DNA of 64,000 bases, taken from assembly GCA_963613175.1 (NCBI GenBank), contig CAVDXX010000002.1, positions 19,005 to 83,004 of the forward strand, read 5' to 3'. The position numbers and the translations under genes were made by a program. Under the pieces are notes generated by a model. It was not told the origin of the DNA, searched no databases, and was given only the letters and a program-made list of their open reading frames with translations. The stretch is from a bacterium. GTDB lineage: Bacteria; Patescibacteriota; Saccharimonadia; Saccharimonadales; Saccharimonadaceae. How positions within the stretch are numbered: the first letter of the stretch is position 1; every line of letters begins with the position of its first letter. This document shows positions 1 through 64,000 of this stretch, one piece after another.

Positions 1-441
1 GTGTCGCTAGTTGCGATTTTGGACGCGGACAAGGAAGGGTTTTTAAGGAGCGAGTCGGCGCTCGTGCAAACGATTGGACGCGCGGCTCGGCATGAGGAGG
101 GGAAAGTGATTATGTATGCGAATTATATCACCGAAAGTATGGAAAAGGCGATTTCGGAGACCAATCGGCGGCGCGAAATTCAAAAACAATATAATTTTGA
201 GCATCATATTACGCCTCATTCAGTGAAAAAGGAAATTTCGGCGGGTCTGCGCGCGATCATCCCGGAAAAACAAAAAGAAAATAAACTCGATATTCGGCGC
301 GTGCCGAAAGATGAATTGCCGACGCTGATTAAATCTCTGTCTTCGGAGATGCAACTCGCCGCCGCGAACTTAGAGTTCGAAAAAGCTGCTTTACTGCGGG
401 ATGAGATTGAGAAAATTAAGGAGTTTGTAGCGGGGAAGTAG
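1..441 (+). CDS. uvrB: Excinuclease ABC subunit B, C-terminal part (5' end outside window)
   Basis: ORF is open at the window edge. Helicase motif VI-like [10 protein letters not shown]-terminal UVR domain [24 protein letters not shown]. Confidence 0.9.
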
Positions 442-511
442 GGCTTCCTCAATCGAAAGATGGTGATTTCGCCGCCACGAAACAAAAAGTTTATGGTATA
501 ATGGGGGTAGG

Positions 512-1447
512 ATGAGTGGGCAAGTTGATTTTCAGTCTGTGGAGAAAATTCGGAAACGAGTGCGACTGTGCGATTATTTATGTGTGGCGCAGTTGTTTTT
601 GCAGGATAACTTTTTGCTTGAGCGGGATTTGAATTTTGAGGATATCAAGCCGCGGCTTTTGGGGCATTGGGGGACTTGTCACGGAATTAATGTCGCTTAT
701 GCGAATTTAAAAAATCATTTTGCGGGAGATGAAAACTTTGCTTTTATTCTCGGGCCGGGGCATGGATTTCCGGCGCTGCAGGCGAATTTGTGGTTGGACG
801 GAGAACTCGAAAGAATTGACGCGCAGGCTAGCCGAGACGCGAAGGGTCTCGAATATCTTTGCCGACAGTTTTCTTGGCCGGACGGTTTTCCGAGCCATGC
901 TAGCCCGCTAACGCCTAGTGTGATTACCGAGGGCGGGGAACTAGGGTATGCACTAGCGAATGCTTATGGTATGGCGCTTGGACATCCGGATAAAACCATC
1001 GCGATATTGATCGGCGATGGTGAGTTCGAAACGGCGACGGCTCTGGCGTCTTTGAATTTGCGTGATTTGCTAAGTAGCTCGAATAATGGCACGGTTTTGC
1101 CGATTTTGCATCTTAACGGTTATAAAATTTCGGCGCCGTCAATTTATGCGCGCAAATCGGAACGAGAACTAAACGAATTAATTCGCGGGTTTGGTTTTAC
1201 GCCTTTGACGGTCGACGGTGAAAAAACCGAAAAGTTCCAAAATTTCCTAAACGAAGGACTGGATGCGCCATTCTATATTTTGAAAACCGAAAAAGGAAAC
1301 GGCGGGCCGAATCGTCATCACGAAGCACATCAAATCCCGCTTAAAAACCCAAAAACTGACGAAAAAGAACTAAAAGAGCTCGAAAAATGGCTAAAATCGT
1401 ATCATATTGAAGAATTATTTAATCGGGAAAAGGGGATTTTAATATGA
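512..1447 (+). CDS. Phosphoketolase (xylulose-5-P/fructose-6-P), N-terminal TPP-binding module only
   Basis: Motifs LLGHWGT, GPGHG, EGGELGY, GDGEFET, LPILHLNGYKI, and WLKSYHIEELF at the end. TATAAT at 497-502 plus GGGGTAGG before the ATG. Ends in TGA-TAA at 1445-1450. Confidence 0.75.
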   Translation: MSGQVDFQSVEKIRKRVRLCDYLCVAQLFLQDNFLLERDLNFEDIKPRLLGHWGTCHGINVAYANLKNHFAGDENFAFILGPGHGFPALQANLWLDGELERIDAQASRDAKGLEYLCRQFSWPDGFPSHASPLTPSVITEGGELGYALANAYGMALGHPDKTIAILIGDGEFETATALASLNLRDLLSSSNNGTVLPILHLNGYKISAPSIYARKSERELNELIRGFGFTPLTVDGEKTEKFQNFLNEGLDAPFYILKTEKGNGGPNRHHEAHQIPLKNPKTDEKELKELEKWLKSYHIEELFNREKGILI

Positions 1448-1484
1448 TAAGACACGGAGATAACCAAGAAAGGGGAGTTTTGAC

Positions 1485-2657
1485 ATGATTGAGCGCGTAG
1501 AAAATCCTGGAGCGGAAAAATTTTCGCCAGCTAAAAAAATTGGTGAACTTTTGACCGAACAATTCAAAAAAGACCCGCATTTTTACTTTTTTTCGCCGGA
1601 CGAAACCACCTCAAACCGGTTTGACGAGATTTTTACGGTTGAAAAGCGGGCGTGGAGCGATTTAAAACGCGAAAATTGGGATTTGCCGGAATCTTCAAGC
1701 GGGCGCATTATCGAAATGTTATCAGAAAATGTGCTGTTTTCGACAATGACTGGACATCTCGCGAACGGGGAACAGGCGATGATGGGGAGTTACGAAGCCT
1801 TTTTCCCGATTATTACGGCGCAACTTTTGCAACAAATGAAATTCATCAAACAATCCAAGACGGTTAAGTGGCGCAAGCCTTTGCCGGCGGTGAATTTGTT
1901 GTCGACTTCGACTTGTTGGCGACAAGATCATAACGGCTTTACGCATCAATCGCCTGCGTTAATCTCAACATTATTATCAGTGCCGTCTGACCTCGCCAAC
2001 TGTATTTTTCCGGTCGATGACGTGGCAGCCGAGGAGGCTTTTCGTTTTATGCTAGATTCCCGAAATGTTGTAAATTTGACAACATTTAACAAAAATGAAG
2101 AGCCGCGTTATATCGACTCGCATCACGCCAAATTCCAATTCGATAACGGCGGGGCTTCAATTTACGAGTTCGCTTCCGATCCAGACCCTGATTTTGTGCT
2201 GACCGCCGCTGGCGATATCGTTACGCAAGAGGCCTTAGAAGCAATTAAACTCTTGAAGCAAGATTTGCCGGAACTGAAATTACGCTTTGTCGGAATCAAT
2301 GCACTGTCTTACCGCGCGATCGGAACAACCGAGAATAAATTAACCCGGGAAAAATTCGTGGAATTATTTACCGCTAACAAACCGATTTTGGCCAATTTTC
2401 ATGGCTATCCTGAAACTTTAGAAAATATTTTGGAAAATTACACAGAAAGACGACGACTGCGGGTGCATGGGTTCAACGAAGAAGGTTCGACCACTACTCC
2501 GTTCGAAATGCTACGCCGCAATGCCGCTTCGCGTTATGATCTTGCATTCGACATCGCAAAAGTGATTGGACGCGAAGATTTAGTCGATAAATACCGCGCA
2601 ATTTCGGCGCAAAAACACACGTACGCAGTCGAACATGGCGAAGACTTGATAAAATAG
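1485..2657 (+). CDS. Phosphoketolase, middle and C-terminal modules (separate ORF)
   Basis: Motifs FSPDETTSNR, WRQDHNGFTHQ, FHGYP, HGFNEEGSTTTPFEM. Own SD AAAGGGGAG at 1469-1477. Reading frame differs from the upstream ORF. Confidence 0.75.
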   Translation: MIERVENPGAEKFSPAKKIGELLTEQFKKDPHFYFFSPDETTSNRFDEIFTVEKRAWSDLKRENWDLPESSSGRIIEMLSENVLFSTMTGHLANGEQAMMGSYEAFFPIITAQLLQQMKFIKQSKTVKWRKPLPAVNLLSTSTCWRQDHNGFTHQSPALISTLLSVPSDLANCIFPVDDVAAEEAFRFMLDSRNVVNLTTFNKNEEPRYIDSHHAKFQFDNGGASIYEFASDPDPDFVLTAAGDIVTQEALEAIKLLKQDLPELKLRFVGINALSYRAIGTTENKLTREKFVELFTANKPILANFHGYPETLENILENYTERRRLRVHGFNEEGSTTTPFEMLRRNAASRYDLAFDIAKVIGREDLVDKYRAISAQKHTYAVEHGEDLIK

Positions 2658-2682
2658 CACGTTTATGTTAGAATAGCATATT

Positions 2683-3372
2683 ATGGAATTATTTATTTTA
2701 ATTGCCGTATTATTGATTTTGGCGGAAACTAGTTTCTTGACTATAAAAAAACTAAAACCACTACGGACCGGCAAGCGTAAAATCTATATCGACACTTCGG
2801 CGCTAATTGACAGACGAATTTTAAACGTCGCACGATCGGGATTCCTAGATGGTGATATTGTTGTTTTAAAAAGTGTTCTCCGAGAGCTACAATTGCTTGC
2901 AGATGGCAAAGATTCGGAAAAGCGCCTAAAAGCACGGGCGGGGATCGAAGCAGTTTCGGAACTCGAACGCGTAATCAATGTGAACACTGAAATTTTTGAC
3001 GACGGGGAAGGACGTAAAAAAGTCGATGAAGAACTTTTAAAGTTTGCCAAGGAAAACCGCGGAGCAATTTTGACGGTTGACTATAATTTAATCAAAGTTG
3101 CCGAAGCGGAAAAAATTGAGACTCTAAATATCAATGACTTAGCACTCGCGGTGCGAACGGAATTTTTACCGGGTGAGAAAATGGAAATCAAAATCACCGA
3201 AAAAGGCTCCAATAGGGGGCAGGGCGTGGGACATCTTGCTAATGGCGCGATGGTTGTGGTTGATCGTGCGGCCAATAAAATCGGACAAACCATAAATATC
3301 GAATTTGAGCGTTTTCATGAAACTTCGTCAGGGCGGATTATTTTCGCTAAGATTGCGAAGCGCCAGAAATAA
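2683..3372 (+). CDS. PIN + TRAM domain membrane protein (YacL-like)
   Basis: N-terminal TM segment. PIN-like IYIDTSALIDRRI...TVDYNL. C-terminal TRAM-like GVGHLANGAMVVVD. Confidence 0.7.
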   Translation: MELFILIAVLLILAETSFLTIKKLKPLRTGKRKIYIDTSALIDRRILNVARSGFLDGDIVVLKSVLRELQLLADGKDSEKRLKARAGIEAVSELERVINVNTEIFDDGEGRKKVDEELLKFAKENRGAILTVDYNLIKVAEAEKIETLNINDLALAVRTEFLPGEKMEIKITEKGSNRGQGVGHLANGAMVVVDRAANKIGQTINIEFERFHETSSGRIIFAKIAKRQK

Positions 3373-3456
3373 TTTAGAATATTAGAATAGTCTCACCTTC
3401 TGCGCGAGGGGCACCCCAAATGCAGAAGGTAAAACGAGTATGCCTTGCCGGAATTA

Positions 3457-6198
3457 TTATTCGTCGGCTTCTTTAGTGTCTTTTTTACAGGAGCTGATAC
3501 TTGAAATATTCATTTCTCCAGAGGCCGAATAGCCAGCAGAATCAGATACGATGATGCGAGCGGAAGTTTCGGAGCCAGTAAGATTATATATTGCTCCACC
3601 CGAGAGAGATACCCCACCTTTTTCAACGCCATTGATATAAAGCGTCGCACTGGATAAGTCATAGGCCCCCTGAGCGATGTTCGCATAAAGTTTACAGCCC
3701 GAAGTCGAGAGCGAAACTCGTGGTGGTTCATAATCACAAGTATCATTTTTATCACGGTCATACGGTGACGGGACATTGTAAACAGTATTGCCGGTCATCG
3801 GATCAATAGTTTTAGTGACTTCAACTTGAATCTTGTATTCTTCCGGCGTACAAGCCGCAGCCAGTAAGTGATTATAACGATTGAAAGTCAAAGTTTCTTT
3901 CGAGACTCCCGAATTTTTTGCGCCATTATACCAGCTTGGCCAAATGTCCGTCTTACCATTAACGGTCAAAGTCTGAATACCTTCCGGTTTTGTCGGTTCG
4001 TCACCAGACTTCCAACGTCCATCAGCCGCATAAACTTCTTTATGAATACGCTCCATATACTCCGCCACAGTATAGCGCGCTGGATCATGAGTATTAGAAG
4101 TTAGCCCCGAGCCGTCGTGATTACCATTCCAAACCAGAGTCGAAACTGCGGTCGAATAACTCTCCATCAAAGAATCTTTTGTCTCGGCCGAGTTTGTAGT
4201 AGTCGTAGTTCCGGTCTTAGTTGCAGTCCAGACACCAGGAATAACATAACCCGCACTTTGCGAACCGCCAGCGGCATAGATACTGAATCGGGCGCTACCG
4301 TCGCTTAAGATATTCGACAACATATAGGCCACTTGCGGGTCAACAACTTCCGTAGCCTCTGAATCATTCCAAGATTCAATAACTTCGCCAGAAGAGTTCT
4401 TCATTTCGAGAACATAGGAAAGATCACGATAAGAACCACCACGCGCTAAGGAAGCATAAGCATTAGCGTGTTCAACCATTTTTACGCCACAACCCGAACC
4501 GATCGCAATCGAAAGCCCATAGCCATCATTATTAGCACAGTAAGAAGTATCGCCAAGTTTCCGTGCAACCTCAAGAGACTCGTCGATGCCGTTAATATAA
4601 AGCGCTTTAACTGCGGCAATATTTAGAGAATGCCCGAGAGAGAAACGAATCGTCACGTTGCCATAGAAAGTCCCCGTCGCATTCGTAAGCGAACACTTGC
4701 CGCTAGTATAGCCTTTACAATAAGTACTATCGATATTTTCATCTTTCAAAATACTACCAGGACCATAATTCGTGCCTTCGCGTTGCATAAATAATGGTGC
4801 ATAATCAAGAATCGGCTTAATCGTCGAACCCGGCTCAATCGAAGAATCCGTGGTTGCGTTCATTTCACCGTAAGTCGGGTTATTAAAATCAATCGAGCCG
4901 ACCATAGCAATAACTTGCGAAGTTTCGACATCGACAGAAACTAGCGCGAGATCATCACTATTATTTTTATACGTGTGTTTCGCACCAGCAGCAATCGCAT
5001 CTTCGGCAATTTTTTGCGCGCGCAAATCAACAGTAGTTTTAATCGTCCATCCGCCCGAACGCATAGTCTGAATACCGTATTTATCTTCGAGTTGCTGTTT
5101 GACTTCCAACACGAAATGTGGTGCTTGCATATTAGCGTATTGACTCGATTCCGGTTTAATCGTATCAAGAATCGCAACCTCTTTCGCATCACTAGCTTCT
5201 TGTTCGGAAATATACCCCATCGAGACCATGTCGTTCAAGACTTTATGTTGACGTTCGATTAACATATCGTTGCCATATTCATTATACGGATTCAAAACCG
5301 CCGGATTATTCGGAATCGCCGCAAGCAATGCCGATTCTGCTAAAGTCAAATCTTTCGCACTTTTACCGAAATAAGTTTGAGCCGCTGATTCGACCCCATT
5401 TCGTCGACCACCATAGGGAGACTGGTTTAAATACATGGTTAGAATCTGATCTTTTGAATACATTTTTTCCAACTCAACCGCGAGAATTAACTCTTTAATT
5501 TTTCGGGTTAAACCGCCACGGTTTTCGCTCGCAGCTTCGTCGGAGAAATAGACTTGTTTAATTAATTGCTGAGTTAAAGTCGAACCACCCTGAACGCCTT
5601 GCCCGCTCAAAGTTGCGATCGAAGCACGCATCAAAGCTCCAAAATCAACGCCGGCATGATTATAGAAATTTTTATCTTCGATCGCGACGGTCGCCTTATA
5701 CATGTATTCCGAAATATCTTCAGCATCGACCACCAAACGATAGTCTTCGCTGCCGGTATCTTGCCAAAGCACCTCACCGTTGCGGTCGAGATAAGTATTG
5801 ACGGTTTCAGAAATCGACATCTCATCAAGCCGAATCTCGTCCAAATCTTTTTTGTAATATAGAAACAACCCACCAAGGAAAATAATAAAAATCAAAGCGC
5901 AGGCCGCAAGAAACTTCAAAATTTGTTTCTGTCCCGGCCATGAAAACCACCATTTAAACACCCGTTTCGGATGAAGCCGTGCAAAAAACCGTTTTACTGG
6001 TTCTTTTGGTAATTTAGCTAGATCCTCCGCTCGACGACGCGAGTCGGCTTCTCGTTTGGCATGATAATTGTATGCCAAACTAGAATATAAATTCATGTTT
6101 TTTTTCGCAGTTTTAGAGGAGGTTTTCTTGCTTTTCTTCGAATTTTTTGCTCTATTCGATTTAAATGGCAAAATCACCTCTGATTTCTTTTTAGCCAT
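3457..6198 (-). CDS. Class A penicillin-binding protein (glycosyltransferase + transpeptidase) with long C-terminal extension
   Basis: GT51 motifs EDKNFYNHAGVD, GGSTLTQQL, RKIKE. Transpeptidase SIEPGSTIKP. Start placed at MAKKK because TATAAT (6210-6205) lies 6 nt upstream of ATG 6198. Confidence 0.85.
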   Translation of the reverse strand: MAKKKSEVILPFKSNRAKNSKKSKKTSSKTAKKNMNLYSSLAYNYHAKREADSRRRAEDLAKLPKEPVKRFFARLHPKRVFKWWFSWPGQKQILKFLAACALIFIIFLGGLFLYYKKDLDEIRLDEMSISETVNTYLDRNGEVLWQDTGSEDYRLVVDAEDISEYMYKATVAIEDKNFYNHAGVDFGALMRASIATLSGQGVQGGSTLTQQLIKQVYFSDEAASENRGGLTRKIKELILAVELEKMYSKDQILTMYLNQSPYGGRRNGVESAAQTYFGKSAKDLTLAESALLAAIPNNPAVLNPYNEYGNDMLIERQHKVLNDMVSMGYISEQEASDAKEVAILDTIKPESSQYANMQAPHFVLEVKQQLEDKYGIQTMRSGGWTIKTTVDLRAQKIAEDAIAAGAKHTYKNNSDDLALVSVDVETSQVIAMVGSIDFNNPTYGEMNATTDSSIEPGSTIKPILDYAPLFMQREGTNYGPGSILKDENIDSTYCKGYTSGKCSLTNATGTFYGNVTIRFSLGHSLNIAAVKALYINGIDESLEVARKLGDTSYCANNDGYGLSIAIGSGCGVKMVEHANAYASLARGGSYRDLSYVLEMKNSSGEVIESWNDSEATEVVDPQVAYMLSNILSDGSARFSIYAAGGSQSAGYVIPGVWTATKTGTTTTTNSAETKDSLMESYSTAVSTLVWNGNHDGSGLTSNTHDPARYTVAEYMERIHKEVYAADGRWKSGDEPTKPEGIQTLTVNGKTDIWPSWYNGAKNSGVSKETLTFNRYNHLLAAACTPEEYKIQVEVTKTIDPMTGNTVYNVPSPYDRDKNDTCDYEPPRVSLSTSGCKLYANIAQGAYDLSSATLYINGVEKGGVSLSGGAIYNLTGSETSARIIVSDSAGYSASGEMNISSISSCKKDTKEADE

Positions 6199-6260
6199 AC
6201 ATATATTATACATCAAACTAAATAAAAGTCCTAAAGTTTTTTATGTGTTATTATATTAAT

Positions 6261-7901
6261 ATGCGAAAGTTCAAGTTTCGGTCAGTTGTGGCATTGGCAA
6301 ATATGAAATTGTCGGTAAAAACGGCGGCAATTGTTTTGGCGTCATCAACTTTGGCATCGGCGCTGCTGGGGTTGTTCCGCGATCGACTTTTAAATTCTTA
6401 TTATCTCGGAACTTATCCGACAGGAATCGATGCTTATACGGCAGCGTTCACTGTGCCAGATTTTATGTTTTTCATTTTAACTTCTGGAGCTTTGTCAGTT
6501 TCATTTATTCCGGTTTTTAATCAACGTCTTGCGACCGGCAATAAAAAATCAGCGTGGGAACTTTCGTCATCACTTTTGAATTTGTTGGCGATTTTGACTT
6601 TAGTTGCATCAATTTTAATTATGATTTTTACTGATCCGTTGATCCGTTACGTGGTTTCACCAGGGCTCGATGAGTCGGGCATGATTTTAGCAATTAATAT
6701 GACGCGCGTAATCGCAATTAATCCATTTTTGTTTTCGATCGCAACAGTTCTGACTTCGATTCAACAGGCCGTTGGACGGTTTATCTTTTATTCGCTCGCG
6801 CCGGTAATTTATAATATCGGAATTATTATTGGGATTACTTGTTTTACTAATGGAATTAATCTATTCGGCGTACAACTTTTCGAAGGCGGGATTATGGGGG
6901 TCGCAATCGGAGTTGTCCTTGGCGCTATAATGCAATTAATTGTTTCACTAATTGGTTTATTCGGGCTTGGCATGGATTACGATTTCAAAATTAAGTGGCG
7001 TAATCAAGGCTTCCGATCGATTCTGAAACTTTTGCCGGCGCGTTCGCTCGATCAGGGAATTGACTATGTCAATGGGATCGTGAACACGAATTTATCTTCG
7101 CGTATGGGCGCAGGAGCAGTACGTTCGTTTAATCAGGCTTCGAGCCTACATCAGATGCCGGTGAATTTAATCGGTGTGGCGATTTCGACTGCATTTTTTC
7201 CGAAATTGACTGAAGAGCTCGGCGCAGGCGATAAAAAAGAATTTTATCATACCTTTCGACAGGCGTTAAGAATGATTATTTGGATCTCGCTGCCGGTGGC
7301 GATTGTTGCTTTCTTCACGCGAGGTTACGTGACAAGTTTTATTTCTAATATCGGTAATAACGATAGTAACGGGACTATTGCATCAGTGCTCGGCATGCTT
7401 TGTATCGCAATTTTTGCGCGCAGTATTTTTCATATCGCTTCGCGCGGGTTTTATGCCTTTCAAGATACTAAAACACCGTTTTACGTTTCGATTCTAGCAA
7501 TTGGACTGACAATTGTACTTTCGATTTGGTTCTTTATGATCGGATTAGGTGTTGATGGGTTAGGTTTAGCACAATCCATCGGTGCAATTGTCGAGATAAT
7601 AATATTATTGTCAATTTTACAACATCGGTCGGAAAGGGTTCTTTTGAATAAAGATTTTTGGCGAGCACTAGTGCGAATGATTTTCGCTAGCGTAATTGCT
7701 GGCTGCGTAGCATTTTCGATGACAAAATTCATACCGCTGATGGCGACGGATTCATCGCTCGTAATTACCGTTCCGAAGTTCTTGCTAATTTCCGTGGTCT
7801 CTTTTGGTGCATACTTAATAGCGAGTTATTTATTAGATTTGAAAGAGACTAAACCAATCTTTGAATACATTAAGAAAATTCTCTTTAGAAACGCAAAATA
7901 G
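6261..7901 (+). CDS. murJ: Lipid II flippase MurJ/MviN family
   Basis: About 14 predicted TM segments. N-terminal SALLGLFRDRLL typical of MurJ. TGtTATTAT-N6-ATG at 6261. Confidence 0.8.
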   Translation: MRKFKFRSVVALANMKLSVKTAAIVLASSTLASALLGLFRDRLLNSYYLGTYPTGIDAYTAAFTVPDFMFFILTSGALSVSFIPVFNQRLATGNKKSAWELSSSLLNLLAILTLVASILIMIFTDPLIRYVVSPGLDESGMILAINMTRVIAINPFLFSIATVLTSIQQAVGRFIFYSLAPVIYNIGIIIGITCFTNGINLFGVQLFEGGIMGVAIGVVLGAIMQLIVSLIGLFGLGMDYDFKIKWRNQGFRSILKLLPARSLDQGIDYVNGIVNTNLSSRMGAGAVRSFNQASSLHQMPVNLIGVAISTAFFPKLTEELGAGDKKEFYHTFRQALRMIIWISLPVAIVAFFTRGYVTSFISNIGNNDSNGTIASVLGMLCIAIFARSIFHIASRGFYAFQDTKTPFYVSILAIGLTIVLSIWFFMIGLGVDGLGLAQSIGAIVEIIILLSILQHRSERVLLNKDFWRALVRMIFASVIAGCVAFSMTKFIPLMATDSSLVITVPKFLLISVVSFGAYLIASYLLDLKETKPIFEYIKKILFRNAK

Positions 7902-7916
7902 TGTTATAATTAATCC

Positions 7917-8204
7917 ATGGAGATAAAACGCGAGGATATTTTACATTTGGCGAAGTTGTCGAATTTTTCGGTTTCGGACGCAGAGGCAGAAAGTTTGGAG
8001 CGCGATTTAAGTGATATTATTAAATACATTTCTCAACTTGATGAATTAGAAACGGAGAATGTGGAGCCGACCTATCAAGTTTTTGAGATGGAAAATGTGT
8101 GGCGACCGGACGAGGTTTTGGAGCAGGACGCGACGCGAGAAGAATTACTCGCATTGACAGTTGCAGAAAAAGATCATCAAATTAAAGTCCCGAAGGTATT
8201 ATAA
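7917..8204 (+). CDS. gatC: Asp/Glu-tRNA amidotransferase subunit C
   Basis: 95 aa. HLAKLSNFSVSDAEAESLERDLSDIIKYISQLDELETENVEPT. Stop overlaps the gatA start (ATGA). Confidence 0.85.
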   Translation: MEIKREDILHLAKLSNFSVSDAEAESLERDLSDIIKYISQLDELETENVEPTYQVFEMENVWRPDEVLEQDATREELLALTVAEKDHQIKVPKVL

Positions 8205-9739
8205 TGAAAATTGCAAATCAAAAAGTTTCGGCGGTAAGTTTAGTAAAAGATGCGCTAGAAAAGGCGAAAAAGTTTGAAGATTATCATATTTTTACATTTT
8301 TGAACGAGGAGAAGGCCTTAGAAAAGGCGCACGAAATCGACCAGCGAATTAAAAATGGGGAAGAAGTAGGTCGGCTCGCGGGCGTGCCGTATGCCTTAAA
8401 AGATAATTTTCTCTCACCCGAGGGCGAGACAACCGCTTCGGCACATATTTTAGAAGGTTTTACTTCGCCGATTACGGCGACGACGGTGGAGCGACTCGAA
8501 GCAGAGGGTGCGATTATGATTGGACGGACGAATATGGATGCGTTTGCACACGGGTCGTCGACTGAAAGTTCGTATTTTGGACCGACTTTGAATGCTCACG
8601 ATCGCGAACGTGTAGCGGGCGGGTCGTCTGGCGGATCGGCAGTGGTGGTGGCGCTCGACATTGTGGAATTTGCGACTGGAACGGACACGGGTGGTTCGAT
8701 TCGACAGCCGGCTTCGTTTAATGGTGTCTATGGGCTAAAACCGACGTATGGGTGTAATTCGCGATATGGAGTCGTGGCGATGGCATCATCGACGGACTGT
8801 GTTGGCTTCTTTACTAAAACGCTGGAAGATATGGATCTTTTGATGTCGATTTCGAGTGGTAAAGACCCGAAAGATATGACGACTTTGGATAATTATTACA
8901 ATGGTGAATTTGAAGCATCTTGTCTCGGACACGCTCAAGGCCGCTCGGCCAAGCCTATGGTCCTCGACAAGGTGCTTTCAAATTCTGATAAAAAAACATC
9001 TCACTGCCCGACGGGTGATGCCACTTGGGGGTCCCCCATCGAGCTTGATGAGAATGGGGGAAAAGTGGCGGCAGGACCTGTCGGGAAGAAATGTATCGGC
9101 ATTATCAAAGATTTTGATAATGATTCAGTTGATGTGGAGATTCGGGAGGCGCTGAAACGGAAGTGTGAGTTGTTGGAATCGAAGGGACATGAGATTGTGG
9201 AGTTGTCGATGCCGGCTTTGAAATATGCGTTGGCGGCGTATTATATTATTGTGCCGGCGGAAGTGGCGTCGAATTTATCGCGACACGACGGCGTAAGATA
9301 TGGTTTTCGGTCGAAAAAGTCGGAAGATTTGGAAAAGTTGTATTCCGAGACGCGCTCGGAAGGCTTTATGCCGGAAAACAAGCGCCGAATTATGATCGGG
9401 AACTTTGTGTTGTCGAGCGGATTTTATGATGCGTATTTTTTGAAGGCGGCGAAAGCGCGAACCTTAATCATTGAAGAGTATAATAAAGCTTTTGAAAAAT
9501 GCGATTTTATCTTAACACCAGTAGCGCCAAATCCAGCATTTAAACTCGGTGAAAAAGTGAATGATCCGGTTGCAATGTATCTCGAAGATGCAATGAGCGT
9601 GCCGCTTAATCTCGCGGGAGTGCCGGGACTTACCGTACCGGCAGGAAAAACAAAAGCTGGATTGCCGATCGGTTTACAATTAATCGGTCCGCGCCGAAGT
9701 GATAAAAGTTTAATTATGTTCGCAGGGGAGCTTGAATAA
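8204..9739 (+). CDS. gatA: Asp/Glu-tRNA amidotransferase subunit A (amidase family) with a ~59-codon in-frame insertion
   Basis: Amidase signature GGSSGGSAVVVA...GTDTGGSIRQPASFNGVYGLKPTYG. C-terminal LPIGLQLIG. Confidence 0.9.
   Translation: MKIANQKVSAVSLVKDALEKAKKFEDYHIFTFLNEEKALEKAHEIDQRIKNGEEVGRLAGVPYALKDNFLSPEGETTASAHILEGFTSPITATTVERLEAEGAIMIGRTNMDAFAHGSSTESSYFGPTLNAHDRERVAGGSSGGSAVVVALDIVEFATGTDTGGSIRQPASFNGVYGLKPTYGCNSRYGVVAMASSTDCVGFFTKTLEDMDLLMSISSGKDPKDMTTLDNYYNGEFEASCLGHAQGRSAKPMVLDKVLSNSDKKTSHCPTGDATWGSPIELDENGGKVAAGPVGKKCIGIIKDFDNDSVDVEIREALKRKCELLESKGHEIVELSMPALKYALAAYYIIVPAEVASNLSRHDGVRYGFRSKKSEDLEKLYSETRSEGFMPENKRRIMIGNFVLSSGFYDAYFLKAAKARTLIIEEYNKAFEKCDFILTPVAPNPAFKLGEKVNDPVAMYLEDAMSVPLNLAGVPGLTVPAGKTKAGLPIGLQLIGPRRSDKSLIMFAGELE
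8912..9088. repeat. GC-rich nested-palindrome element inside gatA
   Basis: Stem 8912-8924 pairs with 8966-8979 around a 41-nt core (8925-8965). That core is 38/41 identical to 57183-57223. A second imperfect palindrome spans 9004-9088. Confidence 0.75.
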
Positions 9740-10158
9740 TGGACGGGGGTGTTATTACTTTTATTCTGGCGATTTTAATTGTAGCAGTGTTCGTTTTTTT
9801 GGCAATTCTTTTGACCGGAAAACGCGGTTATACTTTTAATCGCGAAGTTTACCAGTCGCGATTTTTGGCGATTGAAAATAAATTGAAGGAAAATAATCCC
9901 GCGACTTTTATGACCACAATTATTGAAGCAGATAAGTTGCTTGATAAGGCGCTGATTGAGATGGGTGTGCCGGGAAAAACAATGGGGGATCGTTTGAAAA
10001 AATCCGGCGATAAGTTTTCGAATCTGAATTCAGTTTGGCGCGTGCATAAAATGCGTAATGCGATTGCGCACGAATCGGGTTACGAAGTGAGTTATCGACA
10101 AGCGTTTAATGCCTTAACGGTTTACAAACAAGCGTTAAAAGATTTAGGAGCAATTTAA
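9739..10158 (+). CDS. Small N-terminally anchored protein with HEPN/DUF4145-like RNxxxH motif
   Basis: One N-terminal TM segment (ITFILAILIVAVFVFLAILL). All-helical C-terminal part with VWRVHKMRNAIAHE. 1-nt overlaps with the gatA stop and the gatB start. Confidence 0.5.
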   Translation: MDGGVITFILAILIVAVFVFLAILLTGKRGYTFNREVYQSRFLAIENKLKENNPATFMTTIIEADKLLDKALIEMGVPGKTMGDRLKKSGDKFSNLNSVWRVHKMRNAIAHESGYEVSYRQAFNALTVYKQALKDLGAI

Positions 10159-11705
10159 TGAAATATTTACCGACTATCGGCATCGAATGCCATGTTCAGT
10201 TATCAACTAAAACTAAATTATTTTCGGAGGTCGACAACGACGCGCGAGGGAAGGAGCCGAACTCATGCGTATCGCCGGTGGATTATGCATTGCCGGGGAT
10301 GTTGCCGCGGCTAAATGGTGAGGCGATAAAATTCGCGGTGCGAGCGGGGCGGGCGATGAACTGCGAGATTAACGCCGAGTCGCGGTTTGACCGTAAACAT
10401 TATTTTTATCCGGATTCGCCCAAAGGCTATCAGATTACACAATTTTACCACCCGATTATTGGGGCGGGATTTGTGGAGCTGCCATCAGGGACAAAAATCC
10501 GAATCGAACATGCGCACCTCGAGGGCGACGCAGGGAAATTGACCCATTTCGACACTTATTCTTTGGTAGATTTAAATCGCGTAGATACGCCATTGATTGA
10601 AATTGTCTCGATGCCGGACATCCATTCCGCGAAAGATGCGCACGATTATTGTAAGGAATTGTGGCGGCTGATGCGGTATGCTAAGGTGACTTATGGGGAT
10701 TTGTATAACGGAAACATGCGGTTTGATGTTAACGTGTCGCTAGCGCCGGAAGGATCGAGCGAGCTCGGCACACGAGCGGAAGTGAAAAATTTGAATTCTT
10801 TTAGGTCGGTGGAGCGGGCAGTAGAATATGAAATTAAGCGCCAAACAAAAATCTTAGAGTCAGGCGAAAAAGTGATTCAAGAAACTCGTGGTTGGAGTGA
10901 TGCTGCTGGTAAAACTACAGGACAGCGTTCGAAAGAGGAAGCGAAAGATTATCGCTATATGCCGGAGCCGGATTTGCCACCGCTGAATTTGTCTCGTGAA
11001 TTTATCGACGAACAACTCGCTGATTTTCCGCTAATGCCGGCGGATTATCGACGGGAGTTTAAGGACGTGATTGCTGGTGATATTTTGGAGATTTTGCTGG
11101 ATTATCCAGAGTTGATGGAAAAGTTAGCGGAAGTGGCTGACGCACTCCATCTCGGACACGCTCAAGGCCGCGAGTGCTCGCAATCAGAGCAAGTGCCTTC
11201 GGGGGACGGGTCGCTTCAGCCCGTCGTCACGGGTGAAGCGCCCTCATCCTCGGTCGTAACCTCCGGAAGCCCCCGAAAGCACTTGCTTCTGATTGCTAAC
11301 TTGTTCACCTCTGTTTTACTGGCGGAGGAAAAGTCGGCGGAGTTTCTGAACGATCTGCCGAGTGCGGATGCCCTGAATACCTTGGCAGAGATGAATGCGA
11401 AGAAAGAACTTAGTTCAACGGCGACAAAAGAAGTGTTTTTGCGCTTATTTGATCCGCAGATGAAAACGCGAGGCGTGGAGCAAATTGCGAAAGAGCTGGG
11501 GTTGATTCAGGAAAATGACCTTGGGGCGCTCGAAAAAATTGTGGATGCGGTGCTAGCAAAACCAGAGACAAAGCAGGCGCAAGATGATTTTCGGGCCGGG
11601 TCGGAAAAAGTGCTTGGGTTCTTGGTTGGGCAAGTGATGAAGGAGTCGAAAGGCAAGGCTAACCCGTCCAGCGTGCAAGAAATTCTGCGCAAAAAATTAT
11701 CATAA
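10158..11705 (+). CDS. gatB: Asp/Glu-tRNA amidotransferase subunit B with in-frame insertion
   Basis: GIECHVQL, DRKHYFYPD, HLEGDAGK, NLNSFRSVERA, YRYMPEPDLPP. GatB/YqeY-like tail. Confidence 0.9.
   Translation: MKYLPTIGIECHVQLSTKTKLFSEVDNDARGKEPNSCVSPVDYALPGMLPRLNGEAIKFAVRAGRAMNCEINAESRFDRKHYFYPDSPKGYQITQFYHPIIGAGFVELPSGTKIRIEHAHLEGDAGKLTHFDTYSLVDLNRVDTPLIEIVSMPDIHSAKDAHDYCKELWRLMRYAKVTYGDLYNGNMRFDVNVSLAPEGSSELGTRAEVKNLNSFRSVERAVEYEIKRQTKILESGEKVIQETRGWSDAAGKTTGQRSKEEAKDYRYMPEPDLPPLNLSREFIDEQLADFPLMPADYRREFKDVIAGDILEILLDYPELMEKLAEVADALHLGHAQGRECSQSEQVPSGDGSLQPVVTGEAPSSSVVTSGSPRKHLLLIANLFTSVLLAEEKSAEFLNDLPSADALNTLAEMNAKKELSSTATKEVFLRLFDPQMKTRGVEQIAKELGLIQENDLGALEKIVDAVLAKPETKQAQDDFRAGSEKVLGFLVGQVMKESKGKANPSSVQEILRKKLS
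11142..11296. repeat. GC-rich nested-palindrome element inside gatB
   Basis: 22-mer tctcggacacgctcaaggccgc is identical to gatA 8923-8944. Imperfect inverted repeat of about 25 bp, 11180-11205 against 11270-11296. Inner hairpin 11213-11239. Confidence 0.75.
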
Positions 11706-11729
11706 TTTCGATAGACAAAGGTGCTCAAC

Positions 11730-11758
11730 TTGACTTTTTGACGCAAGTATGCTATAAT
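11730..11758 (+). promoter_or_regulatory. Sigma-70-type promoter upstream of fusA
   Basis: TTGACT (11730-11735), 17-nt spacer, TATAAT (11753-11758). Confidence 0.6.
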
Positions 11759-11881
11759 TAGAAGATATCGCTCTAATTTTAGGGTTTATTTTTCTTGATA
11801 TATGTGGTAAAATGAGGTCAGAAATATGTCTTTTTTGAGCGTGGAGCTATAAAAAGAACCAATAATAAAATAAAGGAGCAT

Positions 11882-13978
11882 ATGGCTGATATAAAGGATC
11901 TAAATAAGCTGCGTAATATTGGGATTATCGCCCATATCGACGCGGGTAAGACGACAACCTCGGAAGCGATTTTGTATCGGACGGGGTTGAAACATAAAAT
12001 CGACCTGGTGAAGGGCGGAACCGGCGGTGCAGACACCGACTGGATGGAACAAGAAAAGGAACGCGGAATTACGATTACTTCGGCGGCGGTGACGGTGTAT
12101 TGGAAAAATCACCAGATTAACATCATCGATACTCCGGGGCATATCGACTTTACCGCAGAAGTAGAACGTTCGCTACGTGTACTAGACGGTGCAGTGGTGG
12201 TGTTTGATGGCAAGATGGGTGTTGAGGCACAATCTGAGACCGTGTGGCGCCAAGCGACTAAATACGGCGTGCCGCGCATCTGCTTCGTGAACAAAATTAA
12301 CCAAATCGGTGGTGATTTTTACAAGTCGCTAGATTCGATTCACAAGCGTCTTTCGAAAAACGCGGTGGCGATTCATTTGCCGATTGGTTTTGAAAAAGAT
12401 ATTTGTGGTGTGGTTGATTTGATCGACATGAAAGCTTACACTTACAAAGATTACGCAGATCACGAGCTGACGGTTGGCGAAATTCCGGAAGACATGAAGG
12501 AAAAAGCGAAAAATGCACGTTCGATGCTGATCGAGGAAGCAGTGCAGGCTGACGAAGCGTTGATGGATAAGTATTTCAATGAAGGCGAAGAGGCAATTAC
12601 AGAGGCGGAACTGAAAGCCGCGCTGCGCAAACGTGTGCTTGACGGCGATTTCTTCCTAGTGACCGGTGGTGATGGTCGTGGGGTGATTGTTGAAAAAGTG
12701 CTAGATTTAATGACCGATTACTTGCCGAGCCCGCTTGATCGTGATCAGGGACAAACAGTTGGAACCGACCCGAAGACCGGTGACAAGGTCATACGTAAGG
12801 CCGACGCTTCGGAACCTTTGACAGCACTAGCATTCAAGATTGCAACTGATCCGTTTGTTGGAAAATTAATTTTCATTCGCGTCTATGCTGGTAAACTTAA
12901 ATCTGGCGATACAGTTCTGAATGCTTCGACTGGCGACAAAGAGCGTATCGGACGTCTAGTGCGAATGCATGCAAATGACCGAAAAGAAATTAGCGAAATC
13001 GGTGCGGGCGATATCGCTGCGGTAGTTGGGTTAAAAAATTGTACGACTGGGACAACTATCTGTGCACCAGCTTCGCCGATTCTACTTGAGTCAATTGAAT
13101 TCCCAGACCCGCCAGTATCGATCGCGGTCGAACCAAAAACTAAGGCCGACCAAGAAAAAATGGCGCTTGGACTTTCGAAAATGGCCGAAGAAGACCCAAC
13201 TTTCCGAGTTCATACCGACGAAGAAACTGGTCAAACGATTATTTCGGGGATGGGCGAATTACACCTCGAAATTATTATCGATCGCTTGAAGCGTGAACAT
13301 AATGTTGAAGCGAACACCGGTGCACCGCAAGTGGCTTATCGCGAAACGATTCGCGGAACTGCTGAAGCACAAGGGAAACACGTCAAACAGTCTGGTGGTC
13401 GTGGTCAATATGGTGACGTTTGGATTAAGTTTGAGCCGAATGAACCGGGGAAGGGCTTCGAGTTTATTGACCAAATTAAAGGCGGTGTGGTTCCACAAGA
13501 ATACCGCAAGCCGGTCCAAAAAGGCGTCGAGGATACTTTGGCAGGTGGCGTCATCGCTGGTTACCCAGTAGTCGATGTTAAGGCGACGCTTTACGACGGT
13601 TCATATCACGATGTTGACTCTTCGGAACTCGCCTTTACACTCGCCGGTGTACTAGCGACTCGCGAGGGAATTAAGAAAGCAAACCCAGTTCTGCTCGAGC
13701 CGGTGATGAAACTTGAAATCACCACGCCAGAAGAATACATGGGTGATGTAATTGGTGACGTAAACTCGCGTCGTGGCCGAGTCGATGAAATGGAAGATTT
13801 AGTTGGCGGCGCAAAGCTGATTAAGGCTTTCTGTCCGTTAGCAAACTTATTCGGCTATACTGGCGATCTTCGTGGTATGACGCAAGGACGCGCAGCTTCT
13901 TCGATGGAACTCTTTTCTTACGAGGAAGTTCCACCGAATGTGGCAAAAGAAGTGATTGACGCGCGAAATTCAAAATAA
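11882..13978 (+). CDS. fusA: Elongation factor G
   Basis: AHIDAGKTTT, DTPGHIDF, full five-domain length (698 aa). SD AAAGGAG upstream. Confidence 0.95.
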   Translation: MADIKDLNKLRNIGIIAHIDAGKTTTSEAILYRTGLKHKIDLVKGGTGGADTDWMEQEKERGITITSAAVTVYWKNHQINIIDTPGHIDFTAEVERSLRVLDGAVVVFDGKMGVEAQSETVWRQATKYGVPRICFVNKINQIGGDFYKSLDSIHKRLSKNAVAIHLPIGFEKDICGVVDLIDMKAYTYKDYADHELTVGEIPEDMKEKAKNARSMLIEEAVQADEALMDKYFNEGEEAITEAELKAALRKRVLDGDFFLVTGGDGRGVIVEKVLDLMTDYLPSPLDRDQGQTVGTDPKTGDKVIRKADASEPLTALAFKIATDPFVGKLIFIRVYAGKLKSGDTVLNASTGDKERIGRLVRMHANDRKEISEIGAGDIAAVVGLKNCTTGTTICAPASPILLESIEFPDPPVSIAVEPKTKADQEKMALGLSKMAEEDPTFRVHTDEETGQTIISGMGELHLEIIIDRLKREHNVEANTGAPQVAYRETIRGTAEAQGKHVKQSGGRGQYGDVWIKFEPNEPGKGFEFIDQIKGGVVPQEYRKPVQKGVEDTLAGGVIAGYPVVDVKATLYDGSYHDVDSSELAFTLAGVLATREGIKKANPVLLEPVMKLEITTPEEYMGDVIGDVNSRRGRVDEMEDLVGGAKLIKAFCPLANLFGYTGDLRGMTQGRAASSMELFSYEEVPPNVAKEVIDARNSK

Positions 13979-14090
13979 AGATCGAAATCCCCTCTTTACA
14001 TTTGGGGGGAAATGGTCTAAAATAATAATGTAGAGTTTTGGAGCTGGTTTTTATTAGCGCTCCAAACATAATTAATAAAAAGGAGATTGA

Positions 14091-15275
14091 ATGGCAAATT
14101 TTGACCGTTCCAAACCACATATTAATGTGGGCACCATGGGTCACGTCGACCATGGTAAAACGACCCTAACGGCGGCGATTACTAGTGTATTAGCAAAGCG
14201 CCTTCCGTCGGATGTAAACAAGTCGGTTGCTTACGATCAAATCGATAATGCACCAGAAGAAAAAGCTCGTGGTATCACAATTGCGACCTCGCATCAGGAG
14301 TACGAATCCGAGAAGCGTCATTATGCACACGTTGATATGCCTGGGCACGCAGATTACATTAAGAACATGATTACCGGTGCAGCACAGGTTGACGGGGCGA
14401 TCCTCGTCGTGGCGGCCAACGATGGACCTTTGCCACAGACTCGTGAACACGTATTGCTCGCGCACCAGGTGAACGTGCCGAAAATCATCGTGTTCCTCAA
14501 CAAAATGGACCTTGCGGATCCTGAACTCGTTGAGCTCGTTGAGATGGATGTGCGTGATCTTTTGAATAAATACGGTTTCGATGGTGATAACGCGCCGATC
14601 ATCAAAGGCTCGGCGACGAAAGCCCTTGAAGGTGATAAAGAAAACGAAGATGCGGTGATGGAATTAATCGCAGCGATGGATGAATACTTTGACATCCCAG
14701 AGCACGATCTCGACAAACCGTTCTTGATGCCAGTTGAAGATGTCTTTTCGATCAAAGGTCGTGGAACTGTAGCTACTGGCCGTATCGAACAGGGCATCGT
14801 GAAGTTAAATGACGAAGTTGAAATTGTCGGTTTGAAGGATACGCAAAAATCGGTTGTGACTGGTATTGAGGCTTTCCATAAAACTCTCGATCAGGGTCAA
14901 GCCGGTGATAACGCAGGGCTTTTGCTCCGTGGTATCGAGCGTGATCAAATCGAACGCGGTCAGGTTATTGCAAAACCGGGCTCGATCACTCCGCACACCG
15001 AATTTGAAGCTGAGGTTTATATCTTGAAGAAAGAGGAAGGTGGACGCCATACTCCGTTCTCCAAGGGTTACAAACCGCAATTCTACTTCCGCACTACGGA
15101 TGTAACTGGTGAAGTTGAACTTCCGGCAGACAAAGAAATCGTCATGCCTGGCGATCAGGTCACCTTCAAGGTGAAGTTGCTCGCACCAGTGGCGATGAAT
15201 GATCAGGATCGTTTCGCTATTCGCGAAGGTGGTAAGACTGTCGGTTCTGGCGTAATCACCAAAGTTATTAAATAA
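14091..15275 (+). CDS. tuf: Elongation factor Tu
   Basis: [22 protein letters not shown], 394 aa. SD AAAGGAG. Confidence 0.97.
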
Positions 15276-15293
15276 CTTTCTCAAACTAAGAAG

Positions 15294-15321
15294 AGTAGCT
15301 CTCGAAAGAGAGCTATTTTTC
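15294..15321 (+). terminator. Intrinsic terminator after tuf
   Basis: Stem tagctctc / gagagcta with GAAA loop, followed by TTTTT. Confidence 0.7.
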
Positions 15322-15333
15322 TACCCCTAAAAA

Positions 15334-15362
15334 TTGACTTTTGAAATAATCCGTGATATAAT
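15334..15362 (+). promoter_or_regulatory. Sigma-70-type promoter upstream of rpsJ
   Basis: TTGACT (15334-15339), 17-nt spacer, TATAAT (15357-15362). About 90-nt leader before ATG 15456. Confidence 0.65.
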
Positions 15363-15455
15363 GGTGTTATAGTAAATTAATTATCCATCTCTAAAAACTT
15401 ACTGACGGCCTGTCTAGGGGCGAGTCTAAGATTATAGAGAAGAAAGGACGACATC

Positions 15456-15782
15456 ATGGCAGAAAATAAAAAAGATAGCGGGCTAAAAATTCGCATTCGC
15501 TTGAAGGCTTATGATCATCGCGTAATCGATCAAAGCGCACGACAGATCGTTGATACGGCGATCCGTACTGGAGCTGCGGTCTCGGGACCGATTCCTTTGC
15601 CGACTAGGCGTTCAACTTTCACCGTAGTGAAATCGCCGCACGTCTACAAAACTGGCGGGGAAGCTTTCGAAATGAAAGTGCATAAGCGGTTGATCGATAT
15701 CTCGAACGCGACGCCAAAAACAATTGAAAGCCTACAGAACTTGTCACTTCCAGCTGGCGTAGATGCCGAAATCAAAATGTAG
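15456..15782 (+). CDS. rpsJ: 30S ribosomal protein S10
   Basis: 108 aa. [24 protein letters not shown]...HKRLIDI. Confidence 0.95.
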
Positions 15783-15799
15783 CCTGATAAGAGTCTGAA

Positions 15800-15832
15800 T
15801 TGAAACGAGAGATAATCTCGTTTCAATTTTTT
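15800..15832 (+). terminator. Intrinsic terminator after rpsJ
   Basis: 10-bp stem ttgaaacgag / ctcgtttcaa followed by TTTTTT. Confidence 0.75.
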
Positions 15833-15859
15833 ACTGATAAAATGATATAATAGAAGAGT

Positions 15860-17131
15860 ATGAGTGTAGCTAATTTTAAAAAGCGGTTTTATTTCGTAGT
15901 CGCGAAATATTTTCAATTTTTTGCGAATCGGGTTTTACGGAAATGGAAGCCACGAATTATTGCAATTACCGGTTCAGCTGGGAAAACAACGATGCTAAAC
16001 ATGGTCGAATTTGAAATGGGCGACAAAGCACATTATTCGCACGATGCAAATTCTGCTTTCGGCGTTTCGTTCGATTTATTAGGGCTTAGAGGCGTGAATG
16101 GGTCGAAATGGCGCTGGATTCACCTTTTTTTCGCAGCCCCCTTTAAAGCACTTTTTCAATGTTACGAACAGGAATTTTATGTAGTAGAAATCGACGGGGA
16201 ACGCCCGCACGAGGCGGAATTCTTGGCGGAATGGTTGAAGCCAGAGGTCACAATCTGGGTTTCGATCGGACTATCGCACGCGGTGCAGTTTGAAAAAGTA
16301 GTAGCTGAAGGAAAGTTTAGAGATTTATCCGAGGCGATTACAGCGGAATTTGCGAATTTACCAAAAAATACCTCAAAACGAGTCTACATCGACGCTGACT
16401 CAAAATTGATGACTTCAGCGACGAAGGACATCTCGGCGAAAGTCGTTCCGATAAAGAAAACTGAGATGAAAAAATACGTCGTTTTTCCTGATTCGACCGA
16501 TTTCACTTTCGGTGACACGACTTTTCACTTTGACCGACCGGAACCGAAGGATATTACCTTTAATTTATTCGTATTACAAGATTTGATGAAATATTTAAAG
16601 TTAAAGTTTAATCCTGATTTTACAGGGATGAAAGCGGCGCCGGGGCGGAGTTCGCATTTTGTTGGATATAAGGGAATTGATATCGTAGATAGCAGTTACA
16701 ATGCACATATGATTAGTATGGCTTCAATGCTCGATATGGCGAAACGGATGCATGCGGAAGAGAAATGGTTGGTGATTGGCGATATCGTCGATCAGGGGTC
16801 GCTGGCGGAAGAAGAGCACCGAGCATTAGCGAAGTTAATCGCCGCAGTGGAACCAAAAAAAGTGGTCTTAGTCGGACGACGGACGAAAAAATACACCGCG
16901 CCAGAGTTAAAAAAACTGGGAGTTTCGACGGTAGCAACGTTGGACCCCCGTAAAGCTTTAGAATATATTCAAAAAAATGTCAATGGCGACGAGACCTTGA
17001 TTTTCAAGGGGAGCCAGTATTTAGAATGGGTGATTGAGAAGCTATTAGTCGACCCGACAGATGCGAAAAAACTCTGTCGGCGCGAAAAAGCGGCGGTAGC
17101 AAGGCGTAAAAGTTGGGGGCTAGACTCGTGA
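15860..17131 (+). CDS. Mur ligase family protein (MurF-like, lacks a typical N-terminal domain)
   Basis: P-loop IAITGSAGKTTM. Central and C-terminal Mur ligase-like layout, 423 aa. Confidence 0.65.
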   Translation: MSVANFKKRFYFVVAKYFQFFANRVLRKWKPRIIAITGSAGKTTMLNMVEFEMGDKAHYSHDANSAFGVSFDLLGLRGVNGSKWRWIHLFFAAPFKALFQCYEQEFYVVEIDGERPHEAEFLAEWLKPEVTIWVSIGLSHAVQFEKVVAEGKFRDLSEAITAEFANLPKNTSKRVYIDADSKLMTSATKDISAKVVPIKKTEMKKYVVFPDSTDFTFGDTTFHFDRPEPKDITFNLFVLQDLMKYLKLKFNPDFTGMKAAPGRSSHFVGYKGIDIVDSSYNAHMISMASMLDMAKRMHAEEKWLVIGDIVDQGSLAEEEHRALAKLIAAVEPKKVVLVGRRTKKYTAPELKKLGVSTVATLDPRKALEYIQKNVNGDETLIFKGSQYLEWVIEKLLVDPTDAKKLCRREKAAVARRKSWGLDS

Positions 17132-17144
17132 AAGGAGTAAAATA

Positions 17145-17825
17145 ATGGCAGATCTTTATATTGTTCATGGTTGGACCTATACGGTAGAGCCATGGAAAAA
17201 GACAATCGAATTGCTCAGAGGGCGGGGAATTAGCGTAAAAATGCTCCATGTGCCGGGGCTGACCGAAGAATCGAAGAAGGAATTTACGATTGAAGATTAC
17301 GTCAAGTGGGCGGATCAGGAAATTCCGGACGGAGCAGTGGCGCTAGGGCATTCGAACGGGGGGCGGATTTTACTAAATCTCTGTGCCATGAAACCAGATA
17401 AATTGAGAAATCTGATTCTGCTAGATGCGGCGGGGATTTACGAGCCGACGCTCAAGAAAAAGGTGGTCGAAAAGGTCGCCAAGCTCGGCAAACCATTCAA
17501 AAAGGTGAAGGTTATCGACAAAGCTTTTCATCGCGTGACCGGCTCGACAGATTATTCGCGTGCGCCGGAAAATATGAAAAAAACGTTGGCGAATATGATC
17601 GAATCGGATAGAAATCTGGATTTTTCAAAGGTCGAAACGAAGACTTTTATTCTCTGGGGCAAGAAGGATACAACTACACCGCCGCGACAGGCGACTTTGA
17701 TGTATGAAAAATTGCCGAATGCGGAATTGAAATTCTATGCGAATTGGACGCATGCGCCGTATATTTCAAGCCCAGAGGAGTTAGCGCGGGCGCTGGCGAC
17801 GCTGGTGGAGAGAATGAAAAAGTGA
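17145..17825 (+). CDS. Alpha/beta hydrolase fold protein
   Basis: Nucleophile elbow GHSNGG. C-terminal NWTHAPY (catalytic His context). Confidence 0.6.
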   Translation: MADLYIVHGWTYTVEPWKKTIELLRGRGISVKMLHVPGLTEESKKEFTIEDYVKWADQEIPDGAVALGHSNGGRILLNLCAMKPDKLRNLILLDAAGIYEPTLKKKVVEKVAKLGKPFKKVKVIDKAFHRVTGSTDYSRAPENMKKTLANMIESDRNLDFSKVETKTFILWGKKDTTTPPRQATLMYEKLPNAELKFYANWTHAPYISSPEELARALATLVERMKK

Positions 17826-19024
17826 GTTTCGGCTTCAAAAAACAATATTTTTTGGGAATGGCGGCGGGATTTTCGAAAAAAGCTAGACTGGAACATACTT
17901 TTTGCATCGGGTGGGAAAAAGACCGGAGAGAATTGGCAGAGTTTTTAGAGAAAAAATATGGGTTAAGCATCGGAGTGGAGAATGAGGAGAAAACGGCAGA
18001 GACTGGCAAAAATCCCAAAACTGTCATTTCGGAACAAGCAAGGAATATGGATCCACGGGCGATATTATGCAAAAACGGACGCTCGGCGTTATGTTTGGCG
18101 CTCAAGGCCTATTTTAATCGCGGTGATAAAATTATCGTCAACGGTTTCACTTGTTATGCGGTAGTTGAAGCGATCAAAAAAGCGGGGCTAATTCCTGTTT
18201 TCGCCGATATTTCGCGCAAAGATTTGAATTTTAATGTCGAGACGCTGGAGAAAGTTGCGAACGGGGCGCGAGGACTCATCATTCAAAATTCACTGGGAAA
18301 TCCGGTAGATATTTTTGCGATTGAAAAGTTCGCACAAAAACATAATTTGATTTTAATCGAAGATTTGGCACATTCGGCAGGGCGAAAATACAGAGACGGA
18401 CGCGAAATGGGGACGGTCGGAGCGGCAACAGCATTGTCATTCGGTAAAGATAAGGCAATTGATACGGTTTCAGGCGGAGCAGTGATTTTACGTGACCCCT
18501 GTAAACACGCAATCAAAGCGCCGACGAAATTCCCGAAATTATCCGACCACTTACGGGCACGATTTTATCCGCTACTGGGAGCGGTTTGTCGGGGACTGAC
18601 GAGAGTCCATCTCGGGGGAGCTTTAATGCGAGGGTTAGTTAAAATCCATTGGGTGGAGAAATCGGCGGATAATCGGCTGGATCTGGAACGAAAAATTAGC
18701 AAATTCGAGGCAAAATTGGCATTAAAACAGTTAAAAACGCTCTCTGGGCGAGCGCCGATTCGGGAGTTTTATCTGGTAGATGACCGCGACAAGGTCTTGC
18801 GGGAGCTTAGGAGGGCCGGCTATTATTTTGACGGTTTTTGGTACGAAAAACCGGTATCGCCGGAGCGCTATTACAAAAAAGTCCATTTTCCAGAGGAAAA
18901 ATGTCCCGAAGCGGTATTTATATCCCAGCATATCGTGAATTTTCCGAGGTATTATACGAAAAAAGAGTTGGAAGGGGCGCGAAAAATCGTGGAACAACAT
19001 TTGGTACAAGGGGGAGAAAGGTAG
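17822..19024 (+). CDS. DegT/DnrJ/EryC1/StrS-family (PLP-dependent) aminotransferase-like protein
   Basis: NGRSALCLAL, FTCYAVVEAI, LIEDLAHSAG, SFGKDKAIDTVSGGAV (Lys context). Start uncertain: GTG 17822 overlaps the upstream stop; ATG 17858 is the alternative. Confidence 0.65.
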   Translation: MSFGFKKQYFLGMAAGFSKKARLEHTFCIGWEKDRRELAEFLEKKYGLSIGVENEEKTAETGKNPKTVISEQARNMDPRAILCKNGRSALCLALKAYFNRGDKIIVNGFTCYAVVEAIKKAGLIPVFADISRKDLNFNVETLEKVANGARGLIIQNSLGNPVDIFAIEKFAQKHNLILIEDLAHSAGRKYRDGREMGTVGAATALSFGKDKAIDTVSGGAVILRDPCKHAIKAPTKFPKLSDHLRARFYPLLGAVCRGLTRVHLGGALMRGLVKIHWVEKSADNRLDLERKISKFEAKLALKQLKTLSGRAPIREFYLVDDRDKVLRELRRAGYYFDGFWYEKPVSPERYYKKVHFPEEKCPEAVFISQHIVNFPRYYTKKELEGARKIVEQHLVQGGER

Positions 19025-20095
19025 GTGCATACAAAAGTGAAAAATACAGAAGCCAAAATAAATGAAATAAATGCGTGCAGTGAGGCCGCTACGGATAAAA
19101 ATGTAGCAAAAAATTGGCAAAAAATCGTCAAAAATTTTCCCGAAGCAAATTTCTTGCAGTCGCCAGAATACGGACGGATGAACGAAATGCTGGGCGAAAA
19201 AGTGATTACGGCAGATCTTCAGGGGAAAAACGGCGGTTTCGGACACGCTCTGATGATTGTGCGAGATGCGAAGCGTGGACGGTATCTCGAAATCCCGTGC
19301 GGACCGTTGATTAATTGGGAAGATGCGAAAGTACGAACAGAGGTGATGCGAAAAATTCACGAAACAGCACGAGCGGAAAAATGTGTGTTCGTGCGGATTC
19401 GGCCACAACTGATCGCTACTGAGAAAAATACCCGAATTTTGACGGATTTGGGGCTAAGAAAAGCTCCGATGCACCTAGCAGCGGAACACACGGTGATTAT
19501 TGATCTGACGCCGACAGAGGAAAAGCTGCTCGCAAATATGCGCCGACAGACTCGCTACGAAGTTCGACGAGCGAAAAAACTCGGGATTACGGTTTCGCGC
19601 GACAATTCGGAGGCGATTTTCCGCGAATTTCACCAAGTGCAGGCCGAAACTGCGAAAAGACAGGGGTTCGTTCCGCCATCGCTTGAAGTTTTACTAGCTG
19701 AACGCGAGGCCTTTGGCGAAAATATTTGGATTTATGTGGCTAAAACAGCGGAAGGAGAACCGGTGGCGTATGGTTTGATTATCAAAAATGGCCGCGAGGG
19801 GGATTATTATGAGGCAGCTTCGACGGATTTAAACCGAAAATTACCGGGAGCATATGCGCTCTTGTGGCAGGCGATGCGAGATTTGAAAAAAGACAGCGTG
19901 GAACGCTTTAACCTCTGGGGGATTGCGCCAAAAAATCAGCCAAATCACCGGTACGCAGGGGTGACAACCTTTAAAACCGGGTTTGGCGGAGAGATGATTG
20001 AGTATGTCGCTGCGCACGATCTGGTGATTTCGAGATTTGGCTATCTGAAGGATTTAATTGTCGAGAAAGCTCGCAAGAAACGGAGGCATTTATGA
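19025..20095 (+). CDS. FemAB-family peptidoglycan interpeptide aminoacyltransferase
   Basis: FLQSPEYGRM, AKRGRYLEIPCGP, RRQTRYEVRRAKK, YYEAAS, FKTGFGG. GTG start. Confidence 0.75.
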   Translation: MHTKVKNTEAKINEINACSEAATDKNVAKNWQKIVKNFPEANFLQSPEYGRMNEMLGEKVITADLQGKNGGFGHALMIVRDAKRGRYLEIPCGPLINWEDAKVRTEVMRKIHETARAEKCVFVRIRPQLIATEKNTRILTDLGLRKAPMHLAAEHTVIIDLTPTEEKLLANMRRQTRYEVRRAKKLGITVSRDNSEAIFREFHQVQAETAKRQGFVPPSLEVLLAEREAFGENIWIYVAKTAEGEPVAYGLIIKNGREGDYYEAASTDLNRKLPGAYALLWQAMRDLKKDSVERFNLWGIAPKNQPNHRYAGVTTFKTGFGGEMIEYVAAHDLVISRFGYLKDLIVEKARKKRRHL

Positions 20096-21105
20096 AAGAC
20101 GCCACTAATCGTAAAATTTGGGATGATTTTGTTAAAAATCGTCCGGAGGCGAATTTCTTGCAGTCATGGGACTTTTATGAGTTTCACCGCGCTCGCGGAA
20201 AAGAAGTAGTGCGGAGAATTTCGACGAATAAACAGGGGAAAATCGTGGCAGCTTATGCCGGAGTAGTAGAGACGGCAAAACGAGGAACTTATCTTGCAAT
20301 CGCCGGCGGGCCGTTGATGGACTTTTCTGACGAAAAAATCGTCTCTAACGTGTTTTCTGATATCCGCGAGCAAGGCAAGGCTCATAACTGCGTGTTTATC
20401 AGGGTGCGGCCACAAGAGCCAATGTCGCAAAATATTTTGAAACTTTTGTCAAAACAAGGACTAAAGCCGGCGCCGATGTATCTATCGGTGGAATATGCGG
20501 GGATTTTAGATTTACATAAATCCGAGGAGGAAATTCTCACGAAAGCATCGCAAGGATTTCGGCGGAAACTGCGAAAAGCCAAGAAAAACGAGGTCGAAAT
20601 TACTGCCGAGACCGATGATAAAGCGATCGAGGAGTTCTGTCGGCTCGAAAAACTACACGCCGAGCGGCAAAAATATGTAGCATTTTCGAGCGATTTTTTA
20701 AAAAAACAGTTCGAAGCGTTCCGGAAAAACGGAGAAGTAGTGATTTATACCGCAAAAAAAGATGGGGAAACTCTGGCGCAGAACTTTATGATTTTTTACG
20801 GCCCGGAGGCGAGTTATCATTACGGCGTATCTTCGGCACTCGGGACGAAATACTCGGCGGCGCCACTTTTACATCTAGCCGCGATGGAAGAGGCACGAAA
20901 ACGCGGCTGCATCCGCTACAATCTCTGGGGAATCGTCGGTTTAGACGAAAAATCGCACCGTTTTTATGGGGTGAGCGAGTTTAAACGTTCGTTCGGGTGC
21001 GAGGAATTAAAATACACACCGGCGCATGATTTAATTTTAAACCCAGTGAAATATCAGATTACGAAAATCGTCGAGAACATACGCAAAAAAGTGCGTCATG
21101 TATGA
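20092..21105 (+). CDS. FemAB-family peptidoglycan interpeptide aminoacyltransferase (paralogue)
   Basis: FLQSWDFYEF, AKRGTYLAIAGGP, FRRKLRKAKK, SYHYGVSS, FKRSFG. 4-nt overlap with the upstream paralogue. Confidence 0.8.
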   Translation: MKDATNRKIWDDFVKNRPEANFLQSWDFYEFHRARGKEVVRRISTNKQGKIVAAYAGVVETAKRGTYLAIAGGPLMDFSDEKIVSNVFSDIREQGKAHNCVFIRVRPQEPMSQNILKLLSKQGLKPAPMYLSVEYAGILDLHKSEEEILTKASQGFRRKLRKAKKNEVEITAETDDKAIEEFCRLEKLHAERQKYVAFSSDFLKKQFEAFRKNGEVVIYTAKKDGETLAQNFMIFYGPEASYHYGVSSALGTKYSAAPLLHLAAMEEARKRGCIRYNLWGIVGLDEKSHRFYGVSEFKRSFGCEELKYTPAHDLILNPVKYQITKIVENIRKKVRHV

Positions 21106-21137
21106 TATAATAGACATAAGTAATTTAAGGAATTCTT

Positions 21138-21755
21138 ATGGCGAAAATAAATCGAAGATATATTGATAAACATTGGTTGATGTTTGTTTTACGGGGGACA
21201 TTAGCGGCGGTATTTGGTTGTTTAATGCTTTTTAATGGTGCCGAAAATGTCAGTAATACGATCGCGATTTTAGGTGTGATGCTGTTATTTATGGGGATTA
21301 TCGATGCGACTGGTGCATTGTATAGCTCAACGAAAAAACACGGCTGGATAAATTCGGTTATCGATGCATTAATTGACGTGGTTGCTGCGGTAATATTATT
21401 GTTTTTCGCAAAGGAAAGTCTGACTTCGAGCGTGATCATCATCTCAGTTTATACGATTATTTCTGGAATAATTGACATTTTTCACGGTTTCTTATCGACT
21501 GTTGACCCGACCGATCGTTTCATCCGCGTGCTAGCGGGCGTTTGTGGCTGTGTGATTGGCTTAGCGATTTTGAACTCTGGTGGATTTGAAATTATGACTT
21601 TCGTGCGTTTCTTCGGGACATATATGATAATCGTCGGAGCAACGAGTTTGATTTATGGTGTGCATAATCGTTCACAAAACATCGAAGACAAAATTGCACG
21701 CAGTGAAGCGCGTAAAAAATCCGGAAAAAAGCCTAGCAAAAACAAGAAAAAATAG
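21138..21755 (+). CDS. HdeD/DUF308-like multi-pass membrane protein
   Basis: Six hydrophobic segments with a repeated G-rich DUF308-like pattern. Lys-rich tail. Confidence 0.5.
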   Translation: MAKINRRYIDKHWLMFVLRGTLAAVFGCLMLFNGAENVSNTIAILGVMLLFMGIIDATGALYSSTKKHGWINSVIDALIDVVAAVILLFFAKESLTSSVIIISVYTIISGIIDIFHGFLSTVDPTDRFIRVLAGVCGCVIGLAILNSGGFEIMTFVRFFGTYMIIVGATSLIYGVHNRSQNIEDKIARSEARKKSGKKPSKNKKK

Positions 21756-21768
21756 TATAATAGAAAAA

Positions 21769-21860
21769 TAATATCAAGAAGGAACGAGGGATCGGCCCAA
21801 CGACTTCCTGCCAACCTAGCGATGCCAAGGTGGTAAATCCGACCAGAAAGGAAAGATATG
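21769..21860 (+). promoter_or_regulatory. SAM-I (S-box) clan riboswitch, probably translational
   Basis: UAUCAAGAAGG..GAGGGAUCGGCCCAACGACUUCCUGCCAACC..CCAAGGUGGUAAAUCC..AGAAAGGAAAGAUAUG matches the S-box core (GAGGGA/GGCCC/GCAACC-like/AAGGUG.UAAAUCC). The P1 3' strand overlaps the SD and ATG 21858. TATAAT at 21756-21761. Confidence 0.8.
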
Positions 21861-22820
21861 TTCTATCGAACCGCGGAGAGCGTTTCTCCGAAACACCCAG
21901 ATAAACTTTGCGACCAAATCAGCGATGCGATTTTGGATGCGTATTTAAAAGAAGACCCGAACGCACGAGTCGCGGCGGAAGCTTGCGGTGGGCACGGAGT
22001 AGTGTTTGTGACCGGCGAAATCACATCGACAGCGACGGATATTGATATCCCGGCAATCGTGAGACGAATTGCGGGGGAAGTTGAAGTACATACGAAAATC
22101 GTGGAACAATCTCCCGAAATTGCGCAGGGCGTCGATACCGGGGGCGCGGGCGATCAGGGAATCATGATTGGGTTTGCGTGCGATGAAACTCCGGAACTTT
22201 TGCCACGCGAAGTCGTGTTGTCTCGTCGGCTAAATCAATATATTTACGAAAAGTTCCCGTTTGACGGTAAAACACAGGTAACGATTGCACCGGACGGTTC
22301 GATTGATTCGATTGTGGCGAGTTTTCAAAATGCGCCGAAAGACGAGCTTACGGAATTAGTGCAGGGATTTATTGCGGAAAATAACTTGTCCGGCAAGTTG
22401 GAACTGCATATAAATCCAGCCGGAGACTGGAATCAAGGCGGTTTTGACGCCGATACGGGGCTGACCGGGCGAAAGTTGATCGTGGACAATTACGGCCCGC
22501 GAGTGGCGATTGGCGGAGGTTGTTATTCAGGCAAGGACCCGTCGAAAGTCGATCGCTCGGCGGCGTATATGGCACGAAAAGTGGCAGTGGATTATTTGAG
22601 AGAGCGCGGGGCGCATGAAGTGTTGGTGCGACTGGCTTATGCAATCGGATACGCCGAGCCATTAGAAAAAACTGTGATCATTGATGGTCAGCCGGAAGAA
22701 ATCGAAGGCTACGATTTAACACCGAACGGAATTATTGAATTTTTGGACCTAAAACGCCCGATTTACGAACAAACCGCCCGCTATGGCCATTACGGCGAGG
22801 GGTTTGGGTGGGATAAATAA
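21858..22820 (+). CDS. metK: S-adenosylmethionine synthetase, compact form (320 aa)
   Basis: HPDKLCDQISDAILDA, GAGDQGIMIGFA, GLTGRKLIVD, GKDPSKVDRSAAYMAR. Confidence 0.88.
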   Translation: MFYRTAESVSPKHPDKLCDQISDAILDAYLKEDPNARVAAEACGGHGVVFVTGEITSTATDIDIPAIVRRIAGEVEVHTKIVEQSPEIAQGVDTGGAGDQGIMIGFACDETPELLPREVVLSRRLNQYIYEKFPFDGKTQVTIAPDGSIDSIVASFQNAPKDELTELVQGFIAENNLSGKLELHINPAGDWNQGGFDADTGLTGRKLIVDNYGPRVAIGGGCYSGKDPSKVDRSAAYMARKVAVDYLRERGAHEVLVRLAYAIGYAEPLEKTVIIDGQPEEIEGYDLTPNGIIEFLDLKRPIYEQTARYGHYGEGFGWDK

Positions 22821-23103
22821 TCTTATTCGAATAAAAAATCCCCGCGAGTTTCGAAGTTTATTTTTTATAATGTGTTATAGAGTCCAAACCTCCATGAGTA
22901 TTTATATTTTTAATATATGTATTATTGTAATAAAAATACTCTTCTAAATATGATCCTTCTGATGTAAGTTCAATAATGGCATATTTTCCCTCGGGGAAAT
23001 AGTCTATATAATAAAAATATAACGTCCCAACCTATATCTACTATTTCACTATCACATAAATAAAAACTAATTATGATGCGAGATGATTTAAAAATAAATT
23101 CTA

Positions 23104-25479
23104 CTAATATTTCGCCACGAAATGCATTCCGTAATCCACCCGAACCATATCGCCGGGTTGATAGAGCTCGCCGTCTGCGGTGTTATACCAGCCTCTAAAA
23201 CCAATCTTGTTTAGAGGCTCTTTCAACAAATAGAAATTGCCTTCCTTGAACACGAAATTGGTCGCGTCACTCATCCCAAACATCAAATCATCACTCGTCG
23301 TAACCTTCCATAAACGATTTCCTTCGCCGTCTTCTTCTGGCTTTAAGAGCATCTCGTCATTTAACTGATTGTGGAGTAGATAATTTTTAAAAGTCTCAAA
23401 ATCAAGATAGGCAGACAGGACTTTTCCTTCCTCGACGCGAAGCCCTTTAAACATATAATACGGCATCACATCACTGAATAGGGAATAATCATAAAGTTCG
23501 AGCTCATCATAATCGCGATTTTCCCAAGTAATATTTTTGCCAAAGTCATACAGGTTCGAAAGGATAACGGTTCCGTCGGTTGTTATGACGTTATTTGCGA
23601 TAATGTCATAATAACGCGTAGAAACGACGTGATAATATTCAACCGGTTCGTCGATAGTCTCAATACTAACAACTTTTACATACTCTATCTCGTTATTAGC
23701 ATTCAATTTCGCAATCTCGGTACCGACTTTAAAGTTCTCGCTATCATGAACGGAGACGAATTGATTTAAGTCTTTACTGAAAACTCCGTGCTGACCGACG
23801 GTCTTAAGTACTGTTCCGTCCGAAAAAGTGGTTTTCTGATAATGATTAGTGGTTTTACCTTGTTCGATCCAAATCGGATATTCGTAAGTGTAAGTTCCAG
23901 TTTCATAATTCCAAACCAAGAGTAAATCATTATAAGTAATATCCTCAATTTTTTTCGTACTGCCATCGGCGAGAGTAACTAAAGTTCCTTTGACTAGGCA
24001 AAAACCCGTCGCACTCGCAGTGATTGTGATATCGCCGGTCACCTTGTTAATTGTGATTGCGCCACTCGAAGAATCATACGTATAATCCGTCCCACTGGTC
24101 AAAGTTGTTCCGCCCATGGTAATCGTGACAGAAGAAGGCAACATGTCAAGGCTCGATGAAGAATTGACTGCAAGAGTGGTAGAATAACTTGAATAAATCA
24201 TTGCCGTATCCGAAGTAGAAGAAGACCCGTCATGACTTAGTTTCGAAAGTCTATAAGTAACCGAAAATTGCCATTTTAGGCTCGTTGTGTTCGATAAACT
24301 ACAATATCCGCTTTCGGTCGTAGCAGAGCCACAGAAGCTTTCGCCGATATTTCCGGCCTCGTCTTCACCGTAAACTTTGACATAGTAATTACCTTCTTCT
24401 AGATTTGTCAGAGTGTAGCTCGTCAGAGCAGAGCCGGTTTCATAAGTTGAGGTCGTCCCCGTGTCGGTATTATAAAGAACGATATAATAATTAGTGACCG
24501 ATGAGCCACCGGTGTCGATTCGATCCCAAGAGACTAATGCTTCGCCAATTACTGTATTCTCTTCAGGAATAGCGATGCTAATATTTCCGACTTTTGGGGC
24601 TTCAGTATCAACAACTTCAGAATTATCAACCGCAAGCGTCAGTTCGCCGACATTCACGGTATTAACCCCGGTACTGTTCAAAGTAATAATTGTTGTAGTT
24701 TCGTCGGCCAAGAATGAACCTCCTTCAGCAGTCTTAGCGCAAACCTCATAATTCTCGGTGGTATTTGCGCCGATTGAAAAAGTACCTAGCGCTGTCCCAG
24801 CGTTATTCACTAAGGCAATATTATCATTGCTCGAATCTAAAATGAAATTCCGATCATATTTATATGTATTCGCAACTGAAACTGTAAAACAGGCAATCGC
24901 ACCGCCTTGTAAATTACCGGTGGTGGGAGTGATACTAGCAATAATATTACCAGTATTATCCGTCGTGTAGGTTGCATCGCCGTCGATCGTTACCTCCGCG
25001 TCGATGTCGTCGGTTGTAATCGTAAATTGAAGTTTATACGTCCGACTTTCTTCGGCAGGGATGACTTCTCCTGGGTCTAAAATTTCTCCAGTTGCACTAT
25101 TTGTGATTACGGTTTCAACTGAAACGTGGCCAGAGGTATCGAGTTTTGCCGAGAAAGGGAAGTTGTTAAAAGCATAATTGTATGCCGAGCCGTTATTAAT
25201 TTCGACTAAATATGTCGCGACAAAGGTTTCACTCGTTCCACGAACTTTAAAAGCGATATTTAAACCATCGATGGTAGGGTTGGAATAATCCCTTAGATTC
25301 GAACTTTCGCTTTCGACGATTGTCGCACTAACGATTTCAAGTTTCCCTTGTTTTTTTAAGGTAATATCACCATTTAATCCCAAATCTTGTTTATATAATG
25401 CAAAACCAACACTCATGGATGCCACGATTATAAAAACAATAAGCCCAAGAATGTTGTATTTTGACAGTTTAAATGTCAT
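23104..25479 (-). CDS. Large exported surface protein: SipW-type signal, Ig-like repeats, FN3, Hint (intein-like) domain, C-terminal Listeria-Bacteroides-repeat-like module
   Basis: N-terminus MSVGFALYKQDLGLNGDITLKK is shared with the 191-aa ORF. FN3-like SWDRIDTGGSSVTNYYIVLY...NYYVKVYGEDEAGN. Hint block A CLVKGTLVTLADGS. C-terminal blocks YYHVVSTRYYDIIANNVITTD. Tail GFRGWYNTADG...HFVAKY. Confidence 0.6.
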   Translation of the reverse strand: MTFKLSKYNILGLIVFIIVASMSVGFALYKQDLGLNGDITLKKQGKLEIVSATIVESESSNLRDYSNPTIDGLNIAFKVRGTSETFVATYLVEINNGSAYNYAFNNFPFSAKLDTSGHVSVETVITNSATGEILDPGEVIPAEESRTYKLQFTITTDDIDAEVTIDGDATYTTDNTGNIIASITPTTGNLQGGAIACFTVSVANTYKYDRNFILDSSNDNIALVNNAGTALGTFSIGANTTENYEVCAKTAEGGSFLADETTTIITLNSTGVNTVNVGELTLAVDNSEVVDTEAPKVGNISIAIPEENTVIGEALVSWDRIDTGGSSVTNYYIVLYNTDTGTTSTYETGSALTSYTLTNLEEGNYYVKVYGEDEAGNIGESFCGSATTESGYCSLSNTTSLKWQFSVTYRLSKLSHDGSSSTSDTAMIYSSYSTTLAVNSSSSLDMLPSSVTITMGGTTLTSGTDYTYDSSSGAITINKVTGDITITASATGFCLVKGTLVTLADGSTKKIEDITYNDLLLVWNYETGTYTYEYPIWIEQGKTTNHYQKTTFSDGTVLKTVGQHGVFSKDLNQFVSVHDSENFKVGTEIAKLNANNEIEYVKVVSIETIDEPVEYYHVVSTRYYDIIANNVITTDGTVILSNLYDFGKNITWENRDYDELELYDYSLFSDVMPYYMFKGLRVEEGKVLSAYLDFETFKNYLLHNQLNDEMLLKPEEDGEGNRLWKVTTSDDLMFGMSDATNFVFKEGNFYLLKEPLNKIGFRGWYNTADGELYQPGDMVRVDYGMHFVAKY

Positions 25480-26549
25480 TTTTTAGCTTTTCCTTTACGG
25501 GGAACTTCTTTTTTCAGGTCAAAACGCCAAGCAATATCGCCACCGATGAGAATAAATGAAGCGCCAACTTTAGTCGATGTATAATTTATCGGCTTTCTCA
25601 CCTCGCCATGCGCATCAATCAATTCGTTAAAAGACGTCACTTCTATGACATTAATATGCTTTAAGTCCGGAACCGCATCCGTATTGACAATAATATTGTC
25701 GTAAGTCTTTAAGATTTTGCGCAAAGTCTTATTATATTTATTTTCACTTTTAATCATAGTAATCGTTGCACGAATGGCGAAAATCAGAGTGATAGCCGCA
25801 ACAACAAAACAAGTATACCCGACATATTTCACGATAGTAAAGAATAAAACATTTTCTTGTATTGTATCACTAAACAGTGAGCCATTGCCATCCGCTTCAT
25901 TGGTTGAAACTGGGATTTCGATTGTAGCACTAGTCAACGGGATTCTTAAATCGACATTGCTCTGTTTCTCGATCGTTCGCCCGAATAATTCATTCTCCAT
26001 ATCGTTTTCGACCACTAGGGAAATAGTGAGTTGTCCATCCATCGAGACGCCATATTTACTCTTGAAGTCGTTAAGTAAGCTATTATATTGTTGATAGTCC
26101 ACTTTTATTTCGGACTCAATATTAATTTTATCCGTATTGTCGTATTTTTTGGTAACCTTTTCGGACAGTATGTAGTCCTTTGACCAATAAGCTTCTTCAG
26201 TATCATCTTTATTTGCTGAAATTGTCCCCTTGATATAATATGAATAACTTCCGCTGACTTTCGTGTCAATGCTAAAATTGTAATTATAATCGATTAAGAC
26301 GTAATCAATCAGACTCGCAATGTAGGTATGATTTTTCTCAAGGTATGGTGTCTCGAAAAAGTTATTTTCTTTCAAATAAATCTTGTAATCGATATCTTTT
26401 TTCTCGTTATAGGCGACCGAAATTTCCTGATCGACATTGTGGCTATATTTTAATAATCCAAAACCTAAAGCACCAAAAACAAACACGAAAACAAAAAGCA
26501 CAATCACAATTGCTTTTCTGTTTTTTTCTGCTTTTTTGTCCTTTCTCAT
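25476..26549 (-). CDS. Two-TM membrane protein with large beta-rich ectodomain (DUF5305-like, from memory)
   Basis: TM segments at about aa 14-34 and about aa 245-268. 4-nt overlaps with both neighbouring genes. Confidence 0.45.
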   Translation of the reverse strand: MRKDKKAEKNRKAIVIVLFVFVFVFGALGFGLLKYSHNVDQEISVAYNEKKDIDYKIYLKENNFFETPYLEKNHTYIASLIDYVLIDYNYNFSIDTKVSGSYSYYIKGTISANKDDTEEAYWSKDYILSEKVTKKYDNTDKINIESEIKVDYQQYNSLLNDFKSKYGVSMDGQLTISLVVENDMENELFGRTIEKQSNVDLRIPLTSATIEIPVSTNEADGNGSLFSDTIQENVLFFTIVKYVGYTCFVVAAITLIFAIRATITMIKSENKYNKTLRKILKTYDNIIVNTDAVPDLKHINVIEVTSFNELIDAHGEVRKPINYTSTKVGASFILIGGDIAWRFDLKKEVPRKGKAKK

Positions 26550-27682
26550 TTTTTGAATAATTCCTGTAGCTCCACTGTCGGGTAGCCAATATATTTTATT
26601 ATGTATTTCACTTTTCCATAAACATCTTCGGCGTCGACCAATTCCGAATCTGCTTTTTCGTTTGCATCACCTTTGGTTTTAAAACGATATTTGTCGCCAG
26701 ATTTTACAATCTCGACTACTCGATGAGTAATAATTCTACCGTTCGAATTAAATACTAAAACATCGCCCTTGTTGATTTCGTCCGCGTTCTTTTTTGCATA
26801 AACAACGGCATCTCCTCGATTATAAACTGGATCCATAGAATTTGAAGCGACCGCAATCATATGATAATTTCCGATTCCGGCAACCAACGCGAAAATAATC
26901 ATAATCGCAATAATTGCCGGAGGAACAAAAATCCAATTGCGCCGTTTCTCAATCTGTTTTTTGTCGTGATACTTCAAGGTCTTATTGAATCTTAGATATA
27001 GATAATAAGGCATCAATATCCCGAAAACGGATGTGATATAATCTCCGAGGTTTGGAATGATAGGAACGATGAACCAGAATGTTTCTAACGTTAAGGTTAG
27101 GATCAATGTCGGGACTAAGCTCACTTTATACGTAATAAAAGTAAAAAGAGCGTTTTGTGCGACAATACTACACAATTCGAGACAGAAGAAAAGGAAGAAT
27201 TGCTCCGGACTATTAAAATCATAATAATAAGCAGATAAGGCTAAATCGTACAAAATAAAAATTGACGTCAGACCTGCAAGTTGCTTGAAGCCACCATCAG
27301 TCTTACGACAAGCGACGTAGCGTACAATTTCTCGGCTTATAACCATGACAAGAACGGGGAAAATATTGTAAAAGAGCCCTTTAAAACTATGTGCGTAAAC
27401 GCTATAAGAAAAACCGGTAAAAATGCCAAGCAGATACATGATCATGATGTATAGCAGGCAATAAATTATAGCGTACTTGATGCCGATTTTTTTAAAATAA
27501 TTATTATCTTTTGGGAAACCGCCGATAATAAGAACTGCTATAGCTAAAACGAGCCAGATCCCCATTTCAGCGAAACTGAGATAAGTTGAGCCCCTAAGGG
27601 GTACAATGATAAAAAGGTGGCTGATTAACAAATAGAAAAATATCGAAAACCCATAGATATAAATCTTTTTGCTTTTTTTCAC
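26546..27682 (-). CDS. Polytopic membrane domain fused to S26B (SipW/archaeal-type) signal peptidase I
   Basis: About 270 aa with about 7-8 TM segments. C-terminal part has ASNSMDPVYNRGDAVVY (Ser box), IITHRVVE (His box) and KGDANEKAD (box E). GTG start. Confidence 0.7.
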   Translation of the reverse strand: MKKSKKIYIYGFSIFFYLLISHLFIIVPLRGSTYLSFAEMGIWLVLAIAVLIIGGFPKDNNYFKKIGIKYAIIYCLLYIMIMYLLGIFTGFSYSVYAHSFKGLFYNIFPVLVMVISREIVRYVACRKTDGGFKQLAGLTSIFILYDLALSAYYYDFNSPEQFFLFFCLELCSIVAQNALFTFITYKVSLVPTLILTLTLETFWFIVPIIPNLGDYITSVFGILMPYYLYLRFNKTLKYHDKKQIEKRRNWIFVPPAIIAIMIIFALVAGIGNYHMIAVASNSMDPVYNRGDAVVYAKKNADEINKGDVLVFNSNGRIITHRVVEIVKSGDKYRFKTKGDANEKADSELVDAEDVYGKVKYIIKYIGYPTVELQELFKK

Positions 27683-27720
27683 ATCAATCCTTTTTAAATG
27701 TACCCCTTAAAATGTTCTGG

Positions 27721-28296
27721 CTAATTAGTTTTTTGGGCGTAATTTAAGGCTGCGGTCAAGTTTAGAGTTACATCTTCTTCAGTCGGAAGATCAGCGGCGT
27801 TTTCTGGAAGAACATACTCGACACGGACTTTACATTTCTTCTCGTTTGGCGTATCTGATGTCGACGCAAGCAATTCGTTGTTTAAGTCGCTCGTGCTGGC
27901 AGCATACTCTGTTGAATCGTAAGTCACGGTATACTTAATATACTTTTTCTGCGCTTCCGTCAAGGTCGGCGACATAGTAATACTGTTTAAGACCGCATCA
28001 AAAGTCCCTGCGTTTTCAACATCAACCGTAGATTCATAAAATTCACCCGGTTTCAAAGTGACGGCATAAGTAAATGTCGTCGCGTTTAGTGTTTTAGATG
28101 TCGCCTTTACGCTCCCTGTAGTCTCGGTATAGGAATCATTCTGAAATTGGACCTGCCAAAGTGCCTTCTTAAATGTTGCATTACCGTTAATGTTCAGAGT
28201 CTGCGCATAAGCAGCGAAACCGACTGACATCACGACAAACGCGATCGATAGAAATAGAATCGCCAATGACGAAGCGTTTATTTTTTTATGTTCCAT
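27721..28296 (-). CDS. Small exported beta-rich protein with SipW-cognate-like signal (TasA/camelysin-like candidate subunit)
   Basis: N-terminus ...VVMSVGFAAYAQTLNINGNATFKK. Strong SD AAAGGAGG 8 nt upstream of the ATG. 191 aa. Confidence 0.5.
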   Translation of the reverse strand: MEHKKINASSLAILFLSIAFVVMSVGFAAYAQTLNINGNATFKKALWQVQFQNDSYTETTGSVKATSKTLNATTFTYAVTLKPGEFYESTVDVENAGTFDAVLNSITMSPTLTEAQKKYIKYTVTYDSTEYAASTSDLNNELLASTSDTPNEKKCKVRVEYVLPENAADLPTEEDVTLNLTAALNYAQKTN

Positions 28297-28383
28297 TGAG
28301 TGTTTACCTCCTTTTATTAAATATTCTGCATAGGCATTATGCTTAATGTTATTTTATCATATGTATGACTTTAATGTAAGGCT

Positions 28384-28425
28384 TTTTTAAAAACAAATAG
28401 CCCCCGTGAATCCAAAGAGGGGCTA
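28384..28425 (-). terminator. Intrinsic terminator downstream of tRNA-Leu
   Basis: On the minus strand, a tagcccc / ggggcta stem followed by a T-rich run. Confidence 0.5.
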
Positions 28426-28440
28426 GAACTAAATCTGGTT

Positions 28441-28527
28441 TGGTGGGCGAGGAGGGACTTGAACCCTCACGATCCGAAAATCACAAGATTTTGAGTCTAG
28501 CGCGTCTACCAGTTCCGCCACTCGCCC
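28441..28527 (-). tRNA. tRNA-Leu (anticodon CAA), long variable arm, CCA encoded
   Basis: Reverse complement reads GGGCGAG..GCGGAACUGGUAGACGC..CUAGA-CUCAAAA-UCUUG..variable arm..GAGGGUUCAAGUCCCUC-CUCGCCC-A-CCA. Confidence 0.9.
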
Positions 28528-28601
28528 GCTTTGGTCGGCAATAAACACTGCCGATTAGTCTTATTATATCATATCTCAAAGATTTATGCTATAATTTAGC
28601 T

Positions 28602-29837
28602 ATGGATTCAAAAAACGGTGGGCAGTCTGCTAGCGACTTACAGAGGCAAGCCGCGGCCGCAATCGCTAGGAAAAAAGTCTTAGCGGCCTATGCTGAGAAT
28701 GTGCAAAAATCCGCGAAAGAAGTTTCTGATAATGACGCGCACCTCAAAAATGAGCCTATCGCACCCAAAATCAATTCTGAATCTTGGAAAAAATATCATT
28801 CGGCGTGGCAGAATTATTACCAAAAATATTATAGCGAATACTATTCCAAAGCGGCGCGCACTTATATCGAGAAAGAAAAGCTAAAGCGTGCTCGTGCAGA
28901 AGCCGAAGAAGAGGATCTATTAAGATCCTTAACTAAGAACAGTGCGAAGCTCGGCCAAAAATCTGCGATGTCGCTCGGGGCAGGGAAGAATACACAAGCA
29001 AGCGCGTCCGAAAATCCCGAGGGCGCGAACGATCTTCGCGAAAATCTGCGCCGAAAAATTCGGACAAAGGCGACTGATAATGCAAAAAAATCCCGTCGTA
29101 AACGCCATCTCGCACCGATTTTAGCGGGACTTGCGGTAGTTTTACTGATTTTGTTTTTGCAATACAACCGATTGATCTTCGCGCCAATCATGGCATATGT
29201 TTCGCCAGGGAATGCGCCAGCGACAGAGATTGATGCGGTCGACCCGACAGTTTCACAAACCATTTCAGCGGACCCGCGCTTGATTATTCCGAAATTAAAT
29301 ATTGACGTGCCGATACATTTCGGGATCCAGCTCTCAGAAGTGATGTCAGCGATGAACAGTGGGGTGGCGCATTATCGCATTGCTGGCGCGAACGCTTATC
29401 CGGGAGAAGTTGGCAACACGGTGATTACCGGACATTCGGCAGGTGATGTGTATAGCTCGAACCAGTATAAATACATTTTTTCGGGTCTGGAACGGCTCGA
29501 AGACGGGGATTTAATTTACATAAATTATAATTCCGTCCGTTATACTTATCAAGTGACGAAAAAAGAAGTTGTCGAGCCGACCAATGTTGCGGCGTTAGTT
29601 GTGCAAACTGAAAAACCGATTTTGACGCTGGTCACTTGTACGCCGCTCGGAACTTCGCGTTATCGCCTGCTCGTTACGGCGGAACAAGTTTCCCCGAGCT
29701 GGGACGGAGCGGAAAATTCTGCCGGTATAAACACAAGCATAGATTCATCATCCACGGAACAAAATGACGATAGCGCCCTACCATCAAACGAACCGTCATT
29801 CTTTGAAGGAATCTGGAACTTCTTAACCGGAAATTAA
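28602..29837 (+). CDS. Sortase-family transpeptidase with long disordered N-terminal region
   Basis: TM segment LAPILAGLAVVLLILFL. VITGHS (His) and LTLVTCTP (Cys). RYRLLV (Arg). Confidence 0.8.
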   Translation: MDSKNGGQSASDLQRQAAAAIARKKVLAAYAENVQKSAKEVSDNDAHLKNEPIAPKINSESWKKYHSAWQNYYQKYYSEYYSKAARTYIEKEKLKRARAEAEEEDLLRSLTKNSAKLGQKSAMSLGAGKNTQASASENPEGANDLRENLRRKIRTKATDNAKKSRRKRHLAPILAGLAVVLLILFLQYNRLIFAPIMAYVSPGNAPATEIDAVDPTVSQTISADPRLIIPKLNIDVPIHFGIQLSEVMSAMNSGVAHYRIAGANAYPGEVGNTVITGHSAGDVYSSNQYKYIFSGLERLEDGDLIYINYNSVRYTYQVTKKEVVEPTNVAALVVQTEKPILTLVTCTPLGTSRYRLLVTAEQVSPSWDGAENSAGINTSIDSSSTEQNDDSALPSNEPSFFEGIWNFLTGN

Positions 29838-29853
29838 TCTACCGTTTCAGCTA

Positions 29854-31251
29854 CTATCTCGTTAACTTTTCGCGAGTGAGTTCGCCATCACTAAAATAAT
29901 ACAACCATTTGTTATCGGTAATCGCGACGGGGAAATGATTCGAGACGTTTTTTGCGATAGACCGACGATTATAACCATCGAAATCATAAACAATCAATTC
30001 GCCGTTCGCTACCGTGTAAATCATATCGTTGTCGATCCAATCGAAATTATTGCCCTCAACCGACCATTCTCGCACGGCTCTCGCTTCCATATCGAGCGTA
30101 GCAATCTTGGTCCCGTCATTCATCGTCACAAATTCACCATCATGACCAATTTCTATCGTGGCTGGCACGAAAGTTAGATCATAGTTCGAGACTGGCTCGA
30201 AGTCAACTTTTTTATAAACCGCGATGTACTTGTCTTGAAGCGTAGTGATATACATCTCGTCATAAAACTTCGAAATCAAAACTCGAATCGGCTGATCGAC
30301 GGTTTCGAATTCCTTAATCTCATTACTACCAATTTTAAACCAACCGACTGTATATTTTCCTTGCTCGTTTACTGCTGAAAAGACGATCTCGTTCTCATAA
30401 TGGTCAAAATCATAAACACTGCTAGCCAAAACTGCCGAAATTGCCTTTCCAGAAACATCGATTTTGCGTAAATTGCCGTCCTGAACCACTAATAAGTTGC
30501 TTGATGAATTATCAAGAATCTCGATTTTATCAAAATCGGTGCCAAATTCTTTAGTCAAGTTAATGCTATTTTTTGCATTATTGACGTCAACTAATACCCA
30601 TTCGACCTTATCGCCAATTTTAAGTTTAAAAAGAACATGGTCGCCACTACGGTCCCAATCTGCAGACAAAATTTCGCCCGTAAACAACCCGACCGAGGCA
30701 TCTTCGGCTAGACTAGCGCCAGAAAGAAAATCCGAAAGATTAAGTTTTTTCGGTTCCAGAATGTCGGCGTTCAAGTCAATAATCTGCCATTCGGTAGTAT
30801 CGTCGGCGAGCAAGAGTTTGTCGTAATCGGGGGAGATCGAAGCGAACATTGAACCGGTGGTATCGAGTACTTTTTCAATTTCACGATCTTGGAGAAAAAG
30901 TCGCGGATAATGCAACCGATAAAGGTAACCTTCGGAAATATTAATTGTCTTCGACCAAGAATCGTAGCCGTCTTTTGAGACCGTGACAGTATGCTCGCCG
31001 CTAGAAAGTACTTTCGAAGTGTTTGTGCGTTGTAGCCAAGAAGACGAGCCGTCGATATCAAGATCGGCACCAGTCGGAATAGAAGAAACCTGTACCATAC
31101 CCTGTCGTTCAACTTTAAGGTCCGAATTTAGCCAATAACCCGAAACCACTAATGCCAGAACAACCACCATGCCGATTACAGCTAAAACCATAATCGCTTC
31201 GGAGATAATTACTTTTAAACTCTGGCGTTTTTTAAACTTCTCAGCATCCAT
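29854..31251 (-). CDS. PEGA-domain + beta-propeller-like membrane-anchored protein
   Basis: N-terminal TM segment. PEGA-like VSSIPTGADLDIDGSS...HTVTVSKDGYDSW. Confidence 0.55.
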   Translation of the reverse strand: MDAEKFKKRQSLKVIISEAIMVLAVIGMVVVLALVVSGYWLNSDLKVERQGMVQVSSIPTGADLDIDGSSSWLQRTNTSKVLSSGEHTVTVSKDGYDSWSKTINISEGYLYRLHYPRLFLQDREIEKVLDTTGSMFASISPDYDKLLLADDTTEWQIIDLNADILEPKKLNLSDFLSGASLAEDASVGLFTGEILSADWDRSGDHVLFKLKIGDKVEWVLVDVNNAKNSINLTKEFGTDFDKIEILDNSSSNLLVVQDGNLRKIDVSGKAISAVLASSVYDFDHYENEIVFSAVNEQGKYTVGWFKIGSNEIKEFETVDQPIRVLISKFYDEMYITTLQDKYIAVYKKVDFEPVSNYDLTFVPATIEIGHDGEFVTMNDGTKIATLDMEARAVREWSVEGNNFDWIDNDMIYTVANGELIVYDFDGYNRRSIAKNVSNHFPVAITDNKWLYYFSDGELTREKLTR

Positions 31252-31352
31252 ATTTTATACTCTTATTATACCATATAATATATTAAAATTTTAGCTCTTG
31301 CGTTTTAAATTAAAAACGTGTATGATTAGAATAAGGAAAAGTGAGGTAATTA

Positions 31353-32291
31353 ATGCAAAAATCCGAGAATCATCAACAGGCGGCTACTGTGAATCGTCGC
31401 AAAGTACAAGCTTCGACTACTCTTAATCGGAAATATACTAAACGCCCGATGAAGAAGAGCGACATTGTCGTACCAGTGCGCAGAAATCCAAAAGTCATAA
31501 AGCATTTTAACGCACCTATGGTCGAAGTTGCTCCGAAGCAACAAAAAACAGGACGACAAGTCTCTACTCCAATGGATACGATTCAGCCGGCAGTGATGCA
31601 TCCGATACAAAATTCTGTAAATAAAAAAATGCAGGAACGCACAGCGCAGTCTCAGACAACTTCAATACAGACGAATTCAATGGTTTCGCGAATTTCTGCG
31701 CAAGAGCTAAAAGAACAGGCGATTAAAAAGGCCTTGGCTTCAGCTTCAAGTATGAAGCCAGTCGAAAATTCGACTCTAGTTTCCGAAGCAAGACCATCAA
31801 AAAAGAAGAAAACTAAAGAACATATTCATTTTGGTATGGGACGCATAGTTTTAGCTTTATCTTGTGCAGCGGCGGCAGTTTTTGCGATTGTCTATTTTGT
31901 GAATTTAAATATGCCCGACATCTCATTACGGGTCGCAGCGATGCAGACCGGCATGGATCCGACTTACCCGAATTATGTACCGCGAGATTTCAGTGTTTCG
32001 AGTATTACCTCTGAAGAAAGCGAGATCATGATAGAATTCACTAACAGTAACACGAATACTGACTTTCAACTGGTTGAGGAAAAATCTTCTTGGGATACGA
32101 ATGCGTTAGAATCTAACTATGTAAAATCAACTTACGGGGAAAACTACACAGTTGTGCGCGAGCAGGGGCTAACGATTTATATTAGCGGAAGCAATGCGGC
32201 TTGGGTAAATGGCGGTATGGCTTACAAAATTAATGCCGATAATGGCGTACTGACGAATAAACAAATTCGTGCAATTGCAACATCATTATAG
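31353..32291 (+). CDS. Single-pass membrane protein with DUF4367-like ectodomain (anti-sigma-like architecture)
   Basis: Disordered basic N-terminus. TM segment IVLALSCAAAAVFAIVYFV. C-terminal YVPRDFSV...AWVNGGMAYKI...IRAIATSL. Confidence 0.4.
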   Translation: MQKSENHQQAATVNRRKVQASTTLNRKYTKRPMKKSDIVVPVRRNPKVIKHFNAPMVEVAPKQQKTGRQVSTPMDTIQPAVMHPIQNSVNKKMQERTAQSQTTSIQTNSMVSRISAQELKEQAIKKALASASSMKPVENSTLVSEARPSKKKKTKEHIHFGMGRIVLALSCAAAAVFAIVYFVNLNMPDISLRVAAMQTGMDPTYPNYVPRDFSVSSITSEESEIMIEFTNSNTNTDFQLVEEKSSWDTNALESNYVKSTYGENYTVVREQGLTIYISGSNAAWVNGGMAYKINADNGVLTNKQIRAIATSL

Positions 32292-32294
32292 AGT

Positions 32295-33737
32295 CTAAAG
32301 CGCTCGCGCAACTGCATTTAAACGTGCGAGCGTAACTTCGCGGCCTAATACCGACATTGTGAGGTTGAGCGCTGGAGAGAAGGGAGCAAAACTCAATGCG
32401 ATTCGAATCAGGCTGAACAATTCCGCAGGCTTTTTTTCAGTCTCTTTAAGCAGTTCATTCAAAGTATTTTGTAAATCGTCGGCTGACCAATTTTTAAGAT
32501 TTGTTAACTTTACGATGGACTGCTTCAAGAGGTCTTCCAGAGACGATAGCGACATTTTTTTAAGAAATTTATTATTTACTAATAAGTCAATATCGATTTC
32601 GGGATCTCTAAAGAAATAATCAGTCATCGTTCTTAAATCAGATAAAGTTTTCAATCGGTCGTAGATGATCGAAAGCACCTTTAATTTATATTCGTCATCA
32701 AAACTTGCCGCTGATTCCGGCCAGAAGCCTTCCGTGCGCGCATAAAGAGCCTCAGCACCTTGCTCATCGAAAATTCGTCTAAGCCATTGTCCGTTGAGCC
32801 ATAATAATTTCGTTTCGTCGTATTGCGCACCAGAATTTTGAATCCGGTCGAGCGAAAATTTCGCAATCAGTTCATCTTTAGTGTAAATCTCCTGTTCAGA
32901 ACCATCATTCCAGCCCAGACAAGCCAAATAATTCAGCATCGTTTCGGCTAGAATACCATCATCACGATATTCGGTCACCGACTTCGCACCGTCGCGCTTG
33001 CCAAGTTTCTTTTTTCCGCCCGGAGCTAAAATATGTGGAAGGGAAACAAACTTCGGACGCTCCAACCCTAATGCCTCATAGAGCGCTAAATAATTCGGCG
33101 TGCTCGAAAGATACTCAACGCCCCGCATCACGTGCGTCACGCCCATTTCTGCATCATCGACGATATGCGCGAAATTATAAGTCGGTAAACCATCTTTTTT
33201 AATCAAAATAATATCATCTTGAGTTTCGGGACCGGCGCTAAGATCGCCCATCACTTCATCGTGCCAACTATAATCCTTCGGTTCGGCTTTGAACCGCAAT
33301 GGAATGCCTGGCTCCCATGTTGGCGGATTTTCCGGACGAAAATGACGATACAGGAATGGGATTTTTTCAGCATTGCATTTTTTACGATACTCATCAATTT
33401 TTTCGGACGAGGTCGGATCAGCATAAGCTCGACCCATCGCAATCAATTTTCGCGCATACTCAATATAAACTTCGCGTCGTTCGCTCTGGAAATATGGACC
33501 ATGATCACCGCCGACGATTGGACCTTCGTCCCAATTCAATCCTAGCCATTGTAGAGTCTCTTCGATCAATTCTGTCGCACCCTCGACATAGCGAGCTCGG
33601 TCGGTATCTTCGATGCGCAGAATCATTTTACCATCTTCCGCTCCGTGAGCCAACAAATAAGGGTAAATCGCGGAGCGGACGTTGCCGATGTGGATGTAGC
33701 CAGTCGGGCTCGGCGCAAATCTTGTAACAACTTTCAT
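32295..33737 (-). CDS. gltX: Glutamyl-tRNA synthetase
   Basis: RFAPSPTGYIHIGNVRSA (HIGH) and KKLGKRDG (KMSKS-like). Confidence 0.92.
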   Translation of the reverse strand: MKVVTRFAPSPTGYIHIGNVRSAIYPYLLAHGAEDGKMILRIEDTDRARYVEGATELIEETLQWLGLNWDEGPIVGGDHGPYFQSERREVYIEYARKLIAMGRAYADPTSSEKIDEYRKKCNAEKIPFLYRHFRPENPPTWEPGIPLRFKAEPKDYSWHDEVMGDLSAGPETQDDIILIKKDGLPTYNFAHIVDDAEMGVTHVMRGVEYLSSTPNYLALYEALGLERPKFVSLPHILAPGGKKKLGKRDGAKSVTEYRDDGILAETMLNYLACLGWNDGSEQEIYTKDELIAKFSLDRIQNSGAQYDETKLLWLNGQWLRRIFDEQGAEALYARTEGFWPESAASFDDEYKLKVLSIIYDRLKTLSDLRTMTDYFFRDPEIDIDLLVNNKFLKKMSLSSLEDLLKQSIVKLTNLKNWSADDLQNTLNELLKETEKKPAELFSLIRIALSFAPFSPALNLTMSVLGREVTLARLNAVARAL

Positions 33738-33773
33738 AAAGTTATTATATCATATTTTTAAGGATATCTGAGC

Positions 33774-34793
33774 TTAGAGTTCTTCTTCCTCTTCGTCATC
33801 ATCATCTTTACGGCGTTTCGCTAGGATGAAGAAGAACATTCCAGAAGTGGCAGCGACAGCGGCGGAGACGGCGAGACCGATAGCGAGCGGGGTTCCGCCA
33901 TTAATGTTCGCAGTAGTGCGCTCAGTCACACCAGCTGGATCGGCGTAGGCGTCAACCGTATTACCGTCGCTGACTTCGGTAGTTGTTGTCGTAGTATCGT
34001 CATCGTTATTAGTACTTGTAGTATATGAAGTTGTGCCGTTGGTGCCATGCCCCTTAGTCGTTCCAGCGCCAGAATAGCTTGGGTTTGTAGAATCATTATC
34101 GCTTGGTGTGACCGGATCGGTCGGAGTAACTGGGTTATCCTCGTCGATTACATCTGAGACAACACTAATTACGACTGTCCCGGAATAAGTCCCCGAAGCC
34201 TGAGAAAGATCCGCTTTTGTGCCAAAATAAATATCCTTTGAAACATTATTGGCGTCTGTATCGCTTTTTAGAACCTCAATTGGGGAGGCACTTGTGCTTA
34301 CTAGTGGACTATAATTGCTACTCTCGCTACCAGTCGTAGTGTCATCCAGTGAATACCCCCAACGATTAGACGGAAAATTCGAACGCGTAGAAGTGCCAGA
34401 TAGAGTCTGAATAGTTTTCGAACTATCGCGCGTATTAATCAAGTTAGTTGTATTGTTGCTCGTATACATCGTGGCGGTAAATCCATTAACATTGGTCGAT
34501 GAAACATTCAGGTTCACAGCATTACGTAGAAAAGTGCCGGCACTGCCGCTGGCGCCACTTTTTGGTATGGTGACTGCGACCGAGAGAGTTTCGGCGATAT
34601 TGACTTTAAAGATCGTGTTCGCATCAGCGGATACTTGGCTCGCGACGATATTACTAGCGCAGATGCCCGACATAACCGACAGAATACCAATAATGCCTAC
34701 GGCAATCTTTGTTCTCGCCTTAAATATGCGTTTATTACAGCATATACGCATTGGTTTCATGTAGAATTTTTTTGTGTGAAAAATTTTTTTCAT
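33774..34793 (-). CDS. Ser/Thr-rich surface protein with C-terminal TM anchor and KRRK + acidic tail
   Basis: Signal/TM segment IAVGIIGILSVMSGICA. Beta-rich domain, T/D/N-rich stalk, then TPLAIGLAVSAAVAATSGMFFFILAKRRKDDDDEEEEEL. Confidence 0.5.
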   Translation of the reverse strand: MKKIFHTKKFYMKPMRICCNKRIFKARTKIAVGIIGILSVMSGICASNIVASQVSADANTIFKVNIAETLSVAVTIPKSGASGSAGTFLRNAVNLNVSSTNVNGFTATMYTSNNTTNLINTRDSSKTIQTLSGTSTRSNFPSNRWGYSLDDTTTGSESSNYSPLVSTSASPIEVLKSDTDANNVSKDIYFGTKADLSQASGTYSGTVVISVVSDVIDEDNPVTPTDPVTPSDNDSTNPSYSGAGTTKGHGTNGTTSYTTSTNNDDDTTTTTTEVSDGNTVDAYADPAGVTERTTANINGGTPLAIGLAVSAAVAATSGMFFFILAKRRKDDDDEEEEEL

Positions 34794-34951
34794 TTTTGTG
34801 TGTTGACCTTTTATATCTAGATAATAGCATAAGAATAAAGCAATGTAAACCCCAAAGTTTAAAAAATATGAATTTGTGAAAAACTGTAGAAAAAAGTTAT
34901 GGTTTAGATTATAATATATAGTAGTTATTGCTTAAAAGTGGAGCATAATAT

Positions 34952-36217
34952 ATGGCAAAAGAAAATAAATCAAAAATCACCGATGCGGATTTACGGGCAG
35001 CTTTTGTCGGAAGATCGACGGAAAGAGAACGAGAGCGAAGCGTATCACATAGTAGTACCAAAGATGAAAAACGAGACCGAATTTTAAGGATCGTCGGCGG
35101 AATGAGTTTAATCGTAGGAGCCGGTTGCCTTTTGACCGCGTTTTTGGCCTTCGGGGGTAATCGTGATTCCTTAAAATTCCCAACTATCCCGTCGAAAAAT
35201 AGCGAGACGACAAAATACAGCACGCTAACTGGCGAGCCGTTAGCCGACGGGAAAGCTAAAGATGCACCGACCTATTGTGTCCAGATTCCGAACGGCACGG
35301 ACGGCGCACGTCCGCAAGCGGGATTGAATGAAGCCGGAGTAGTGTTCGAAGCGATTGCAGAGGCGGGAATTACCCGTTTTGCGGCGATCTATCAAGATCC
35401 GTCTTCAGCAATCATTGGCCCGATTCGATCACTGAGAACTTATTATCTCGAATGGGATACGCCGTTTGACTGCACGATCGTTCACGCTGGTGGCTCGAGC
35501 GATGCGCTGGCGGCGGTAGCGAATGGCTATGAAGATTTGTCTGAAGACTATCAATATATGTACCGCGGGACCTATGGTTCAAGGTCGTGGAATAATCTTT
35601 TCACCACATCAAGTTATCTAAAACAATACAGTACCGACCATAGTAACAGCAGTTCGAACATTAAGGGCTTTGCGCGGCTAACACCAGAAGAATCGGAAAA
35701 AGAACGAGTAGATAAGTCGGTGATAAAAAAATTAGTGATTACCGAACCATCCAATGAAGACACTTCCGAAGTTAGTGTGCCGGTTGGATCGATCGCTTTA
35801 AGACTGGGCGGTTGGGAGAATTTTAATGTAATTTATAAATATAACGTCGAAAACAATACTTATTTGCGTAGTTATGAAAATGGTTCTGCGCATGAAGTTT
35901 ATAATTGTCCAGCCAGCGATCTCGGCGAGAAGAATCCAGAAGATGTTTGTAGCTTAACTCAGATTGCGCCTTCGGTAGTGGTAGCAATGGTAGTTCAAGA
36001 GTCAAAAGCCTCCGATAATTATCACGAAGATATTACGACGATCGGCTCGGGCGATGTTTATATTTTCCAAAATGGCTCTGTTACAGAAGGGACTTGGAAA
36101 AAATCTTCAAAAGGTGAGCAAATTAAATTCACCGATGAAAATGGGGACGAAATTAAGCTCGCTCCGGGACAAACCTTCGTCACGGCAGTCCCAAATTACG
36201 GAAGTGTTGACTTTTAG
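34952..36217 (+). CDS. DUF3048 (YerB-like) exported protein
   Basis: TM anchor. QIPNGTDGARPQAGLNEAGVVFEAIAEAGITRFAAIYQD is typical of DUF3048. Confidence 0.7.
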   Translation: MAKENKSKITDADLRAAFVGRSTERERERSVSHSSTKDEKRDRILRIVGGMSLIVGAGCLLTAFLAFGGNRDSLKFPTIPSKNSETTKYSTLTGEPLADGKAKDAPTYCVQIPNGTDGARPQAGLNEAGVVFEAIAEAGITRFAAIYQDPSSAIIGPIRSLRTYYLEWDTPFDCTIVHAGGSSDALAAVANGYEDLSEDYQYMYRGTYGSRSWNNLFTTSSYLKQYSTDHSNSSSNIKGFARLTPEESEKERVDKSVIKKLVITEPSNEDTSEVSVPVGSIALRLGGWENFNVIYKYNVENNTYLRSYENGSAHEVYNCPASDLGEKNPEDVCSLTQIAPSVVVAMVVQESKASDNYHEDITTIGSGDVYIFQNGSVTEGTWKKSSKGEQIKFTDENGDEIKLAPGQTFVTAVPNYGSVDF

Positions 36218-36300
36218 AATCCGCTGTGCTACAATAGAGATGTGGACCTAACCCCCCTTGGGTCCACACTTGGTCTTTAGACAATTTTATGTTGATATGT

Positions 36301-36377
36301 GGTCTCGTCGTCTAGTGGTCCAGGACTCCTGGTTCTCATCCAGGCAATCGCGGGTTCGAATCCCGCCGAGATCACCA
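36301..36377 (+). tRNA. tRNA-Glu (anticodon CUC), CCA encoded
   Basis: GGUCUCG..CCUGG-UUCUCAU-CCAGG..CGGGUUCGAAUCCCG..CGAGAUC-A-CCA. Confidence 0.9.
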
Positions 36378-36399
36378 TTTTTTATAGTATAATTTAGAT

Positions 36400-37875
36400 A
36401 TGGGTAAATTACCGATTGTAGCGTTAATTGGTCAGACAAATGCCGGAAAATCGAGCATTTTAAATCGGCTGGCACGAAAAAATATTGCAATTGTGGCTCG
36501 CGAAGAGGGGACGACGCGCGATAATGTGGTCGCGAAAATTGATGATCGATTTATTTTAGTCGACACAGCGGGATTAAAAGACCCCTCGGATGATTTCGAA
36601 GCTTCGATTCAGGACCAAATTTTAGATGCGATTGAAAGCGCGGATGTGATTTTAGTAACCCTCGATTCGGCGAAATATTTCGATCATCGCGATGCAAAAA
36701 TTGCAAAAAGTGCGCTCCGATCGGGAAAACCAGTTTATCTAGTTTTAAACAAATGCGATCTCGGCGAATCTTTACCGATTGAAAATTTTCGAGCACTCGG
36801 AATTGCGCCAGAACGGACTTTTTACGTTTCAGCGACAACGGGGCAGGGAATAAGCGCTTTTAAAAAGCAATTGGAAGACAGTTTTTCTCGGGTCGGTGTT
36901 CCTCGCGCCCGTCTTCACGGGGCTCGGACCCCTTATTCCTCGACAGCAGCCTCCGAACTCCCTCGAAAAACGTCTTCTCAGCCGCCGCTCAAGATCGCTT
37001 TGATCGGACGACCGAACGTAGGAAAATCGAGCCTATTCAATGCCCTTGGCAAGAAACAACAAGCCATCGTTTCGAGCCGCCAAGGAACAACTCGCGATAT
37101 CAATCGCGTTAATGTGAAATTTAAGGGTCGAGAACTGGAAATTCTGGATACGGCGGGTTTACGTCGACCGGGAAAACGCGAAGTGGGAATTGAAAAGTTT
37201 AGTGCGATTCGAACTTTAGCAGCGATTGAAGAGGCTGATATTTGTGCTTTACTTGTCGACGGTACAGAGCCACACGCCAAACTCGACCAAGCTCTCGCTG
37301 GACAAATCATTGAGGCGGGGAAAGGGATCGTAGTCGTTGTTACGAAAACCGACTTGGTTCAGGCGCAACTCGAAGAATTCGAAAATAAAAAAGTGGCGCG
37401 AGATAAAGAATTGACCGAAGATGGGCGAAAAATTGAGCTTGAAACTCGTCAGCCGAAAGATCTTGAAGCTATTCTAGACGATCTGGAATTCGACTTTAAC
37501 TTCTTGCCTTATGCGCCGGTGCTTTTAACCAGCGCAGAAACAGGGAAAAATGTGACACAATTATTCGAATTGGCATTAGAAATCGATAAAAATCGCCATT
37601 TAGAGGTTAAAACTTCAGATCTGAACAAAATCTTGAACGAAGCAATTATCTCGCATACTCCGGCGGGGCTCAAAAACACCCGCCCGAAGCCGAAATACAT
37701 CGTCCAAACCGACACTTGCCCGCCGTGGTTCGTGGTACATGGGCATAATCTGGAATTGTTGCACTGGTCGTGGAAACGCTTTTTAGAGCGCAAAATTCGC
37801 GAAAAATATCCATTTGTCGGGACACCGATGATGTTTTCATTCCGAAATGAGCAAAATATTGACAAAAAAGCATAA
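36400..37875 (+). CDS. der: Ribosome-associated GTPase Der/EngA with GC-rich in-frame insertion between the two G domains
   Basis: Two P-loops GQTNAGKSS and GRPNVGKSS. DTAG appears twice. KH-like C-terminus. Leaderless-type TATAAT-N6-ATG. Confidence 0.9.
   Translation: MGKLPIVALIGQTNAGKSSILNRLARKNIAIVAREEGTTRDNVVAKIDDRFILVDTAGLKDPSDDFEASIQDQILDAIESADVILVTLDSAKYFDHRDAKIAKSALRSGKPVYLVLNKCDLGESLPIENFRALGIAPERTFYVSATTGQGISAFKKQLEDSFSRVGVPRARLHGARTPYSSTAASELPRKTSSQPPLKIALIGRPNVGKSSLFNALGKKQQAIVSSRQGTTRDINRVNVKFKGRELEILDTAGLRRPGKREVGIEKFSAIRTLAAIEEADICALLVDGTEPHAKLDQALAGQIIEAGKGIVVVVTKTDLVQAQLEEFENKKVARDKELTEDGRKIELETRQPKDLEAILDDLEFDFNFLPYAPVLLTSAETGKNVTQLFELALEIDKNRHLEVKTSDLNKILNEAIISHTPAGLKNTRPKPKYIVQTDTCPPWFVVHGHNLELLHWSWKRFLERKIREKYPFVGTPMMFSFRNEQNIDKKA
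36886..36990. repeat. GC-rich hairpin element inside der
   Basis: 36902-36927 matches 55627-55652 at 21/26 positions, with a compensated stem change. Confidence 0.6.
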
Positions 37876-37972
37876 TCGTGATATAATTAAAGGATAAGAA
37901 CTTTTTTAAGTTCCTTTTTTGTGCTAAACTGATGTTGAGGGGGGAGTATCTTTATAAGAAGGAGGAGATCTT

Positions 37973-39619
37973 ATGTCAGAAGGTCGACTTATTTTCGTAA
38001 TAGACACAAACGTTTTAATCGATTATATCGACATTATTCCGTCGCCGGACGGAAAAATCGTAACACCGGAAGAGCCAACAGTTGATTTGTCTGGGGCGAA
38101 CATCGTGATACCCTCGATGGTAATACGAGAACTTTCGAGGTTTAAGAAGGAAAAGATCGAACGAGGCAAGGCATCGCGTGCAGCATTAGAGCGAATTCGG
38201 GAAATCGTGGAACGTAGTGGAGAATACACGATGGAGGATGTGTACAACTTGAATGCACCAATGGAATTAGCAATAAGAGGTCAAACTCTGTCGATTTTGC
38301 CAGTGCACAAGAATTTTGATAAACCATTGCCTTTTCATCCGTCTGATGATGATATGGACGGGCAAATTATCCTCGCTACGTTAACAGCAATGTTTATCGA
38401 AGCAGGGTTGCCGGTCGATGGCACCGTAAAGGATACGGTCGCTGCGGCGCTAGAGCCCAATACCCGAGTTACGCTCTTGACCAATGACAATGGTTTAGCA
38501 ATCCGTGCAAACGAACGTAGTATTCACACGATGCGTTATGGCTATGCATATCCAAAGCCTTACACTGGGCGCCGAGATATCGCCGTGCCACCGAAGCTTT
38601 ACCAAGAGTTTATCAATTCGCGTGGAGAAGGTATCACACGTGCTTACTTCGAAGAGCAACTACCGAATGAGCCGAAATTGGTCGCGAACGAGTTCATTGT
38701 AATGGAGCCGGAAAATCCAATAATCCTGCCTGCAGGTTACGACCCAGCGATTGATCCATATTTTCTATACATCGGTCGTTATGACGTCTCGACAGATTCA
38801 ATCGTTCCGTTAAAATATATTAATGATTTTCCAACGAGAATCAATAATCCGGGACAAGCGATTTACGCCGAGGCACTAATGAACCCGGGCATCGCTGCAA
38901 TAATCTGTACTGGCCCGGCGGGATCTGGAAAAACCTATATGTCAACAATTTACGGATATGAAGCCTGTAAACATGGTGATTATATCGGAGTTACGGTAGT
39001 ACCATGCGAAGATCATAGTAATATTGGAGCGTTACCTGGCGAACTTGAAGAAAAGATGGATCCGAATGTTCAGCCTTTAAAAAATGCATTGAGGAATTAC
39101 TTTTTACAAAGCGAAAAAGGATTCCGAAAGAAGGAACAGAAAAAGAACCAGAAAAAGAACCAGAAAGACAATTACCATAACCGAGACGACAACGGAGCTG
39201 GCGGTTCGCAAAAGAATTCGCTAAAAGCAAGATTGAAAGATCGCGTGGATATGGTTTGGGAAAATTGGTTCTCAAGTATACCTATCGAAAATGCCAGAGG
39301 TCGAGATTTCGCCTATGAACTCGCGATTTATGACGAATTTCAGGACCAAAATGCAAAACAGGCCGATATGCTGATAAAACGTATCGGCGCTGACGGAAAG
39401 ATCGTGTTAACTGGCGATGTTAGGCAAATTCATTCTGCCTATAATGATCGGTTCAACAATGGCCTAGTATATGCTTCGAAGTTGCTGTATAACAATCCAT
39501 TGGTCGCACAAGTAAATTTCATTGAAAGTGAAGTGATTCGACATCCGTTGGTAAAGATGATCGCAAAGAAACAAGGACTAGAAAGTGCTAACCAAGCACG
39601 CCCTAGCGAACTCAGTTAA
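37973..39619 (+). CDS. PIN domain + PhoH-like ATPase (PhoH2/YlaK type)
   Basis: N-terminal PIN FVIDTNVLIDY. P-loop GPAGSGKTY. DEFQD. Low-complexity insert KKEQKKNQKKNQKD. Confidence 0.8.
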   Translation: MSEGRLIFVIDTNVLIDYIDIIPSPDGKIVTPEEPTVDLSGANIVIPSMVIRELSRFKKEKIERGKASRAALERIREIVERSGEYTMEDVYNLNAPMELAIRGQTLSILPVHKNFDKPLPFHPSDDDMDGQIILATLTAMFIEAGLPVDGTVKDTVAAALEPNTRVTLLTNDNGLAIRANERSIHTMRYGYAYPKPYTGRRDIAVPPKLYQEFINSRGEGITRAYFEEQLPNEPKLVANEFIVMEPENPIILPAGYDPAIDPYFLYIGRYDVSTDSIVPLKYINDFPTRINNPGQAIYAEALMNPGIAAIICTGPAGSGKTYMSTIYGYEACKHGDYIGVTVVPCEDHSNIGALPGELEEKMDPNVQPLKNALRNYFLQSEKGFRKKEQKKNQKKNQKDNYHNRDDNGAGGSQKNSLKARLKDRVDMVWENWFSSIPIENARGRDFAYELAIYDEFQDQNAKQADMLIKRIGADGKIVLTGDVRQIHSAYNDRFNNGLVYASKLLYNNPLVAQVNFIESEVIRHPLVKMIAKKQGLESANQARPSELS

Positions 39620-39641
39620 TATCCATAAGATACTCCCCTTG

Positions 39642-39668
39642 CTCCCGTCCTTTCGACGGGGGTTTTTT
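39642..39668 (+). terminator. Intrinsic terminator after the PhoH2 gene
   Basis: Stem cccgtc / gacggg followed by TTTTTT. Confidence 0.75.
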
Positions 39669-39684
39669 ATGGTATAATATAATT

Positions 39685-40218
39685 ATGAAATTAGTGGTCG
39701 GACTCGGTAACCCCGAGGCCAAATATAACTGGACAAGACACAATACTGGCTTTCTCGCGCTAGATTTCTTTTTTAAGCTTAATCACCTTAGTTGGGAGGC
39801 AAAACCACGCTACGGGGCGATTTTTGGCCGCAAGGACGATATTTTGTTTATCAAACCGCAGGATTATTATAATTTAAGCGGACGAGCAGTGCGCGAATTT
39901 ATGCGTTTTTACAAGATCCCGACCGAAGATATTTTGGTGATTTGTGATGATTTTAACCTTAAATTCGGCACTTTACGCTATCGCCGACGTGGTTCAGCGG
40001 GCGGAAATAACGGGCTAAAGTCCATCATTGCTGAAATTGGAACTGAAGATTTTCCGCGAATTCGGATCGGAACGGGGAATGATGAATTACGGAAGCGAAT
40101 TGGTGATGTGGATTTTGTTTTGTCGAAATTCACCCCCGAAGAAAAGGAAAAACTGCCAGAAGTGTTAAGCATAATTGCTAAGCGGATTGAAGAAGAAACC
40201 GATTTTTCGGAAAATTAA
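39685..40218 (+). CDS. pth: Peptidyl-tRNA hydrolase
   Basis: LVVGLGNPEAKYNWTRHNTGF and GGNNGLKSI. Confidence 0.92.
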   Translation: MKLVVGLGNPEAKYNWTRHNTGFLALDFFFKLNHLSWEAKPRYGAIFGRKDDILFIKPQDYYNLSGRAVREFMRFYKIPTEDILVICDDFNLKFGTLRYRRRGSAGGNNGLKSIIAEIGTEDFPRIRIGTGNDELRKRIGDVDFVLSKFTPEEKEKLPEVLSIIAKRIEEETDFSEN

Positions 40219-40249
40219 TGATTAGAGGCAGATTTTGGGACGATTTCGT

Positions 40250-41230
40250 TTAGACTAGAGCCCAATTATTCATCCCTAGCGGACGAATCAACCCCTTTAA
40301 TTCGAGCAGGGTCAGCGTTTCCGCTAAACTCGCAGCGGGAAGTGCCAATTTTTCAGCAATTTCGTTGCCGTCGCGCAAACCTTCGAAAAGTGCTTTGAGC
40401 ACTGCTGTTTCGGATTTGTTTAATCCCTGTGGAAGTGTAAATTTAGATGATTTTCGCGATTTTTTCATGATTTCTTCAGGAAAGATGAAATCTAGAAGGT
40501 CTTCGGGTCCAGTATAGGGATAAGCACCCTGTTTAATCAAGCGATTACAGCCCACCGAGTTCTGGCTAGTTAAATTTCCCGGCACTGCGAAAACGTCTTT
40601 ACCTTGGTTTAAGGCGTGAGCAGCGGTGTTTAATGTCCCTGAACGCTCTGCCGCCTCGACTACTACTACGACATCGGAAAGCCCCGAAATAAGACGATTG
40701 CGATGAAGAAAAGAGCCTTTATAATTAATTTGTCTCTGTCCGTTTTTATCCATAAACTCGCCCGTGACCAGAGGTGCATCCGAATTTGTCGGTGGATATT
40801 CGGAAAGTACCGCGCCACCTTTTTCGACAATCTCGGCGGCAAGTTTTTCGTGATTTCGGGGATAGATTTTATCGATCGCCGTTCCAAGCACCGCTACAGT
40901 TTTTCCGCCTGCGTCTACCGCGGCCCGATGACTAACACTATCGATCCCATAAGCCAGCCCCGAAACGATCACTACTCCACGTTTTGCGAGCTCATAAGCC
41001 ATTTTATAGGCAACCTCTTCGCCGTAACGAGTGTTGCGCCGCGAACCGACAATGGCGACTGATTTTGGGCGCGTAAGCTTCCCGTTTTTCGACACATTTT
41101 CCGGCATTTTACCACGAAAATACAATGTTTTAGGCGTAAGCGCAATGCTATTTAACACCTCTGTAAAATCGGTTTCCAGAGGTCGGATTTGGTTGATTTT
41201 TGTAAAAAAGTGTGAAAAAAGTGTTGACAT
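40250..41230 (-). CDS. dprA: DNA processing protein DprA/Smf
   Basis: VAIVGSRRNTRYG, SGLAYGIDSVSHRAA, SGTLNTAAHALNQGKDVFAVPG. C-terminal wHTH. Confidence 0.88.
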   Translation of the reverse strand: MSTLFSHFFTKINQIRPLETDFTEVLNSIALTPKTLYFRGKMPENVSKNGKLTRPKSVAIVGSRRNTRYGEEVAYKMAYELAKRGVVIVSGLAYGIDSVSHRAAVDAGGKTVAVLGTAIDKIYPRNHEKLAAEIVEKGGAVLSEYPPTNSDAPLVTGEFMDKNGQRQINYKGSFLHRNRLISGLSDVVVVVEAAERSGTLNTAAHALNQGKDVFAVPGNLTSQNSVGCNRLIKQGAYPYTGPEDLLDFIFPEEIMKKSRKSSKFTLPQGLNKSETAVLKALFEGLRDGNEIAEKLALPAASLAETLTLLELKGLIRPLGMNNWALV

Positions 41231-41257
41231 TTTATTTCTCCCGTGCTATAATTAAAA

Positions 41258-41559
41258 CAGTTGGTACACAAAAAGTGTGCCACACCGCACCTAAATAAGT
41301 TATAATTTCAGCTATACTGTTTTTAGTATAGCAGAAATTGCGAGCTTTTGAAACCCTTTCGGGCTTTGAATTTCTTCATGGTTCAATGCTTATAAGTATT
41401 ACCTCCACTTTGAAAGGAAGCTTTCGAAGGCTTAGCAATCCCTCTAACCGGCGGGCCCCAATTTGTGTGAGGTGGGTCGCGCTTCCGGGGTCTCTCCCGG
41501 TATAGTGAGAAGCGTTAGAGGGCCGAAATAGCCTCAGGTGATGCCCACCCTTACCTGAG
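41258..41559 (+). ncRNA. Candidate structured ncRNA of unknown class (own promoter and terminator)
   Basis: Extended -10 TGcTATAAT at 41243-41251, with a second TATAAT at 41291-41296. No ORF. Several hairpins. 13-bp terminator stem 41517-41556 plus a T-run. The topA promoter lies downstream of the terminator. Confidence 0.35.
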
Positions 41560-41627
41560 GCTATTTTTGTGGGGAAATTGTGCACGTTTTTACGGTTATG
41601 CTTGACGGGTGTGGTATGATTATATAT

Positions 41628-44084
41628 ATGACGAAAAATTTGGTGATTGTGGAGAGCCCGGCGAAGGCGAAAACGATCGAGAAATATCTCGGGGCGGATT
41701 TTCGAGTGCTGGCGTCGGTTGGACATATCCGAAAAGATACAAAAGTCGATAAAACTACTTTTGATGTGACTTATGAGATTGACCCGGGACACAAACAGAT
41801 TATTTCGGAGTTAAAAAAGGCAGCGAAGGATGCGGAGCAGATTTGGCTCGCAACTGATGAGGACCGCGAGGGAGAGTCAATTTCGTGGCACTTATGCGAA
41901 GTATTGAACTTGCCGAAAGACACGGCGCGGATTACTTTTCACGAAATTACCAAACCGGCGCTCGAGAACGCGATTAAAAATCCACGGACGGTAGATATGG
42001 ATATGGTGGCAAGTCAGCAGGCGCGTCAGACGCTAGATATGCTGGTGGGATATGATTTGTCGGACATTGTGCGACGAAAAGTCCCTGGAGCGGTGTCGGC
42101 AGGGCGAGTTCAGAGTCCGGCGCTAAGACTGATTGTCGAGCGTGAGAAAAAGATTGAACAATTTGAAAGTAAATTTGATTTTAAAGTTAATGGCCGATTC
42201 ACATCAACCGGCGAAACTGGTGTAATTCCGGAAAATTCCGATCTCAATTTCGTCGCAAAAGGCGAGGTGGTGGTTTTTGATGGATTTTTGAAGGTTTATG
42301 GCAAAAGTAAGGATTCTGAGTTGCCGAAAATGGCAAAAGGTGAGCGTGTCCAACTCGAGGGGTTGAGTGCGAAGCAGAACTTTGCTAAACCGCCAGCGCG
42401 ATATACTGAGGGGTCGCTGGTGAAAAAGCTGGAAGAACTCGGAATCGGACGGCCGTCGACTTACGCCTCGATTATGACCGCGATTCAGGCGCGAGGTTAT
42501 GTCGTCAAGGGGGAATCAGAGGGCGAAAAACGCGAAGTGGCGGTCTATACGGTGGGCGATCCGGGAACAAAAACAGGAAGGATCGATGACGATACAGAAA
42601 ATGAGACTTTAGAAGAACAGGGAGCCGAACTTACGCCCGAAACAGACGGGGCGCAAACTTTTGTGGCGAATTTTGGTGGGGAAGCGCCAAAAGAGGAGAC
42701 GGAAGCGGAAAAATTATTAACAGATTTAACAGAGGCGGAATTCGTAGTAACAGAGGTGGAAGAAAAAGAAGGCTCAAAAGCCAATCCAACACCATTCACG
42801 ACTGCAGCCTTACAGATCGAGGCAAATGCGAAACTTGGTTTTTCGTCGCGGACAACAATGAGCGCGGCGCAAGGACTGTATCAGGCCGGTCTGATTACTT
42901 ACCACCGAACCGATTCTCTGAATTTATCGTCACAAGCAGTGGCGGCGATTGCTGGGTTTATTGAAGCGAATTTTGGGAAAAATTATCTGAAAGTGCGACA
43001 TTTCAAAACGAAAGACGCTTCGGCGCAAGAAGCGCACGAAGCGATTCGGCCGACAAATGTTCAAACCACAGTTGCAGGGAAGAATAATTATGAAAAACGA
43101 CTTTATCAGCTAATCTGGTCGCGAACGGTGGCGACGCAGATGGCGAACGCAAAAGTGGCAAAAACTACGGTGAAAATCGGGGTTAATACAAGCGCAGACA
43201 ACGGCTCCGAAAAATCCGCGAAAAATGCTCTAGATACGGGGGTGAAACGCGAAATTGTCAGTGAAAAATTCGGAGCAAACAAGGGGAAATTAGTGCCGAC
43301 GCCGATCGGGGAATTGGTTTCGGGGTTTTTGACCGAAAATTTCCAAAATATTGTTGATTATCGGTTTACGGCGAATATTGAGAAGGATTTGGATTTGGTA
43401 GCGGACGCAAAATTGGAGCGAGTGAAGATGCTACGAGATTTCTATGGACCGTTTCATGATACGGTTTTGGCCGCCAATGGGGTGGAGCGATACAATAATG
43501 CGAGGCTGCTCGGTCATGACCCGGAAACCGGCAAACCGATCTATGCGAAAATTGGTAAAAATGGCGGATTTATCCAACTCGGCGGGAACGAGAAAGAAAC
43601 AGGGGAAAAACCGCGTTTTGCGCCATTGCCGAAGCGAAAATCAGTAAAAACCGTGAGTCTAGAGCAAGCTTTAGGACAGCTCGCGTTGCCAGCTTTGCCG
43701 CGATCACTCGGGAAAGCGCCGGATGGAACGGAAATCATCGCGGCGAACGGACCATTTGGGCCGTATCTTAAGAGTGGAAAATACAATATTCCGATGAAAG
43801 AGTTAGATCCTTATACGGTTAGCTTAGAAGAAGCTCTGCCACTTTATCAGGCGAAAATTGATTCAATCATTGCGGATTGGGGCGAAATTATGATTATCAA
43901 TGGAGCTTATGGACCTTATGTAAAGGGCCCGGGACGACGTAATAACGTCAAAATCCCGAAAGAGACCGATCCGAAAACGGTAACACTGGCGCAGGCGGAA
44001 GAGATGTTAAAAAATAAGCCGAAAACTACTCGTCGGGGGACGCGGGGGCGGGGAAAAACTAAAAAGAAGAGCTCAAAAAAGTAG
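41628..44084 (+). CDS. topA: DNA topoisomerase I (type IA) with non-canonical order of conserved segments
   Basis: Toprim LVIVESPAKAKTI, DEDREGE. GIGRPSTYASI at 42441-42473. Active-site GLITYHRTDS (Tyr codon 42900-42902). QEAHEAIRPT. C-terminal GPYLK/GPYVK repeats. Lys-rich tail. Confidence 0.85.
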   Translation: MTKNLVIVESPAKAKTIEKYLGADFRVLASVGHIRKDTKVDKTTFDVTYEIDPGHKQIISELKKAAKDAEQIWLATDEDREGESISWHLCEVLNLPKDTARITFHEITKPALENAIKNPRTVDMDMVASQQARQTLDMLVGYDLSDIVRRKVPGAVSAGRVQSPALRLIVEREKKIEQFESKFDFKVNGRFTSTGETGVIPENSDLNFVAKGEVVVFDGFLKVYGKSKDSELPKMAKGERVQLEGLSAKQNFAKPPARYTEGSLVKKLEELGIGRPSTYASIMTAIQARGYVVKGESEGEKREVAVYTVGDPGTKTGRIDDDTENETLEEQGAELTPETDGAQTFVANFGGEAPKEETEAEKLLTDLTEAEFVVTEVEEKEGSKANPTPFTTAALQIEANAKLGFSSRTTMSAAQGLYQAGLITYHRTDSLNLSSQAVAAIAGFIEANFGKNYLKVRHFKTKDASAQEAHEAIRPTNVQTTVAGKNNYEKRLYQLIWSRTVATQMANAKVAKTTVKIGVNTSADNGSEKSAKNALDTGVKREIVSEKFGANKGKLVPTPIGELVSGFLTENFQNIVDYRFTANIEKDLDLVADAKLERVKMLRDFYGPFHDTVLAANGVERYNNARLLGHDPETGKPIYAKIGKNGGFIQLGGNEKETGEKPRFAPLPKRKSVKTVSLEQALGQLALPALPRSLGKAPDGTEIIAANGPFGPYLKSGKYNIPMKELDPYTVSLEEALPLYQAKIDSIIADWGEIMIINGAYGPYVKGPGRRNNVKIPKETDPKTVTLAQAEEMLKNKPKTTRRGTRGRGKTKKKSSKK

Positions 44085-44352
44085 AGGAGGTTAGCTTCGG
44101 GGGCTAACGGGGAATTAGGGGGTTGGTTTTTGAGGTTGACGGGAAATTGGCCGATTTTTTGGTGAATTTTAATGAATTCCGTGCAAGTTTAGGCAAAAGG
44201 TTATGCTTTTTATAATTTTTTTCGTAGTTTGTAAAAAATGTGCTACAATAGTAAAAGGAAATAGATAATTTTATAGTTGACACTTACTCTAAACTATGAT
44301 ATTATAATATAAATTGACAATATTAGCAGGGGTGGAATAAGAAAGGTATTTG

Positions 44353-45381
44353 ATGGACCAAAATGCGGAAACTCTCAAAAAAGCAATTTCAGGCAGTCTA
44401 GAAATTATCGAGCAGGAACGAGAAAAGGAAATCATTTCACGCCGATTTGGATTAAACAGCGCAAAAGAAACCCTTGAACAAATTGGTGAAATGTTGTCCA
44501 TTACGAGAGAACGGGTACGACAGCTAGAAAAGGCGATTTTGATTCGTTTGCGCATTGCCGCCGAAGAAAGCCAAATCAAAGAGCTTGCCGCCGCAGAAAA
44601 GATTTTAATCCGCAATTTGACTGAGATGGGGCGAGTGGCGAAATTAACAGATTTAGCTGATAAGGTTTATGGAAGGGAAGCAACTGCGCCAGAGAGAGCT
44701 GGCATTTATTTTATCGCAACTTTTGCCAATAGTTTGACTATTGTTGAGGAGAATGACAGCTATTTTACAGCTGTAGGAATCGCAGAATACGGGGATGGTA
44801 AGAAAATCCGAGAGCGCGTGGACGAGATTGTGAAAATTGTACGTGAGAACAAAAAACCGATGACTTTAGATGAGCTTGACAATAAGCTGAACTATGAACA
44901 TCCTGACCATATTAAAGCGATAGCGTCAATTTCTAAATTATTAGCGACTTTAAATGGAGTATGGGGACTTGCGAAATGGCCGTCCGTAAACCCGAAGAAT
45001 ATCCGTGATAAAATTTTTGTAATTTTAGAGACGAAAAAAGGGCCGATGCACTTTTCGGAAATCGCAAAAGAAATCAAAGAATCGAATTTCAAGCGAAAAA
45101 ATGTCACAGTACAGGCAATTCATAATGAGTTGATTAAAGATCCGCGATTCATTCTAATCGGGCGAGGAATTTACGCCTTGAATACTTGGGGTTATAAGAA
45201 GGGAACGATTTCTGATATCATCAAATCGGTGCTAGAGAAAACTGGCGAGCCGATGACGCGTGAAGAAATTGTGAAGCAAGTCCTGAAAGTGCGAAAAGTA
45301 AAAGAAACGACGATTTTGCTGAACTTACAGAATAAAGAATTCTTCCAAAAGGTTGATAAAAATTCCTATAAGTTAGCGTAG
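44353..45381 (+). CDS. Sigma-70 region-4-like HTH + HARE-HTH repeats DNA-binding protein
   Basis: RRFGLNSAKETLEQIGEMLSITRERVRQLEKAIL. Later PMHFSEIAKEI...IGRGIYAL, which is HARE-HTH-like. Confidence 0.5.
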   Translation: MDQNAETLKKAISGSLEIIEQEREKEIISRRFGLNSAKETLEQIGEMLSITRERVRQLEKAILIRLRIAAEESQIKELAAAEKILIRNLTEMGRVAKLTDLADKVYGREATAPERAGIYFIATFANSLTIVEENDSYFTAVGIAEYGDGKKIRERVDEIVKIVRENKKPMTLDELDNKLNYEHPDHIKAIASISKLLATLNGVWGLAKWPSVNPKNIRDKIFVILETKKGPMHFSEIAKEIKESNFKRKNVTVQAIHNELIKDPRFILIGRGIYALNTWGYKKGTISDIIKSVLEKTGEPMTREEIVKQVLKVRKVKETTILLNLQNKEFFQKVDKNSYKLA

Positions 45382-45487
45382 GCTTCGAAAAGATTAGTCT
45401 CATACGAAGGGGGGTCACATAAAACTATTTTTTCCAAAAAGCTTATGCGTCCATAACCATTTCGGATTTATATGATATAATAAAAAC

Positions 45488-48433
45488 ATGGAAAGTGTCA
45501 TACATTTTATTTTAATGCCGATATTCTGGATTCCGGTGGTGGGGGTGTTGGCGTTTTTGACTTATCGAAATTATAAGAAATTAAACCGTCTAAAAGTATT
45601 GAATGTAGATTCGGTGCTTTTGATGCTTGAAATTCCGCGCGAAAATGATAAAAAAGAGTTGGCGGCGGAGCAGCTATTTGCCTCCTTACACGGAATCTTA
45701 CGTGACCGACAAGAATTAAGGAACTCTGGTGGAGTTCAAGAACATCTTTCGCTCGAAATTGTCTCGACTGCAGGACAAATTCGCTTTTACGTTTGGGTGC
45801 CAAAAATTTTACAGAATTTTGTCGAAGGACAGATTTATTCACAATATCCGAAGGTGCAAATTTACAAAATGAATGAGGATTATGTCGATAGCCGAACGAA
45901 ATATCCGATAAATTATCTAGCCGAGTTGGGGCTAACAGAGAACGAGGTATTGCCGATTAAAACTTTTGATACATTCGAGGTTGATCCGTTAGCGGGGATT
46001 ACGGGGACGTTGGCAAAGCTTAGCCCTGAGCGAAATGAGGAGCTTTGGATCCAAATTCTCGCACGACCAATTCCGGACGATTGGCACAAAAATACCACTG
46101 ATAAATGGGTCCGAAAGATAAAGTCAGGAAGACGCAATTTTATTGGTGGACTAGGGATCGATTGGACGTGGTTGGTCGAGGCGTTGGCGGCGCTTTTCCG
46201 ACCTCCGGCGGGCGGGACGAATTCTGAGGTAAAAGTTGAGCTTTCGGAGCGCGCAAAAACTCAGATTGCAAAAGCCGAGGAAAAGGCGACGAAGCTCGGC
46301 TACGAGGTAAAGATTCGCTTAGCTTATCTTGGGCAAAATGAAACTGATGCAAAACTGAACATGCAGGCGCTAGTTGGGACTTTTAAGCAATATAATTCGA
46401 CAAATTTAAACGGTTTTCGGCAGTTGGGTGGGACTTTTAATGCTGATGACCTTGATGCTTATAAAATGCGCCAATTTACCAGCCGTGGTTTCATCTTAAA
46501 CATTTCGGAATTGGCTTCGGTTTATCATCTGCCTCATACCTCGGTTGAGACGCCAAATATCGTTTGGGCGACCTCGAAAACGGCGGAGCCTCCAGCAAAA
46601 TTACCGGTGATAACAGGGGCGGTAGAAGAAGATAAAAATATCTCGGCGTTTGGATTAACGAATTTTCGGGGAATAAATCATCAATTTGGTCTTTTGCGTC
46701 GCGACCGTTCCCGACACGTCTATGTCATCGGTCAAACAGGGGCGGGGAAGAGTGGATTGCTTGAACTTTTGGCATTGTCGGATATTTTCTACAACCAGGG
46801 ATACTGTATTGTCGATCCGCATGGCGATTTTGCAATTGATAATCTCAGGTTTGTCCCTGAATCGCGAATCCGGGACGTGGTATATTTTAACCCCGCAGAT
46901 ACGGCCTTTCCGGTTGCTTTTAATCCGCTTGAAGTAACTGATCCAGCGAAAAAACCGAATGTTTGTTCGGAAGTGATTGGAGTGTTAAAACGGATGTTCG
47001 GTGATTCTTGGGGACCACGGCTCGAACATATTCTGCGTTATACCCTGTTAGCCTTGCTTGACCGTCCAGAAACAACACTTTTGGACATTTCGAGACTCTT
47101 GACGGATAAGGATTTTCGCAAAGAAACGTTGGATTATTGTAAAGATGTGACAGTTTTACAGTTCTGGAAACACGAATTTGGACAATGGAATGACAAGCAG
47201 GTTAACGAATCAATCGCGCCGGTGTTAAATAAGGTTGGGGCGTTCACGGCGAATCCAATCGTTCGCAATATCATCGGTCAATCAAAATCATCGTTTGATA
47301 TCCGAAAGATTATGGATGAAGGGAAAATTTTGGTTGTGAACCTATCTAAGGGAATGATCGGGGAAGATAACGCAGCGATTCTCGGGGCGTTTATCGTGAC
47401 GAAAGTTCAGCTCGCAGCAATGAGTCGATCGGATATTCCAAATGCAGCAGATAGACGACCGTTTTACCTCTATGTAGACGAGTTTCAGAATTTTGCAACG
47501 GACTCTTTCGCGGTGATTTTGTCAGAGGCGCGAAAATACGGCCTAAATCTCACTGTGGCGAACCAATACGTCGCCCAGATGACCGATAGCGTTCGCGATG
47601 CGGTGTTCGGCAACGTCGGGACGACGATTTCGTTCCGAGTTTCACCAGAGGATGCACCGGTATTAATAAAACAATTCGAGCCGACTTTCGATGAGGCGGA
47701 CATCATCCAGCTAAACAACCGTAATTTTGTGGTTTCAATGATTATCAACGGGGAAAAAGTACCGGCATTTTCAGCAAGAACTTTGTCGATTCCGAAGACT
47801 CCGGCCGATAATTTTGATGCCATTGTCGCCCATTCACGCGAATATTATGCCCGTCCGCGCCGAGAGGTCGAGGCGGAAATCGAAGAAACGATTACGCAAT
47901 CTGAGAAATACAAACGTGAACTAGCGGATTCGGGGCGCCAAGAGCCAAGATTAGTGATTTCGAGCAATAATTCGTCTCAACAGGTGTCAACCACACAAAA
48001 AAGCCTTAAGGAACGTAAAATTAGCCCAAATACCATAGAGGGTCGCGAAAGTCCGGGCCTGAAGGATTTAGCAAGGCTTGTTGCCGAATCGCAGGCTAAA
48101 ACGCCTCAGAAGGCCTCTCAGGCGCCTCAGAATGGTGATTCTAAGACATCCACTGCCGATGATACTCAAAAAACTGACGTTAAAGCGAAAAAAGGGAAGA
48201 AAAAGAAGAAAAAAGCTAAGAAAACAGCAAAAACAGAGGATGCTTCTTCCCCGACCCCTGTTATCAAGTCTGCTACCCCTGTTGAAAAACCGATTACCCC
48301 TGTTGCGAAGCACGCTACCCCCGTTAATAAGTCGTCGACCCCTAAAAACTCGGCGTCAACCTTAAAAATCGAAAAACACCATCATGCGGCAAAAGATAAT
48401 TCGATTGACGGATTTTTAGCGATAAAACATTAG
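45488..48433 (+). CDS. Membrane-anchored P-loop ATPase, TraD/VirD4 (type IV coupling protein)-like, with disordered repeat tail
   Basis: N-terminal TM segment. Walker A GQTGAGKSG. Walker B-like LYVDEFQNF. C-terminal Lys-rich run and xTPVxK repeats. Confidence 0.6.
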   Translation: MESVIHFILMPIFWIPVVGVLAFLTYRNYKKLNRLKVLNVDSVLLMLEIPRENDKKELAAEQLFASLHGILRDRQELRNSGGVQEHLSLEIVSTAGQIRFYVWVPKILQNFVEGQIYSQYPKVQIYKMNEDYVDSRTKYPINYLAELGLTENEVLPIKTFDTFEVDPLAGITGTLAKLSPERNEELWIQILARPIPDDWHKNTTDKWVRKIKSGRRNFIGGLGIDWTWLVEALAALFRPPAGGTNSEVKVELSERAKTQIAKAEEKATKLGYEVKIRLAYLGQNETDAKLNMQALVGTFKQYNSTNLNGFRQLGGTFNADDLDAYKMRQFTSRGFILNISELASVYHLPHTSVETPNIVWATSKTAEPPAKLPVITGAVEEDKNISAFGLTNFRGINHQFGLLRRDRSRHVYVIGQTGAGKSGLLELLALSDIFYNQGYCIVDPHGDFAIDNLRFVPESRIRDVVYFNPADTAFPVAFNPLEVTDPAKKPNVCSEVIGVLKRMFGDSWGPRLEHILRYTLLALLDRPETTLLDISRLLTDKDFRKETLDYCKDVTVLQFWKHEFGQWNDKQVNESIAPVLNKVGAFTANPIVRNIIGQSKSSFDIRKIMDEGKILVVNLSKGMIGEDNAAILGAFIVTKVQLAAMSRSDIPNAADRRPFYLYVDEFQNFATDSFAVILSEARKYGLNLTVANQYVAQMTDSVRDAVFGNVGTTISFRVSPEDAPVLIKQFEPTFDEADIIQLNNRNFVVSMIINGEKVPAFSARTLSIPKTPADNFDAIVAHSREYYARPRREVEAEIEETITQSEKYKRELADSGRQEPRLVISSNNSSQQVSTTQKSLKERKISPNTIEGRESPGLKDLARLVAESQAKTPQKASQAPQNGDSKTSTADDTQKTDVKAKKGKKKKKKAKKTAKTEDASSPTPVIKSATPVEKPITPVAKHATPVNKSSTPKNSASTLKIEKHHHAAKDNSIDGFLAIKH

Positions 48434-48577
48434 ACATCGGAACAAGAGAAACAGAACTTGGAGAAATGGTGGATTTTGATGGACGAAAAATCGGCTGAGC
48501 GACGAATGCTTGGATGGTGATTTTTATATATCCTTAATGTCGCACAATATAGATTTTAAGACATTACGGTTATGTTT

Positions 48578-48604
48578 AAAAGACGACCAAGTTATCGTCT
48601 TTTA
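48578..48604 (+). terminator. Intrinsic terminator after the ATPase gene
   Basis: Stem aaagacga / tcgtcttt with an 8-nt loop and a T-run. Confidence 0.65.
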
Positions 48605-48718
48605 GGGGGCTAAAGTTGCAAAAAGCGAGAGAGAACCGTAAGGACTATGTTTTTGAAAATATTTTTAATACTCACAAAGGCTTCGCTCGCGGACGTTTTT
48701 TCGTTTGTTTTGATGATC

Positions 48719-48882
48719 GTCCTAAAAGGTTTCACTGGCGGACAATCTCGCCAGCCAAAGAAAAATTCGAGGAGCCTAGTCAAGACGAGCAAGGGCCCGT
48801 CCCCCGACGCAGTCCTGATTAGGCGACGAGGATTTTTCTTTGCGCGCAGTCGAGAACGTCCGCCGGTAAAATCTTTTAGGGC
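48719..48882. repeat. 25-bp imperfect inverted repeat with ~115-nt GC-rich spacer
   Basis: gtcctaaaaggtttcactggcggac (48719-48743) against gtccgccggtaaaatcttttagggc (48858-48882): 21/25 complementary. Confidence 0.7.
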
Positions 48883-49209
48883 CATCTTGAGAAAACATTT
48901 TTAGACGTTTTAACGTGATCGTCCTTGAGCTTTGACGATTTTTGGGCGTTTTTGGTGGATTTTTCGGTTTTTCGGGTGTTTTTTTAAATTTGACTTTTTC
49001 CCCTTTTTATTTCCCTATTTCCTTTTTTCCCCTGTTGGCTGCCATTATTTTTTATTTTATGTTTGTTTTTGTATTAGGACGTTTCCGAACAAAAACCGAA
49101 CAGAAGCAGAGAAGAAAAGAGAAGTAGCGTTTTAGAGGTCAACAGGGGCAAATTTCCCGTTTTTAGGGATCATCTTTCTATTATCCTTGAGACAAACAGA
49201 GGTAACTCC

Positions 49210-49887
49210 CTATTTCCAGAAAGCTTTGCCTTCGATACGAACGTCGATATAGGTGAATTCGGTCGTTCCCTGTCCGGCGAGATAGCGGAGCATACGATCA
49301 GCGTCTTCAGCCGAGACTGCCGAGCCCCGGTCGATGGTGGTCTTGATAAAACCAGGGTAGCCTTCGAGGTAAAAATCTACTTCACGAATAGAGCCAGAGG
49401 GGACAACGGCCTTTGTCGGCTTATAACCAAGATCACGAAAATCTTGCTCGATTTGACCGATGTAGGATTTCATGCGCTTCGTAATATCTTCGCCAGTAGC
49501 GGCATCCTCGTCGACAATTTCAATCGTCGGATCGGCGGTCGTAGTGGATTCGGAAGCCACATTGACAGGTGTCGGTTCGCCATTACCCACAAATAGAAAA
49601 CCGATAAAGACCAATACGATCACAAACAAAGTAAAGCCAAAAATAGTGAAAGTTACGCGGCGCGCATGGCGTTTTTTGTCTTTTTTTCGAGCGGCATTAC
49701 GTTCGTTTTTGGTTTCGAGTTTTTCGCGTTTTTCGCCGATGGTGCGTCCCATCTTGAAGGCTGAATTGTAATTTTGACGCCTACGAACTAATTCAGGCGG
49801 CTTCTGCGTGATTTCAGGAGAAGAAACCGACTCTCGGGATATTGAATTGCGATTTTTTTTCTTCTTACCGAAAAGCTTTTTCCCCAC
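49210..49887 (-). CDS. FtsQ/DivIB-like single-pass membrane protein
   Basis: Last gene of the dcw block. TM segment. C-terminal ...FTYIDVRIEGKAFWK resembles the FtsQ C-terminus. Confidence 0.45.
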   Translation of the reverse strand: MGKKLFGKKKKNRNSISRESVSSPEITQKPPELVRRRQNYNSAFKMGRTIGEKREKLETKNERNAARKKDKKRHARRVTFTIFGFTLFVIVLVFIGFLFVGNGEPTPVNVASESTTTADPTIEIVDEDAATGEDITKRMKSYIGQIEQDFRDLGYKPTKAVVPSGSIREVDFYLEGYPGFIKTTIDRGSAVSAEDADRMLRYLAGQGTTEFTYIDVRIEGKAFWK

Positions 49888-49890
49888 CGT

Positions 49891-51117
49891 TTAAGCCTCC
49901 TCGAGAATGATTTTAGCCAAATGTTCGGCGGCATGGGCGTGCGCCTCCTTATGTAGACGATCTGCCATATCGGCACGCAAACGAGGAGACCTAACGAGAT
50001 GACGAACGACTTCAAGCAATCTTGTTGGATCTTCTACTACTTTCATGTCGCCAATTACCTCAGCAGCGCCAATTTCCTGCAAACGAACGGCATTTTTCTC
50101 TTGGTGACCGCCGGGAAGACGCTCAAACGGAACTAAAACCGTCGCTTTTTTCAATGCGGCCATCTCGGCGATGGTGGTCGCGCCGGCACGCGAAATAATG
50201 ACGTCGGCAGCACCCATCAGTTCATTCATGGCTGTATTGAATTCCCAGAGGCGGAAATTCGATTCTAGATTGGCTTTCTTCCAATTTTCGTACTTTTTCA
50301 GATCGACCATATCTTCGTAGTGCTTACGTCCTGCCACTAAGCCAACAGAGGTAAATTTCAGAAGTTCCGGTAAAATTTGACGGGTGGCTTCGTTTAAATT
50401 CTCGGAACCTTGTGAGCCACCGGTAACTACGACTAAAGGTTTTTCAGGATTAAACGAAAGAGCTTTTTTAAGTGAAATTTGTTTAGTCGGGCTGATAGAC
50501 TTAAACTCGGGACTGACCGGAATTCCAGTGTAGACGTAATTCGGGTGTTTTGCCAGAACTTCGTCCGACAAGGGCATCCCGAAGGCAACTTTTTTAGCTT
50601 TTTTCATCAAAATACGGTTCGCCAAACCCGCAACAACATCGGATTCGTGAATTATATACGGAATCTTGAAAAGACGCGCAACTAAACCAACCGGTAAGGA
50701 AACATAGCCACCTTTCAGAAAAATCACGTTCGGACGATGCCTTTTTTGTAAAAGTCGGAAAAAGCTAGTGAAAAGTCCCGTCAAAAAACCACAAAAACCG
50801 CAAATATTGCCAAAAATCAGGTCTTTTAGCGTGATGTCGAAATGAACAAAATAGTCCTTAAAGTGCCAGTTTGAGTAACGATGAAACTTTCCTGCGGGCA
50901 GGCGTCGGACACGAATATAAGTAGTTTTTTTCTGACGGGCAGCTTCGCCCCAAGCCACGCCGATTTCGGTGGTGAGTTTGGTGACGTTTTTATGATATTT
51001 CGGATCGGTCCAAAATTCAACCTCGGCACGCGGTTTTTGCTCTAAAATTTCACGAACTACGGCGACGGCTGGAGTGATATGCCCCCCGGACCCCCCGCCG
51101 ATTACTAATATTTTCAT
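49891..51117 (-). CDS. murG: UDP-GlcNAc:lipid I N-acetylglucosaminyltransferase
   Basis: ILVIGGGSGGHITPAVAV, VVTGGSQGS, ISRAGATTIAE. Confidence 0.9.
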   Translation of the reverse strand: MKILVIGGGSGGHITPAVAVVREILEQKPRAEVEFWTDPKYHKNVTKLTTEIGVAWGEAARQKKTTYIRVRRLPAGKFHRYSNWHFKDYFVHFDITLKDLIFGNICGFCGFLTGLFTSFFRLLQKRHRPNVIFLKGGYVSLPVGLVARLFKIPYIIHESDVVAGLANRILMKKAKKVAFGMPLSDEVLAKHPNYVYTGIPVSPEFKSISPTKQISLKKALSFNPEKPLVVVTGGSQGSENLNEATRQILPELLKFTSVGLVAGRKHYEDMVDLKKYENWKKANLESNFRLWEFNTAMNELMGAADVIISRAGATTIAEMAALKKATVLVPFERLPGGHQEKNAVRLQEIGAAEVIGDMKVVEDPTRLLEVVRHLVRSPRLRADMADRLHKEAHAHAAEHLAKIILEEA

Positions 51118-52282
51118 TTTCAGTTGATACCTCTCTACTAGTATAACACGAAAGTTGCAAAACGAGACCTAAAGCGAAGGCGACAAAGATCATGCTAGTG
51201 CCGCCATAAGAGAGAAGCGGGAGAGTGATCCCGGTTACTGGAACCAATCCGGTCATCGCCATAATATTGACTACAACCTGAGCGAGAATCCAAGAAAACA
51301 CGCCAATAACAATGAAGCGATTTTCTGTATCAGGGGTGTATTCGGCGACTTTTAACATTCTGAGAAGAAGTGCGGCGAAAATAGCGATAATTGCGAAAAG
51401 TCCAACAAAACCGAAAGTTTCACCCATGATTGCGAAAACTGAGTCGTTGATCGATTCGGGGAGGTAGCCGGTGGCCTGGACAGAATTACCGATACCGACG
51501 CCGAAAAAGCCACCAACACCGATAGCGAGCATAGCATTGTCGACATGATAAGTCGAATCGGAACTTTCCCCGCCAGTTAAAGTCGTAATCCAAGCGTCGA
51601 CTCGTTCCATACGGTGGCCAGAGAGCGCTAGCGCGCCACCAGCAACTAGCACAATTGCTAGAAAAATCAAATATTTGCGCATTGAAACCCCTGAAACAAG
51701 AAGCGTGCCGAGGATAATAGCGATCAGTGAAACACCGGTACCGAGGTCACCCTGAGCGACAATGACGAGAAAGAGTGAAATGCCACAAACAATCAGAAAC
51801 GGCGGCCAAAACTCTCTTAAATTGTCGATTTGCCCCGCCTCTTTTTTACGAACAAGAAAGTCGGCGAGATAAATCACTAGCGCAAGTTTTAAGAGTTCGG
51901 CAGGCTGAAAGCTGACTGCACCGAGATTAAACCAACGGCATTCGCCAAGCTCACATTTGACGAGGCTAGATTGAGCGAGCGAAAGAATCCAAAGCAAGGC
52001 AGAAAGTGCAATAGCGATAATCATCAATGGTTTGGCGACCTTTTTGATGTACTTATATGGGATCCACTTAAAAGCTGCAAAAAAAGCCAGTAGTGCTAGT
52101 CCAACCGAACGAAGTTGACCCCAGAAAAAGTAATTTGAATCGTAATTTGAACCATAAGTACTGTTTAAAACATTCGCGCGCATTGGTCCGATAGCATAAA
52201 TGACAATAAGCCCCAACGCCATTAAGCCGAGTGTAACGAATAAAATCACCAGATCGGATTTATGTTTGCGAATAGTGGACAT
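51050..52282 (-). CDS. ftsW: SEDS-family peptidoglycan polymerase FtsW/RodA
   Basis: 10 TM segments. FQPAELLKL, GDLGT, PVTGITLPLLSYGGTS. Confidence 0.88.
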   Translation of the reverse strand: MSTIRKHKSDLVILFVTLGLMALGLIVIYAIGPMRANVLNSTYGSNYDSNYFFWGQLRSVGLALLAFFAAFKWIPYKYIKKVAKPLMIIAIALSALLWILSLAQSSLVKCELGECRWFNLGAVSFQPAELLKLALVIYLADFLVRKKEAGQIDNLREFWPPFLIVCGISLFLVIVAQGDLGTGVSLIAIILGTLLVSGVSMRKYLIFLAIVLVAGGALALSGHRMERVDAWITTLTGGESSDSTYHVDNAMLAIGVGGFFGVGIGNSVQATGYLPESINDSVFAIMGETFGFVGLFAIIAIFAALLLRMLKVAEYTPDTENRFIVIGVFSWILAQVVVNIMAMTGLVPVTGITLPLLSYGGTSMIFVAFALGLVLQLSCYTSREVSTENENISNRRGVRGAYHSSRRRSS

Positions 52283-53305
52283 TTAAATCGCACCTCCAGT
52301 AGCGGCGAGAAAAACGCCAACAATTGCGCAAACTCCGGCAATAATCCAAAAACGCATCACGATTTTGGATTCGCCCCAGCCGATAGCTTCGAGATGATGA
52401 TGGATCGGAGCGGAAATGAATAATTTGTGTCCGAAAACTTTTTTCCAGAAAAGTTGTAAGAGACTCGAGCCAGCTTCGACCACGAATGGCAAACCAATAA
52501 TCGGTAAAAGCAAGAACGAGTTAGTCATCATCGAAATGACACCAAGCCCAGCGCCGAGGGCGAAAGAGCCGGTATCCCCCATCATAAAACGAGCGGGCGG
52601 AACATTGAACCAGATGTAACTTAAAAGCCAGCCGACGACCGTAAGACAAAAACCAAAAAGCAAAATGTTGCCTTGGAAAAGGGCGATCACACCATAAGCG
52701 CCATAGGCCATCATTGCGAGACCACCAGAGAGACCATCGAGGCCGTCGGAGATATTGACGGCGTTCGAAGTTGCAACCACAGCAAAGGCAAAAATTAACA
52801 TCATACCGACAACTCCAACTTCAAAATTACCAAAAAACGGCACCAACATCGTCGTCCAGCCGAGTTTTACCGTGAAAAACCAGCCGAGTAACAAACCGAC
52901 AGCAGAAATCAAGAAGAACTTCGTCGGACCACGCAAGCCAGCTGCACCGCGACCAGAACCAAAGATATTAATCACATCGTCAATAACCCCGACTAATGCT
53001 CCACCGAGAAAACCAGCCAGCGGCAACCAAGTTTGGCCCCGATCAAGATTAAAAATCCAAGTGACCGCCGTGACCGCGACCACACCAATCAGGCCGGCCA
53101 TAGTCGGAAAAACGTGTTTGAATTTATGCGCATGAAGTTTACGCATCACTGGCAATTCCTTGCCGTCAACTGTAGTGGTTTTCTGTTTTTTCCAGAACTT
53201 ATATTTGTAGGCAAAGTGCGTATAGAATGGCGTTAATGCCATCGAAAATAGAAAGCCCGCAAGAGCTAATAAAAGTCCGTGAAATACTTCGTCGCTGATT
53301 GTCAT
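52283..53305 (-). CDS. mraY: Phospho-MurNAc-pentapeptide translocase
   Basis: NAVNISDGLDGL, MGDTGSFALG, PIHHHLE. Confidence 0.92.
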   Translation of the reverse strand: MTISDEVFHGLLLALAGFLFSMALTPFYTHFAYKYKFWKKQKTTTVDGKELPVMRKLHAHKFKHVFPTMAGLIGVVAVTAVTWIFNLDRGQTWLPLAGFLGGALVGVIDDVINIFGSGRGAAGLRGPTKFFLISAVGLLLGWFFTVKLGWTTMLVPFFGNFEVGVVGMMLIFAFAVVATSNAVNISDGLDGLSGGLAMMAYGAYGVIALFQGNILLFGFCLTVVGWLLSYIWFNVPPARFMMGDTGSFALGAGLGVISMMTNSFLLLPIIGLPFVVEAGSSLLQLFWKKVFGHKLFISAPIHHHLEAIGWGESKIVMRFWIIAGVCAIVGVFLAATGGAI

Positions 53306-53309
53306 TATC

Positions 53310-55082
53310 TTATGCTCCTGGTTTAATTTTTAGATAATCGATGAGGTAATTGGAGAGGTCATCGAAAAGGCTCATTGCGTCACCACTGCCGATGCTTTGT
53401 CCCTCTCCCCACATTTTAACCATTATAACATACTTTGGCATTTCCCCGCTCGGTCCGACGAAGCCAATATACGAACCGACGAGTTGGCTAAAAGTATCAT
53501 CATAGGCGCCGTTAACAACAACCTGCGCGGTACCAGATTTACCACCGATAGCATAACCGGCACGATCGATGCCGGCGCGTGCTTTGTAATTACGGTTATA
53601 AATCAACATTTCACGCATTGAAGCGGATGTTTCATCAGAGAGAATTTTGTCTTCGACCTTGTTATTTTCGGAACTTTCGGACGCGCTTTCATTAGTGACT
53701 AATTCCCCGTTTTCCATTACGCCCTTGACGATGGTAGGAGTGCGCCAAGTTCCACCGTTAACTACTGCTGAAAAAGCTGCAGCGGTTTGAATCATGGTAA
53801 TACCGAGGTTCTGGCCGAAAGTCATGTTCGCATAAGTCGAATCACGACCCCAGCCCTCGTTCGGGTCTTCGATATAGCCTTCAGCCTCGATCAATTCAAT
53901 ACCCGTAGCTTGCCCAAGTCGAAACTTGTCGTGATAATAATTGTAGAGTTTTTCGCGCCCCTGTTGGGTAATTTCTGTAGTGCTACCCCCAAGTAGACGC
54001 AAAGCTTGAATTGAACCGGTGTTAAGCGACCAATAAAGTGCGGTTTTCATATTGATCGTGCCGTAAAGAGAACTGCGCTTTTCGGCATTTTCGATTTTCC
54101 AACCATCAACCGTAGTGTAATGCTCGTTGAAATAAGTCGTATCGGCAGTCATAACACCTTCGTTAATGGCGGCGGAAAAAGCAAAACTTTTACAGATTGA
54201 GGCTGGCTCGTAAGGTACCTCGGTCGTATAATTAGTAAAAGCCGAGGCGTCTGCCACCTTGCTGTAATCAGATGGATCATAGTTCGGAAGATTTGCCATC
54301 GCGACTACTTCTCCGGTGTTCGCATTCATAATTAGAGCCGAAGCATTCGTTGCGGCGGTAGAGTTGATTGCGTTTTGCGCAAGTTCTTCAACACCTTGTT
54401 CAAGGCTGCGGTCGACAGAGAGGACGACATTTTCGCCGTCTTGAGCAGGAATTTTAACATTATCATCGCCGATACTGAGCGCAACTTTGTTGACATCGGC
54501 AGTGGCTTTAATCAAGCCATCTTCACCAGCAAGTTGCTTGTTTAGAGAACCTTCGACGCCGTATTGACCAATCCCGTCATTATTAACAAATCCGAGCAGA
54601 CCAGAGGCAAGTGTACCTTCGGGATAAACGCGTTGGTTGGTCTTTTTTAGCCAGACTGCCGGCGTGCCAGAATCGGCAATTTCTTCGGCGACTTTACGCG
54701 GAACATTTTTCGCCACGATCGAATAACGCAGCCCCTCTGTTGCGTAAACTTCGTCGATATCTGCGGCTACGTACTCTTTAGCATAAGTATCAAGAACTTG
54801 CTTAATATCTTCTTTTTTGGTGACGGTCGGGTCAATGACAATCTGATAAGTAGTTTGGTTTAAAACCACCGCAACTGGTTCGCCGTGATCCATCATATAA
54901 ATTTCACCTCGCCTAGCAGTAATAGTTTCAAGAATTGTATGCTGCTCGTCGGCTTTGGCGGTCCATTGATCATGTTCGATGATTTGAATGAAAAAAAGTC
55001 GCACCAAGATAATTCCTAGGGCGACCAAAATAATAATGCGAAGAATTTTTACCCGTTGGCGAAAAAGACTACTCTGTAGCAT
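53310..55082 (-). CDS. Class B penicillin-binding protein (FtsI-like)
   Basis: N-terminal TM segment plus dimerisation domain. Transpeptidase-type ASICKSF (SxxK-like) and GKSGTA (KTG-like). Confidence 0.82.
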   Translation of the reverse strand: MLQSSLFRQRVKILRIIILVALGIILVRLFFIQIIEHDQWTAKADEQHTILETITARRGEIYMMDHGEPVAVVLNQTTYQIVIDPTVTKKEDIKQVLDTYAKEYVAADIDEVYATEGLRYSIVAKNVPRKVAEEIADSGTPAVWLKKTNQRVYPEGTLASGLLGFVNNDGIGQYGVEGSLNKQLAGEDGLIKATADVNKVALSIGDDNVKIPAQDGENVVLSVDRSLEQGVEELAQNAINSTAATNASALIMNANTGEVVAMANLPNYDPSDYSKVADASAFTNYTTEVPYEPASICKSFAFSAAINEGVMTADTTYFNEHYTTVDGWKIENAEKRSSLYGTINMKTALYWSLNTGSIQALRLLGGSTTEITQQGREKLYNYYHDKFRLGQATGIELIEAEGYIEDPNEGWGRDSTYANMTFGQNLGITMIQTAAAFSAVVNGGTWRTPTIVKGVMENGELVTNESASESSENNKVEDKILSDETSASMREMLIYNRNYKARAGIDRAGYAIGGKSGTAQVVVNGAYDDTFSQLVGSYIGFVGPSGEMPKYVIMVKMWGEGQSIGSGDAMSLFDDLSNYLIDYLKIKPGA

Positions 55083-55419
55083 AGCCCGTCACCGTAGCGT
55101 CTTCCATTGAAGCAGCAACAGTACTGTTTTTTGTTGCGGCGATAGAGGTCAGACGCGCTTTCTCTACTGCGAGGTCATCTTTTTCGGCAGTCATTTCAGT
55201 AATTTCCGATTCGACAGAAGAAAGTTCATAATCAAAACTTGTAGCTTTGGTCCCTTCGGCAACATAAATTAAGCCGAAAACTAAGGTCAACATGCCGACA
55301 ATGACGATTTGAGAAATTGATCCGAGGCCACGCTTAGTATGGCGAACGGTGTTACGATTACGGGCGAAACCGTTGCTAGTCGCTCCTGCACGTCTTGATA
55401 CATAAGTTTGATTTGGCAT
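55069..55419 (-). CDS. FtsL-like small bitopic protein (TM + coiled coil)
   Basis: Position between rsmH and ftsI. TM segment IVIVGMLTLVFGLIYV followed by a heptad-like segment. Confidence 0.5.
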   Translation of the reverse strand: MPNQTYVSRRAGATSNGFARNRNTVRHTKRGLGSISQIVIVGMLTLVFGLIYVAEGTKATSFDYELSSVESEITEMTAEKDDLAVEKARLTSIAATKNSTVAASMEDATVTGYATE

Positions 55420-55598
55420 GTTTGTTTTCCTCGCTGATGTTTTTTAATATTCATTTTTGTTTTTCTTAGTCCGGGGCCTTTACGGTCAGAGCTATAAGTA
55501 AACCGTAAAGGTTAGTCCCGGGAAGGTCATACACTTCACACTCTCTGTGAAAAACTCTTTTTGGTAGGCTTTAACAGCCCATGTATATTATGATGTTA

Positions 55599-55702
55599 CC
55601 GAACATTGTATTCTCGAGCCTTCTCGCTCGCGCCTGTCGTTACAGGGCTCGCTTCGAAGTTTGCTCCCGTTGTCGCAAATGCTCTCGAATCACAATGTTC
55701 GG
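55599..55702. repeat. ~104-nt palindromic element in the rsmH-ftsL spacer
   Basis: Arms ccgaacattgtattctcgag (55599-55618) and ctcgaatcacaatgttcgg (55684-55702). Inner hairpin 55627-55652 is homologous to the der insertion. Confidence 0.7.
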
Positions 55703-55715
55703 CAGCCTTCTCCTA

Positions 55716-55781
55716 TTAGCGGAAGTGAACCTTGATGGTTTGTTTGCGGGATTTGTTCGCAACTACGATTTGTTTTGGCAT
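55716..55781 (-). CDS. Possible 21-aa ORF (MPKQIVVANKSRKQTIKVHFR) with strong SD
   Basis: GGAGGCAAA-ATG on the minus strand, 35 nt downstream of the rsmH stop. TAA-TAG double stop. No homology recognised. Confidence 0.2.
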   Translation of the reverse strand: MPKQIVVANKSRKQTIKVHFR

Positions 55782-55815
55782 TTTGCCTCCTTTTTGTTTT
55801 ATGTTTTTATTTTTA

Positions 55816-56691
55816 TCAATTCCGCTTCCGAGCGAGGCGCAATTTAGCGCTGCGCGATCGCGGGTTGATAACTAACTCCTCACTCTCCGCAACAATAGGC
55901 TTTTTGTTGATTAGTTCCAAAGGGGATTCTTCGCCGAGACTGGTGGCCGCTTTGAAGTAGTCCTTGACTAACCGGTCTTCTAGACTGTGAAAGGTGATAA
56001 TTCCGAGACGGCCGTTTCTGTTTAGCAGTTTCGGAATAAGTGGCAAAGTTTTTTCAATTTCGCCGAGTTCATCGTTAACTGCGATGCGGACCGCTTGGAA
56101 GACCTTGGTGGCGGGATGGATGTGTGAATAGCGAGATTTAGATTTAACTAAATCCGCAAGTTCGCTAGTGGTTTTCAGCGGGCGGTGATGAACTATTTCG
56201 CGAGCCAACATCTTGGCGCGTCCGGGCTTTTCTTCGCCGAAGTTAATGAAAATTTCGGCTAGTTCCCGTTCGCTAGTTTTATTAATGATGTCGGCAGCGG
56301 TTCTTCCCTGCCTGCGATCCATCCGCATGTCCAGAGGGGCGTCGTTTTTAAACGAAAAACCGCGCTCGGCCATGTCTAGTTGCGGAGAAGAAACTCCAAA
56401 ATCCGCGAGAATTAAATCAAAAGTCGCTCCACACTCGAAAAGTTGCAGCACCGCACTATAAAAATCCGTATGTTTTAAGCTGATTTCGGACGGAAGATGC
56501 TGTTTTAAATATTCGATAGCAAATTCGTCACGATCAACCAGACAAGAATCTTTATAATTCTGTGTCACAGCCAAAATTTCGCTAGCATGCCCACCGTAAC
56601 CTGCGGTTAAGTCAAGATAACTTTCATCGGGTTTTGGTTCGAGCCCTGCTAGGACTTCTGATAATAACACTGGGATATGTAGTTTCTCCAT
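55816..56691 (-). CDS. rsmH: 16S rRNA (cytosine1402-N4)-methyltransferase
   Basis: HIPVLLSEV, DLTAGYGGHA, DFGVSSPQLD, ITFHSLEDR. Start set at MEKLH because TATAAT (56703-56698) lies 6 nt upstream. Confidence 0.9.
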   Translation of the reverse strand: MEKLHIPVLLSEVLAGLEPKPDESYLDLTAGYGGHASEILAVTQNYKDSCLVDRDEFAIEYLKQHLPSEISLKHTDFYSAVLQLFECGATFDLILADFGVSSPQLDMAERGFSFKNDAPLDMRMDRRQGRTAADIINKTSERELAEIFINFGEEKPGRAKMLAREIVHHRPLKTTSELADLVKSKSRYSHIHPATKVFQAVRIAVNDELGEIEKTLPLIPKLLNRNGRLGIITFHSLEDRLVKDYFKAATSLGEESPLELINKKPIVAESEELVINPRSRSAKLRLARKRN

Positions 56692-57139
56692 GTGTATATT
56701 ATACACTGTTTTTGTTCGCTTGAGACCGTTCAACTAGAAACTGCGGCGGGTTTGTGTTTGCTTTGATTTTTGTTTAGACACAATATAATCCACCACGATT
56801 ATAGTAATCGTAGCCGTTGAGAGACTTATTGTGTAATAGACCATAGAGTTTTAATTGGGAGGTGTGTTTTGAGGAAGGTACGCACGATTGTTTTGTCGCA
56901 TCTCGCTTAAATTTAATGCGCGCCAAAGCTCCTAGTTGGTCGGTCTCAAACTTTTTTAATGTACTTTTGTTTCGCGTTTTTGTTGTTTTATTCGCTTAAC
57001 ATTAGTTTATGATATTTTCTAAATTTTAGCAAGAGCTTTTTTGGACTTTTTTGCACTTTTTAGTTTTCAACAATTGTGGAAAACTTCCCTGTTAATTTAC
57101 CGAACAAAGCGCGTTGAAAATTGCCGAAAAATGTGTCAT

Positions 57140-57236
57140 AAAAACCGAACACTTGGGCGAAAGCAATCAGAAAATGCCTTTTTCGGACACACTCAAGGCC
57201 GTTCGGCCAAGCTTATGGTCCTCAAAAGGCATTTTC
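57140..57236. repeat. Intergenic copy of the palindromic element (perfect 13-bp stem + 41-nt core)
   Basis: aaaaaccgaaca 12-mer at 57140-57151. Stem gaaaatgcctttt (57170-57182) pairs with aaaaggcattttc (57224-57236). Core 57183-57223. Confidence 0.8.
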
Positions 57237-57296
57237 GATTGCAAAACATTGCGCAAGATATGATATAATTAGCAGATAAAAGGAGAGGTAAAAAAA

Positions 57297-58271
57297 ATGG
57301 AAGAATTTGATGTGTTTCTCTGGGCGAACGAGATTGACGAGGTAAAAAATAATGTTTCCGCGGAGTTGTTTTTGTTTAATAAAAACTATACGCCCTTTAA
57401 GATTAAGTATTCGGATAAGCTGACAGGAGCGGTGAAGGCAATGTTCATGCAAGAAGCAGTGAATTTTGTGAACGAAGAAGCTGAAAAGGGTTTGGAATGT
57501 CGCGAATACGAGAAGGCGGACGGCGAGGAGAAGGTGATTTATAAAACTTCCCTGTCGAAAGTCGGACGAGCGGAAACTTTGATTCATCTGATCGAAAATG
57601 AATATAAAGATATTGACTATTTTTCAGAGAATGAACATGATTTTAAGAAGGTGAAGGGTATCATTGCAAAATTCACTTACCCTGGCGGCGAAGACGGGAC
57701 GAAGACTTTTTACATCGCAAAATTGTTGCCAGCGTCGGGGGCGCTAAAAGGTGCAACCTCTTGGGAAATTAAGGGTGAGAGTTTCGAACCGTTTTCGGCG
57801 GAAATCGCGCTAAAAATGCCGGAAGATAACCAAGTGGCGATTGTGGATAAGACGATTGTTGTGTTCAATCAGGCGAAATTCGAGAATTTGTTTCAATACG
57901 ATTACAAGTCGCAGGTGATTGCCGAAGCGAAGGCAAAAGAATTGTGTGAAAAATATAAATTGTCATTTGCGGAGGGGCTGACGCTAGACGCTCTACTCGC
58001 GGACAAGAAGCCGATTTTGAAAAAAGTGCAGGCGATGGATATTGCCGAAGAGATGCCGCAAGAAAAATTATTGGATTATGCGGATGAAATGCAACTGGAG
58101 TTGATGACGGACGACGAAGGCTCGATTATTATTATGGACGATAAAGATTTGACTATGTTTGTAAATTTGTTGAACGAAGATTATTATGTCTCGCCGGTGA
58201 ATGGACGGCGATACGAGATAAAATCAAAAAAGTTGCTCAGTGAGCCGGATGGTGAGCCACCAAGAGGGTGA
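57297..58271 (+). CDS. DUF4868 / KwaB-like protein (Kiwa defence component-like), solitary
   Basis: 324 aa. Overall pattern and length recalled for DUF4868, e.g. ...IVVFNQAKFENLFQYDY.... SD AAGGAGAGG. Assignment from memory only. Confidence 0.4.
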   Translation: MEEFDVFLWANEIDEVKNNVSAELFLFNKNYTPFKIKYSDKLTGAVKAMFMQEAVNFVNEEAEKGLECREYEKADGEEKVIYKTSLSKVGRAETLIHLIENEYKDIDYFSENEHDFKKVKGIIAKFTYPGGEDGTKTFYIAKLLPASGALKGATSWEIKGESFEPFSAEIALKMPEDNQVAIVDKTIVVFNQAKFENLFQYDYKSQVIAEAKAKELCEKYKLSFAEGLTLDALLADKKPILKKVQAMDIAEEMPQEKLLDYADEMQLELMTDDEGSIIIMDDKDLTMFVNLLNEDYYVSPVNGRRYEIKSKKLLSEPDGEPPRG

Positions 58272-58322
58272 TATCGGAAATACAGTTTTATAGAACCATG
58301 AAGCTCTTTTTGGCGGGAAAAC

Positions 58323-58853
58323 TTACAGTTCGAAATAGGCGTCTTTAATGAAATTCGATTCACCAAGAGTGCGGAAAGTTTTTTCGAGGTCGTTTTTTGC
58401 CTCGAGAACGGAATCGTCCGAGCTGATTTCGGATTCGATTTTAGCATAAAAACCGGGGAGCGTATCGATTTTGTCGAGATGAATTTTCGTTCCCTCGCCC
58501 ATCGTGAGAGTTTGACGGCGACGCGAAACTTCTTTATTTAATTTAAAACCAAGTTGCATAATAATATTAACTAGTTTTTCGTAATCTTTAACTTCGGTCG
58601 TTTCAACGATGTCGATGCCAGAATCTTCGATATGGCGTTTTAAGATAAAATAGTATTTTGCCGGTTTATCGACCGCTTTCATCTCGGTTCGCATTACAAG
58701 GCGCGGAAAATTAGCGTGCGGTTTATAGCCTCGAGGGGTATAAACTCGATCGTGCTGCCAATAAATCGCCGAAAAATCAAGATCGATATCAGAGAGTTTA
58801 TCCTCGAAATCATCGTGATTTTTCAATTTGCACTTCAAAATAACTCTTTTCAT
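58323..58853 (-). CDS. CYTH-domain protein (class IV adenylate cyclase/CyaB-like)
   Basis: ILKCKL, QHDRVY, LVMRTE, ILKRH, IHLDKIDTLPGFYAKIESEI. Start at MKRV (TATAAT 58865-58860 lies 6 nt upstream). Confidence 0.65.
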   Translation of the reverse strand: MKRVILKCKLKNHDDFEDKLSDIDLDFSAIYWQHDRVYTPRGYKPHANFPRLVMRTEMKAVDKPAKYYFILKRHIEDSGIDIVETTEVKDYEKLVNIIMQLGFKLNKEVSRRRQTLTMGEGTKIHLDKIDTLPGFYAKIESEISSDDSVLEAKNDLEKTFRTLGESNFIKDAYFEL

Positions 58854-58891
58854 GAACCTATTATAACACATTAGTAGTACGGATTAACCTG

Positions 58892-60517
58892 CTACTCTGC
58901 TCCCAGGTCAACAAGACGAGCCTCAATGGAGCGTATATTACGAAATTCATTTTCCATTAACTTAATGGTCGGTGAAATTTTATCCCCTTGAGAAAGTTCT
59001 AGCCATTTTTCAGGAGCAAAAAATGCAACGATTTTAAGAGGTCTGCCGGCGTTGTCTTCGACGTCGAGTCGGAGATGATTCTTGTCCGCACCCATTAGGG
59101 TTGTGTTCGCAATTTTAATATTATTTAGATGTAAAACTATCTCTTCGTTCCCTGGTCCGTAAGGTTCAAGAGTTTTGATCTGTTCCAGTAATTCTAGTGA
59201 TAAATCGGCAAAATCTTCGATTTCGAGGTCCGGTTTTTGTTTGAGATGGCTGGTTTGATCTTTTAAATCTAAATTTCGGTAATAATCATTAATTTGTTCA
59301 CGAAATTGATAGAGATTTTCGCGCTTCAAGCGCACCCCCGCAGCGCCAGCGTGCCCGCCACCGCCGATGATGGTGTTTTTAACGTGATTTAGAGCCTCGG
59401 CGAGGTTAAAATCACCAAAACTGCGCCCAGAACCTTTCAAAATCTGGTCGCCAACCTCTGTTAGAACAAAAGAGGGACGTGCATAATCATCTGTTAAGCG
59501 TCCAGCGACAATACCAAGAATGCCTTCGTGCCAATCGCCAACCTCGATAATCACCGGCTCGTCACTAACCCCTCGCTCGGTAATTTCGGAAATGGCGGAA
59601 AGTTGTTCAGTACGACGTTTTGAGTTCAATTCCTCTAGACGCGAGGTGAGTTCGACTGCCTTAACAGTGGAATTTGTACGCAAAAGTTCCAGAGAAACGT
59701 CGGCAGTTTCAATTCTTCCAGCAGCATTCAGGCGCGGTCCAAGCCGAAAACCGATATCCTCAGAGGAAAGTTTTTTGATACGCGCCTTATCCATGAGTTC
59801 TTTCAGCCCTGGTCGCCGAGTTTTTTCGAGGACTTTCATCCCATAATAAGTCAAAATCCGATTCTCGGGCGAAATTAACATACTGTCACAAATTGTCCCG
59901 AGTAAAACCAAATCAAGCAACCATTTTTCCTGCCCGTTCGGAAGCAAGCCCTCTTTTACGAGAGCCTGCGCAAGTTTGAAAGCGACACCAACGCCGGCAA
60001 GATGTTCCAACCCACTACCAATGGGGGCGGAAAAATCCTTGCGCTTCGGATTAACAACCGCAACTGCCTCAGGAAGAGTATCGTCAGTTTCGTGATGATC
60101 GGTGATGATGCTATCGATGCCAAGAGTGTTTAATTCTTCGACAATGGCATGGTTACGCGAACCGCAGTCGACAGTAATCACGAGTTTCGACCCCTGTTCT
60201 TTTGCGAATTGAATCATTTTTGGGCTCATGCCATAACCATCGGCGAAACGATCCGGAAGTATAATATCGATATTTTCCGGCTTAACGCCGACGAGAAGTA
60301 AAGTTTGCTCCATCACCGTACTGGCGGTCACACCGTCAACATCATAATCCCCGTAGATGAGGATTTTTTCGGAGTTTTTCAGCGCGCTCTCGATCCGCGC
60401 GATCGCCTTTTTCATATCTGGGAGCGAAAAAGGGTCGGCAGATTTCTCATAATCGGGATGCAAAAAATCATCGCTCAATCCCCGTTTTTTAACCAGTTGT
60501 TCAAATAATTTATTCAC
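58892..60517 (-). CDS. recJ: Single-stranded-DNA-specific exonuclease RecJ
   Basis: DHH motifs IYGDYDVDGVT, VDCG, ITDHH. DHHA1 GGGHAGAAG. Confidence 0.88.
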   Translation of the reverse strand: MNKLFEQLVKKRGLSDDFLHPDYEKSADPFSLPDMKKAIARIESALKNSEKILIYGDYDVDGVTASTVMEQTLLLVGVKPENIDIILPDRFADGYGMSPKMIQFAKEQGSKLVITVDCGSRNHAIVEELNTLGIDSIITDHHETDDTLPEAVAVVNPKRKDFSAPIGSGLEHLAGVGVAFKLAQALVKEGLLPNGQEKWLLDLVLLGTICDSMLISPENRILTYYGMKVLEKTRRPGLKELMDKARIKKLSSEDIGFRLGPRLNAAGRIETADVSLELLRTNSTVKAVELTSRLEELNSKRRTEQLSAISEITERGVSDEPVIIEVGDWHEGILGIVAGRLTDDYARPSFVLTEVGDQILKGSGRSFGDFNLAEALNHVKNTIIGGGGHAGAAGVRLKRENLYQFREQINDYYRNLDLKDQTSHLKQKPDLEIEDFADLSLELLEQIKTLEPYGPGNEEIVLHLNNIKIANTTLMGADKNHLRLDVEDNAGRPLKIVAFFAPEKWLELSQGDKISPTIKLMENEFRNIRSIEARLVDLGAE

Positions 60518-60561
60518 ACTTCTTCCCTGTTTTTGATGGTTTATCTGATTTCTAGAATCAG

Positions 60562-60852
60562 CTAGCCGATAGTTTTACTTGGCTTGTTCTTCTTTTGACT
60601 TTTGATAACGATACTCTGAAGTTCTTTTAAAATCGGGAATTGCTTGTTGGTTTGATAGATTTTCGTCTTACCTTTTTTAGTGGCGATTAGAAATTTACCG
60701 TCCACCATTCGGTTTAATTCCCTCTGAATATTGCCGGGATCTTCCTTAATTAACTTCGCCAACCCGCGAACATGGGTCTTGAAATCTGGATATTTAGCAA
60801 AAACTACGATGATTTTTCGGCGCACCCGAGATGTGACAAATATATCTAACAT
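60562..60852 (-). CDS. Small winged-helix transcriptional regulator
   Basis: 96 aa. HVRGLAKLIKEDPGNIQRELNRMVDGKFL looks like an HTH plus wing. Confidence 0.45.
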   Translation of the reverse strand: MLDIFVTSRVRRKIIVVFAKYPDFKTHVRGLAKLIKEDPGNIQRELNRMVDGKFLIATKKGKTKIYQTNKQFPILKELQSIVIKSQKKNKPSKTIG

Positions 60853-60932
60853 ATTACCTCGCTTAACTATCTCTATTATAGCACGAATTTAGGGATTTTT
60901 GGTAATTTTTACAACAATGCTATAATTAATTT

Positions 60933-62945
60933 ATGTATTACGAGGTGATTCCGGAAGGAAAAGTTGGGAGGTTGACTTATCATAGCGAGGTTGGTTCCCT
61001 GGTGTCGGGGCAGGTTGTCTTAGTGTCGCTCGGACGACGGACTGTGCCGGGGGTGGTGGTGAAAAAAGTTGCTCAACCGAATTTTCAGACCAAGCCGATT
61101 GTGAAAATTTTGTATACAAAGCCGTTGCCGCGGCAGCTTTTGGCGGTGGTGCGGTTTTTGCGCGCATATTATCTGACGGCTGAGGGAGAGGGGGTCTCTT
61201 TGATTTTGCCGAATGGGGTTGAGAAACAGAGACGGAAGGCAAAAACCGAACAAATGTTCGGGAACAACTTATCTCTGGACGGGTCCTGTCGTCGCCTCCC
61301 CCCCAAAAATTTTTGTCAAGACAAAACATTTTTGGGGTCCCCTCCGGCGACACCACCCGTCCAGGTCGATATTCCGCTTAACCCTGCTCAAAAAATGGCC
61401 CTAGAAGGCCTGCAGAAGGCTCCAGGAGCGACGAAACTGCTGTTTGGCTTAACTGGTAGTGGTAAAACGAACATCTACCTTAAAATGGCGCTAAACGCGT
61501 TTAAACGGCAAAAATCTACGATCGTTTTAGTGCCGGAAATTGCTTTGACAGGGCAGTTGGTACGGGTTTTTCGGCAGGTTTTTGGCGAAAATGTGGTGTT
61601 AATTCATTCAAAACAAACAGAGGCGGAACGACACCGAATTTTTGATTCCCTGCTTTTTAGCGAAGGGCCGAAAATTGTAATTGGTCCGCGTTCGGCGTTG
61701 TTTGCGCCCCTGTCGAATTTGGGACTGATCGTGGTTGATGAGGAGCACGAAACGAGCTATTATCAAGAAAATGCGCCGAAATATTCGGCAATACGAGTGG
61801 CGAGTTTTTTGGCGCAGGAATTGAAAATTGATTGTATTTTAGGCTCGGCAACGCCGGAAATTGCGGATTTTTATCTGGCTTCGAAACTGGGATCGGTGGT
61901 AAAACTAACAGAGAAAGCGAAAGCGACGGCGATCAAGCCTGAGGTAAAAATTGTCGATTTTAAAAATCGCGATAATTTCCGAAAAAATCGGTATTTTTCG
62001 GGGGTATTGCTCGCGGCGATAGAGAGGAATCTAGAACAGGAGCAGCAAACGCTGATTTTTCATAACCGACGGGGGTCGGCGCCGCTGACAATTTGTGAAA
62101 ATTGCGGCGAAGAGATCCTCTGTCCGAATTGTTTTTTGCCGCTGACCTTGCACGCTGATAATTATGATTTAGTTTGCCATACCTGTGGTTTTTCGGAAAA
62201 AGTCCCCTCGTGTTGTCCAAAATGCGGGACGCCCGGGATGGTACATAAGGGGTTTGGGACAAAATTATTAGAGACGGAGCTGAAAAAATTGTTTCCGAAG
62301 GCGAAGGTGCGGCGGTTTGATGCGGATAATAAGAAGGAGGAACGATTAGAGGCGGTTTATGATGCGGTACGAGAAGGCGAAATTGATATTTTAGTGGGGA
62401 CGCAGACGATTGCGAAGGGACTGGACTTGCCGAAACTCGCAACGGTTGGGGTCGTTCAGGCTGATGCAGGGCTATCTTTGCCGGATTTTATGGCGGAAGA
62501 GCGGGTTTTTCAACTTTTGACACAGGTGATGGGTCGAGTGGGTCGGGGACATTCGGAAATTGCGGAAATGATCGTGCAGACTTTTCGGCCGGAGCATCCG
62601 GTGCTGAAATTTGCGCTGGCCGAAGATTATCAGGGATTTTATCAGTATTTAATAAGGCGGCGTCAGAAATCCGGTTTCCCGCCGTTTCGGTTCGTGATGA
62701 AACTGGAAATTACACTAAAAACAGAGGCGGTAGTACTGAAAAAAGTGCGGACGACGGTGCAAGAATTGTCGGCTAATACCGATTTAATTGTTTCCCCGCC
62801 CCAGCCGGCTTTTCACGAGCGAACGGCGCGAGGATTTACTTGGCAAATTATCGTGCGATCGCAGTCGCGAGCGAAATTATTGAAAGCCTGCGAAGGACTA
62901 GACAAGAATTTCAAAGTAACGCTTGATCCGCCAGGACTACTGTAA
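60933..62945 (+). CDS. priA: Primosomal protein N' (replication restart helicase PriA) with palindromic in-frame insertion
   Basis: GLTGSGKTN, VVDEEHE, Cys4 zinc cluster CENCGEEILCPNC...CHTCG...CPKCG, GTQTIAKGLD, GRVGRG. Confidence 0.88.
   Translation: MYYEVIPEGKVGRLTYHSEVGSLVSGQVVLVSLGRRTVPGVVVKKVAQPNFQTKPIVKILYTKPLPRQLLAVVRFLRAYYLTAEGEGVSLILPNGVEKQRRKAKTEQMFGNNLSLDGSCRRLPPKNFCQDKTFLGSPPATPPVQVDIPLNPAQKMALEGLQKAPGATKLLFGLTGSGKTNIYLKMALNAFKRQKSTIVLVPEIALTGQLVRVFRQVFGENVVLIHSKQTEAERHRIFDSLLFSEGPKIVIGPRSALFAPLSNLGLIVVDEEHETSYYQENAPKYSAIRVASFLAQELKIDCILGSATPEIADFYLASKLGSVVKLTEKAKATAIKPEVKIVDFKNRDNFRKNRYFSGVLLAAIERNLEQEQQTLIFHNRRGSAPLTICENCGEEILCPNCFLPLTLHADNYDLVCHTCGFSEKVPSCCPKCGTPGMVHKGFGTKLLETELKKLFPKAKVRRFDADNKKEERLEAVYDAVREGEIDILVGTQTIAKGLDLPKLATVGVVQADAGLSLPDFMAEERVFQLLTQVMGRVGRGHSEIAEMIVQTFRPEHPVLKFALAEDYQGFYQYLIRRRQKSGFPPFRFVMKLEITLKTEAVVLKKVRTTVQELSANTDLIVSPPQPAFHERTARGFTWQIIVRSQSRAKLLKACEGLDKNFKVTLDPPGLL
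61241..61362. repeat. Palindromic element inside priA
   Basis: aaaaaccgaaca 12-mer at 61241-61252. ccgaaca-aa-tgttcgg hairpin. Imperfect inverted repeat 61277-61315 against 61322-61362. Confidence 0.7.
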
Positions 62946-62975
62946 GAATAACGTCTTCTGTGATATAATAAAGAT

Positions 62976-63548
62976 ATGAAAATTATTACTACCCCTGACC
63001 CTAGACTACGGGAAATATCTGAGAAAGTTCGCGTTATTGACGAGGAGATTTTGGAGGTAATTGCGGATATGCGAAAATTATCGCTGGACTGGGAAAAAGA
63101 ACATCCGTTCGAATTGTCGGCGGCGATGGCGGCGCCTCAGATTGGGGTGAATAAGCGGATTATTATTATTCGTGACAATATGGAAGACAAGAAAAAAGCG
63201 ACTTTTACGGCGCTAATTAACCCGGAAGTAATTCGGACGGATGGGAAAACTGTGCGGGATTTCGAGGGGTGTTTATCGGTGCCGGCGATTTATGGCAAAG
63301 TGCCGCGAGCTTCGAAGGTAAAAGTGAAGGCGAAACTCGAGGACGGAACAGAGGTGCGGATTAAGGCGACGGGAGAGTTGGCGCGAACACTACTACACGA
63401 AATTGATCATTTGGACGGAGTCTTGTTTATTGACCATATTAAAAATGAAAAAGACGCGTTTTATCGGATGGACGACAAAGGCGAGCTTCAACCGGTGGAT
63501 TTTGAGAGCGAAATTTTGGGGAACACGGAGTTGTGGGGAGAGGAATGA
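62976..63548 (+). CDS. def: Peptide deformylase
   Basis: EGCLSVP and HEIDHLDG. Confidence 0.92.
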   Translation: MKIITTPDPRLREISEKVRVIDEEILEVIADMRKLSLDWEKEHPFELSAAMAAPQIGVNKRIIIIRDNMEDKKKATFTALINPEVIRTDGKTVRDFEGCLSVPAIYGKVPRASKVKVKAKLEDGTEVRIKATGELARTLLHEIDHLDGVLFIDHIKNEKDAFYRMDDKGELQPVDFESEILGNTELWGEE

Positions 63549-64000
63549 CAGAGGTAATTTTCTTCGGAAATGGACTATTAGCGGAAAAAGCATTAGCAGT
63601 CTTAGAGCGAGAGTGCCAAGTGATTTTTCATGCGCGAACGCGAGAGGATTTGGCGCGAGCGGTAGAATTGAAACGAGAAAACCCGGCGGCGATAGGGGTG
63701 CTAGCGTCTTTTGGAGTATTAATTCCTAGTTCGGTTTTGGAAGTTTTTGAACCGGAGGGGATTTTGAATATTCACCCTTCCCTGTTGCCGGAATATCGGG
63801 GGGCGTCGCCGATTGAGAGTGCGATTTTAGACGGAGCGACGGAGTTTTCGGTGTCGGTGATGAAACTCGCAAAGGCGATGGACGCGGGGCCGATTTATTT
63901 TCAGAATACTTTAACTGGGGCGGAAATTGCACAGGCGACGGGTTCGAAGCTAATTTCGGGGATAGTGCCAGAGAAAAATGCGATTTATACAGCACTTGCA
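63545..64000 (+). CDS. fmt: Methionyl-tRNA formyltransferase, N-terminal part (3' end outside window)
   Basis: My own translation from ATG 63545 (overlaps the def stop): MTEVIFFGNG...ILNIHPSLLPEYRGASPIESAILDG. Not in the supplied ORF track because no stop falls in the window. Confidence 0.85.
   Translation, partial: MTEVIFFGNGLLAEKALAVLERECQVIFHARTREDLARAVELKRENPAAIGVLASFGVLIPSSVLEVFEPEGILNIHPSLLPEYRGASPIESAILDGATEFSVSVMKLAKAMDAGPIYFQNTLTGAEIAQATGSKLISGIVPEKNAIYTALA

Follow-up and report, generated by a model that had tools for sequence, protein, structure and literature searches.

The gatA insert and its two hairpin modules

The window (the whole stretch of 64,000 nucleotides analysed here) carries gatA at 8204..9739 on the plus strand. 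Its 511-aa product contains the Pfam Amidase domain and matches GatA entries of the PDB at E = 1e-115. Compared with L004, the nearest orthologue lacking the insert (461 aa), the gene contains a 159-nt block (53 codons; 8903..9061, plus strand) without counterpart, recognised by DNA alignment and length difference and bounded by ...TATTACAAT and AAAGTGGCGGC... in that alignment. An earlier note on this DNA had described a single element of about 177 nt; extra DNA is present, but it measures 159 nt against L004, and what was taken for one element consists of two independent modules plus sequence that the insert-free orthologue also has.

Folding of 8900-9100 gives both of the hairpins that had been predicted (-87.5 kcal/mol, z = -5.75). 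Hairpin module 1 (8906..8985, plus strand) comprises a left arm (8906-8924), a 41-nt core (8925-8965) and a right arm (8966-8985); the R1 covariance model detects it with 79.2 bits at 8917-8973. Its peptide reads EFEASC-LGHAQGRSAKPMVL-DKVLSNS, and tryptic peptides expected from the insert include SAKPMVLDK or others across EFEASCLGHAQGR. Orthologous copies occur in L002, L007, L008, L025, L083 and L120, with compensatory changes in the stem. Hairpin module 2 (9007..9085, plus strand) lacks the core and is defined by folding, minus-strand BLAST and alignment, the latter two showing that its counterpart in L120 and L025 is an exact inversion. Its right arm AAAGTGGCGGCAGGACCTGTCGGG (9061-9085) is also found in the insert-free L004. 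The two modules are separable: L007 and L008 have hairpin 1 only, L005 hairpin 2 only. A truncated ORF call (P0252) has its start within the gatA insert, between the modules.

Solved GatA structures align to the window protein up to residue 227 and again from residue 297; about 20 residues bridge the aligned parts in the structures versus about 70 in the window protein, in agreement with the earlier statement that other GatA proteins run more directly through this point. It is this sequence alignment that places the insert in a putative loop; AlphaFold2, run on 29 aligned sequences to predict surface location, yielded a low-quality model (mean pLDDT 44). Homologues of GatA with 75-93% identity measure between 456 and 534 aa; all the differences fall at one site, which holds several families of insert.

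Other copies and palindromes in the window

Run over the window, the R1 model finds exactly two full copies and one truncated copy. The second full copy is intergenic (57163..57242, plus strand; 81.4 bits; fold z = -7.2), with arms at 57163-57182 and 57224-57242 around a core at 57183-57223, and is flanked by rsmH (55816..56733, minus strand) on one side and on the other by a KwaB-like gene (57297..58271); orthologues of this copy exist in L081 and L121. The recurrence of the gatA core at this position, with three mismatches, had been noticed before; 100 shuffles gave no match at all.

The second host gene is gatB (10158..11705, plus strand), with a product of 515 aa, compared with 475 aa in the relative L002. 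In the truncated copy that it holds (11130..11171, plus strand), the left arm (11130-11151) and the core's first 20 nt (11152-11171) remain and everything else is deleted; the corresponding site of L100, L102 and L120 has a full copy. The 22-mer 8923-8944 reported to recur in gatB is indeed exact there, at 11150-11171, but it is part of this truncated element rather than an isolated match. Close by, gatB also carries a large hairpin module, 'B' (11180..11296, plus strand; fold z = -6.9), whose apex (~11198-11272, ...SGDGSLQPVVTGEAPSSSVVTSG...) represents a second repeat family and recurs in L090 (twice), L035, L114 (on both strands), L072 and L025.

In priA (60933..62945), a core-less, near-perfect in-frame palindrome (61262..61366, plus strand; z = -8.4) falls between the 3'-DNA-binding and helicase domains. 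Core-bearing copies with a similar outer stem (GGGTCCTGTC... / ...CCACCCG) occur in L046, L063, L092, L098, L101 and L117; matched by their stem sequences, they are candidate counterparts of the priA palindrome. The priA site of L121 is occupied by a different module.

Distribution and host genes

A scan of species-representative genomes gave at least 117 further matching stretches, so the repeat extends well beyond the copies first noticed. Among the matches listed, nearly all carriers are Saccharibacteria or Nanosyncoccus metagenome-assembled genomes (MAGs), and about 10 are Bifidobacterium species, including strain-titled records with RefSeq (NZ_) accessions. The R1 model adds about 10 diverged copies over 816 kb of loci. 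No match was found in the phage and plasmid collections IMG/VR, INPHARED and PLSDB. Only two tRNAs and a SAM riboswitch in the window reach the gathering score of Rfam 15, and the element belongs to no curated RNA family by that measure: at gathering and permissive thresholds it draws only generic hairpin and miRNA models, far below their cut-offs. The literature searched holds no paper tying Saccharibacteria or Patescibacteria to such elements, and none with the core string; the earlier impression that the family had not been described thus holds for both Rfam and the literature.

Of the 119 copies examined among those listed, 61 have at least 50 codons of open frame on each side. Copies within ORFs use same-strand frames 0, 1 and 2 as well as opposite-strand frame 0, and 19-21 of them are antisense to the host ORF. 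The core itself is open in four of six frames; read in three frames and in antisense, it yields different peptides (e.g. LGHAQGR..., SDTLKAVRPSL... and EDHKLGR...). About 17 differences between filled and empty sites within ORFs are all multiples of 3 (66 to 159 nt), whereas intergenic differences are not always so (86, 87, 95 and 96 nt). The DNA added within ORFs is stop-free, and it is because of this and the multiple-of-3 length that in-ORF copies persist. Some intergenic copies resemble terminators (A-tract, stem, T-tract).

Copies occupy positions at which an additional loop is tolerated by the protein: in GatA the variable loop that follows TTLxDYY, in GatB the helical region, in LigA the loop preceding EVRGE, in PriA a linker between domains and, in a BipA-like GTPase, a loop of domain 2. 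LigA varies from 655 to 713 aa at one site, as GatA does, and gatB is likewise variable. We infer that the insert is transcribed and translated within the host protein.

A conserved core between locus-specific arms

The signature of the family is a 38-41-nt apex, T-CGGACACRCTCNAGGSCGYTCGSCCRAGCYTAYGGTCC-TC, that folds into three helices as a small hairpin and sits on a clamp of about six pyrimidine:purine base pairs; beyond the clamp, the stem (~10-30 bp) differs from locus to locus. In the clamp, the 6 bp adjoining the core have pyrimidine on the 5' arm and purine on the 3' arm in ~90-99% of copies, while the bases left of the core taken by themselves are merely pyrimidine-biased in Saccharibacteria and unbiased in Bifidobacterium. 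The proposal that stems are unrelated between copies is therefore correct for the arms, which are unalike even within one genome, but not for the shared clamp.

Pairing is what the stems maintain: 94% of stem cells are paired, and double-change cells number 279 versus 98 in shuffles. The core holds two independently covarying base pairs. One lies in helix P4 and alternates between CG (38) and GC (36); the other joins columns 18 and 29 (GC in 47 copies, AU in 28) and spans across P4, which implies a folded single strand. At orthologous sites the core is ~90% conserved, compared with ~70-76% for the arms or adjoining codons, and changes in it are almost confined to the covarying pairs.

Stems transported with the core and then diverging by transitions were considered and rejected as the main explanation, since orthologous stems diverge at ordinary rates and the arms in Bifidobacterium are G+C-rich, following local G+C content. 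A molecular ruler setting arm length was ruled out by the distribution of gapless stem lengths, which are broadly spread over 5-30 bp.

Orientation of the core

In 86 of 100 loci it is the G-rich strand that carries the core (p = 8e-14), as judged by local GC skew, a proxy for the replication strand. The same rule applies to 15-16 of 19 copies antisense to their host ORF: orientation follows skew, not transcription. Copies within genes occur in both orientations, and this, together with the preference for the G-rich strand, argues for action at the DNA rather than the RNA level.

Turnover at shared sites and the origin of the arms

The sites shared among relatives (gatA, gatB, ligA, priA and the BipA-like GTPase) are found in several states: with or without an insert, nested, truncated or inverted exactly. 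At a single GTPase site, L074 and L108 have the core in opposite orientations on orthologous arms. Deletion derivatives are represented by L006, L005 and the window's own gatB copy, and decayed copies by that same gatB copy, L006 and L022. These alleles show that an existing hairpin makes a site a hot spot, where further modules are added, nesting and in-place flips occur, and copies decay by in-frame deletion.

The ligA site gives the clearest view of the arms. A hand count finds 19 of 20 nt shared between the right arm and the native (E)GVPSEVE codons in L126, where the allele is empty; the left arm is an inverted copy of the right arm and thus of these codons, for a net gain of 72 nt. The empty sites corresponding to L112 and L054 contain neither arm, so a fold-back origin of the arms is not general. 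Several empty sites look palindromic by eye (TTGATATCAA, ACAATTGT and ATTATA..TATAAT); targeting of pre-existing palindrome centres by the core was dropped after comparison with random positions (p = 0.27 to 1).

Clusters of proteins at 90% identity contain no very recent insertion, their full-length members being equal in length. In ~1 Mb of loci, no transposase, half-site pair or partner marks an autonomous parent, and a search there for half-cores separated by a gene returned only degenerate, variant or partial cores.

Comparison with known repeat systems

The closest parallel is with the Rickettsia palindromic elements (RPE-1 to RPE-8), which are likewise short palindromic repeats dispersed in the reduced genome of a host-dependent bacterium, with many in-frame copies in essential genes that presumably form translated surface loops, others in non-coding DNA, and no transposase. 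The family described here shares the in-frame habit (gatA, gatB, ligA and the GTPase, with a core-less palindrome in priA). Within one RPE family, copies reportedly resemble each other over the full 100-150 bp and in their stems as well, whereas here similarity does not extend over the arms: only the 38-41-nt apex and the 6-bp purine/pyrimidine clamp are shared. In-place inversion, nesting, GC-skew strand bias and presence in a second phylum are further differences, and there is no taxonomic overlap, all carriers among the matches listed being Saccharibacteria or Bifidobacterium and none Rickettsiales. The likeness to RPEs proposed earlier is thus sound as regards dispersed palindromes in frame in essential genes, but a conserved core between varied stems is not an RPE hallmark. 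On architecture, the family is thus an analogue of RPEs and not one of them.

REP/BIME sequences and REPINs (mobilised by RAYT/TnpA-REP) are also abundant, non-autonomous short hairpin repeats, often at the 3' ends of genes, with presumed movement as ssDNA hairpins. In REPINs, however, the stem is conserved and the loop variable, the reverse of the arrangement here, and REPs are essentially extragenic whereas about half of the present copies are intragenic. No RAYT was identified in the 8-20 kb stretches around the copies. IS200/IS605 elements and PATEs resemble the family in the recognition of folded ssDNA hairpins through non-Watson-Crick or guide pairings, in a bias towards replication orientation (found here in 86 of 100 loci by the GC-skew proxy), and in needing neither terminal inverted repeats nor target duplications. 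They differ in having distinct left- and right-end hairpins and a fixed tetra- or pentanucleotide target; here there is a single symmetric hairpin, and neither a conserved target nor an end pair nor a TnpA gene was seen in the core-flanking sequences and ~1 Mb of loci.

MITEs (e.g. Neisseria Correia elements, ERIC, RUP and BOX) are similarly small and non-autonomous, form RNA hairpins and can be co-transcribed with genes. They end in conserved inverted repeats derived from a parent IS and are bordered by direct duplications of the target site, in contrast to the present elements, whose termini are unique to each locus, whose flanking repeats are inverted and not direct, and whose half-cores do not flank a gene. 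Mobile GC clusters and byps of yeast mitochondria are G+C-rich palindromic mini-elements that invade coding genes of an A+T-richer genome. The byp elements are reportedly skipped by the ribosome, so that the frame need not be kept; in the present family, all length differences inside ORFs are divisible by 3, which indicates read-through translation. These stop-free, frame-keeping differences likewise speak against an intron or bypass element, and the 53-residue insert is too small for intein motifs. Palindromes can also form by fold-back, examples being Tetrahymena rDNA and hairpin-capped breaks: a short inverted repeat beside a break turns back on itself and serves as primer for copying the flanking DNA, giving the order flank, non-palindromic centre, inverted flank, which matches the anatomy of ligA. 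Fold-back is a rearrangement mechanism rather than a repeat family, and is invoked here only for the putative origin of the arms.

Interpretation

The window's Saccharibacteria genome has probably been colonised by an undescribed family of short foldback repeats with RPE-like behaviour. The element would be selfish, moved in trans or through replication and repair. A ssDNA intermediate coupled to replication direction is likely, given that the core keeps to the G-rich strand whatever the direction of the host gene. At ligA at least, insertion may add the core together with the neighbouring native sequence copied in inverted form, the core hairpin priming fold-back synthesis of the flank; this step, which would account for the local arms, is plausible but falls somewhat short of an even chance.

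An opposing interpretation makes the hairpins host-beneficial, replication-oriented DNA or ssDNA signals, tolerated in ORFs and not selfish. They might serve priming or the primosome, a nucleoid or topology protein, or polar organisation, in the manner of REP/BIME or KOPS. Orientation that tracks GC skew regardless of host gene direction agrees with this, as do a core kept at orthologous sites with changes almost only in covarying pairs, the folded single strand implied by the pair across P4, a near-identical core in two phyla, and a Bifidobacterium copy (L069) placed 25 nt past a stop codon. Set against it are sites that in close relatives are empty, filled, truncated, inverted or replaced, together with the decayed copies and the genome-wide variation in copy position; concerted evolution among copies could also imitate conservation, and we know of no protein that binds the core. 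We consider such a host signal unlikely. Core conservation and an orientation bias that persists despite flips would also fit a host-level function. A strand-specific functional RNA motif in mRNAs or UTRs (acting in regulation, processing or stability, or as a small ribozyme) would explain the very stable folds (z -5.8 to -7.2), the covariation of stems and P4 with a possible loop-loop pair, and the terminator-like appearance of some intergenic copies. It is nevertheless very unlikely: Rfam offers no match even at permissive thresholds, 19-21 in-ORF copies are antisense to the host gene, orthologous copies are flipped, the reverse complement would present other loops, and skew rather than transcription sets orientation.

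A case could be made that GatA inherited its extra segment as an ancestral loop specific to the lineage and functional as protein, its palindromes being incidental: the frame is always kept, and the hairpin-1 insert is common to the window, L007 and L008 although their GatA proteins are only ~78% identical. This reading is already contradicted, and we hold it to be highly improbable, because GatA proteins of 81-85% identity lack the insert or have unrelated inserts at the same site; the core also occurs in other genes, in three frames and antisense, and in intergenic DNA, module 2 is read in both orientations, and base pairing is constrained where residues are not. The check that the earlier note had proposed on this point, a homologous peptide in unrelated lineages, came out in the same sense: no unrelated GatA has the peptide and close relatives are without it. 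Assembly or amplification artefacts (chimeric fold-back reads) might be suspected from the predominance of MAGs among the carriers and from the truncated ORF call that begins between the gatA modules. The chance of this is close to nil, as the same insert appears at the same site in many independent assemblies from NCBI, ENA and Logan (one GatA cluster has 14 full-length members, all of 516 aa), orthologous copies have diverged together with their flanks, and Bifidobacterium records with RefSeq (NZ_) accessions carry copies too.

Taking colonisation by a foldback repeat family as the preferred explanation, a more far-reaching and distinctly tentative reading, which we rate as possible but doubtful, goes as follows. 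A DNA element of a new kind, mobile or self-propagating, would have the core as its recognition module, the core acting as a folded single strand with a loop-to-internal-loop pair and specific to one replication strand; the stem would be built at each site by inverted copying of neighbouring DNA. Such an element would flip, nest and grow translated palindromes in essential genes, and would have crossed between Saccharibacteria and Actinobacteria (Bifidobacterium). If this were true, the two groups would have to share a trans-acting enzyme, or else the hairpin would be selfish and driven by replication and repair alone.

Significance for Saccharibacteria

Actinobacteria are the phylum that supplies the hosts of cultured Saccharibacteria, and the 41-nt core is a potential marker of DNA exchange between the two groups. 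To our knowledge, Rickettsia is essentially the only textbook case of selfish palindromic DNA residing in frame within essential genes; another family, built differently, in the Candidate Phyla Radiation would mark the phenomenon as a general feature of reduced, host-dependent genomes. The family accounts for puzzling length variation and hypervariable loops in core proteins of Saccharibacteria, such as GatA and LigA, with consequences for gene calling and alignment-based phylogenomics of the group. Single sites that are empty, filled, inverted or nested in close relatives provide many natural experiments on how proteins take up loops. Saccharibacteria are now amenable to genetic manipulation, and the strand bias and covarying pairs open the mechanism to experiment.

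Insertion sites in the gat operon

The gatA ORF (8204..9739, 511 aa) lies in an operon with the order gatC-gatA-(139-aa ORF)-gatB, and its closest homologues are annotated as Saccharibacteria in every case. The alignment to solved GatA structures runs to residue 227 and resumes at 297; between these points the structures have ~20 residues vs ~70 in the window protein. Across 29 aligned Saccharibacteria GatA proteins (75-93% identity, 456-534 aa), all length variation falls at a single point, between TTLxDYY(N) and (R/K)IGIIKDFDN. Multiple unrelated insert families occur there, and LGHAQGRSAKP, the translated core, is present in only some of the proteins. The extra segment of gatA is an insertion, and its site a hot spot.

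Folding reproduced the two hairpins that the earlier note had described (-87.5 kcal/mol, z = -5.75): hairpin 1 (8906-8985) carries the core, a conserved 41-nt hairpin tip at 8925-8965, and hairpin 2 (9007-9085) lacks it. The core does recur at 57183-57223 as claimed, with three mismatches (shuffles gave 0 matches), and the 22-mer at 8923-8944 is again found exactly within gatB, at 11150-11171. Site states were read from the DNA of seven relatives. L004 (GatA 461 aa) lacks 159 nt (window 8903-9061), though not the right arm of hairpin 2; L007 and L008 (479 and 486 aa) have hairpin 1 alone; L005 (487 aa) has hairpin 2 and, of hairpin 1, a left-arm remnant; and L006 (473 aa), an in-frame deletion derivative, has the hairpin 1 left arm and half of the core. 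Orthologous hairpin 1 arms carry compensatory changes (TGTC/GACA to TATC/GATA to CATC/GATG), and the inner helix goes from GGCC/GGCC to GGGC/GCCC.

The gatB product varies as well: 475 aa in L002, 515 aa in the window and 526 aa in L004. A complete core hairpin stands at the gatB site in L100, L102 and L120; at that spot the window's gatB keeps no more than 20 nt of core and the left arm, fused to another large hairpin. The apex of the large gatB hairpin, hairpin B (11180-11296, peptide ...QPVVTGEAPSSSVVTSG...) is repeated on both strands in other genes and loci (L090, L035, L114 and L072), and a similar peptide lies within a GatA insert (P0060). The hairpin B apex is a second family of in-frame repeats.

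The 139-aa ORF (9739-10158, + strand) is conserved, has no Pfam match, and is also present in 6/6 relatives whose contigs span gatA-gatB; the contig of a seventh, L007, ends just past gatA. It is an unusual fourth gene of the gatCAB operon.

Structure of the core and arms

The core folds into P2 (GGAC/GUCC), P3 (GCU/AGC), P4 (GGSC/GSCC) and a GYUC loop. Across 77 copies, pairing holds in 94% of stem cells, and double-change cells number 279 vs 98 in shuffles. P4 is dimorphic, with C-G in 38 copies and G-C in 36. In the alignment of core copies, column 18 in the internal loop and column 29 in the apical loop (window 8933 and 8944) covary, with G-C in 47 copies, A-U in 28 and 2 exceptions. As a pair crossing P4 that varies almost independently of the P4 state (mutual information 0.78 vs 0.095), the two columns suggest a folded single strand, in which they could form a tertiary pair or belong to an alternative fold. 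Gene conversion between copies is a possible source of the same pattern. The arms, the self-complementary sequences flanking the core, share little: over the 6 bp adjoining the core, 88-98% of 48 de-duplicated loci have pyrimidine on the 5' arm and purine on the 3' arm, positions 10-13 form a second purine/pyrimidine patch, and the arms are otherwise unrelated.

Distribution

One genome per species was scanned for the exact pattern, which gave at least 117 matching stretches. All matches listed, except two chance ones, have the full core, each with a different self-complementary stem. Carriers among these matches are nearly all Saccharibacteria or Nanosyncoccus MAGs, many from the ruminant gut. 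With a covariance model built from the 77 copies, the window yielded exactly two full copies (79 and 81 bits) and the truncated gatB copy, and 816 kb of loci yielded ~10 further, diverged copies. The element matched no Rfam family, phage record or plasmid record, and a literature search returned no paper describing it.

Bifidobacterium accounts for ~10 copies among the matches listed (L015, L029, L060, L062, L069, L080, L089, L095, L103 and L122), in B. rousetti, B. santillanense, B. miconisargentati and others. The core there is 38-40 nt and nearly identical to that of Saccharibacteria, on G+C-rich stems perfect across 22-28 bp; the L069 copy lies 25 nt past the stop codon of an aspartase-like gene. 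Since cultured Saccharibacteria are epibionts of Actinobacteria, the shared core may mark DNA exchange between the two phyla.

Residence within reading frames

Among the matches listed, 61/119 copies are flanked on either side by 50 or more codons of open frame. The core has four frames free of stop codons, three sense and one antisense, and these are precisely the ones that in-ORF copies use. In ligA the core lies between NIPLKL and EVRGE, and in a BipA-like GTPase within domain 2. Wherever filled and empty sites within ORFs could be compared, they differ by a multiple of 3 (66, 66, 69, 72, 75, 78, 93, 99, 102, 111, 141 and 159 nt), which points to probable read-through translation rather than removal; intergenic sites differ by 86, 87, 95 and 96 nt.

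Origin and turnover of the arms

Copies within one genome have differing arms, and Bifidobacterium arms have the local base composition, so the arms arise locally. This is plainest in ligA, where the empty allele L126 has ...CGACTA/GAGGGTGTTCCTTCTGAAGTAGAA... (LRL/EGVPSEVE), a segment presumably ancestral by comparison with E. coli LigA (IPARLE-VRGE). Filled alleles retain the L126 segment as their right arm (19/20 nt, hand count) and have gained 72 nt 5' of it, made up of the same segment in inverted form and the core. This anatomy fits fold-back synthesis, in which the core hairpin would prime an inverted copy of the adjoining segment, and the GTPase site and L073/L002 can be read in the same way. 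Such an origin is not general, since the empty sites corresponding to L112 and L054 have neither arm. A systematic test failed to support targeting of the core to pre-existing palindrome centres.

Filled sites also change in place. Two close relatives, L120 (1320-1397) and L025 (1838-1912), carry hairpin 2 of gatA as an exact reverse complement, and their flanks share ~90-95% identity with L002 and the window. The gatA ORF is open in either orientation (PTGDATWGSPIELDENGGKVAAGPVG vs PTGPAATFPPFSSSSMGGPQVASPVG); in effect the hairpin has been inverted in place within an essential gene. At the GTPase site, L074 and L108 have orthologous arms and cores in opposite orientations, each insertion adding 66 nt, and L099 is empty. 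LigA homologues contain insertions nested within the core apex, and variant cores too. Because full-length members of protein clusters at 90% identity are all equal in length, turnover at strain level is not rapid.

Strand orientation

Within genes the core is found in both orientations. At 86/100 loci (p = 8e-14) the strand reading CGGAC...GGTCC is the one that is G-rich over the surrounding 8 kb, and all three window copies are on the + strand, where cumulative GC skew is rising. The rule also holds in 15-16/19 copies antisense to their host ORF; the bias therefore tracks the replication or skew strand, local skew being a mere proxy for the leading strand, and not transcription. This argues against a strand-specific RNA motif and favours a mechanism or selection acting on single-stranded DNA during replication.

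Other structures in the window

By fold z-score, the intergenic copy (-7.2) and the insert in gatB (-6.9) are as exceptional as the gatA hairpins, and a sliding fold scan of the 64 kb places the core and insert regions among the few strongest local structures. Another outlier is a near-perfect 105-nt in-frame palindrome in priA (60933..62945) at 61262-61366, without the core (z = -8.4), between the 3'-DNA-binding and helicase domains. In relatives the core stands on an outer stem like that of this palindrome, although the host gene there may not be priA. At the priA site, the relative L121 has a different module between flanks that are 95% identical.

Several further features were observed. 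Directly 3' of the intergenic copy, the gene at 57297-58271 (+) matches Pfam KwaB-like (E = 3e-8, exceeding the curated cut-off); KwaB belongs to Kiwa anti-phage defence. Phosphoketolase is encoded by two consecutive ORFs, 512-1447 (XFP_N) and 1485-2657 (XFP + XFP_C), both (+), also in relatives covering the region, which points to a gene split that has been conserved or to a recoding site. The leader (41429-41566) of topA (41580..44084), the topoisomerase I gene, is G+C-rich and strongly folded, with a terminator-like hairpin just 5' of the start codon, and matched no Rfam family. The 776 nt at 48434-49209 contain no ORF of at least 100 aa and a strong imperfect hairpin (48756-48842) with no second copy among the loci collected. 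A SAM riboswitch (Rfam RF00162, 59 bits) lies at 21768-21862 (+), 5' of the ORF 21858..22820.

Nature of the element

The element lacks the defining features of three known repeat classes. MITEs have conserved terminal repeats and direct target duplications, both absent here; REP/REPIN sequences have a conserved stem and are extragenic, and the element fails on both counts. IS200/IS605 miniatures share its strand bias, but their two distinct ends and fixed target are lacking. A structural role at the level of the host, for which core conservation, strand bias and core identity across phyla speak, is improbable; a selfish foldback repeat family is the reading we consider probable. The earlier note had likened the element to Rickettsia palindromic elements (RPE). 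The comparison holds for in-frame palindromes in essential genes of a reduced genome and fails for architecture, since this family combines a conserved apex with local arms. As selfish palindromes tolerated in frame within essential genes of a reduced genome, these repeats would be the Saccharibacteria counterpart of RPE.

What the first reader, a model, noticed from the sequence alone, without database searches (positions are those of the whole stretch)
11142..11296. Second in-frame palindromic insertion in gatB, starting with the same 22-mer read in the same frame
gatB has about 155 extra nt (...LHLGHAQGRECSQSEQVPSGDGSLQPVVTGEAPSSSVVTSGSPRKH...) just before its C-terminal helical tail. It begins with tctcggacacgctcaaggccgc, identical to gatA 8923-8944. 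Both are translated as LGHAQGR.

It then forms an imperfect inverted repeat of about 25 bp: gcaatcagagcaagtgccttcggggg (11180-11205) against cccccgaaagcacttgcttctgattgc (11270-11296). This encloses an 11-bp inner hairpin, gcttcagcccgt-cgtc-acgggtgaagc (11213-11239). The gcaatcaga...tgcctt...cgg string also precedes the intergenic copy (57163-57186).

Two subunits of the same essential enzyme each carry a copy. That argues against a random indel and for a spreading element that tolerates, or is selected for, an open frame.
Basis: partly seen in the sequence, partly recalled or inferred. Interest (0 to 1): 0.7.

Follow-up and report, generated by a model that had tools for sequence, protein, structure and literature searches.

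The report
Mobile hairpin repeats inside gatB
The roughly 45 extra codons in this Saccharibacteria gatB gene are a mosaic of two families of GC-rich hairpin DNA repeats that are scattered through these small genomes, sit in frame inside essential genes and barely change at the nucleotide level, much like the Rickettsia palindromic elements but in a different phylum.

Summary
The 22-mer occurs exactly twice (gatA, gatB) plus one 3-mismatch intergenic copy, against none expected by chance.

The window comes from a Saccharibacteria (TM7, Nanosyncoccus-like) genome. The 22-mer is 2 stem bases plus the first 20 nt of a 41-nt conserved module, "core-1". I found 76 core-1 copies in TM7 genomes. Each sits on a basal stem that differs between loci but stays complementary. 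Copies lie between genes or inside genes, where all four stop-free frames are used.

The gatB segment is composite. It holds a truncated core-1 (11152-11171) fused to a hairpin with a second dispersed module, "core-2" (11206-11269). The 3' arm of that hairpin is native gatB codons and the 5' arm is their inverted copy.

The site is a hypervariable hotspot. Close relatives are empty or carry core-1 only, core-2 only, flipped core-2, mosaics or deletion remnants. The modules are far better conserved than neighbouring synonymous sites. AlphaFold models the insert as a disordered loop.

Best reading: a DNA-level hairpin repeat that is translated through, comparable to the Rickettsia elements. How it moves and why it is so conserved are unresolved.

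The parts
10158..11705 (+). gatB ORF (515 aa). The host gene, with the insert in its helical domain.
   Evidence: GatB_N and GatB_Yqey Pfam domains in homologues. PDB GatB chains align to residues 2-301 and 405-512 only.
11142..11147 (+). GCACTC, the 5' half of a 6-bp stem that closes the truncated core-1.
   Evidence: Fold. Its partner GAGTGC is a derived cluster of changes.
11152..11171 (+). Truncated core-1: the first 20 nt of the 41-nt module (TCGGACACGCTCAAGGCCGC), read as GHAQGR.
   Evidence: consensus from 76 copies; the first copy in L120 is truncated at almost the same point; it is not a full copy (12.4 bits).
11172..11177 (+). GAGTGC, complementary to 11142-11147. Four substitutions within 8 nt relative to relatives, which have TCGTCTTC or GCGTCTTC. 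This looks like a template-switch signature.
   Evidence: comparing the window with L120, L119, L055 and L109. This is an inference.
11180..11205 (+). 5' arm of the core-2 hairpin (GCAATCAGAGCAAGTGCCTTCGGGGG; codons SQSEQVPSGD). It is an inverted copy of the native codons in the 3' arm.
   Evidence: It is absent from the empty alleles L123 and P0054.
11206..11269 (+). Core-2 apical module, including the inner hairpin 11213-11239. A member of a second dispersed GC-rich repeat family.
   Evidence: non-gatB copies in L062 (two), L075 and L077; 31 metagenome loci, three reading frames or orientations, stems that differ between loci.
11270..11296 (+). 3' arm (CCCCCGAAAGCACTTGCTTCTGATTGC; codons PRKHLLLIA). 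The part AAAGCAC...TTGC is native gatB sequence.
   Evidence: It is homologous to KNVKLMS and KHITMIA of insert-free GatB. It lies in the predicted helix 372-389 at pLDDT about 86.
8910..8981 (+). Complete core-1 hairpin in gatA (core 8925-8965; arms 8910-8924 and 8966-8981).
   Evidence: 83.5 bits, E = 5e-22.
9007..9085 (+). Third GC-rich hairpin (core-3) in gatA. It is present as its reverse complement in relatives L065 and L009.
57163..57242 (+). Complete intergenic core-1 hairpin (core 57183-57223). Its arms resemble the gatB 5' arm.
   Evidence: 89.9 bits, E = 7e-24; orthologous copies upstream of the same roughly 330-aa ORF in L042, L066 and L105.

Best explanation
**What it is.** The gatB segment is a rearranged, in-frame mosaic of two families of small GC-rich hairpin DNA repeats. 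These families populate Nanosyncoccus-like Saccharibacteria genomes. Each repeat has a conserved apical module. Core-1 is 41 nt plus a 6-bp pyrimidine/purine proximal stem. Core-2 is about 72 nt and shares the start TCGG(G)GAC and the end CC-TC. Each module sits on a 12-27 bp basal stem whose sequence differs from locus to locus.

**How it behaves.** The repeats act at the DNA level.
- They are copied to new sites, sometimes with their arms.
- They survive inside genes only in permissive loops and only in the four stop-free frames.
- Inside genes they are translated through as a disordered loop.

**How it rearranges.** At a resident site the palindrome keeps rearranging through hairpin-mediated template switching and recombination between the arms.
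- An arm is extended by copying the native flank in inverted orientation.
- The apical module flips.
- Modules are nested, duplicated, truncated or deleted.

The window's allele is a 5' fragment of core-1 followed by a core-2 hairpin whose 3' arm is native codons.

**Shown here:** dispersal, use of several frames, the composite anatomy, hotspot polymorphism, the native arm, flips, and conservation above the synonymous level.

**Inferred:** the template-switch mechanism, the way new copies arise, and a trans-acting factor that recognises the conserved module. Such a factor would explain why the module is kept.
For: **Dispersal and frames.**
- There are 76 core-1 copies in TM7 loci.
- About 50 lie in ORFs of at least 150 aa: sense frames LGHAQGRSAKPTVLD (22), SDTLKAARPSLRSS (15) and RTHSRPFGQAYGPQ (3), and antisense EDRKLGRTALSVSE (10).
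- The other 26 do not lie in long ORFs. Two checked by ORF listing (L002, L114) lie between neighbouring genes, and a neighbour-ORF scan places the others between ORFs too.
- Core-2 behaves the same way: 31 metagenome loci and three frames or orientations.

**Anatomy.**
- On 61 distinct copies the 14-bp basal stem and the GGAC/GUCC helix above it together are 88% paired, and the tested structure as a whole shows 328 double-sided changes. No shuffle out of 500 reached this.
- Arm positions beyond 6 bp carry about 0 bits of information, whereas core positions carry 1.8-2.0 bits.
- The inner helix GGCC/GGCC has the compensatory variant GGGC/GCCC in 4 copies.

**Hotspot.** gatB alleles of 87, 108, 156, 177, 195, 219, 228, 249 and 261 nt were found. 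The window's closest relatives, L118 and L065, carry different states.

**Native arm with an inverted copy.** This is seen in gatB, gatA and ligA.

**Flips.** Core-3 in gatA and core-2 in gatB of L159 are inverted in some lineages and remain in frame.

**Decay and deletion remnants.** Seen in L109/L119 gatA, L125 ligA, P0014-17, L118 and L157.

**Arms can travel with the core.** L034, L060 and L091 come from one MAG. L043 resembles the L042 type.

**Translated as a loop.** ORFs are continuous in every lineage. Residues 333-369 have pLDDT below 50 and are coil between two helices.

**Conservation.**
- Core-1 at the orthologous gatB site is 97% identical on average. Arms are 70-73% and neighbouring synonymous third positions about 40%.
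- Core-2 is 75/75 identical between the window and L119, where synonymous identity is 0.56.

**Known families.** No Rfam family matches.
Against: - No transposase, direct target-site duplication or autonomous parent element was found, so mobility is inferred from distribution only.
- Orthologous copies are more alike (1.9 differences) than paralogues in one genome (3.4). Paralogues in different genomes also differ by 3.4. Copies are therefore old and individually conserved. That is not expected of junk DNA and hints at a function or enforcement that I cannot name.
- There is a strand bias. 70 of 76 copies, and 24 of 26 intergenic ones, have core '+' on the G-rich strand. The sense:antisense ratio is about 4:1. 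A strand-specific, RNA-level or single-stranded-DNA role is therefore not excluded.
- Positions R9 and Y20 covary like a base pair that the hairpin model does not contain.
- The genome sample was retrieved with an exact 19-mer of the core, which inflates conservation of positions 1-19. Copies fetched through the protein instead differ from the consensus by 0, 1, 2 (compensatory) and 5 of 41 nt.
- All of the data are metagenome-assembled sequences.
Confidence: 0.7

Rival explanations
1. The modules are functional sites for the cell and not merely tolerated selfish DNA. Each copy would be a structure-specific binding or processing site on one DNA strand or on RNA. Candidate roles include a domesticated hairpin-acting enzyme, replication or priming, chromosome organisation, and mRNA processing. 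Purifying selection would then keep every copy, including those inside genes.
For: - Core-1 is 97% identical at orthologous sites where synonymous sites are saturated.
- Variants specific to a locus persist across species and there is no homogenisation within a genome.
- The GGGC/GCCC variant is compensatory and R9:Y20 covary (A-T 42, G-C 17, G-T 2, never A-C).
- Copies are biased towards the G-rich strand: 70 of 76, and 24 of 26 intergenic.
- Antisense copies inside genes are conserved just as well.
Against: - Decayed and deleted copies exist in essential genes without loss of the ORF.
- Many close relatives lack any copy at the same site.
- The truncated 20-nt fragment in the window's gatB cannot form the full structure, yet it is kept intact.
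- A.C mismatches outnumber G.U by 2:1 on the sense strand. That is the opposite of what a sense-RNA helix would show.
- The estimate of conservation is affected by the ascertainment bias described above.
Confidence: 0.2
2. The segment is an intervening sequence that is removed after transcription or translation, for example a small intron, an intein-like element or a translational bypass element. Under this reading GatB protein lacks the insert.
For: - The hairpin is very stable (-84 kcal/mol).
- Strong nucleotide conservation inside essential genes is what splicing competence would impose.
- From my own knowledge, GC-rich mobile byp elements in Magnusiomyces mitochondria are bypassed by the ribosome.
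Against: - All of the roughly 50 genic copies lie in one of the four stop-free frames. The ORF is continuous and the length difference is a multiple of three in every allele seen. An element that is removed would not need this.
- Among the 26 copies outside long ORFs, the neighbour-ORF scan showed no pair of ORFs that looked like halves of one gene. The two cases checked by ORF listing (L002, L114) sit between different genes.
- Intergenic copies are conserved as well.
- At 41-72 nt the modules are too small for a group I or II intron or an intein, and Rfam finds nothing.
- Alleles differ in the boundaries of the insert.
Confidence: 0.04
3. The segment is an ordinary lineage-specific surface loop of GatB that evolved under protein-level selection. 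The shared 22-mer would be chance or local gene conversion between gatA and gatB.
For: The insert lies in a poorly conserved part of the helical domain and is predicted to be disordered.
Against: - The same nucleotides occur in four reading frames in unrelated genes and in intergenic DNA.
- Some gatB alleles switch frame within core-2 while the nucleotides stay recognisably related (P0036, P0049, P0050).
- Some alleles carry the reverse complement (L159).
- No shuffle out of 100 produced the 22-mer.
Confidence: 0.01
4. The segment is an assembly or binning artefact, that is, chimeric MAG sequence.
For: Several carrier MAGs are mislabelled (Bulleidia sp., Clostridiales bacterium), and every source is a metagenome.
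Against: The same architectures recur in dozens of independent assemblies from ENA, NCBI, JGI and Logan. The ORFs are intact and the gene order gatC-gatA-orf-gatB is conserved.
Confidence: 0.01

Closest known systems
Rickettsia palindromic elements (RPE-1 to RPE-10)
   Same: - Dispersed palindromic repeats of about 100-150 bp in a reduced, host-dependent genome.
- A large share are inserted in frame in unrelated housekeeping ORFs and are judged compatible with protein fold.
- The transposition mechanism is unknown (review PMC10969869).
   Different: - The phylum differs (Saccharimonadota), and the sequence was not compared with RPE consensus sequences.
- Here only the apical 41-72 nt is conserved, while the basal stem differs between loci and is partly built from the host gene's own codons.
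- Several families nest at the same hotspot.
- The apical module flips in place.
- The core stays about 97% identical where synonymous sites are saturated.
[quoted passage not shown]
   Same: Short, non-coding, hairpin-forming, multi-copy elements that are non-autonomous and can create in-frame fusions (PMC10969869).
   Different: - MITEs are defined by terminal inverted repeats shared by all copies and by direct target-site duplications.
- Here the termini (arms) differ between loci, no direct duplication is seen, and the flank is duplicated in inverted orientation.
- No parent insertion sequence was found.
REP/REPIN repeats with their RAYT transposase (own knowledge)
   Same: Short imperfect palindromes recognised as hairpins. 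They persist over long periods and are inherited vertically at orthologous positions. They are thought to be maintained by a single-copy domesticated HUH (Y1) enzyme.
   Different: - REPs are extragenic, carry a conserved GTAG, and the whole palindrome is conserved.
- Two thirds of the copies here are inside genes.
- I could not test for a RAYT-like gene.
Mitochondrial GC clusters and byp elements of yeasts (own knowledge)
   Same: Mobile GC-rich palindromic modules in AT-rich small genomes, including inside protein-coding genes.
   Different: byp elements are skipped by the ribosome and need not be in frame. The copies here always keep an open frame.
Quasi-palindrome template-switch mutagenesis and hairpin-loop inversions (own knowledge: Ripley model; E. 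coli thyA hotspot; small inversions in plastid DNA)
   Same: These explain arms that stay complementary while diverging, clustered substitutions that create complementarity (GAGTGC at 11172-11177), inverted copies of the flank, and flipping of the loop between the arms.
   Different: These are mutational processes and not element families. They do not explain why the apical module is conserved or how it reaches new loci.

Membership tests
Rickettsia palindromic elements | A dispersed repeat family with palindromic (hairpin) potential | tested here: met
   76 core-1 copies and more than 35 core-2 copies. Fold z-scores are -5.3 to -7.3.
Rickettsia palindromic elements | Frequent in-frame residence in unrelated ORFs without disrupting them | tested here: met
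   About 50 of 76 copies lie in ORFs of at least 150 aa, including gatA, gatB, ligA and others. Translation itself was not tested.
Rickettsia palindromic elements | Sequence homology to RPE consensus sequences, and a Rickettsiales host | tested here: not met
   The host is Saccharimonadota. This is an analogue and not a member.
MITE | Terminal inverted repeats shared by all copies | tested here: not met
   Arm positions beyond 6 bp carry about 0 bits across copies. Only some sublineages share arms.
MITE | Direct target-site duplication | tested here: not met
   Comparison of filled and empty gatB, gatA and ligA sites shows inverted copies of the flank and no direct repeats bounding the hairpin.
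MITE | A related autonomous insertion sequence with the same ends | not tested
   No whole-genome protein census was possible. The viral scan found nothing.
REP/REPIN-RAYT | Extragenic location | tested here: not met
   Two thirds of the copies are inside ORFs.
REP/REPIN-RAYT | A cognate RAYT (Y1 HUH) gene in the genome | not testable with these tools
   This needs complete carrier genomes. Only stretches of 8-10 kb were available.
Any Rfam RNA family (including ribozymes and riboswitches) | Covariance-model match | tested here: not met
   The gathering-threshold scan of the window found only 2 tRNAs and a SAM riboswitch. Scans at E up to 10 of all three copies gave only chance hits.
Intron, intein or bypass element | Independence from reading frame, with removal restoring the host sequence | tested here: not met
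   Only stop-free frames are used and the ORFs are continuous. Actual removal was not tested.
IS200/IS605-type single-strand hairpin elements | Strand-specific hairpin with orientation bias relative to replication | tested here: inconclusive
   70 of 76 copies are on the G-rich strand, but skew, gene orientation and open-frame availability are confounded. No TnpA gene was looked for.

The most novel reading that the evidence does not exclude
The conserved modules are not passengers. They would be a previously undescribed class of strand-biased nucleic-acid sites that each copy must keep, recognised as hairpins on single-stranded DNA or on RNA by a dedicated Saccharibacteria factor. The cell would tolerate writing them through the coding sequence of essential enzymes. 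The hairpin they nucleate then grows by copying neighbouring codons backwards, which creates new protein segments from the antisense of the gene itself.
Probability: 0.2. Interest if true: 0.85.

Novelty: new variant of a known kind. Interest (0 to 1): 0.62.

Why it matters
- **Beyond Rickettsia.** In-frame palindromic repeats in housekeeping genes have mostly been treated as a Rickettsia peculiarity. Here the same phenomenon appears independently in an ultra-small epibiotic CPR lineage. That links it to reduced, host-dependent genomes.
- **A tractable natural series.** The gatB, gatA and ligA hotspots hold empty, single, nested, flipped, truncated and deleted alleles.
- **A route to new protein sequence.** The antisense copy of a gene's own codons becomes part of its reading frame.
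- **An open question.** Why is a 41-nt module kept nearly invariant at individual loci while silent sites around it are saturated?
- **A practical point.** These inserts inflate and fragment protein families in CPR annotation, and they can mislead alignments and phylogenies of marker genes such as GatB and LigA.

Tried and rejected
- **Rfam.** Gathering thresholds on the whole window and E up to 10 on all three copies gave no family.
- **Viral contigs.** A scan with the core gave no hits, so there is no sign of a phage vector.
- **Literature.** Searches combining Saccharibacteria or Patescibacteria with palindromic, in-frame or MITE terms gave no papers in the held library.
- **More copies in the window.** A covariance-model search with filters off found only the two full copies.
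- **Copies that split a gene.** I looked for copies lying in a frame that contains stops. The candidates checked by ORF listing (L002, L114) sit between different genes, dusB-like and murD-like. L074, flanked by two large antisense ORFs, was not examined further.
- **Concerted evolution.** I rejected gene conversion as the cause of core conservation, because paralogues within a genome are no more alike than paralogues between genomes.
- **RNA helix on the sense strand.** Not supported, because A.C mismatches exceed G.U by 2:1.
- **Stems unique to each locus.** I softened this claim. Copies at non-orthologous loci sometimes share arms.
- **L118 as the empty site.** I rejected it. It retains the last roughly 13 nt of core-2, so L123 and P0054 were used instead.
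- **High-GC hits.** Matches to the 19-mer in high-GC genomes are chance hits that do not continue into the rest of the core.
Full report
**1. The observation**

- gatB is the ORF 10158-11705 (515 aa). It follows gatC (7917-8204), gatA (8204-9739) and a 139-aa ORF.
- TCTCGGACACGCTCAAGGCCGC is exact at 8923 and at 11150. It recurs with 3 mismatches at 57181. No shuffle produced it. In both genes it is read as LGHAQGR.
The fold energy is -84 kcal/mol, z = -7.3. The gatA and intergenic copies also fold well, with z = -5.3 and -5.8.
- GC content rises to 0.63-0.66 in the insert, against about 0.45 around it.
- No Rfam family matches any copy.

**2. Organism and the gatB site**

- The nearest GatB proteins are from Candidatus Saccharibacteria. 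The DNA relatives are Nanosyncoccus-like MAGs from rumen, gut and mouth.
- GatB length varies from 468 to 526 aa among proteins that are 78-99% identical.
- All of the length variation maps to one spot, between LLDYPxLM and NLFTSVLL.
- At the DNA level the spot measures:
  - 87 nt in the empty allele L123;
  - 108 nt in L118, which is a deletion remnant;
  - 156 nt with core-1 only (L121, L108, L013, L092, L157, L158);
  - 177 nt with core-2 only (L122);
  - 195 nt with core-2 reverse-complemented (L159);
  - 219, 228 (the window), 249 and 261 nt in mosaics.
- The window's closest relatives at flanking synonymous sites are L118 (0.73) and L065 (0.71). They carry different states. The site therefore turns over faster than the gene diverges.

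**3. Core-1 is a dispersed nucleotide element**

About 70 were TM7 loci. In all of these the match continues into TCGGACACRCTCAAGGCCGYTCGGCCRAGCYTAYGGTCCTC. The remainder were chance hits in high-GC genomes with no continuation.
- Of 76 copies, about 50 lie in ORFs of at least 150 aa. They are read in three sense frames and one antisense frame. The two antisense frames that contain stop codons are never used.
- The other 26 copies do not lie in long ORFs. L002 and L114, checked by ORF listing, sit between a dusB-like and a murD-like gene, and a neighbour-ORF scan places the rest between ORFs as well.
- Carrier genomes hold at least 7 copies each.
- The window has exactly two full copies. The gatB fragment does not score as a full copy.

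**4. Anatomy of core-1**

- On 61 distinct copies aligned without gaps (alignment A2), the core carries 1.8-2.0 bits per position. A 6-bp pyrimidine/purine proximal stem carries about 0.9 bits. The arms beyond that carry about 0 bits, yet they pair.
- The 14-bp basal stem and the GGAC/GUCC helix above it together are 88% paired, and the tested structure as a whole has 328 double-sided changes. No shuffle out of 500 reached this.
- A TC/TC mismatch separates the stem from the GGAC/GUCC helix.
- The inner helix GGCC/GGCC has a compensatory GGGC/GCCC variant in four copies. One of these is an orthologous gatB copy that was fetched through its protein.
- R9 and Y20 covary (A-T 42, G-C 17, G-T 2, never A-C). 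This holds even between the close orthologues L090 and L093, which differ only at those two positions. I cannot place this pair in a nested structure.

**5. Core-2, and the composite nature of the gatB insert**

- Positions 11201-11275 recur outside gatB in L062 (two copies), L075 and L077. More divergent versions occur in L076, L115 and L117.
- A metagenome scan found 31 more loci. Each has its own arms. Between them they are read in three frames or orientations.
- Core-2 starts with TCGG(G)GAC and ends with CC-TC, like core-1. The two are probably one superfamily.
- The window's insert therefore consists of:
  - a short stem GCACTC/GAGTGC around the first 20 nt of core-1 (11152-11171);
  - then the core-2 hairpin (arms 11180-11205 and 11270-11296).
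- L120 carries a core-1 fragment truncated at almost the same point, after 23 nt rather than 20. L119 carries the same core-2 half, identical at 75 of 75 nt, although synonymous identity in the flanks is only 0.56. The window allele thus looks like a recombinant of such alleles.
- GAGTGC differs at 4 of 8 positions from the TCGTCTTC of relatives, and the changes create complementarity to the upstream GCACTC. I read this as a template-switch event. This is an inference.

**6. One arm is native**

- The 3' arm encodes PRKHLLLIA. Insert-free GatB has KNVKLMS or KHITMIA at the same place.
- The AlphaFold model puts P372-A380 in a confident helix, whereas residues 333-369 are coil with pLDDT below 50.
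- The 5' arm (SQSEQVPSGD) is the inverted complement of the 3' arm and is absent from empty alleles.
- The same pattern holds elsewhere:
  - in gatA, the 3' arm AAAGTGGCGGCAGGACCCGTCGGG is present in the near-empty L053;
  - in ligA, the native CTGAAGT lies in one arm and its complement in the other, and the side that is native differs between lineages.
- Arms can also travel with the core.
  - L034, L060 and L091 come from one MAG and share 24-30 nt arms at different loci, each with a further outer inverted repeat of its own.
  - The arms of the intergenic copy in the window resemble the gatB 5' arm.

**7. DNA-level dynamics**

- The gatA core-3 hairpin (9007-9085) is reverse-complemented in L065 and L009. 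Core-2 is reverse-complemented in gatB of L159, P0097 and P0116. All of these stay in frame.
- Deletion and decay remnants exist:
  - L109/L119 gatA (PEHTQGYSAG);
  - L125 ligA, where the core is deleted between GGAC and GTCC;
  - P0014-17, where the arms have collapsed;
  - L118;
  - L157, with 5 changes in 41 nt, two of which break the inner helix.
- Some gatB alleles change frame inside core-2 and return to the original frame (P0036, P0049, P0050). This again shows that what these alleles share lies at the nucleotide level and not in the peptide.

**8. Conservation**

- At the orthologous gatB site, core-1 is 88-100% identical between lineages (mean 97%). The arms are 70-73% identical. Synonymous third positions of the adjacent 130 codons are about 40% identical, which is saturation. 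In ligA the core is 95% and the arms 44-46%.
- Orthologous copies in different genomes differ by 1.9 nt. Paralogues differ by 3.4 nt whether they are in the same genome or in different genomes. This argues against homogenisation by gene conversion and for long vertical persistence of each copy.
- One caveat applies. The genome sample was selected with an exact 19-mer. Copies retrieved through the protein instead show 0, 1, 2 (compensatory) and 5 differences. That is still far below the synonymous level.

**9. Strand questions**

- A.C mismatches in the stems outnumber G.T by 54 to 27 on the core '+' strand. This holds for sense copies in genes and for intergenic copies alike. It speaks against selection on a sense-RNA helix.
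- Yet 70 of 76 copies, and 24 of 26 intergenic ones, have core '+' on the G-rich strand of their locus. The sense:antisense ratio is about 4:1.
- The availability of open frames (3 sense against 1 antisense), gene orientation and replication skew are confounded here. Closed genomes are needed to separate them.

**10. Interpretation**

- The evidence fits a DNA-level hairpin repeat family, or superfamily, that is comparable to the Rickettsia palindromic elements in lifestyle and in its effect on proteins (PMC10969869).
- It has its own architecture. The apical module is conserved while the arms vary and are partly derived from the host gene.
- It also shows strong palindrome dynamics: arm extension by inverted copying, flips, nesting, truncation and deletion.
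- It is not a member of the RPE, MITE or REP families by their defining features, and it matches no Rfam family.
- What moves it, and what keeps the module nearly invariant at each locus, remain open. The second question is the most interesting result. It keeps alive the reading that the modules are functional sites.

Noticed in passing
window 9007-9085 (gatA); L065 1320-1397; L009 1838-1912: A third GC-rich hairpin in gatA is present as its exact reverse complement in two relatives. The ORF stays open both ways: HCPTGDATWGSPIELDENGGKVAAGPVG in one orientation and HCPTGPAATFPPFSSSSMGGPQVASPVG in the other.
   Followed up: partly
window 61275-61364: Another GC-rich long hairpin (CTGGACGGGTCCTGTCGTCG.../...CGGCGACACCACCCGTCCAG) lies inside the 670-aa ORF 60933-62945. 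It is 98% conserved in L107. It may be a fourth module family.
   Followed up: partly
window 48756-48842: An intergenic 31-bp-arm hairpin with a GC-rich centre. No relatives were found among the fetched loci.
   Followed up: partly
window 21768-21862 (+): SAM-I riboswitch (Rfam RF00162, 59 bits).
   Followed up: no
window 9739-10158; same position in L118-L123: A conserved 139-aa ORF with no Pfam hit sits between gatA and gatB in every relative. Its start overlaps the gatA stop and its stop overlaps the gatB start.
   Followed up: no
L119 5058-6441: In one relative, a gene with a CdiA_C toxin domain and a DUF2268 gene are inserted between gatB and fusA.
   Followed up: no
ligA of TM7 relatives (L022, L047, L083, L090, L093, L095, L124, L125; P0121-P0240): LigA has its own insertion hotspot between NIPLK and EVEVRGE. 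Empty forms are 655-658 aa and filled forms 679-713 aa. It holds core-1, other GC-rich inserts (P0172, P0200) and deletion remnants (P0159).
   Followed up: partly
core-1 positions 9 and 20 (for example window 8933/8944 and 57191/57202): Strict R:Y covariation (A-T, G-C and G-T only) that no nested helix explains. It switches in a coordinated way between close orthologues.
   Followed up: partly
L001, L009, L039 and others (record titles): Several carrier MAGs are labelled Bulleidia sp., Clostridiales bacterium or plain bacterium, yet they contain Saccharibacteria-type gatCAB loci. They are probably mis-binned or mislabelled.
   Followed up: no
window 57297-58271: The intergenic core-1 copy sits about 50-75 nt upstream of a conserved ORF of about 330 aa and unknown function. 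The same arrangement is seen in L042, L066 and L105. The hairpin lies just before the predicted -10 box (TATGATATAAT).
   Followed up: no

What the first reader, a model, noticed from the sequence alone, without database searches (positions are those of the whole stretch)
22821..28527. AT-rich island abutting the 3' end of tRNA-Leu, encoding a SipW-type peptidase operon with cognate exported proteins: candidate TasA/camelysin-like surface fibre or adhesin system
Four minus-strand genes are tightly packed: 27721-28296, 26546-27682, 25476-26549 and 23104-25479. The last three overlap by 4 nt each. They lie between metK and tRNA-Leu(CAA), with the tRNA 3' end facing the island.

My rough manual counts on sample lines give about 30-40% GC here, against about 45-60% in flanking housekeeping genes. 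The first gene uses a strong AAAGGAGG SD, unlike the leaderless-type starts common in the rest of the window.

The island encodes:
- a small beta-rich exported protein;
- an S26B (SipW/archaeal-type) signal peptidase fused to a polytopic membrane domain;
- a 2-TM protein with a large ectodomain;
- a 791-aa FN3/Ig-like protein.

In Bacillus, SipW processes TasA and TapA, which assemble into fibres by donor-strand exchange. SipW-cognate signal classes and accompanying membrane proteins are established (the TIGR04088-type concept). The extension to this lineage, where such a fibre could mediate attachment to a host cell, is inference.
Basis: partly seen in the sequence, partly recalled or inferred. 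Interest (0 to 1): 0.75.

Follow-up and report, generated by a model that had tools for sequence, protein, structure and literature searches.

The report
AbpX/TasA-like fibre operon in a Saccharibacterium
A four-gene operon in a gut or rumen Saccharibacterium most likely builds a TasA/AbpX-type surface fibre, was probably acquired from low-GC Firmicutes, and has a large subunit carrying an unexpected self-cleaving Hint (intein-like) domain.

Summary
The four minus-strand genes, their 4-nt overlaps, the strong SD and the adjacent tRNA-Leu(CAA) are real. The GC drop is real but modest: 38% against 44%.

- **P2 (378 aa):** a polytopic membrane domain fused to an archaeal/SipW-type signal peptidase (TIGR02228, 99 bits). 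Catalytic Ser282 and His320 are conserved.
- **P3:** a DUF5305 protein with two TM helices. The literature treats this family as the peptidase's accessory subunit in archaeal Tafi and AbpX fibre loci.
- **P1 (191 aa):** not a TasA/camelysin (Peptidase_M73) protein by HMM. Its family aligns nearly full length with AbpX, a cryo-EM-proven donor-strand fibre subunit of the TasA superfamily (hhalign 93%, E 3e-7).
- **Shared N-terminal motif:** P1 and P4 both carry G-[FY]-A|x-[YLF]-xxx-L-x-I-x-G, which AlphaFold leaves unstructured, as reported for AbpX.
- **P4 (791 aa):**

The cassette is syntenic in about 40 loci. Its closest relatives (56-70% identity) lie in 24-29% GC Bacillota, one a spore-former, which indicates cross-phylum transfer. 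Polymerisation was not tested.

The parts
28351..28380 (-). Promoter-like site (CTTACA-18-TAAAAT with TG) upstream of P1
   Evidence: Consensus scan only. It lies downstream of the terminator-like hairpin that follows tRNA-Leu.
28307..28314 (-). Shine-Dalgarno AAAGGAGG, 10 nt before the P1 start codon
   Evidence: Read directly from the sequence. Only one other gene in the window has an AAGGAGG core.
27721..28296 (-). P1, 191 aa: candidate major fibre subunit, a distant AbpX-like member of the TasA superfamily
   Evidence: ORF. 57 close homologues and 7270 50%-identity clusters at E<=1e-3, with no Pfam or NCBIfam family. hhalign to the AbpX family gives 93.4%, E 2.6e-7, 149 columns; controls score <=1.3%. 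The AF2 model has pLDDT 85 and a beta-sandwich at residues 49-188.
28213..28296 (-). P1 signal peptide (residues 1-28), ending in the invariant G26-F-A28 predicted SPase I cleavage site
   Evidence: TM segment 11-29. G26 and A28 are invariant in A1. Across 152 module proteins, G is 97-98% and A is 84-85% conserved.
28156..28212 (-). P1 residues 29-47 (AYAQTLNINGNATFKKALW): conserved candidate N-terminal donor strand
   Evidence: This is the most conserved segment of the family (L34, G38 and W47 invariant or nearly so), yet pLDDT is about 50 and the monomer model shows no structure here. It aligns from mature residue 2 with AbpX donor strand W2-I12. The AbpX donor strand is likewise unstructured in monomer predictions.
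26933..27682 (-). P2 residues 1-250: polytopic membrane domain (about 8-10 TM) of unknown family, with conserved GxxxGF and RE(I/M)VR motifs
   Evidence: Hydropathy. Conservation of G86, G90, F91, E118 and R121. No Pfam or PDB hit. Colinear with the membrane domain of the P. abyssi AbpX-neighbour peptidase.
26573..26917 (-). P2 residues 256-370: S26B (archaeal/ER/SipW-type) signal peptidase I domain with a Ser282/His320 dyad
   Evidence: TIGR02228 scores 99.1 bits (cutoff 51.9). The Bacillus SipW equivalog scores 74 bits, below its 190 cutoff. Catalytic motifs are >=95% conserved.
25476..26549 (-). P3, 357 aa: DUF5305 protein (TM 14-32, ectodomain, TM 248-266, cytoplasmic C-terminal domain); putative accessory subunit of the peptidase
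   Evidence: PF17231 scores 64.8 bits. Topology. The accessory role is proposed in the Tafi and AbpX literature.
23104..25479 (-). P4, 791 aa: large fibre-associated subunit (candidate tip adhesin or anchor)
   Evidence: ORF. Syntenic full-length orthologues occur in about 31 loci. AF2 model has pLDDT 84.
25186..25452 (-). P4 residues 10-98: signal peptide plus P1-like module, with the same GFA|LYKQDLGLNG motif
   Evidence: The P1 family HMM hits P4 residues 10-98 at E 1e-7. This is the only other hit in the six-frame window. Residues 25-44 have pLDDT below 50.
24346..24540 (-). P4 residues 314-378: FN3 domain within a chain of Ig/FN3-like beta-sandwiches (about residues 47-490)
   Evidence: Pfam fn3 at E 2.4e-4, below cutoff. 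Foldseek matches the RPTPmu MAM-Ig-FN3 ectodomain at E 2e-10 and contactin FN3 arrays.
23575..24000 (-). P4 residues 494-635: BIL-type Hint (intein/Hedgehog-fold) autoprocessing domain. Cys494 and block-B His564 are invariant; the C-terminus reads ...LTTD instead of HN
   Evidence: Profile against PDB: BIL2 6tmm/6y75 at E 8e-7, full length. Foldseek TM 0.74-0.86 and rmsd 2-3 A to BIL2, mini-inteins and Hedgehog. Conservation.
23107..23574 (-). P4 residues 636-791: conserved C-terminal region (helical segment plus a small beta domain that resembles a Listeria-Bacteroides/Flg_new repeat by eye)
   Evidence: Alignment A4 and secondary structure. No HMM hit; the Flg_new resemblance is my reading of the motif GW-YNT-D...Y-PGD-V-V..G-HF-A-Y.
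22840..22856 (-). Terminator-like hairpin in the 283-bp, 26% GC convergent spacer between P4 and metK
   Evidence: Consensus scan. GC of the spacer.
28441..28527 (-). tRNA-Leu(CAA): upstream neighbour and boundary of the operon, not part of the system
   Evidence: ARAGORN and Rfam. The same neighbour is present in the related genome L007.

Best explanation
The operon encodes an AbpX-type (TasA-superfamily) extracellular fibre system with its own processing machinery.

**Proposed mechanism**
- P1 and P4 are exported by Sec and held in the membrane by an N-terminal signal anchor.
- P2 is a polytopic S26B signal peptidase that works with the 2-TM DUF5305 protein P3. It cleaves P1 and P4 after the invariant G-[FY]-A.
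- Cleavage frees a conserved amphipathic N-terminal strand: x-[Y/L/F]-x-Q-x-L-x-I-x-G.
- That strand inserts into the incomplete beta-sandwich of the next subunit (donor-strand complementation). P1 (163 aa mature, pI 4.6) thereby polymerises into a thin fibre.
- P4 joins one end of the fibre through the same module. It carries a stalk of Ig/FN3 domains and a BIL-type Hint domain.
- The Hint domain most likely self-cleaves at Gly493|Cys494 through a thioester. This either sheds the Hint-CTD portion or transfers the new C-terminus to a nucleophile.

**Origin**
The host is a gut or rumen Saccharibacterium. The cassette was probably acquired from low-GC Bacillota and is partly ameliorated.

**Shown**
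- Gene structure.
- Peptidase type and catalytic residues.
- DUF5305 membership.
- The N-terminal module shared by P1 and P4.
- Profile homology of P1 to AbpX.
- The Hint fold and its conserved Cys and His.
- Synteny across about 40 loci.
- Cross-phylum similarity.

**Inferred**
- Cleavage by P2 at that site.
- Polymerisation by strand donation.
- The position of P4 in the fibre.
- Hint activity.
- Any role in attachment.
For: **Peptidase and accessory protein**
- P2 matches TIGR02228 at 99 bits, and its Ser/His motifs are >=95% conserved.
- P2 (378 aa) is colinear with the 380-aa peptidase encoded next to P. abyssi abpX: BLASTP E 7e-20 over 313 aa, including the membrane motifs GxxxGF and RExVR.
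- P3 is DUF5305.
- The pair SPase I + DUF5305 is the conserved enzymatic core of Tafi pili, for which cryo-EM shows strand donation, and of AbpX loci, which have a ten-TM SPase I.

**P1 homology to AbpX**
- P1 family against AbpX family by hhalign: 93.4%, E 2.6e-7, 149 colinear columns.
- Mature parts only: 81.7%, aligned from residue 2 onto the AbpX 'aromatic clamp' W2.
- Controls: reversed alignment 1.3%, 20 column shuffles <=0.3%.
- By the same method the accepted AbpX-TasA link scores 60%.

**Donor-strand-like segment**
- The segment following the predicted cleavage site is the best-conserved part of the family, in both small and large proteins (152 sequences).
- It is unstructured in the AF2 monomers of both P1 and P4, as reported for AbpX.

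**Family organisation**
- The P1 module always sits at the N-terminus, in proteins from 180 to more than 1990 aa.
- These genes often occur in arrays beside the peptidase, like major and minor pilins.

**Hint domain**
- Supported by sequence profile and by fold, with invariant Cys494 and His564.

**Surface exposure**
- P1 carries 7 nonsynonymous and 0 synonymous differences between two 99.74%-identical genomes. Elsewhere the ratio is 8 to 34 (p = 7.5e-5).

**Horizontal transfer**
- The host EF-Tu and EF-G cluster at >=90% identity with proteins named Candidatus Saccharibacteria.
- The nearest cassettes outside the genus are 56-70% identical and lie in 24-29% GC genomes, one with GerA and CotE.
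- Housekeeping proteins are only 31-34% identical to Bacillota counterparts.
Against: - No polymer was modelled or observed.
- HMM searches do not link P1 to Peptidase_M73, TIGR04088 or any PDB fibre subunit.
- The A1 HMM did not retrieve AbpX (9sj2/9rhp), although these are in the PDB sequence set.
- The Foldseek search with the P1 model gave no hit at E<=1e-3. The TasA fibre was rank 4 with TM 0.36, and AbpX was not in the top 50.
- With the signal and donor strand removed, the hhalign probability falls to 54%.
- The acidic residue at mature position 4, which binds calcium in AbpX, is Gln in P1 and P4.
- P1 members also hit DUF11, CARDB and CBM_2 weakly, so the fold is a generic beta-sandwich.
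- The Hint C-terminus lacks the canonical His-Asn, and block-B Thr is not conserved, so activity is uncertain.
Confidence: 0.62

Rival explanations
1. The locus is a dedicated-peptidase sorting system without a fibre. P1 and P4 would be monomeric cell-surface or secreted proteins, such as a coat, S-layer-like protein or adhesin. The conserved N-terminal motif would be only a recognition and cleavage signal for the P2/P3 peptidase complex, analogous to exosortase- or archaeosortase-type cognate signals.
For: The peptidase, DUF5305 and the shared motif are established, but polymerisation is not. The P1 fold is a generic beta-sandwich with weak DUF11, CARDB and CBM_2 hits and no strong structural match to a fibre subunit. 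Many family members are large multidomain proteins in which the module could simply be a leader.
Against: SPase I recognition normally needs only positions -3 and -1, yet conservation extends about 20 residues into the mature protein and has an alternating hydrophobic pattern. That segment is unstructured in both monomer models, as donor strands are. The profile homology to AbpX covers the whole mature protein in register. Arrays of small paralogues beside one peptidase resemble major and minor pilin sets.
Confidence: 0.22
2. The locus is a polymorphic-toxin or effector delivery locus. P4 would be a surface-displayed pre-toxin whose Hint domain releases a C-terminal effector domain onto a neighbouring (host) cell. 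P1 to P3 would serve export.
For: In polymorphic toxin systems such as MafB and Rhs, Hint domains often precede C-terminal toxin domains (papers listed). P4 has about 155 aa after the Hint domain. The host is an epibiont lineage.
Against: The C-terminal region is conserved and colinear across 26 orthologues rather than polymorphic. It has no toxin-family hit. There is no downstream immunity-like ORF; the 283-bp spacer has no minus-strand ORF of 20 aa or more. The Hint C-terminus lacks the Asn needed for efficient C-terminal release. There are no PADLOC or PHROG hits.
Confidence: 0.05
3. The low GC is not evidence of foreign origin. The operon would be an ancestral Saccharibacteria trait, and its AT-richness would only reflect membrane and secreted-protein amino-acid composition.
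For: GC3 is only 1.3 sd below the window mean. There is no integrase or att repeat. The same tRNA-Leu-adjacent position is kept in a related genome, L007. Other Saccharibacteria-labelled genomes carry cassettes whose GC equals their flanks (L036, L043).
Against: Window P4 is 58-67% identical to orthologues in 24-29% GC genomes, including a spore-former with GerA, GerAC and CotE. It is only 34-36% identical to those in other Saccharibacteria-labelled genomes. Housekeeping proteins share only 31-34% identity with Bacillota. P2 and P3 have the lowest GC of all 44 genes.
Confidence: 0.1

Closest known systems
AbpX fibre loci (Pyrodictium abyssi AbpX, PDB 9SJ2/9RHP; bioRxiv 10.64898/2026.01.04.697558)
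   Same: - A small acidic subunit with a 163-aa mature length.
- Profile homology to P1 (93%).
- An N-terminal strand with an aromatic residue at mature position 2, unstructured in the monomer.
- A dedicated polytopic SPase I of about 380 aa, colinear with P2.
- In most loci, DUF5305 plus minor and tip subunits that share the donor strand.
   Different: - Position 4 of the strand is Gln, not the calcium-binding Glu/Asp.
- Sequence identity is only about 19%.
- The described bacterial loci are in Bacillota and Chloroflexota and use LPXTG or SLH anchors. This locus has none.
- Instead it has a Hint-domain protein, which that paper does not mention.
- The host here is a Saccharibacterium.
Bacillus subtilis tapA-sipW-tasA operon (TasA fibre, PDB 8AUR)
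   Same: - The same operon logic: a dedicated S26B peptidase plus a major subunit plus a larger accessory protein, both carrying the cognate signal.
- The cleavage context G-x-[aromatic]-A|A-[aromatic] resembles GTWA|AF in TasA.
- The motif KPGD...F.V.N.G is shared.
- TasA assembles by N-terminal donor-strand exchange (PMC9674648).
   Different: - P1 does not match Peptidase_M73 or TIGR04088, and hhalign to TasA gives 1%.
- SipW has no large polytopic domain, and P2 scores 74 against a cutoff of 190 on the SipW equivalog.
- The Bacillus operon has no DUF5305.
- TapA has no Hint domain.
Haloarchaeal Tat-fimbriae / Tafi pili (TafA/E, TafD peptidase, TafG DUF5305; PMC11821415, PMC12337348)
   Same: - A signal peptidase plus DUF5305 pair conserved beside variable structural subunits.
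- A strand-donation filament with tip, adapter and anchor proteins sharing an N-terminal pilin-like domain.
- The enzymes are more conserved than the structural proteins. Here, against L007, P2 is 89% and P3 78% identical but P1 only 74%.
   Different: - Tafi subunits are mostly Tat-exported and archaeal.
- TafD has four TM helices.
- I did not test sequence homology of P1 to TafA or TafE.
BIL (bacterial intein-like) / Hint domains, e.g. Tetrahymena BUBL BIL2 (PDB 6TMM/6Y75) and Hedgehog HhC
   Same: - The Hint fold, with TM 0.74-0.83.
- An N-terminal Cys nucleophile and a block-B His.
- No +1 nucleophile, so cleavage or transfer is expected rather than splicing.
- BIL2 transfers its N-extein to a Lys amine (PMC8616854), and Hedgehog transfers its N-terminal fragment to cholesterol.
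   Different: - The C-terminal His-Asn is replaced by Thr-Asp.
- The domain sits in a Sec-exported fibre-associated protein.
- No activity data exist.

Membership tests
S26B (archaeal/ER/SipW-type) signal peptidase I | HMM match above the curated cutoff | tested here: met
   TIGR02228 sigpep_I_arch scores 99.1 bits (cutoff 51.85). Pfam Peptidase_S26 scores 24.7 (cutoff 22.9).
S26B (archaeal/ER/SipW-type) signal peptidase I | Ser/His catalytic dyad (His in place of the bacterial Lys) and the TKGDxNxxxD box | tested here: met
   S282-M283, H320-R321, T336, G338, D339, N341 and D345 are >=95% conserved in 57 homologues.
Bacillus SipW equivalog (NF046067) | Score above the equivalog cutoff | tested here: not met
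   74.3 bits against a cutoff of 190. P2 also has an extra N-terminal polytopic domain of about 250 aa.
DUF5305 (PF17231), SPase I accessory protein | HMM match above the gathering score, and the TM-ectodomain-TM-cytoplasmic-domain topology | tested here: met
   64.8 bits (cutoff 29), profile positions 1-213 of 217. TM segments at 14-32 and 248-266.
TasA/camelysin family (Pfam Peptidase_M73, PF12389) | HMM match of the small exported protein | tested here: not met
   No hit at E<=1 for P1, and none for any of the 47 family members at E<=0.1. hhalign to TasA gives 1.1%.
SipW-cognate signal class (TIGR04088) | HMM match of the N-terminal signal region | tested here: not met
   NCBIfam scan at E<=1 found no family for P1 and none of this kind for P4. 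Short models can be lost by HMMER filters.
TasA superfamily, AbpX clade | Detectable homology to AbpX over the mature domain | tested here: met
   hhalign A1 against A8 gives 93.4%, E 2.6e-7, 149 columns. Mature parts only give 81.7%. Reversed and shuffled controls give <=1.3%. Support is moderate: without the strand the probability is 54%.
TasA superfamily, AbpX clade | [quoted passage not shown] | tested here: inconclusive
   Position 2 is Tyr in P1 and P4. Across the family it is Y/F in 57% and L/I in the rest. Position 4 is Gln, not acidic.
TasA superfamily, AbpX clade | Jelly-roll fold with an open acceptor groove | tested here: inconclusive
   The AF2 model is a beta-sandwich with an unstructured N-terminal strand. 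Foldseek finds the TasA fibre only weakly and does not list AbpX in the top 50.
TasA superfamily, AbpX clade | Polymerisation by donor-strand complementation | not testable with these tools
TasA superfamily, AbpX clade | Genomic association with a ten-TM SPase I and DUF5305 | tested here: met
   P2 and P3 lie directly downstream. P2 is colinear with the P. abyssi abpX-neighbour peptidase. Synteny holds in about 40 loci.
Hint / BIL domain (intein-Hedgehog fold) | Hint fold | tested here: met
   Foldseek TM 0.74-0.86 and rmsd 2-3 A to BIL2, NpuDnaB, RecA mini-intein and Hedgehog. Profile against BIL2 gives E 8e-7. Single-sequence Pfam hits are below cutoff.
Hint / BIL domain (intein-Hedgehog fold) | N-terminal Cys/Ser nucleophile and block-B His | tested here: met
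   Cys494 and His564 are invariant in 46 sequences and in 28 locus-derived sequences.
Canonical (splicing) intein | C-terminal His-Asn and a +1 Cys/Ser/Thr | tested here: not met
   The C-terminus is a conserved ...L-T-T-D followed by G, A or I. Splicing is therefore not expected.
tRNA-integrated genomic island | Integrase, and a direct repeat of the tRNA 3' end at the far boundary | tested here: not met
   No integrase among the four genes. No repeat of 14 nt or more matches the tRNA.

The most novel reading that the evidence does not exclude
P4 may be a sortase-independent covalent coupler. After export, its BIL-type Hint domain would convert the Gly493-Cys494 peptide bond into a thioester. 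It would then transfer the fibre-bound N-terminal portion (P1-like module plus the Ig/FN3 stalk) onto an amine. The amine could be the bacterium's own peptidoglycan or lipid II, which would anchor the fibre. Alternatively it could be a molecule on the host bacterium's surface, which would give covalent adhesion by an epibiont. The conserved C-terminal domain would play the substrate-recruiting role that the sterol-recognition region plays in Hedgehog. This would be the first link between Hint chemistry and a donor-strand fibre.
Probability: 0.15. Interest if true: 0.85.

Novelty: new variant of a known kind. Interest (0 to 1): 0.62.

Why it matters
**A large unnamed family.** Donor-strand fibres of the TasA superfamily have only recently been recognised as a cross-domain way of building biofilm matrices and pili. 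This locus suggests that a very large, unannotated bacterial family belongs to that world. The family has at least 7,000 clusters at 50% identity and no Pfam model. It occurs mostly in gut and rumen Bacilli.

**A new component.** One common form of the system is a compact four-gene cassette. Its large subunit carries a Hint autoprocessing domain, which has not been described for these fibres.

**Relevance to Saccharibacteria.** Attachment of these ultrasmall epibionts to their host is so far explained through type IV pili. A second, horizontally acquired fibre whose major subunit shows fast amino-acid replacement is a concrete candidate for host or surface interaction.

**Testability.** The cassette is small enough to express heterologously.

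Tried and rejected
- **P1 against known families:** Pfam, NCBIfam and PDB-sequence HMM searches found no TasA/camelysin, TIGR04088 or fibre subunit. The only hits were weak DUF7927, FN3con, DUF11, CARDB and CBM_2.
- **P1 against TasA:** hhalign gave only the local KPGD...N.G motif, at 1%.
- **Foldseek of the P1 model against PDB:** no hit at E<=1e-3.
- **First genome-contig scan:** the full alignment failed for lack of a conserved stretch. It worked with a closer subset.
- **P2 membrane domain:** no Pfam or PDB relative. hhalign of that domain alone against the P. abyssi peptidase gave 0.8%, although it did align the right motif.
- **Mobile-element origin rejected:** no att repeat or integrase. 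No matches in phage or plasmid collections. No PHROG or PADLOC hits.
- **Toxin/immunity reading rejected:** the CTD is conserved, there is no immunity ORF, and there are no toxin domains.
- **Sortase involvement (adjacent gene 28602-29837) not supported:** by eye, P1 and P4 have no LPXTG. The sortase is linked to the cassette only in the close relatives L007 and L086.
- **Literature:** no paper in the library combines Saccharibacteria with SipW.

Full report
**1. The observation**

- P1: 27721-28296, 191 aa.
- P2: 26546-27682, 378 aa, GTG start.
- P3: 25476-26549, 357 aa.
- P4: 23104-25479, 791 aa.

P2/P3 and P3/P4 overlap by 4 nt. P1 and P2 are 38 nt apart. tRNA-Leu(CAA) lies at 28441-28527 on the same strand, with its 3' end towards the operon. 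metK ends at 22820 on the opposite strand. AAAGGAGG lies 10 nt before the P1 ATG.

The compositional contrast is real but smaller than estimated.
- The island is 38.2% GC and the window 44.2%.
- Mean gene GC is 0.389, against 0.452 +/- 0.026 for the other genes. P2 and P3 are the two lowest of 44 genes.
- GC3 is 0.405 against 0.455 +/- 0.038.

Leaderless-type starts, with TATAAT 6-10 nt before the start codon, are frequent in the window. Eleven of 44 genes also have a good SD. There is no integrase, no repeat of the tRNA end and no extra small ORF.

**2. The host**

The window's EF-Tu and EF-G fall in 90%-identity clusters whose named members are 'Candidatus Saccharibacteria bacterium'. A second assembly, GCA_963633035.1 (locus L086), is 99.74% identical over 20.3 kb and has the same gene order.

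**3. The enzymes**

*P2.* Its C-terminal 115 residues match the archaeal-type signal peptidase I model TIGR02228 (99 bits, cutoff 51.9). They match the Bacillus SipW equivalog below its cutoff (74 against 190). In 57 homologues, Ser282-Met283, His320-Arg321 and the TKGDxNxxxD box are at least 95% conserved.

The first 250 residues are a polytopic domain with about 8-10 hydrophobic segments. The conserved residues are G86, G90, F91, E118 and R121. This domain has no Pfam or PDB relative.

*P3.* It is a DUF5305 protein (64.8 bits) with TM helices at 14-32 and 248-266.

**4. What the literature says about this gene pair**

Only four papers in the library mention DUF5305, and all concern donor-strand fibres.
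- In haloarchaeal Tafi pili, the peptidase TafD and the DUF5305 protein TafG are the conserved core beside variable pilins. Cryo-EM shows assembly by strand donation.
- A January 2026 preprint on Pyrodictium abyssi AbpX, another TasA-superfamily fibre, reports that abpX loci in archaea and bacteria encode four things. These are a distinctive ten-TM SPase I (TIGR02228), a DUF5305 accessory protein, AbpX-like minor subunits and tip proteins. In bacteria, LPXTG or SLH anchors are also present.

**5. P1**

P1 has 57 close homologues with no Pfam annotation. A profile of them finds 7270 clusters at E<=1e-3 among 1.84 billion representatives.

HMM searches do not connect P1 to TasA/camelysin, TIGR04088 or any solved fibre. 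hhalign to TasA gives only the local motif KPGD...N.G, at 1% (I checked the TasA sequence against 8AUR).

I took the AbpX sequence from the preprint's supplement and collected its four available homologues. The comparison with the P1 family gave:

| Comparison | Probability | E-value | Aligned columns |
|---|---|---|---|
| P1 family against AbpX family, full length | 93.4% | 2.6e-7 | 149 |
| Mature parts only, in register from residue 2 | 81.7% | 1.1e-5 | 135 |
| Without the N-terminal strand | 54% | 1.3e-4 | 91 |
| Control: AbpX alignment reversed | 1.3% | 0.041 | 29 |
| Control: 20 column shuffles of the AbpX alignment | <=0.3% | >=0.23 | - |
| Accepted AbpX-TasA link, same method | 60% | 8.7e-5 | 99 |

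The full-length alignment pairs P1 residues 18-180 with AbpX 44-204.

The cleavage and strand regions read as follows:
- AbpX: ...GLTYA|QWSETLSLSATIS
- P1: ...SVGFA|AYAQTLNINGNATF
- P4: ...SVGFA|LYKQDLGLNGDITL

Mature P1 is 163 aa, the same length as mature AbpX. Its pI is 4.6 and it is 12% Asp+Glu.

The AF2 model of P1 (pLDDT 85) is a beta-sandwich from residue 49 onwards. The conserved residues 29-47 are left unstructured. The preprint reports the same for the AbpX monomer.

Structural search is the weak point. No PDB hit reaches E 1e-3. The TasA fibre is rank 4 (TM 0.36), alongside chaperone-usher pilins and CBMs. AbpX does not appear in the top 50, although its sequences are in the PDB copy.

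**6. P2 against the AbpX-associated peptidase**

The gene next to P. abyssi abpX encodes a 380-aa peptidase. It aligns with P2 (378 aa) over 313 residues (28% identity, E 7e-20). The alignment runs through the membrane domain and includes GxxxGF and RE(I/M)VR.

**7. P4**

The P1 family HMM hits only two ORFs in the six-frame window: P1 itself, and residues 10-98 of P4 (E 1e-7). P4 therefore starts with the same signal and strand module.

The AF2 model (pLDDT 84) again leaves residues 25-44 unstructured. It shows a chain of beta-sandwich domains, then a compact domain at 494-635, then helices and a small beta domain. Foldseek matches the beta-sandwich chain to MAM-Ig-FN3 ectodomains (E 2e-10). 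It matches residues 494-635 to the BIL2 domain, mini-inteins and Hedgehog HhC (TM 0.74-0.86, rmsd 2-3 A). A profile of this region hits BIL2 (6TMM/6Y75) at E 8e-7 over its full length.

Cys494 at the domain start and block-B His564 are invariant in 46 and in 28 sequences. The C-terminus is a conserved L-T-T-D followed by Gly, Ala or Ile. Splicing is therefore not expected; N-terminal cleavage or acyl transfer is. BIL2 is known to transfer its N-extein onto a lysine amine.

The region after the Hint domain is conserved across orthologues. It has no toxin hit, and no immunity-like gene follows.

**8. The family in other genomes**

A genome scan returned 79 loci. The order P1-P2-P3-P4 is kept in about 40 of them, and 31 have the Hint-bearing P4.

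The module always sits at the N-terminus, in proteins of 180 to more than 1990 aa. Some Bacilli have arrays of up to eight such genes around one peptidase/DUF5305 pair, or several loci per genome. This is the layout of major and minor pilin sets.

The motif G(97-98%)-[FY]-A(84-85%)|x-[YLF]-xxx-L(88-95%)-x-I-x-G(87-96%) is shared by 80 small and 72 large proteins.

**9. Origin**

Apart from the same species (L086) and a congener (L007, which also has tRNA-Leu and the sortase alongside), the closest cassettes are 56-70% identical. They lie in genomes of 24-29% GC, where the cassette GC equals the flank GC. One of these, L087, is flanked by GerA, GerAC, a spore permease and CotE, so it is an endospore-former.

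Cassettes in other Saccharibacteria-labelled genomes are only 34-36% identical in P4 and have about 46% GC. Window housekeeping proteins are 31-34% identical to Bacillota counterparts.

The simplest reading is transfer from a low-GC Bacillota lineage into this Saccharibacteria lineage, followed by partial amelioration (39% in a 44% genome). It is an old acquisition, not an active island.

**10. Selection**

Between the window and L086 there are 52 SNPs. P1 carries seven, all nonsynonymous, and six fall in residues 39-64. All other genes together have 8 nonsynonymous and 34 synonymous changes (Fisher p = 7.5e-5). The only amino-acid change in P4 (D38N) sits at the position homologous to P1 N39S. 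This suggests an exposed, fast-evolving surface.

**11. Conclusion**

The locus is best read as an AbpX-type, TasA-superfamily fibre operon with a dedicated peptidase complex. The family assignment (TasA/camelysin proper) is wrong, the Hint domain was missed, and the island signature was overstated. Strand-donation polymerisation, the role of the Hint domain and any function in epibiont attachment remain untested.

Noticed in passing
window 27721-28296 (P1), compared with L086: Two genomes 99.74% identical over 20.3 kb differ by 7 nonsynonymous and 0 synonymous changes in P1 (N39S, Q48K, N53D, D54N, T57A, K64E, A187V). All other genes together show 8 nonsynonymous and 34 synonymous changes (Fisher p = 7.5e-5). 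This signal of diversifying selection or recombination lies just after the putative donor strand.
   Followed up: partly
window 25366-25368 (P4 codon 38) and 28180-28182 (P1 codon 39): The only amino-acid difference in P4 between the two genomes (D38N) lies at the position homologous to P1 N39S, directly after the invariant Gly of the shared N-terminal motif. This could be co-variation of the two strands or coincidence.
   Followed up: no
window 21768-21862 (+): A SAM riboswitch (RF00162, 59 bits, gathering score 44.4) lies immediately upstream of metK.
   Followed up: no
whole window, e.g. starts at 28602, 31251(-), 33737(-), 36400, 39685, 45488, 60933, 62976: At least 11 of 44 genes have TATAAT 6-10 nt upstream of the start codon and no SD, so they are probably leaderless mRNAs. 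Only 11 of 44 have an SD core of 5 nt or more.
   Followed up: partly
window 28602-29837 (+) and 29854-31251 (-): A 411-aa sortase with a long N-terminal region and a PEGA-domain protein sit just beyond the tRNA. By eye, P1 and P4 have no LPXTG motif. The sortase is linked to the cassette only in the close relatives L007 and L086.
   Followed up: partly
L087 6215-9809 and 17281-17823: The 60-66%-identical cassette in this 24% GC contig lies between a GerA/GerAC/spore-permease germinant receptor operon and cotE. Its carrier is therefore an endospore-forming Firmicute.
   Followed up: partly
L049 9367-18934; loci L047, L054, L056, L059, L065 (MAG SIG199): Some gut Bacilli carry arrays of up to eight P1-module genes (five tandem paralogues of about 180 aa plus larger ones) around one peptidase/DUF5305 pair. 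Others carry five or six separate loci per genome.
   Followed up: partly
L004-L006, about 12140 onward: In a gut-metagenome relative, the P1-like N-terminal module heads a giant protein of 3000-5000 aa encoded downstream of the peptidase and a short (211-aa) DUF5305 gene.
   Followed up: no
window 22902-22926 / 22998-23022: A 25-nt inverted repeat (84% complementary, 71-nt spacer) lies in the 26% GC spacer between P4 and metK. Its function is unknown.
   Followed up: no
window 45488-48433 (+): A 981-aa protein has a TrwB/VirD4-type coupling-protein domain. It is probably part of the type IV secretion or conjugation-like machinery known from Patescibacteria.
   Followed up: no
window 19025-21105 (+): Two adjacent, overlapping FemAB-family genes (356 and 337 aa) point to peptide cross-bridge synthesis in the cell wall. 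This would be relevant if the Hint domain of P4 targets peptidoglycan amines.
   Followed up: no
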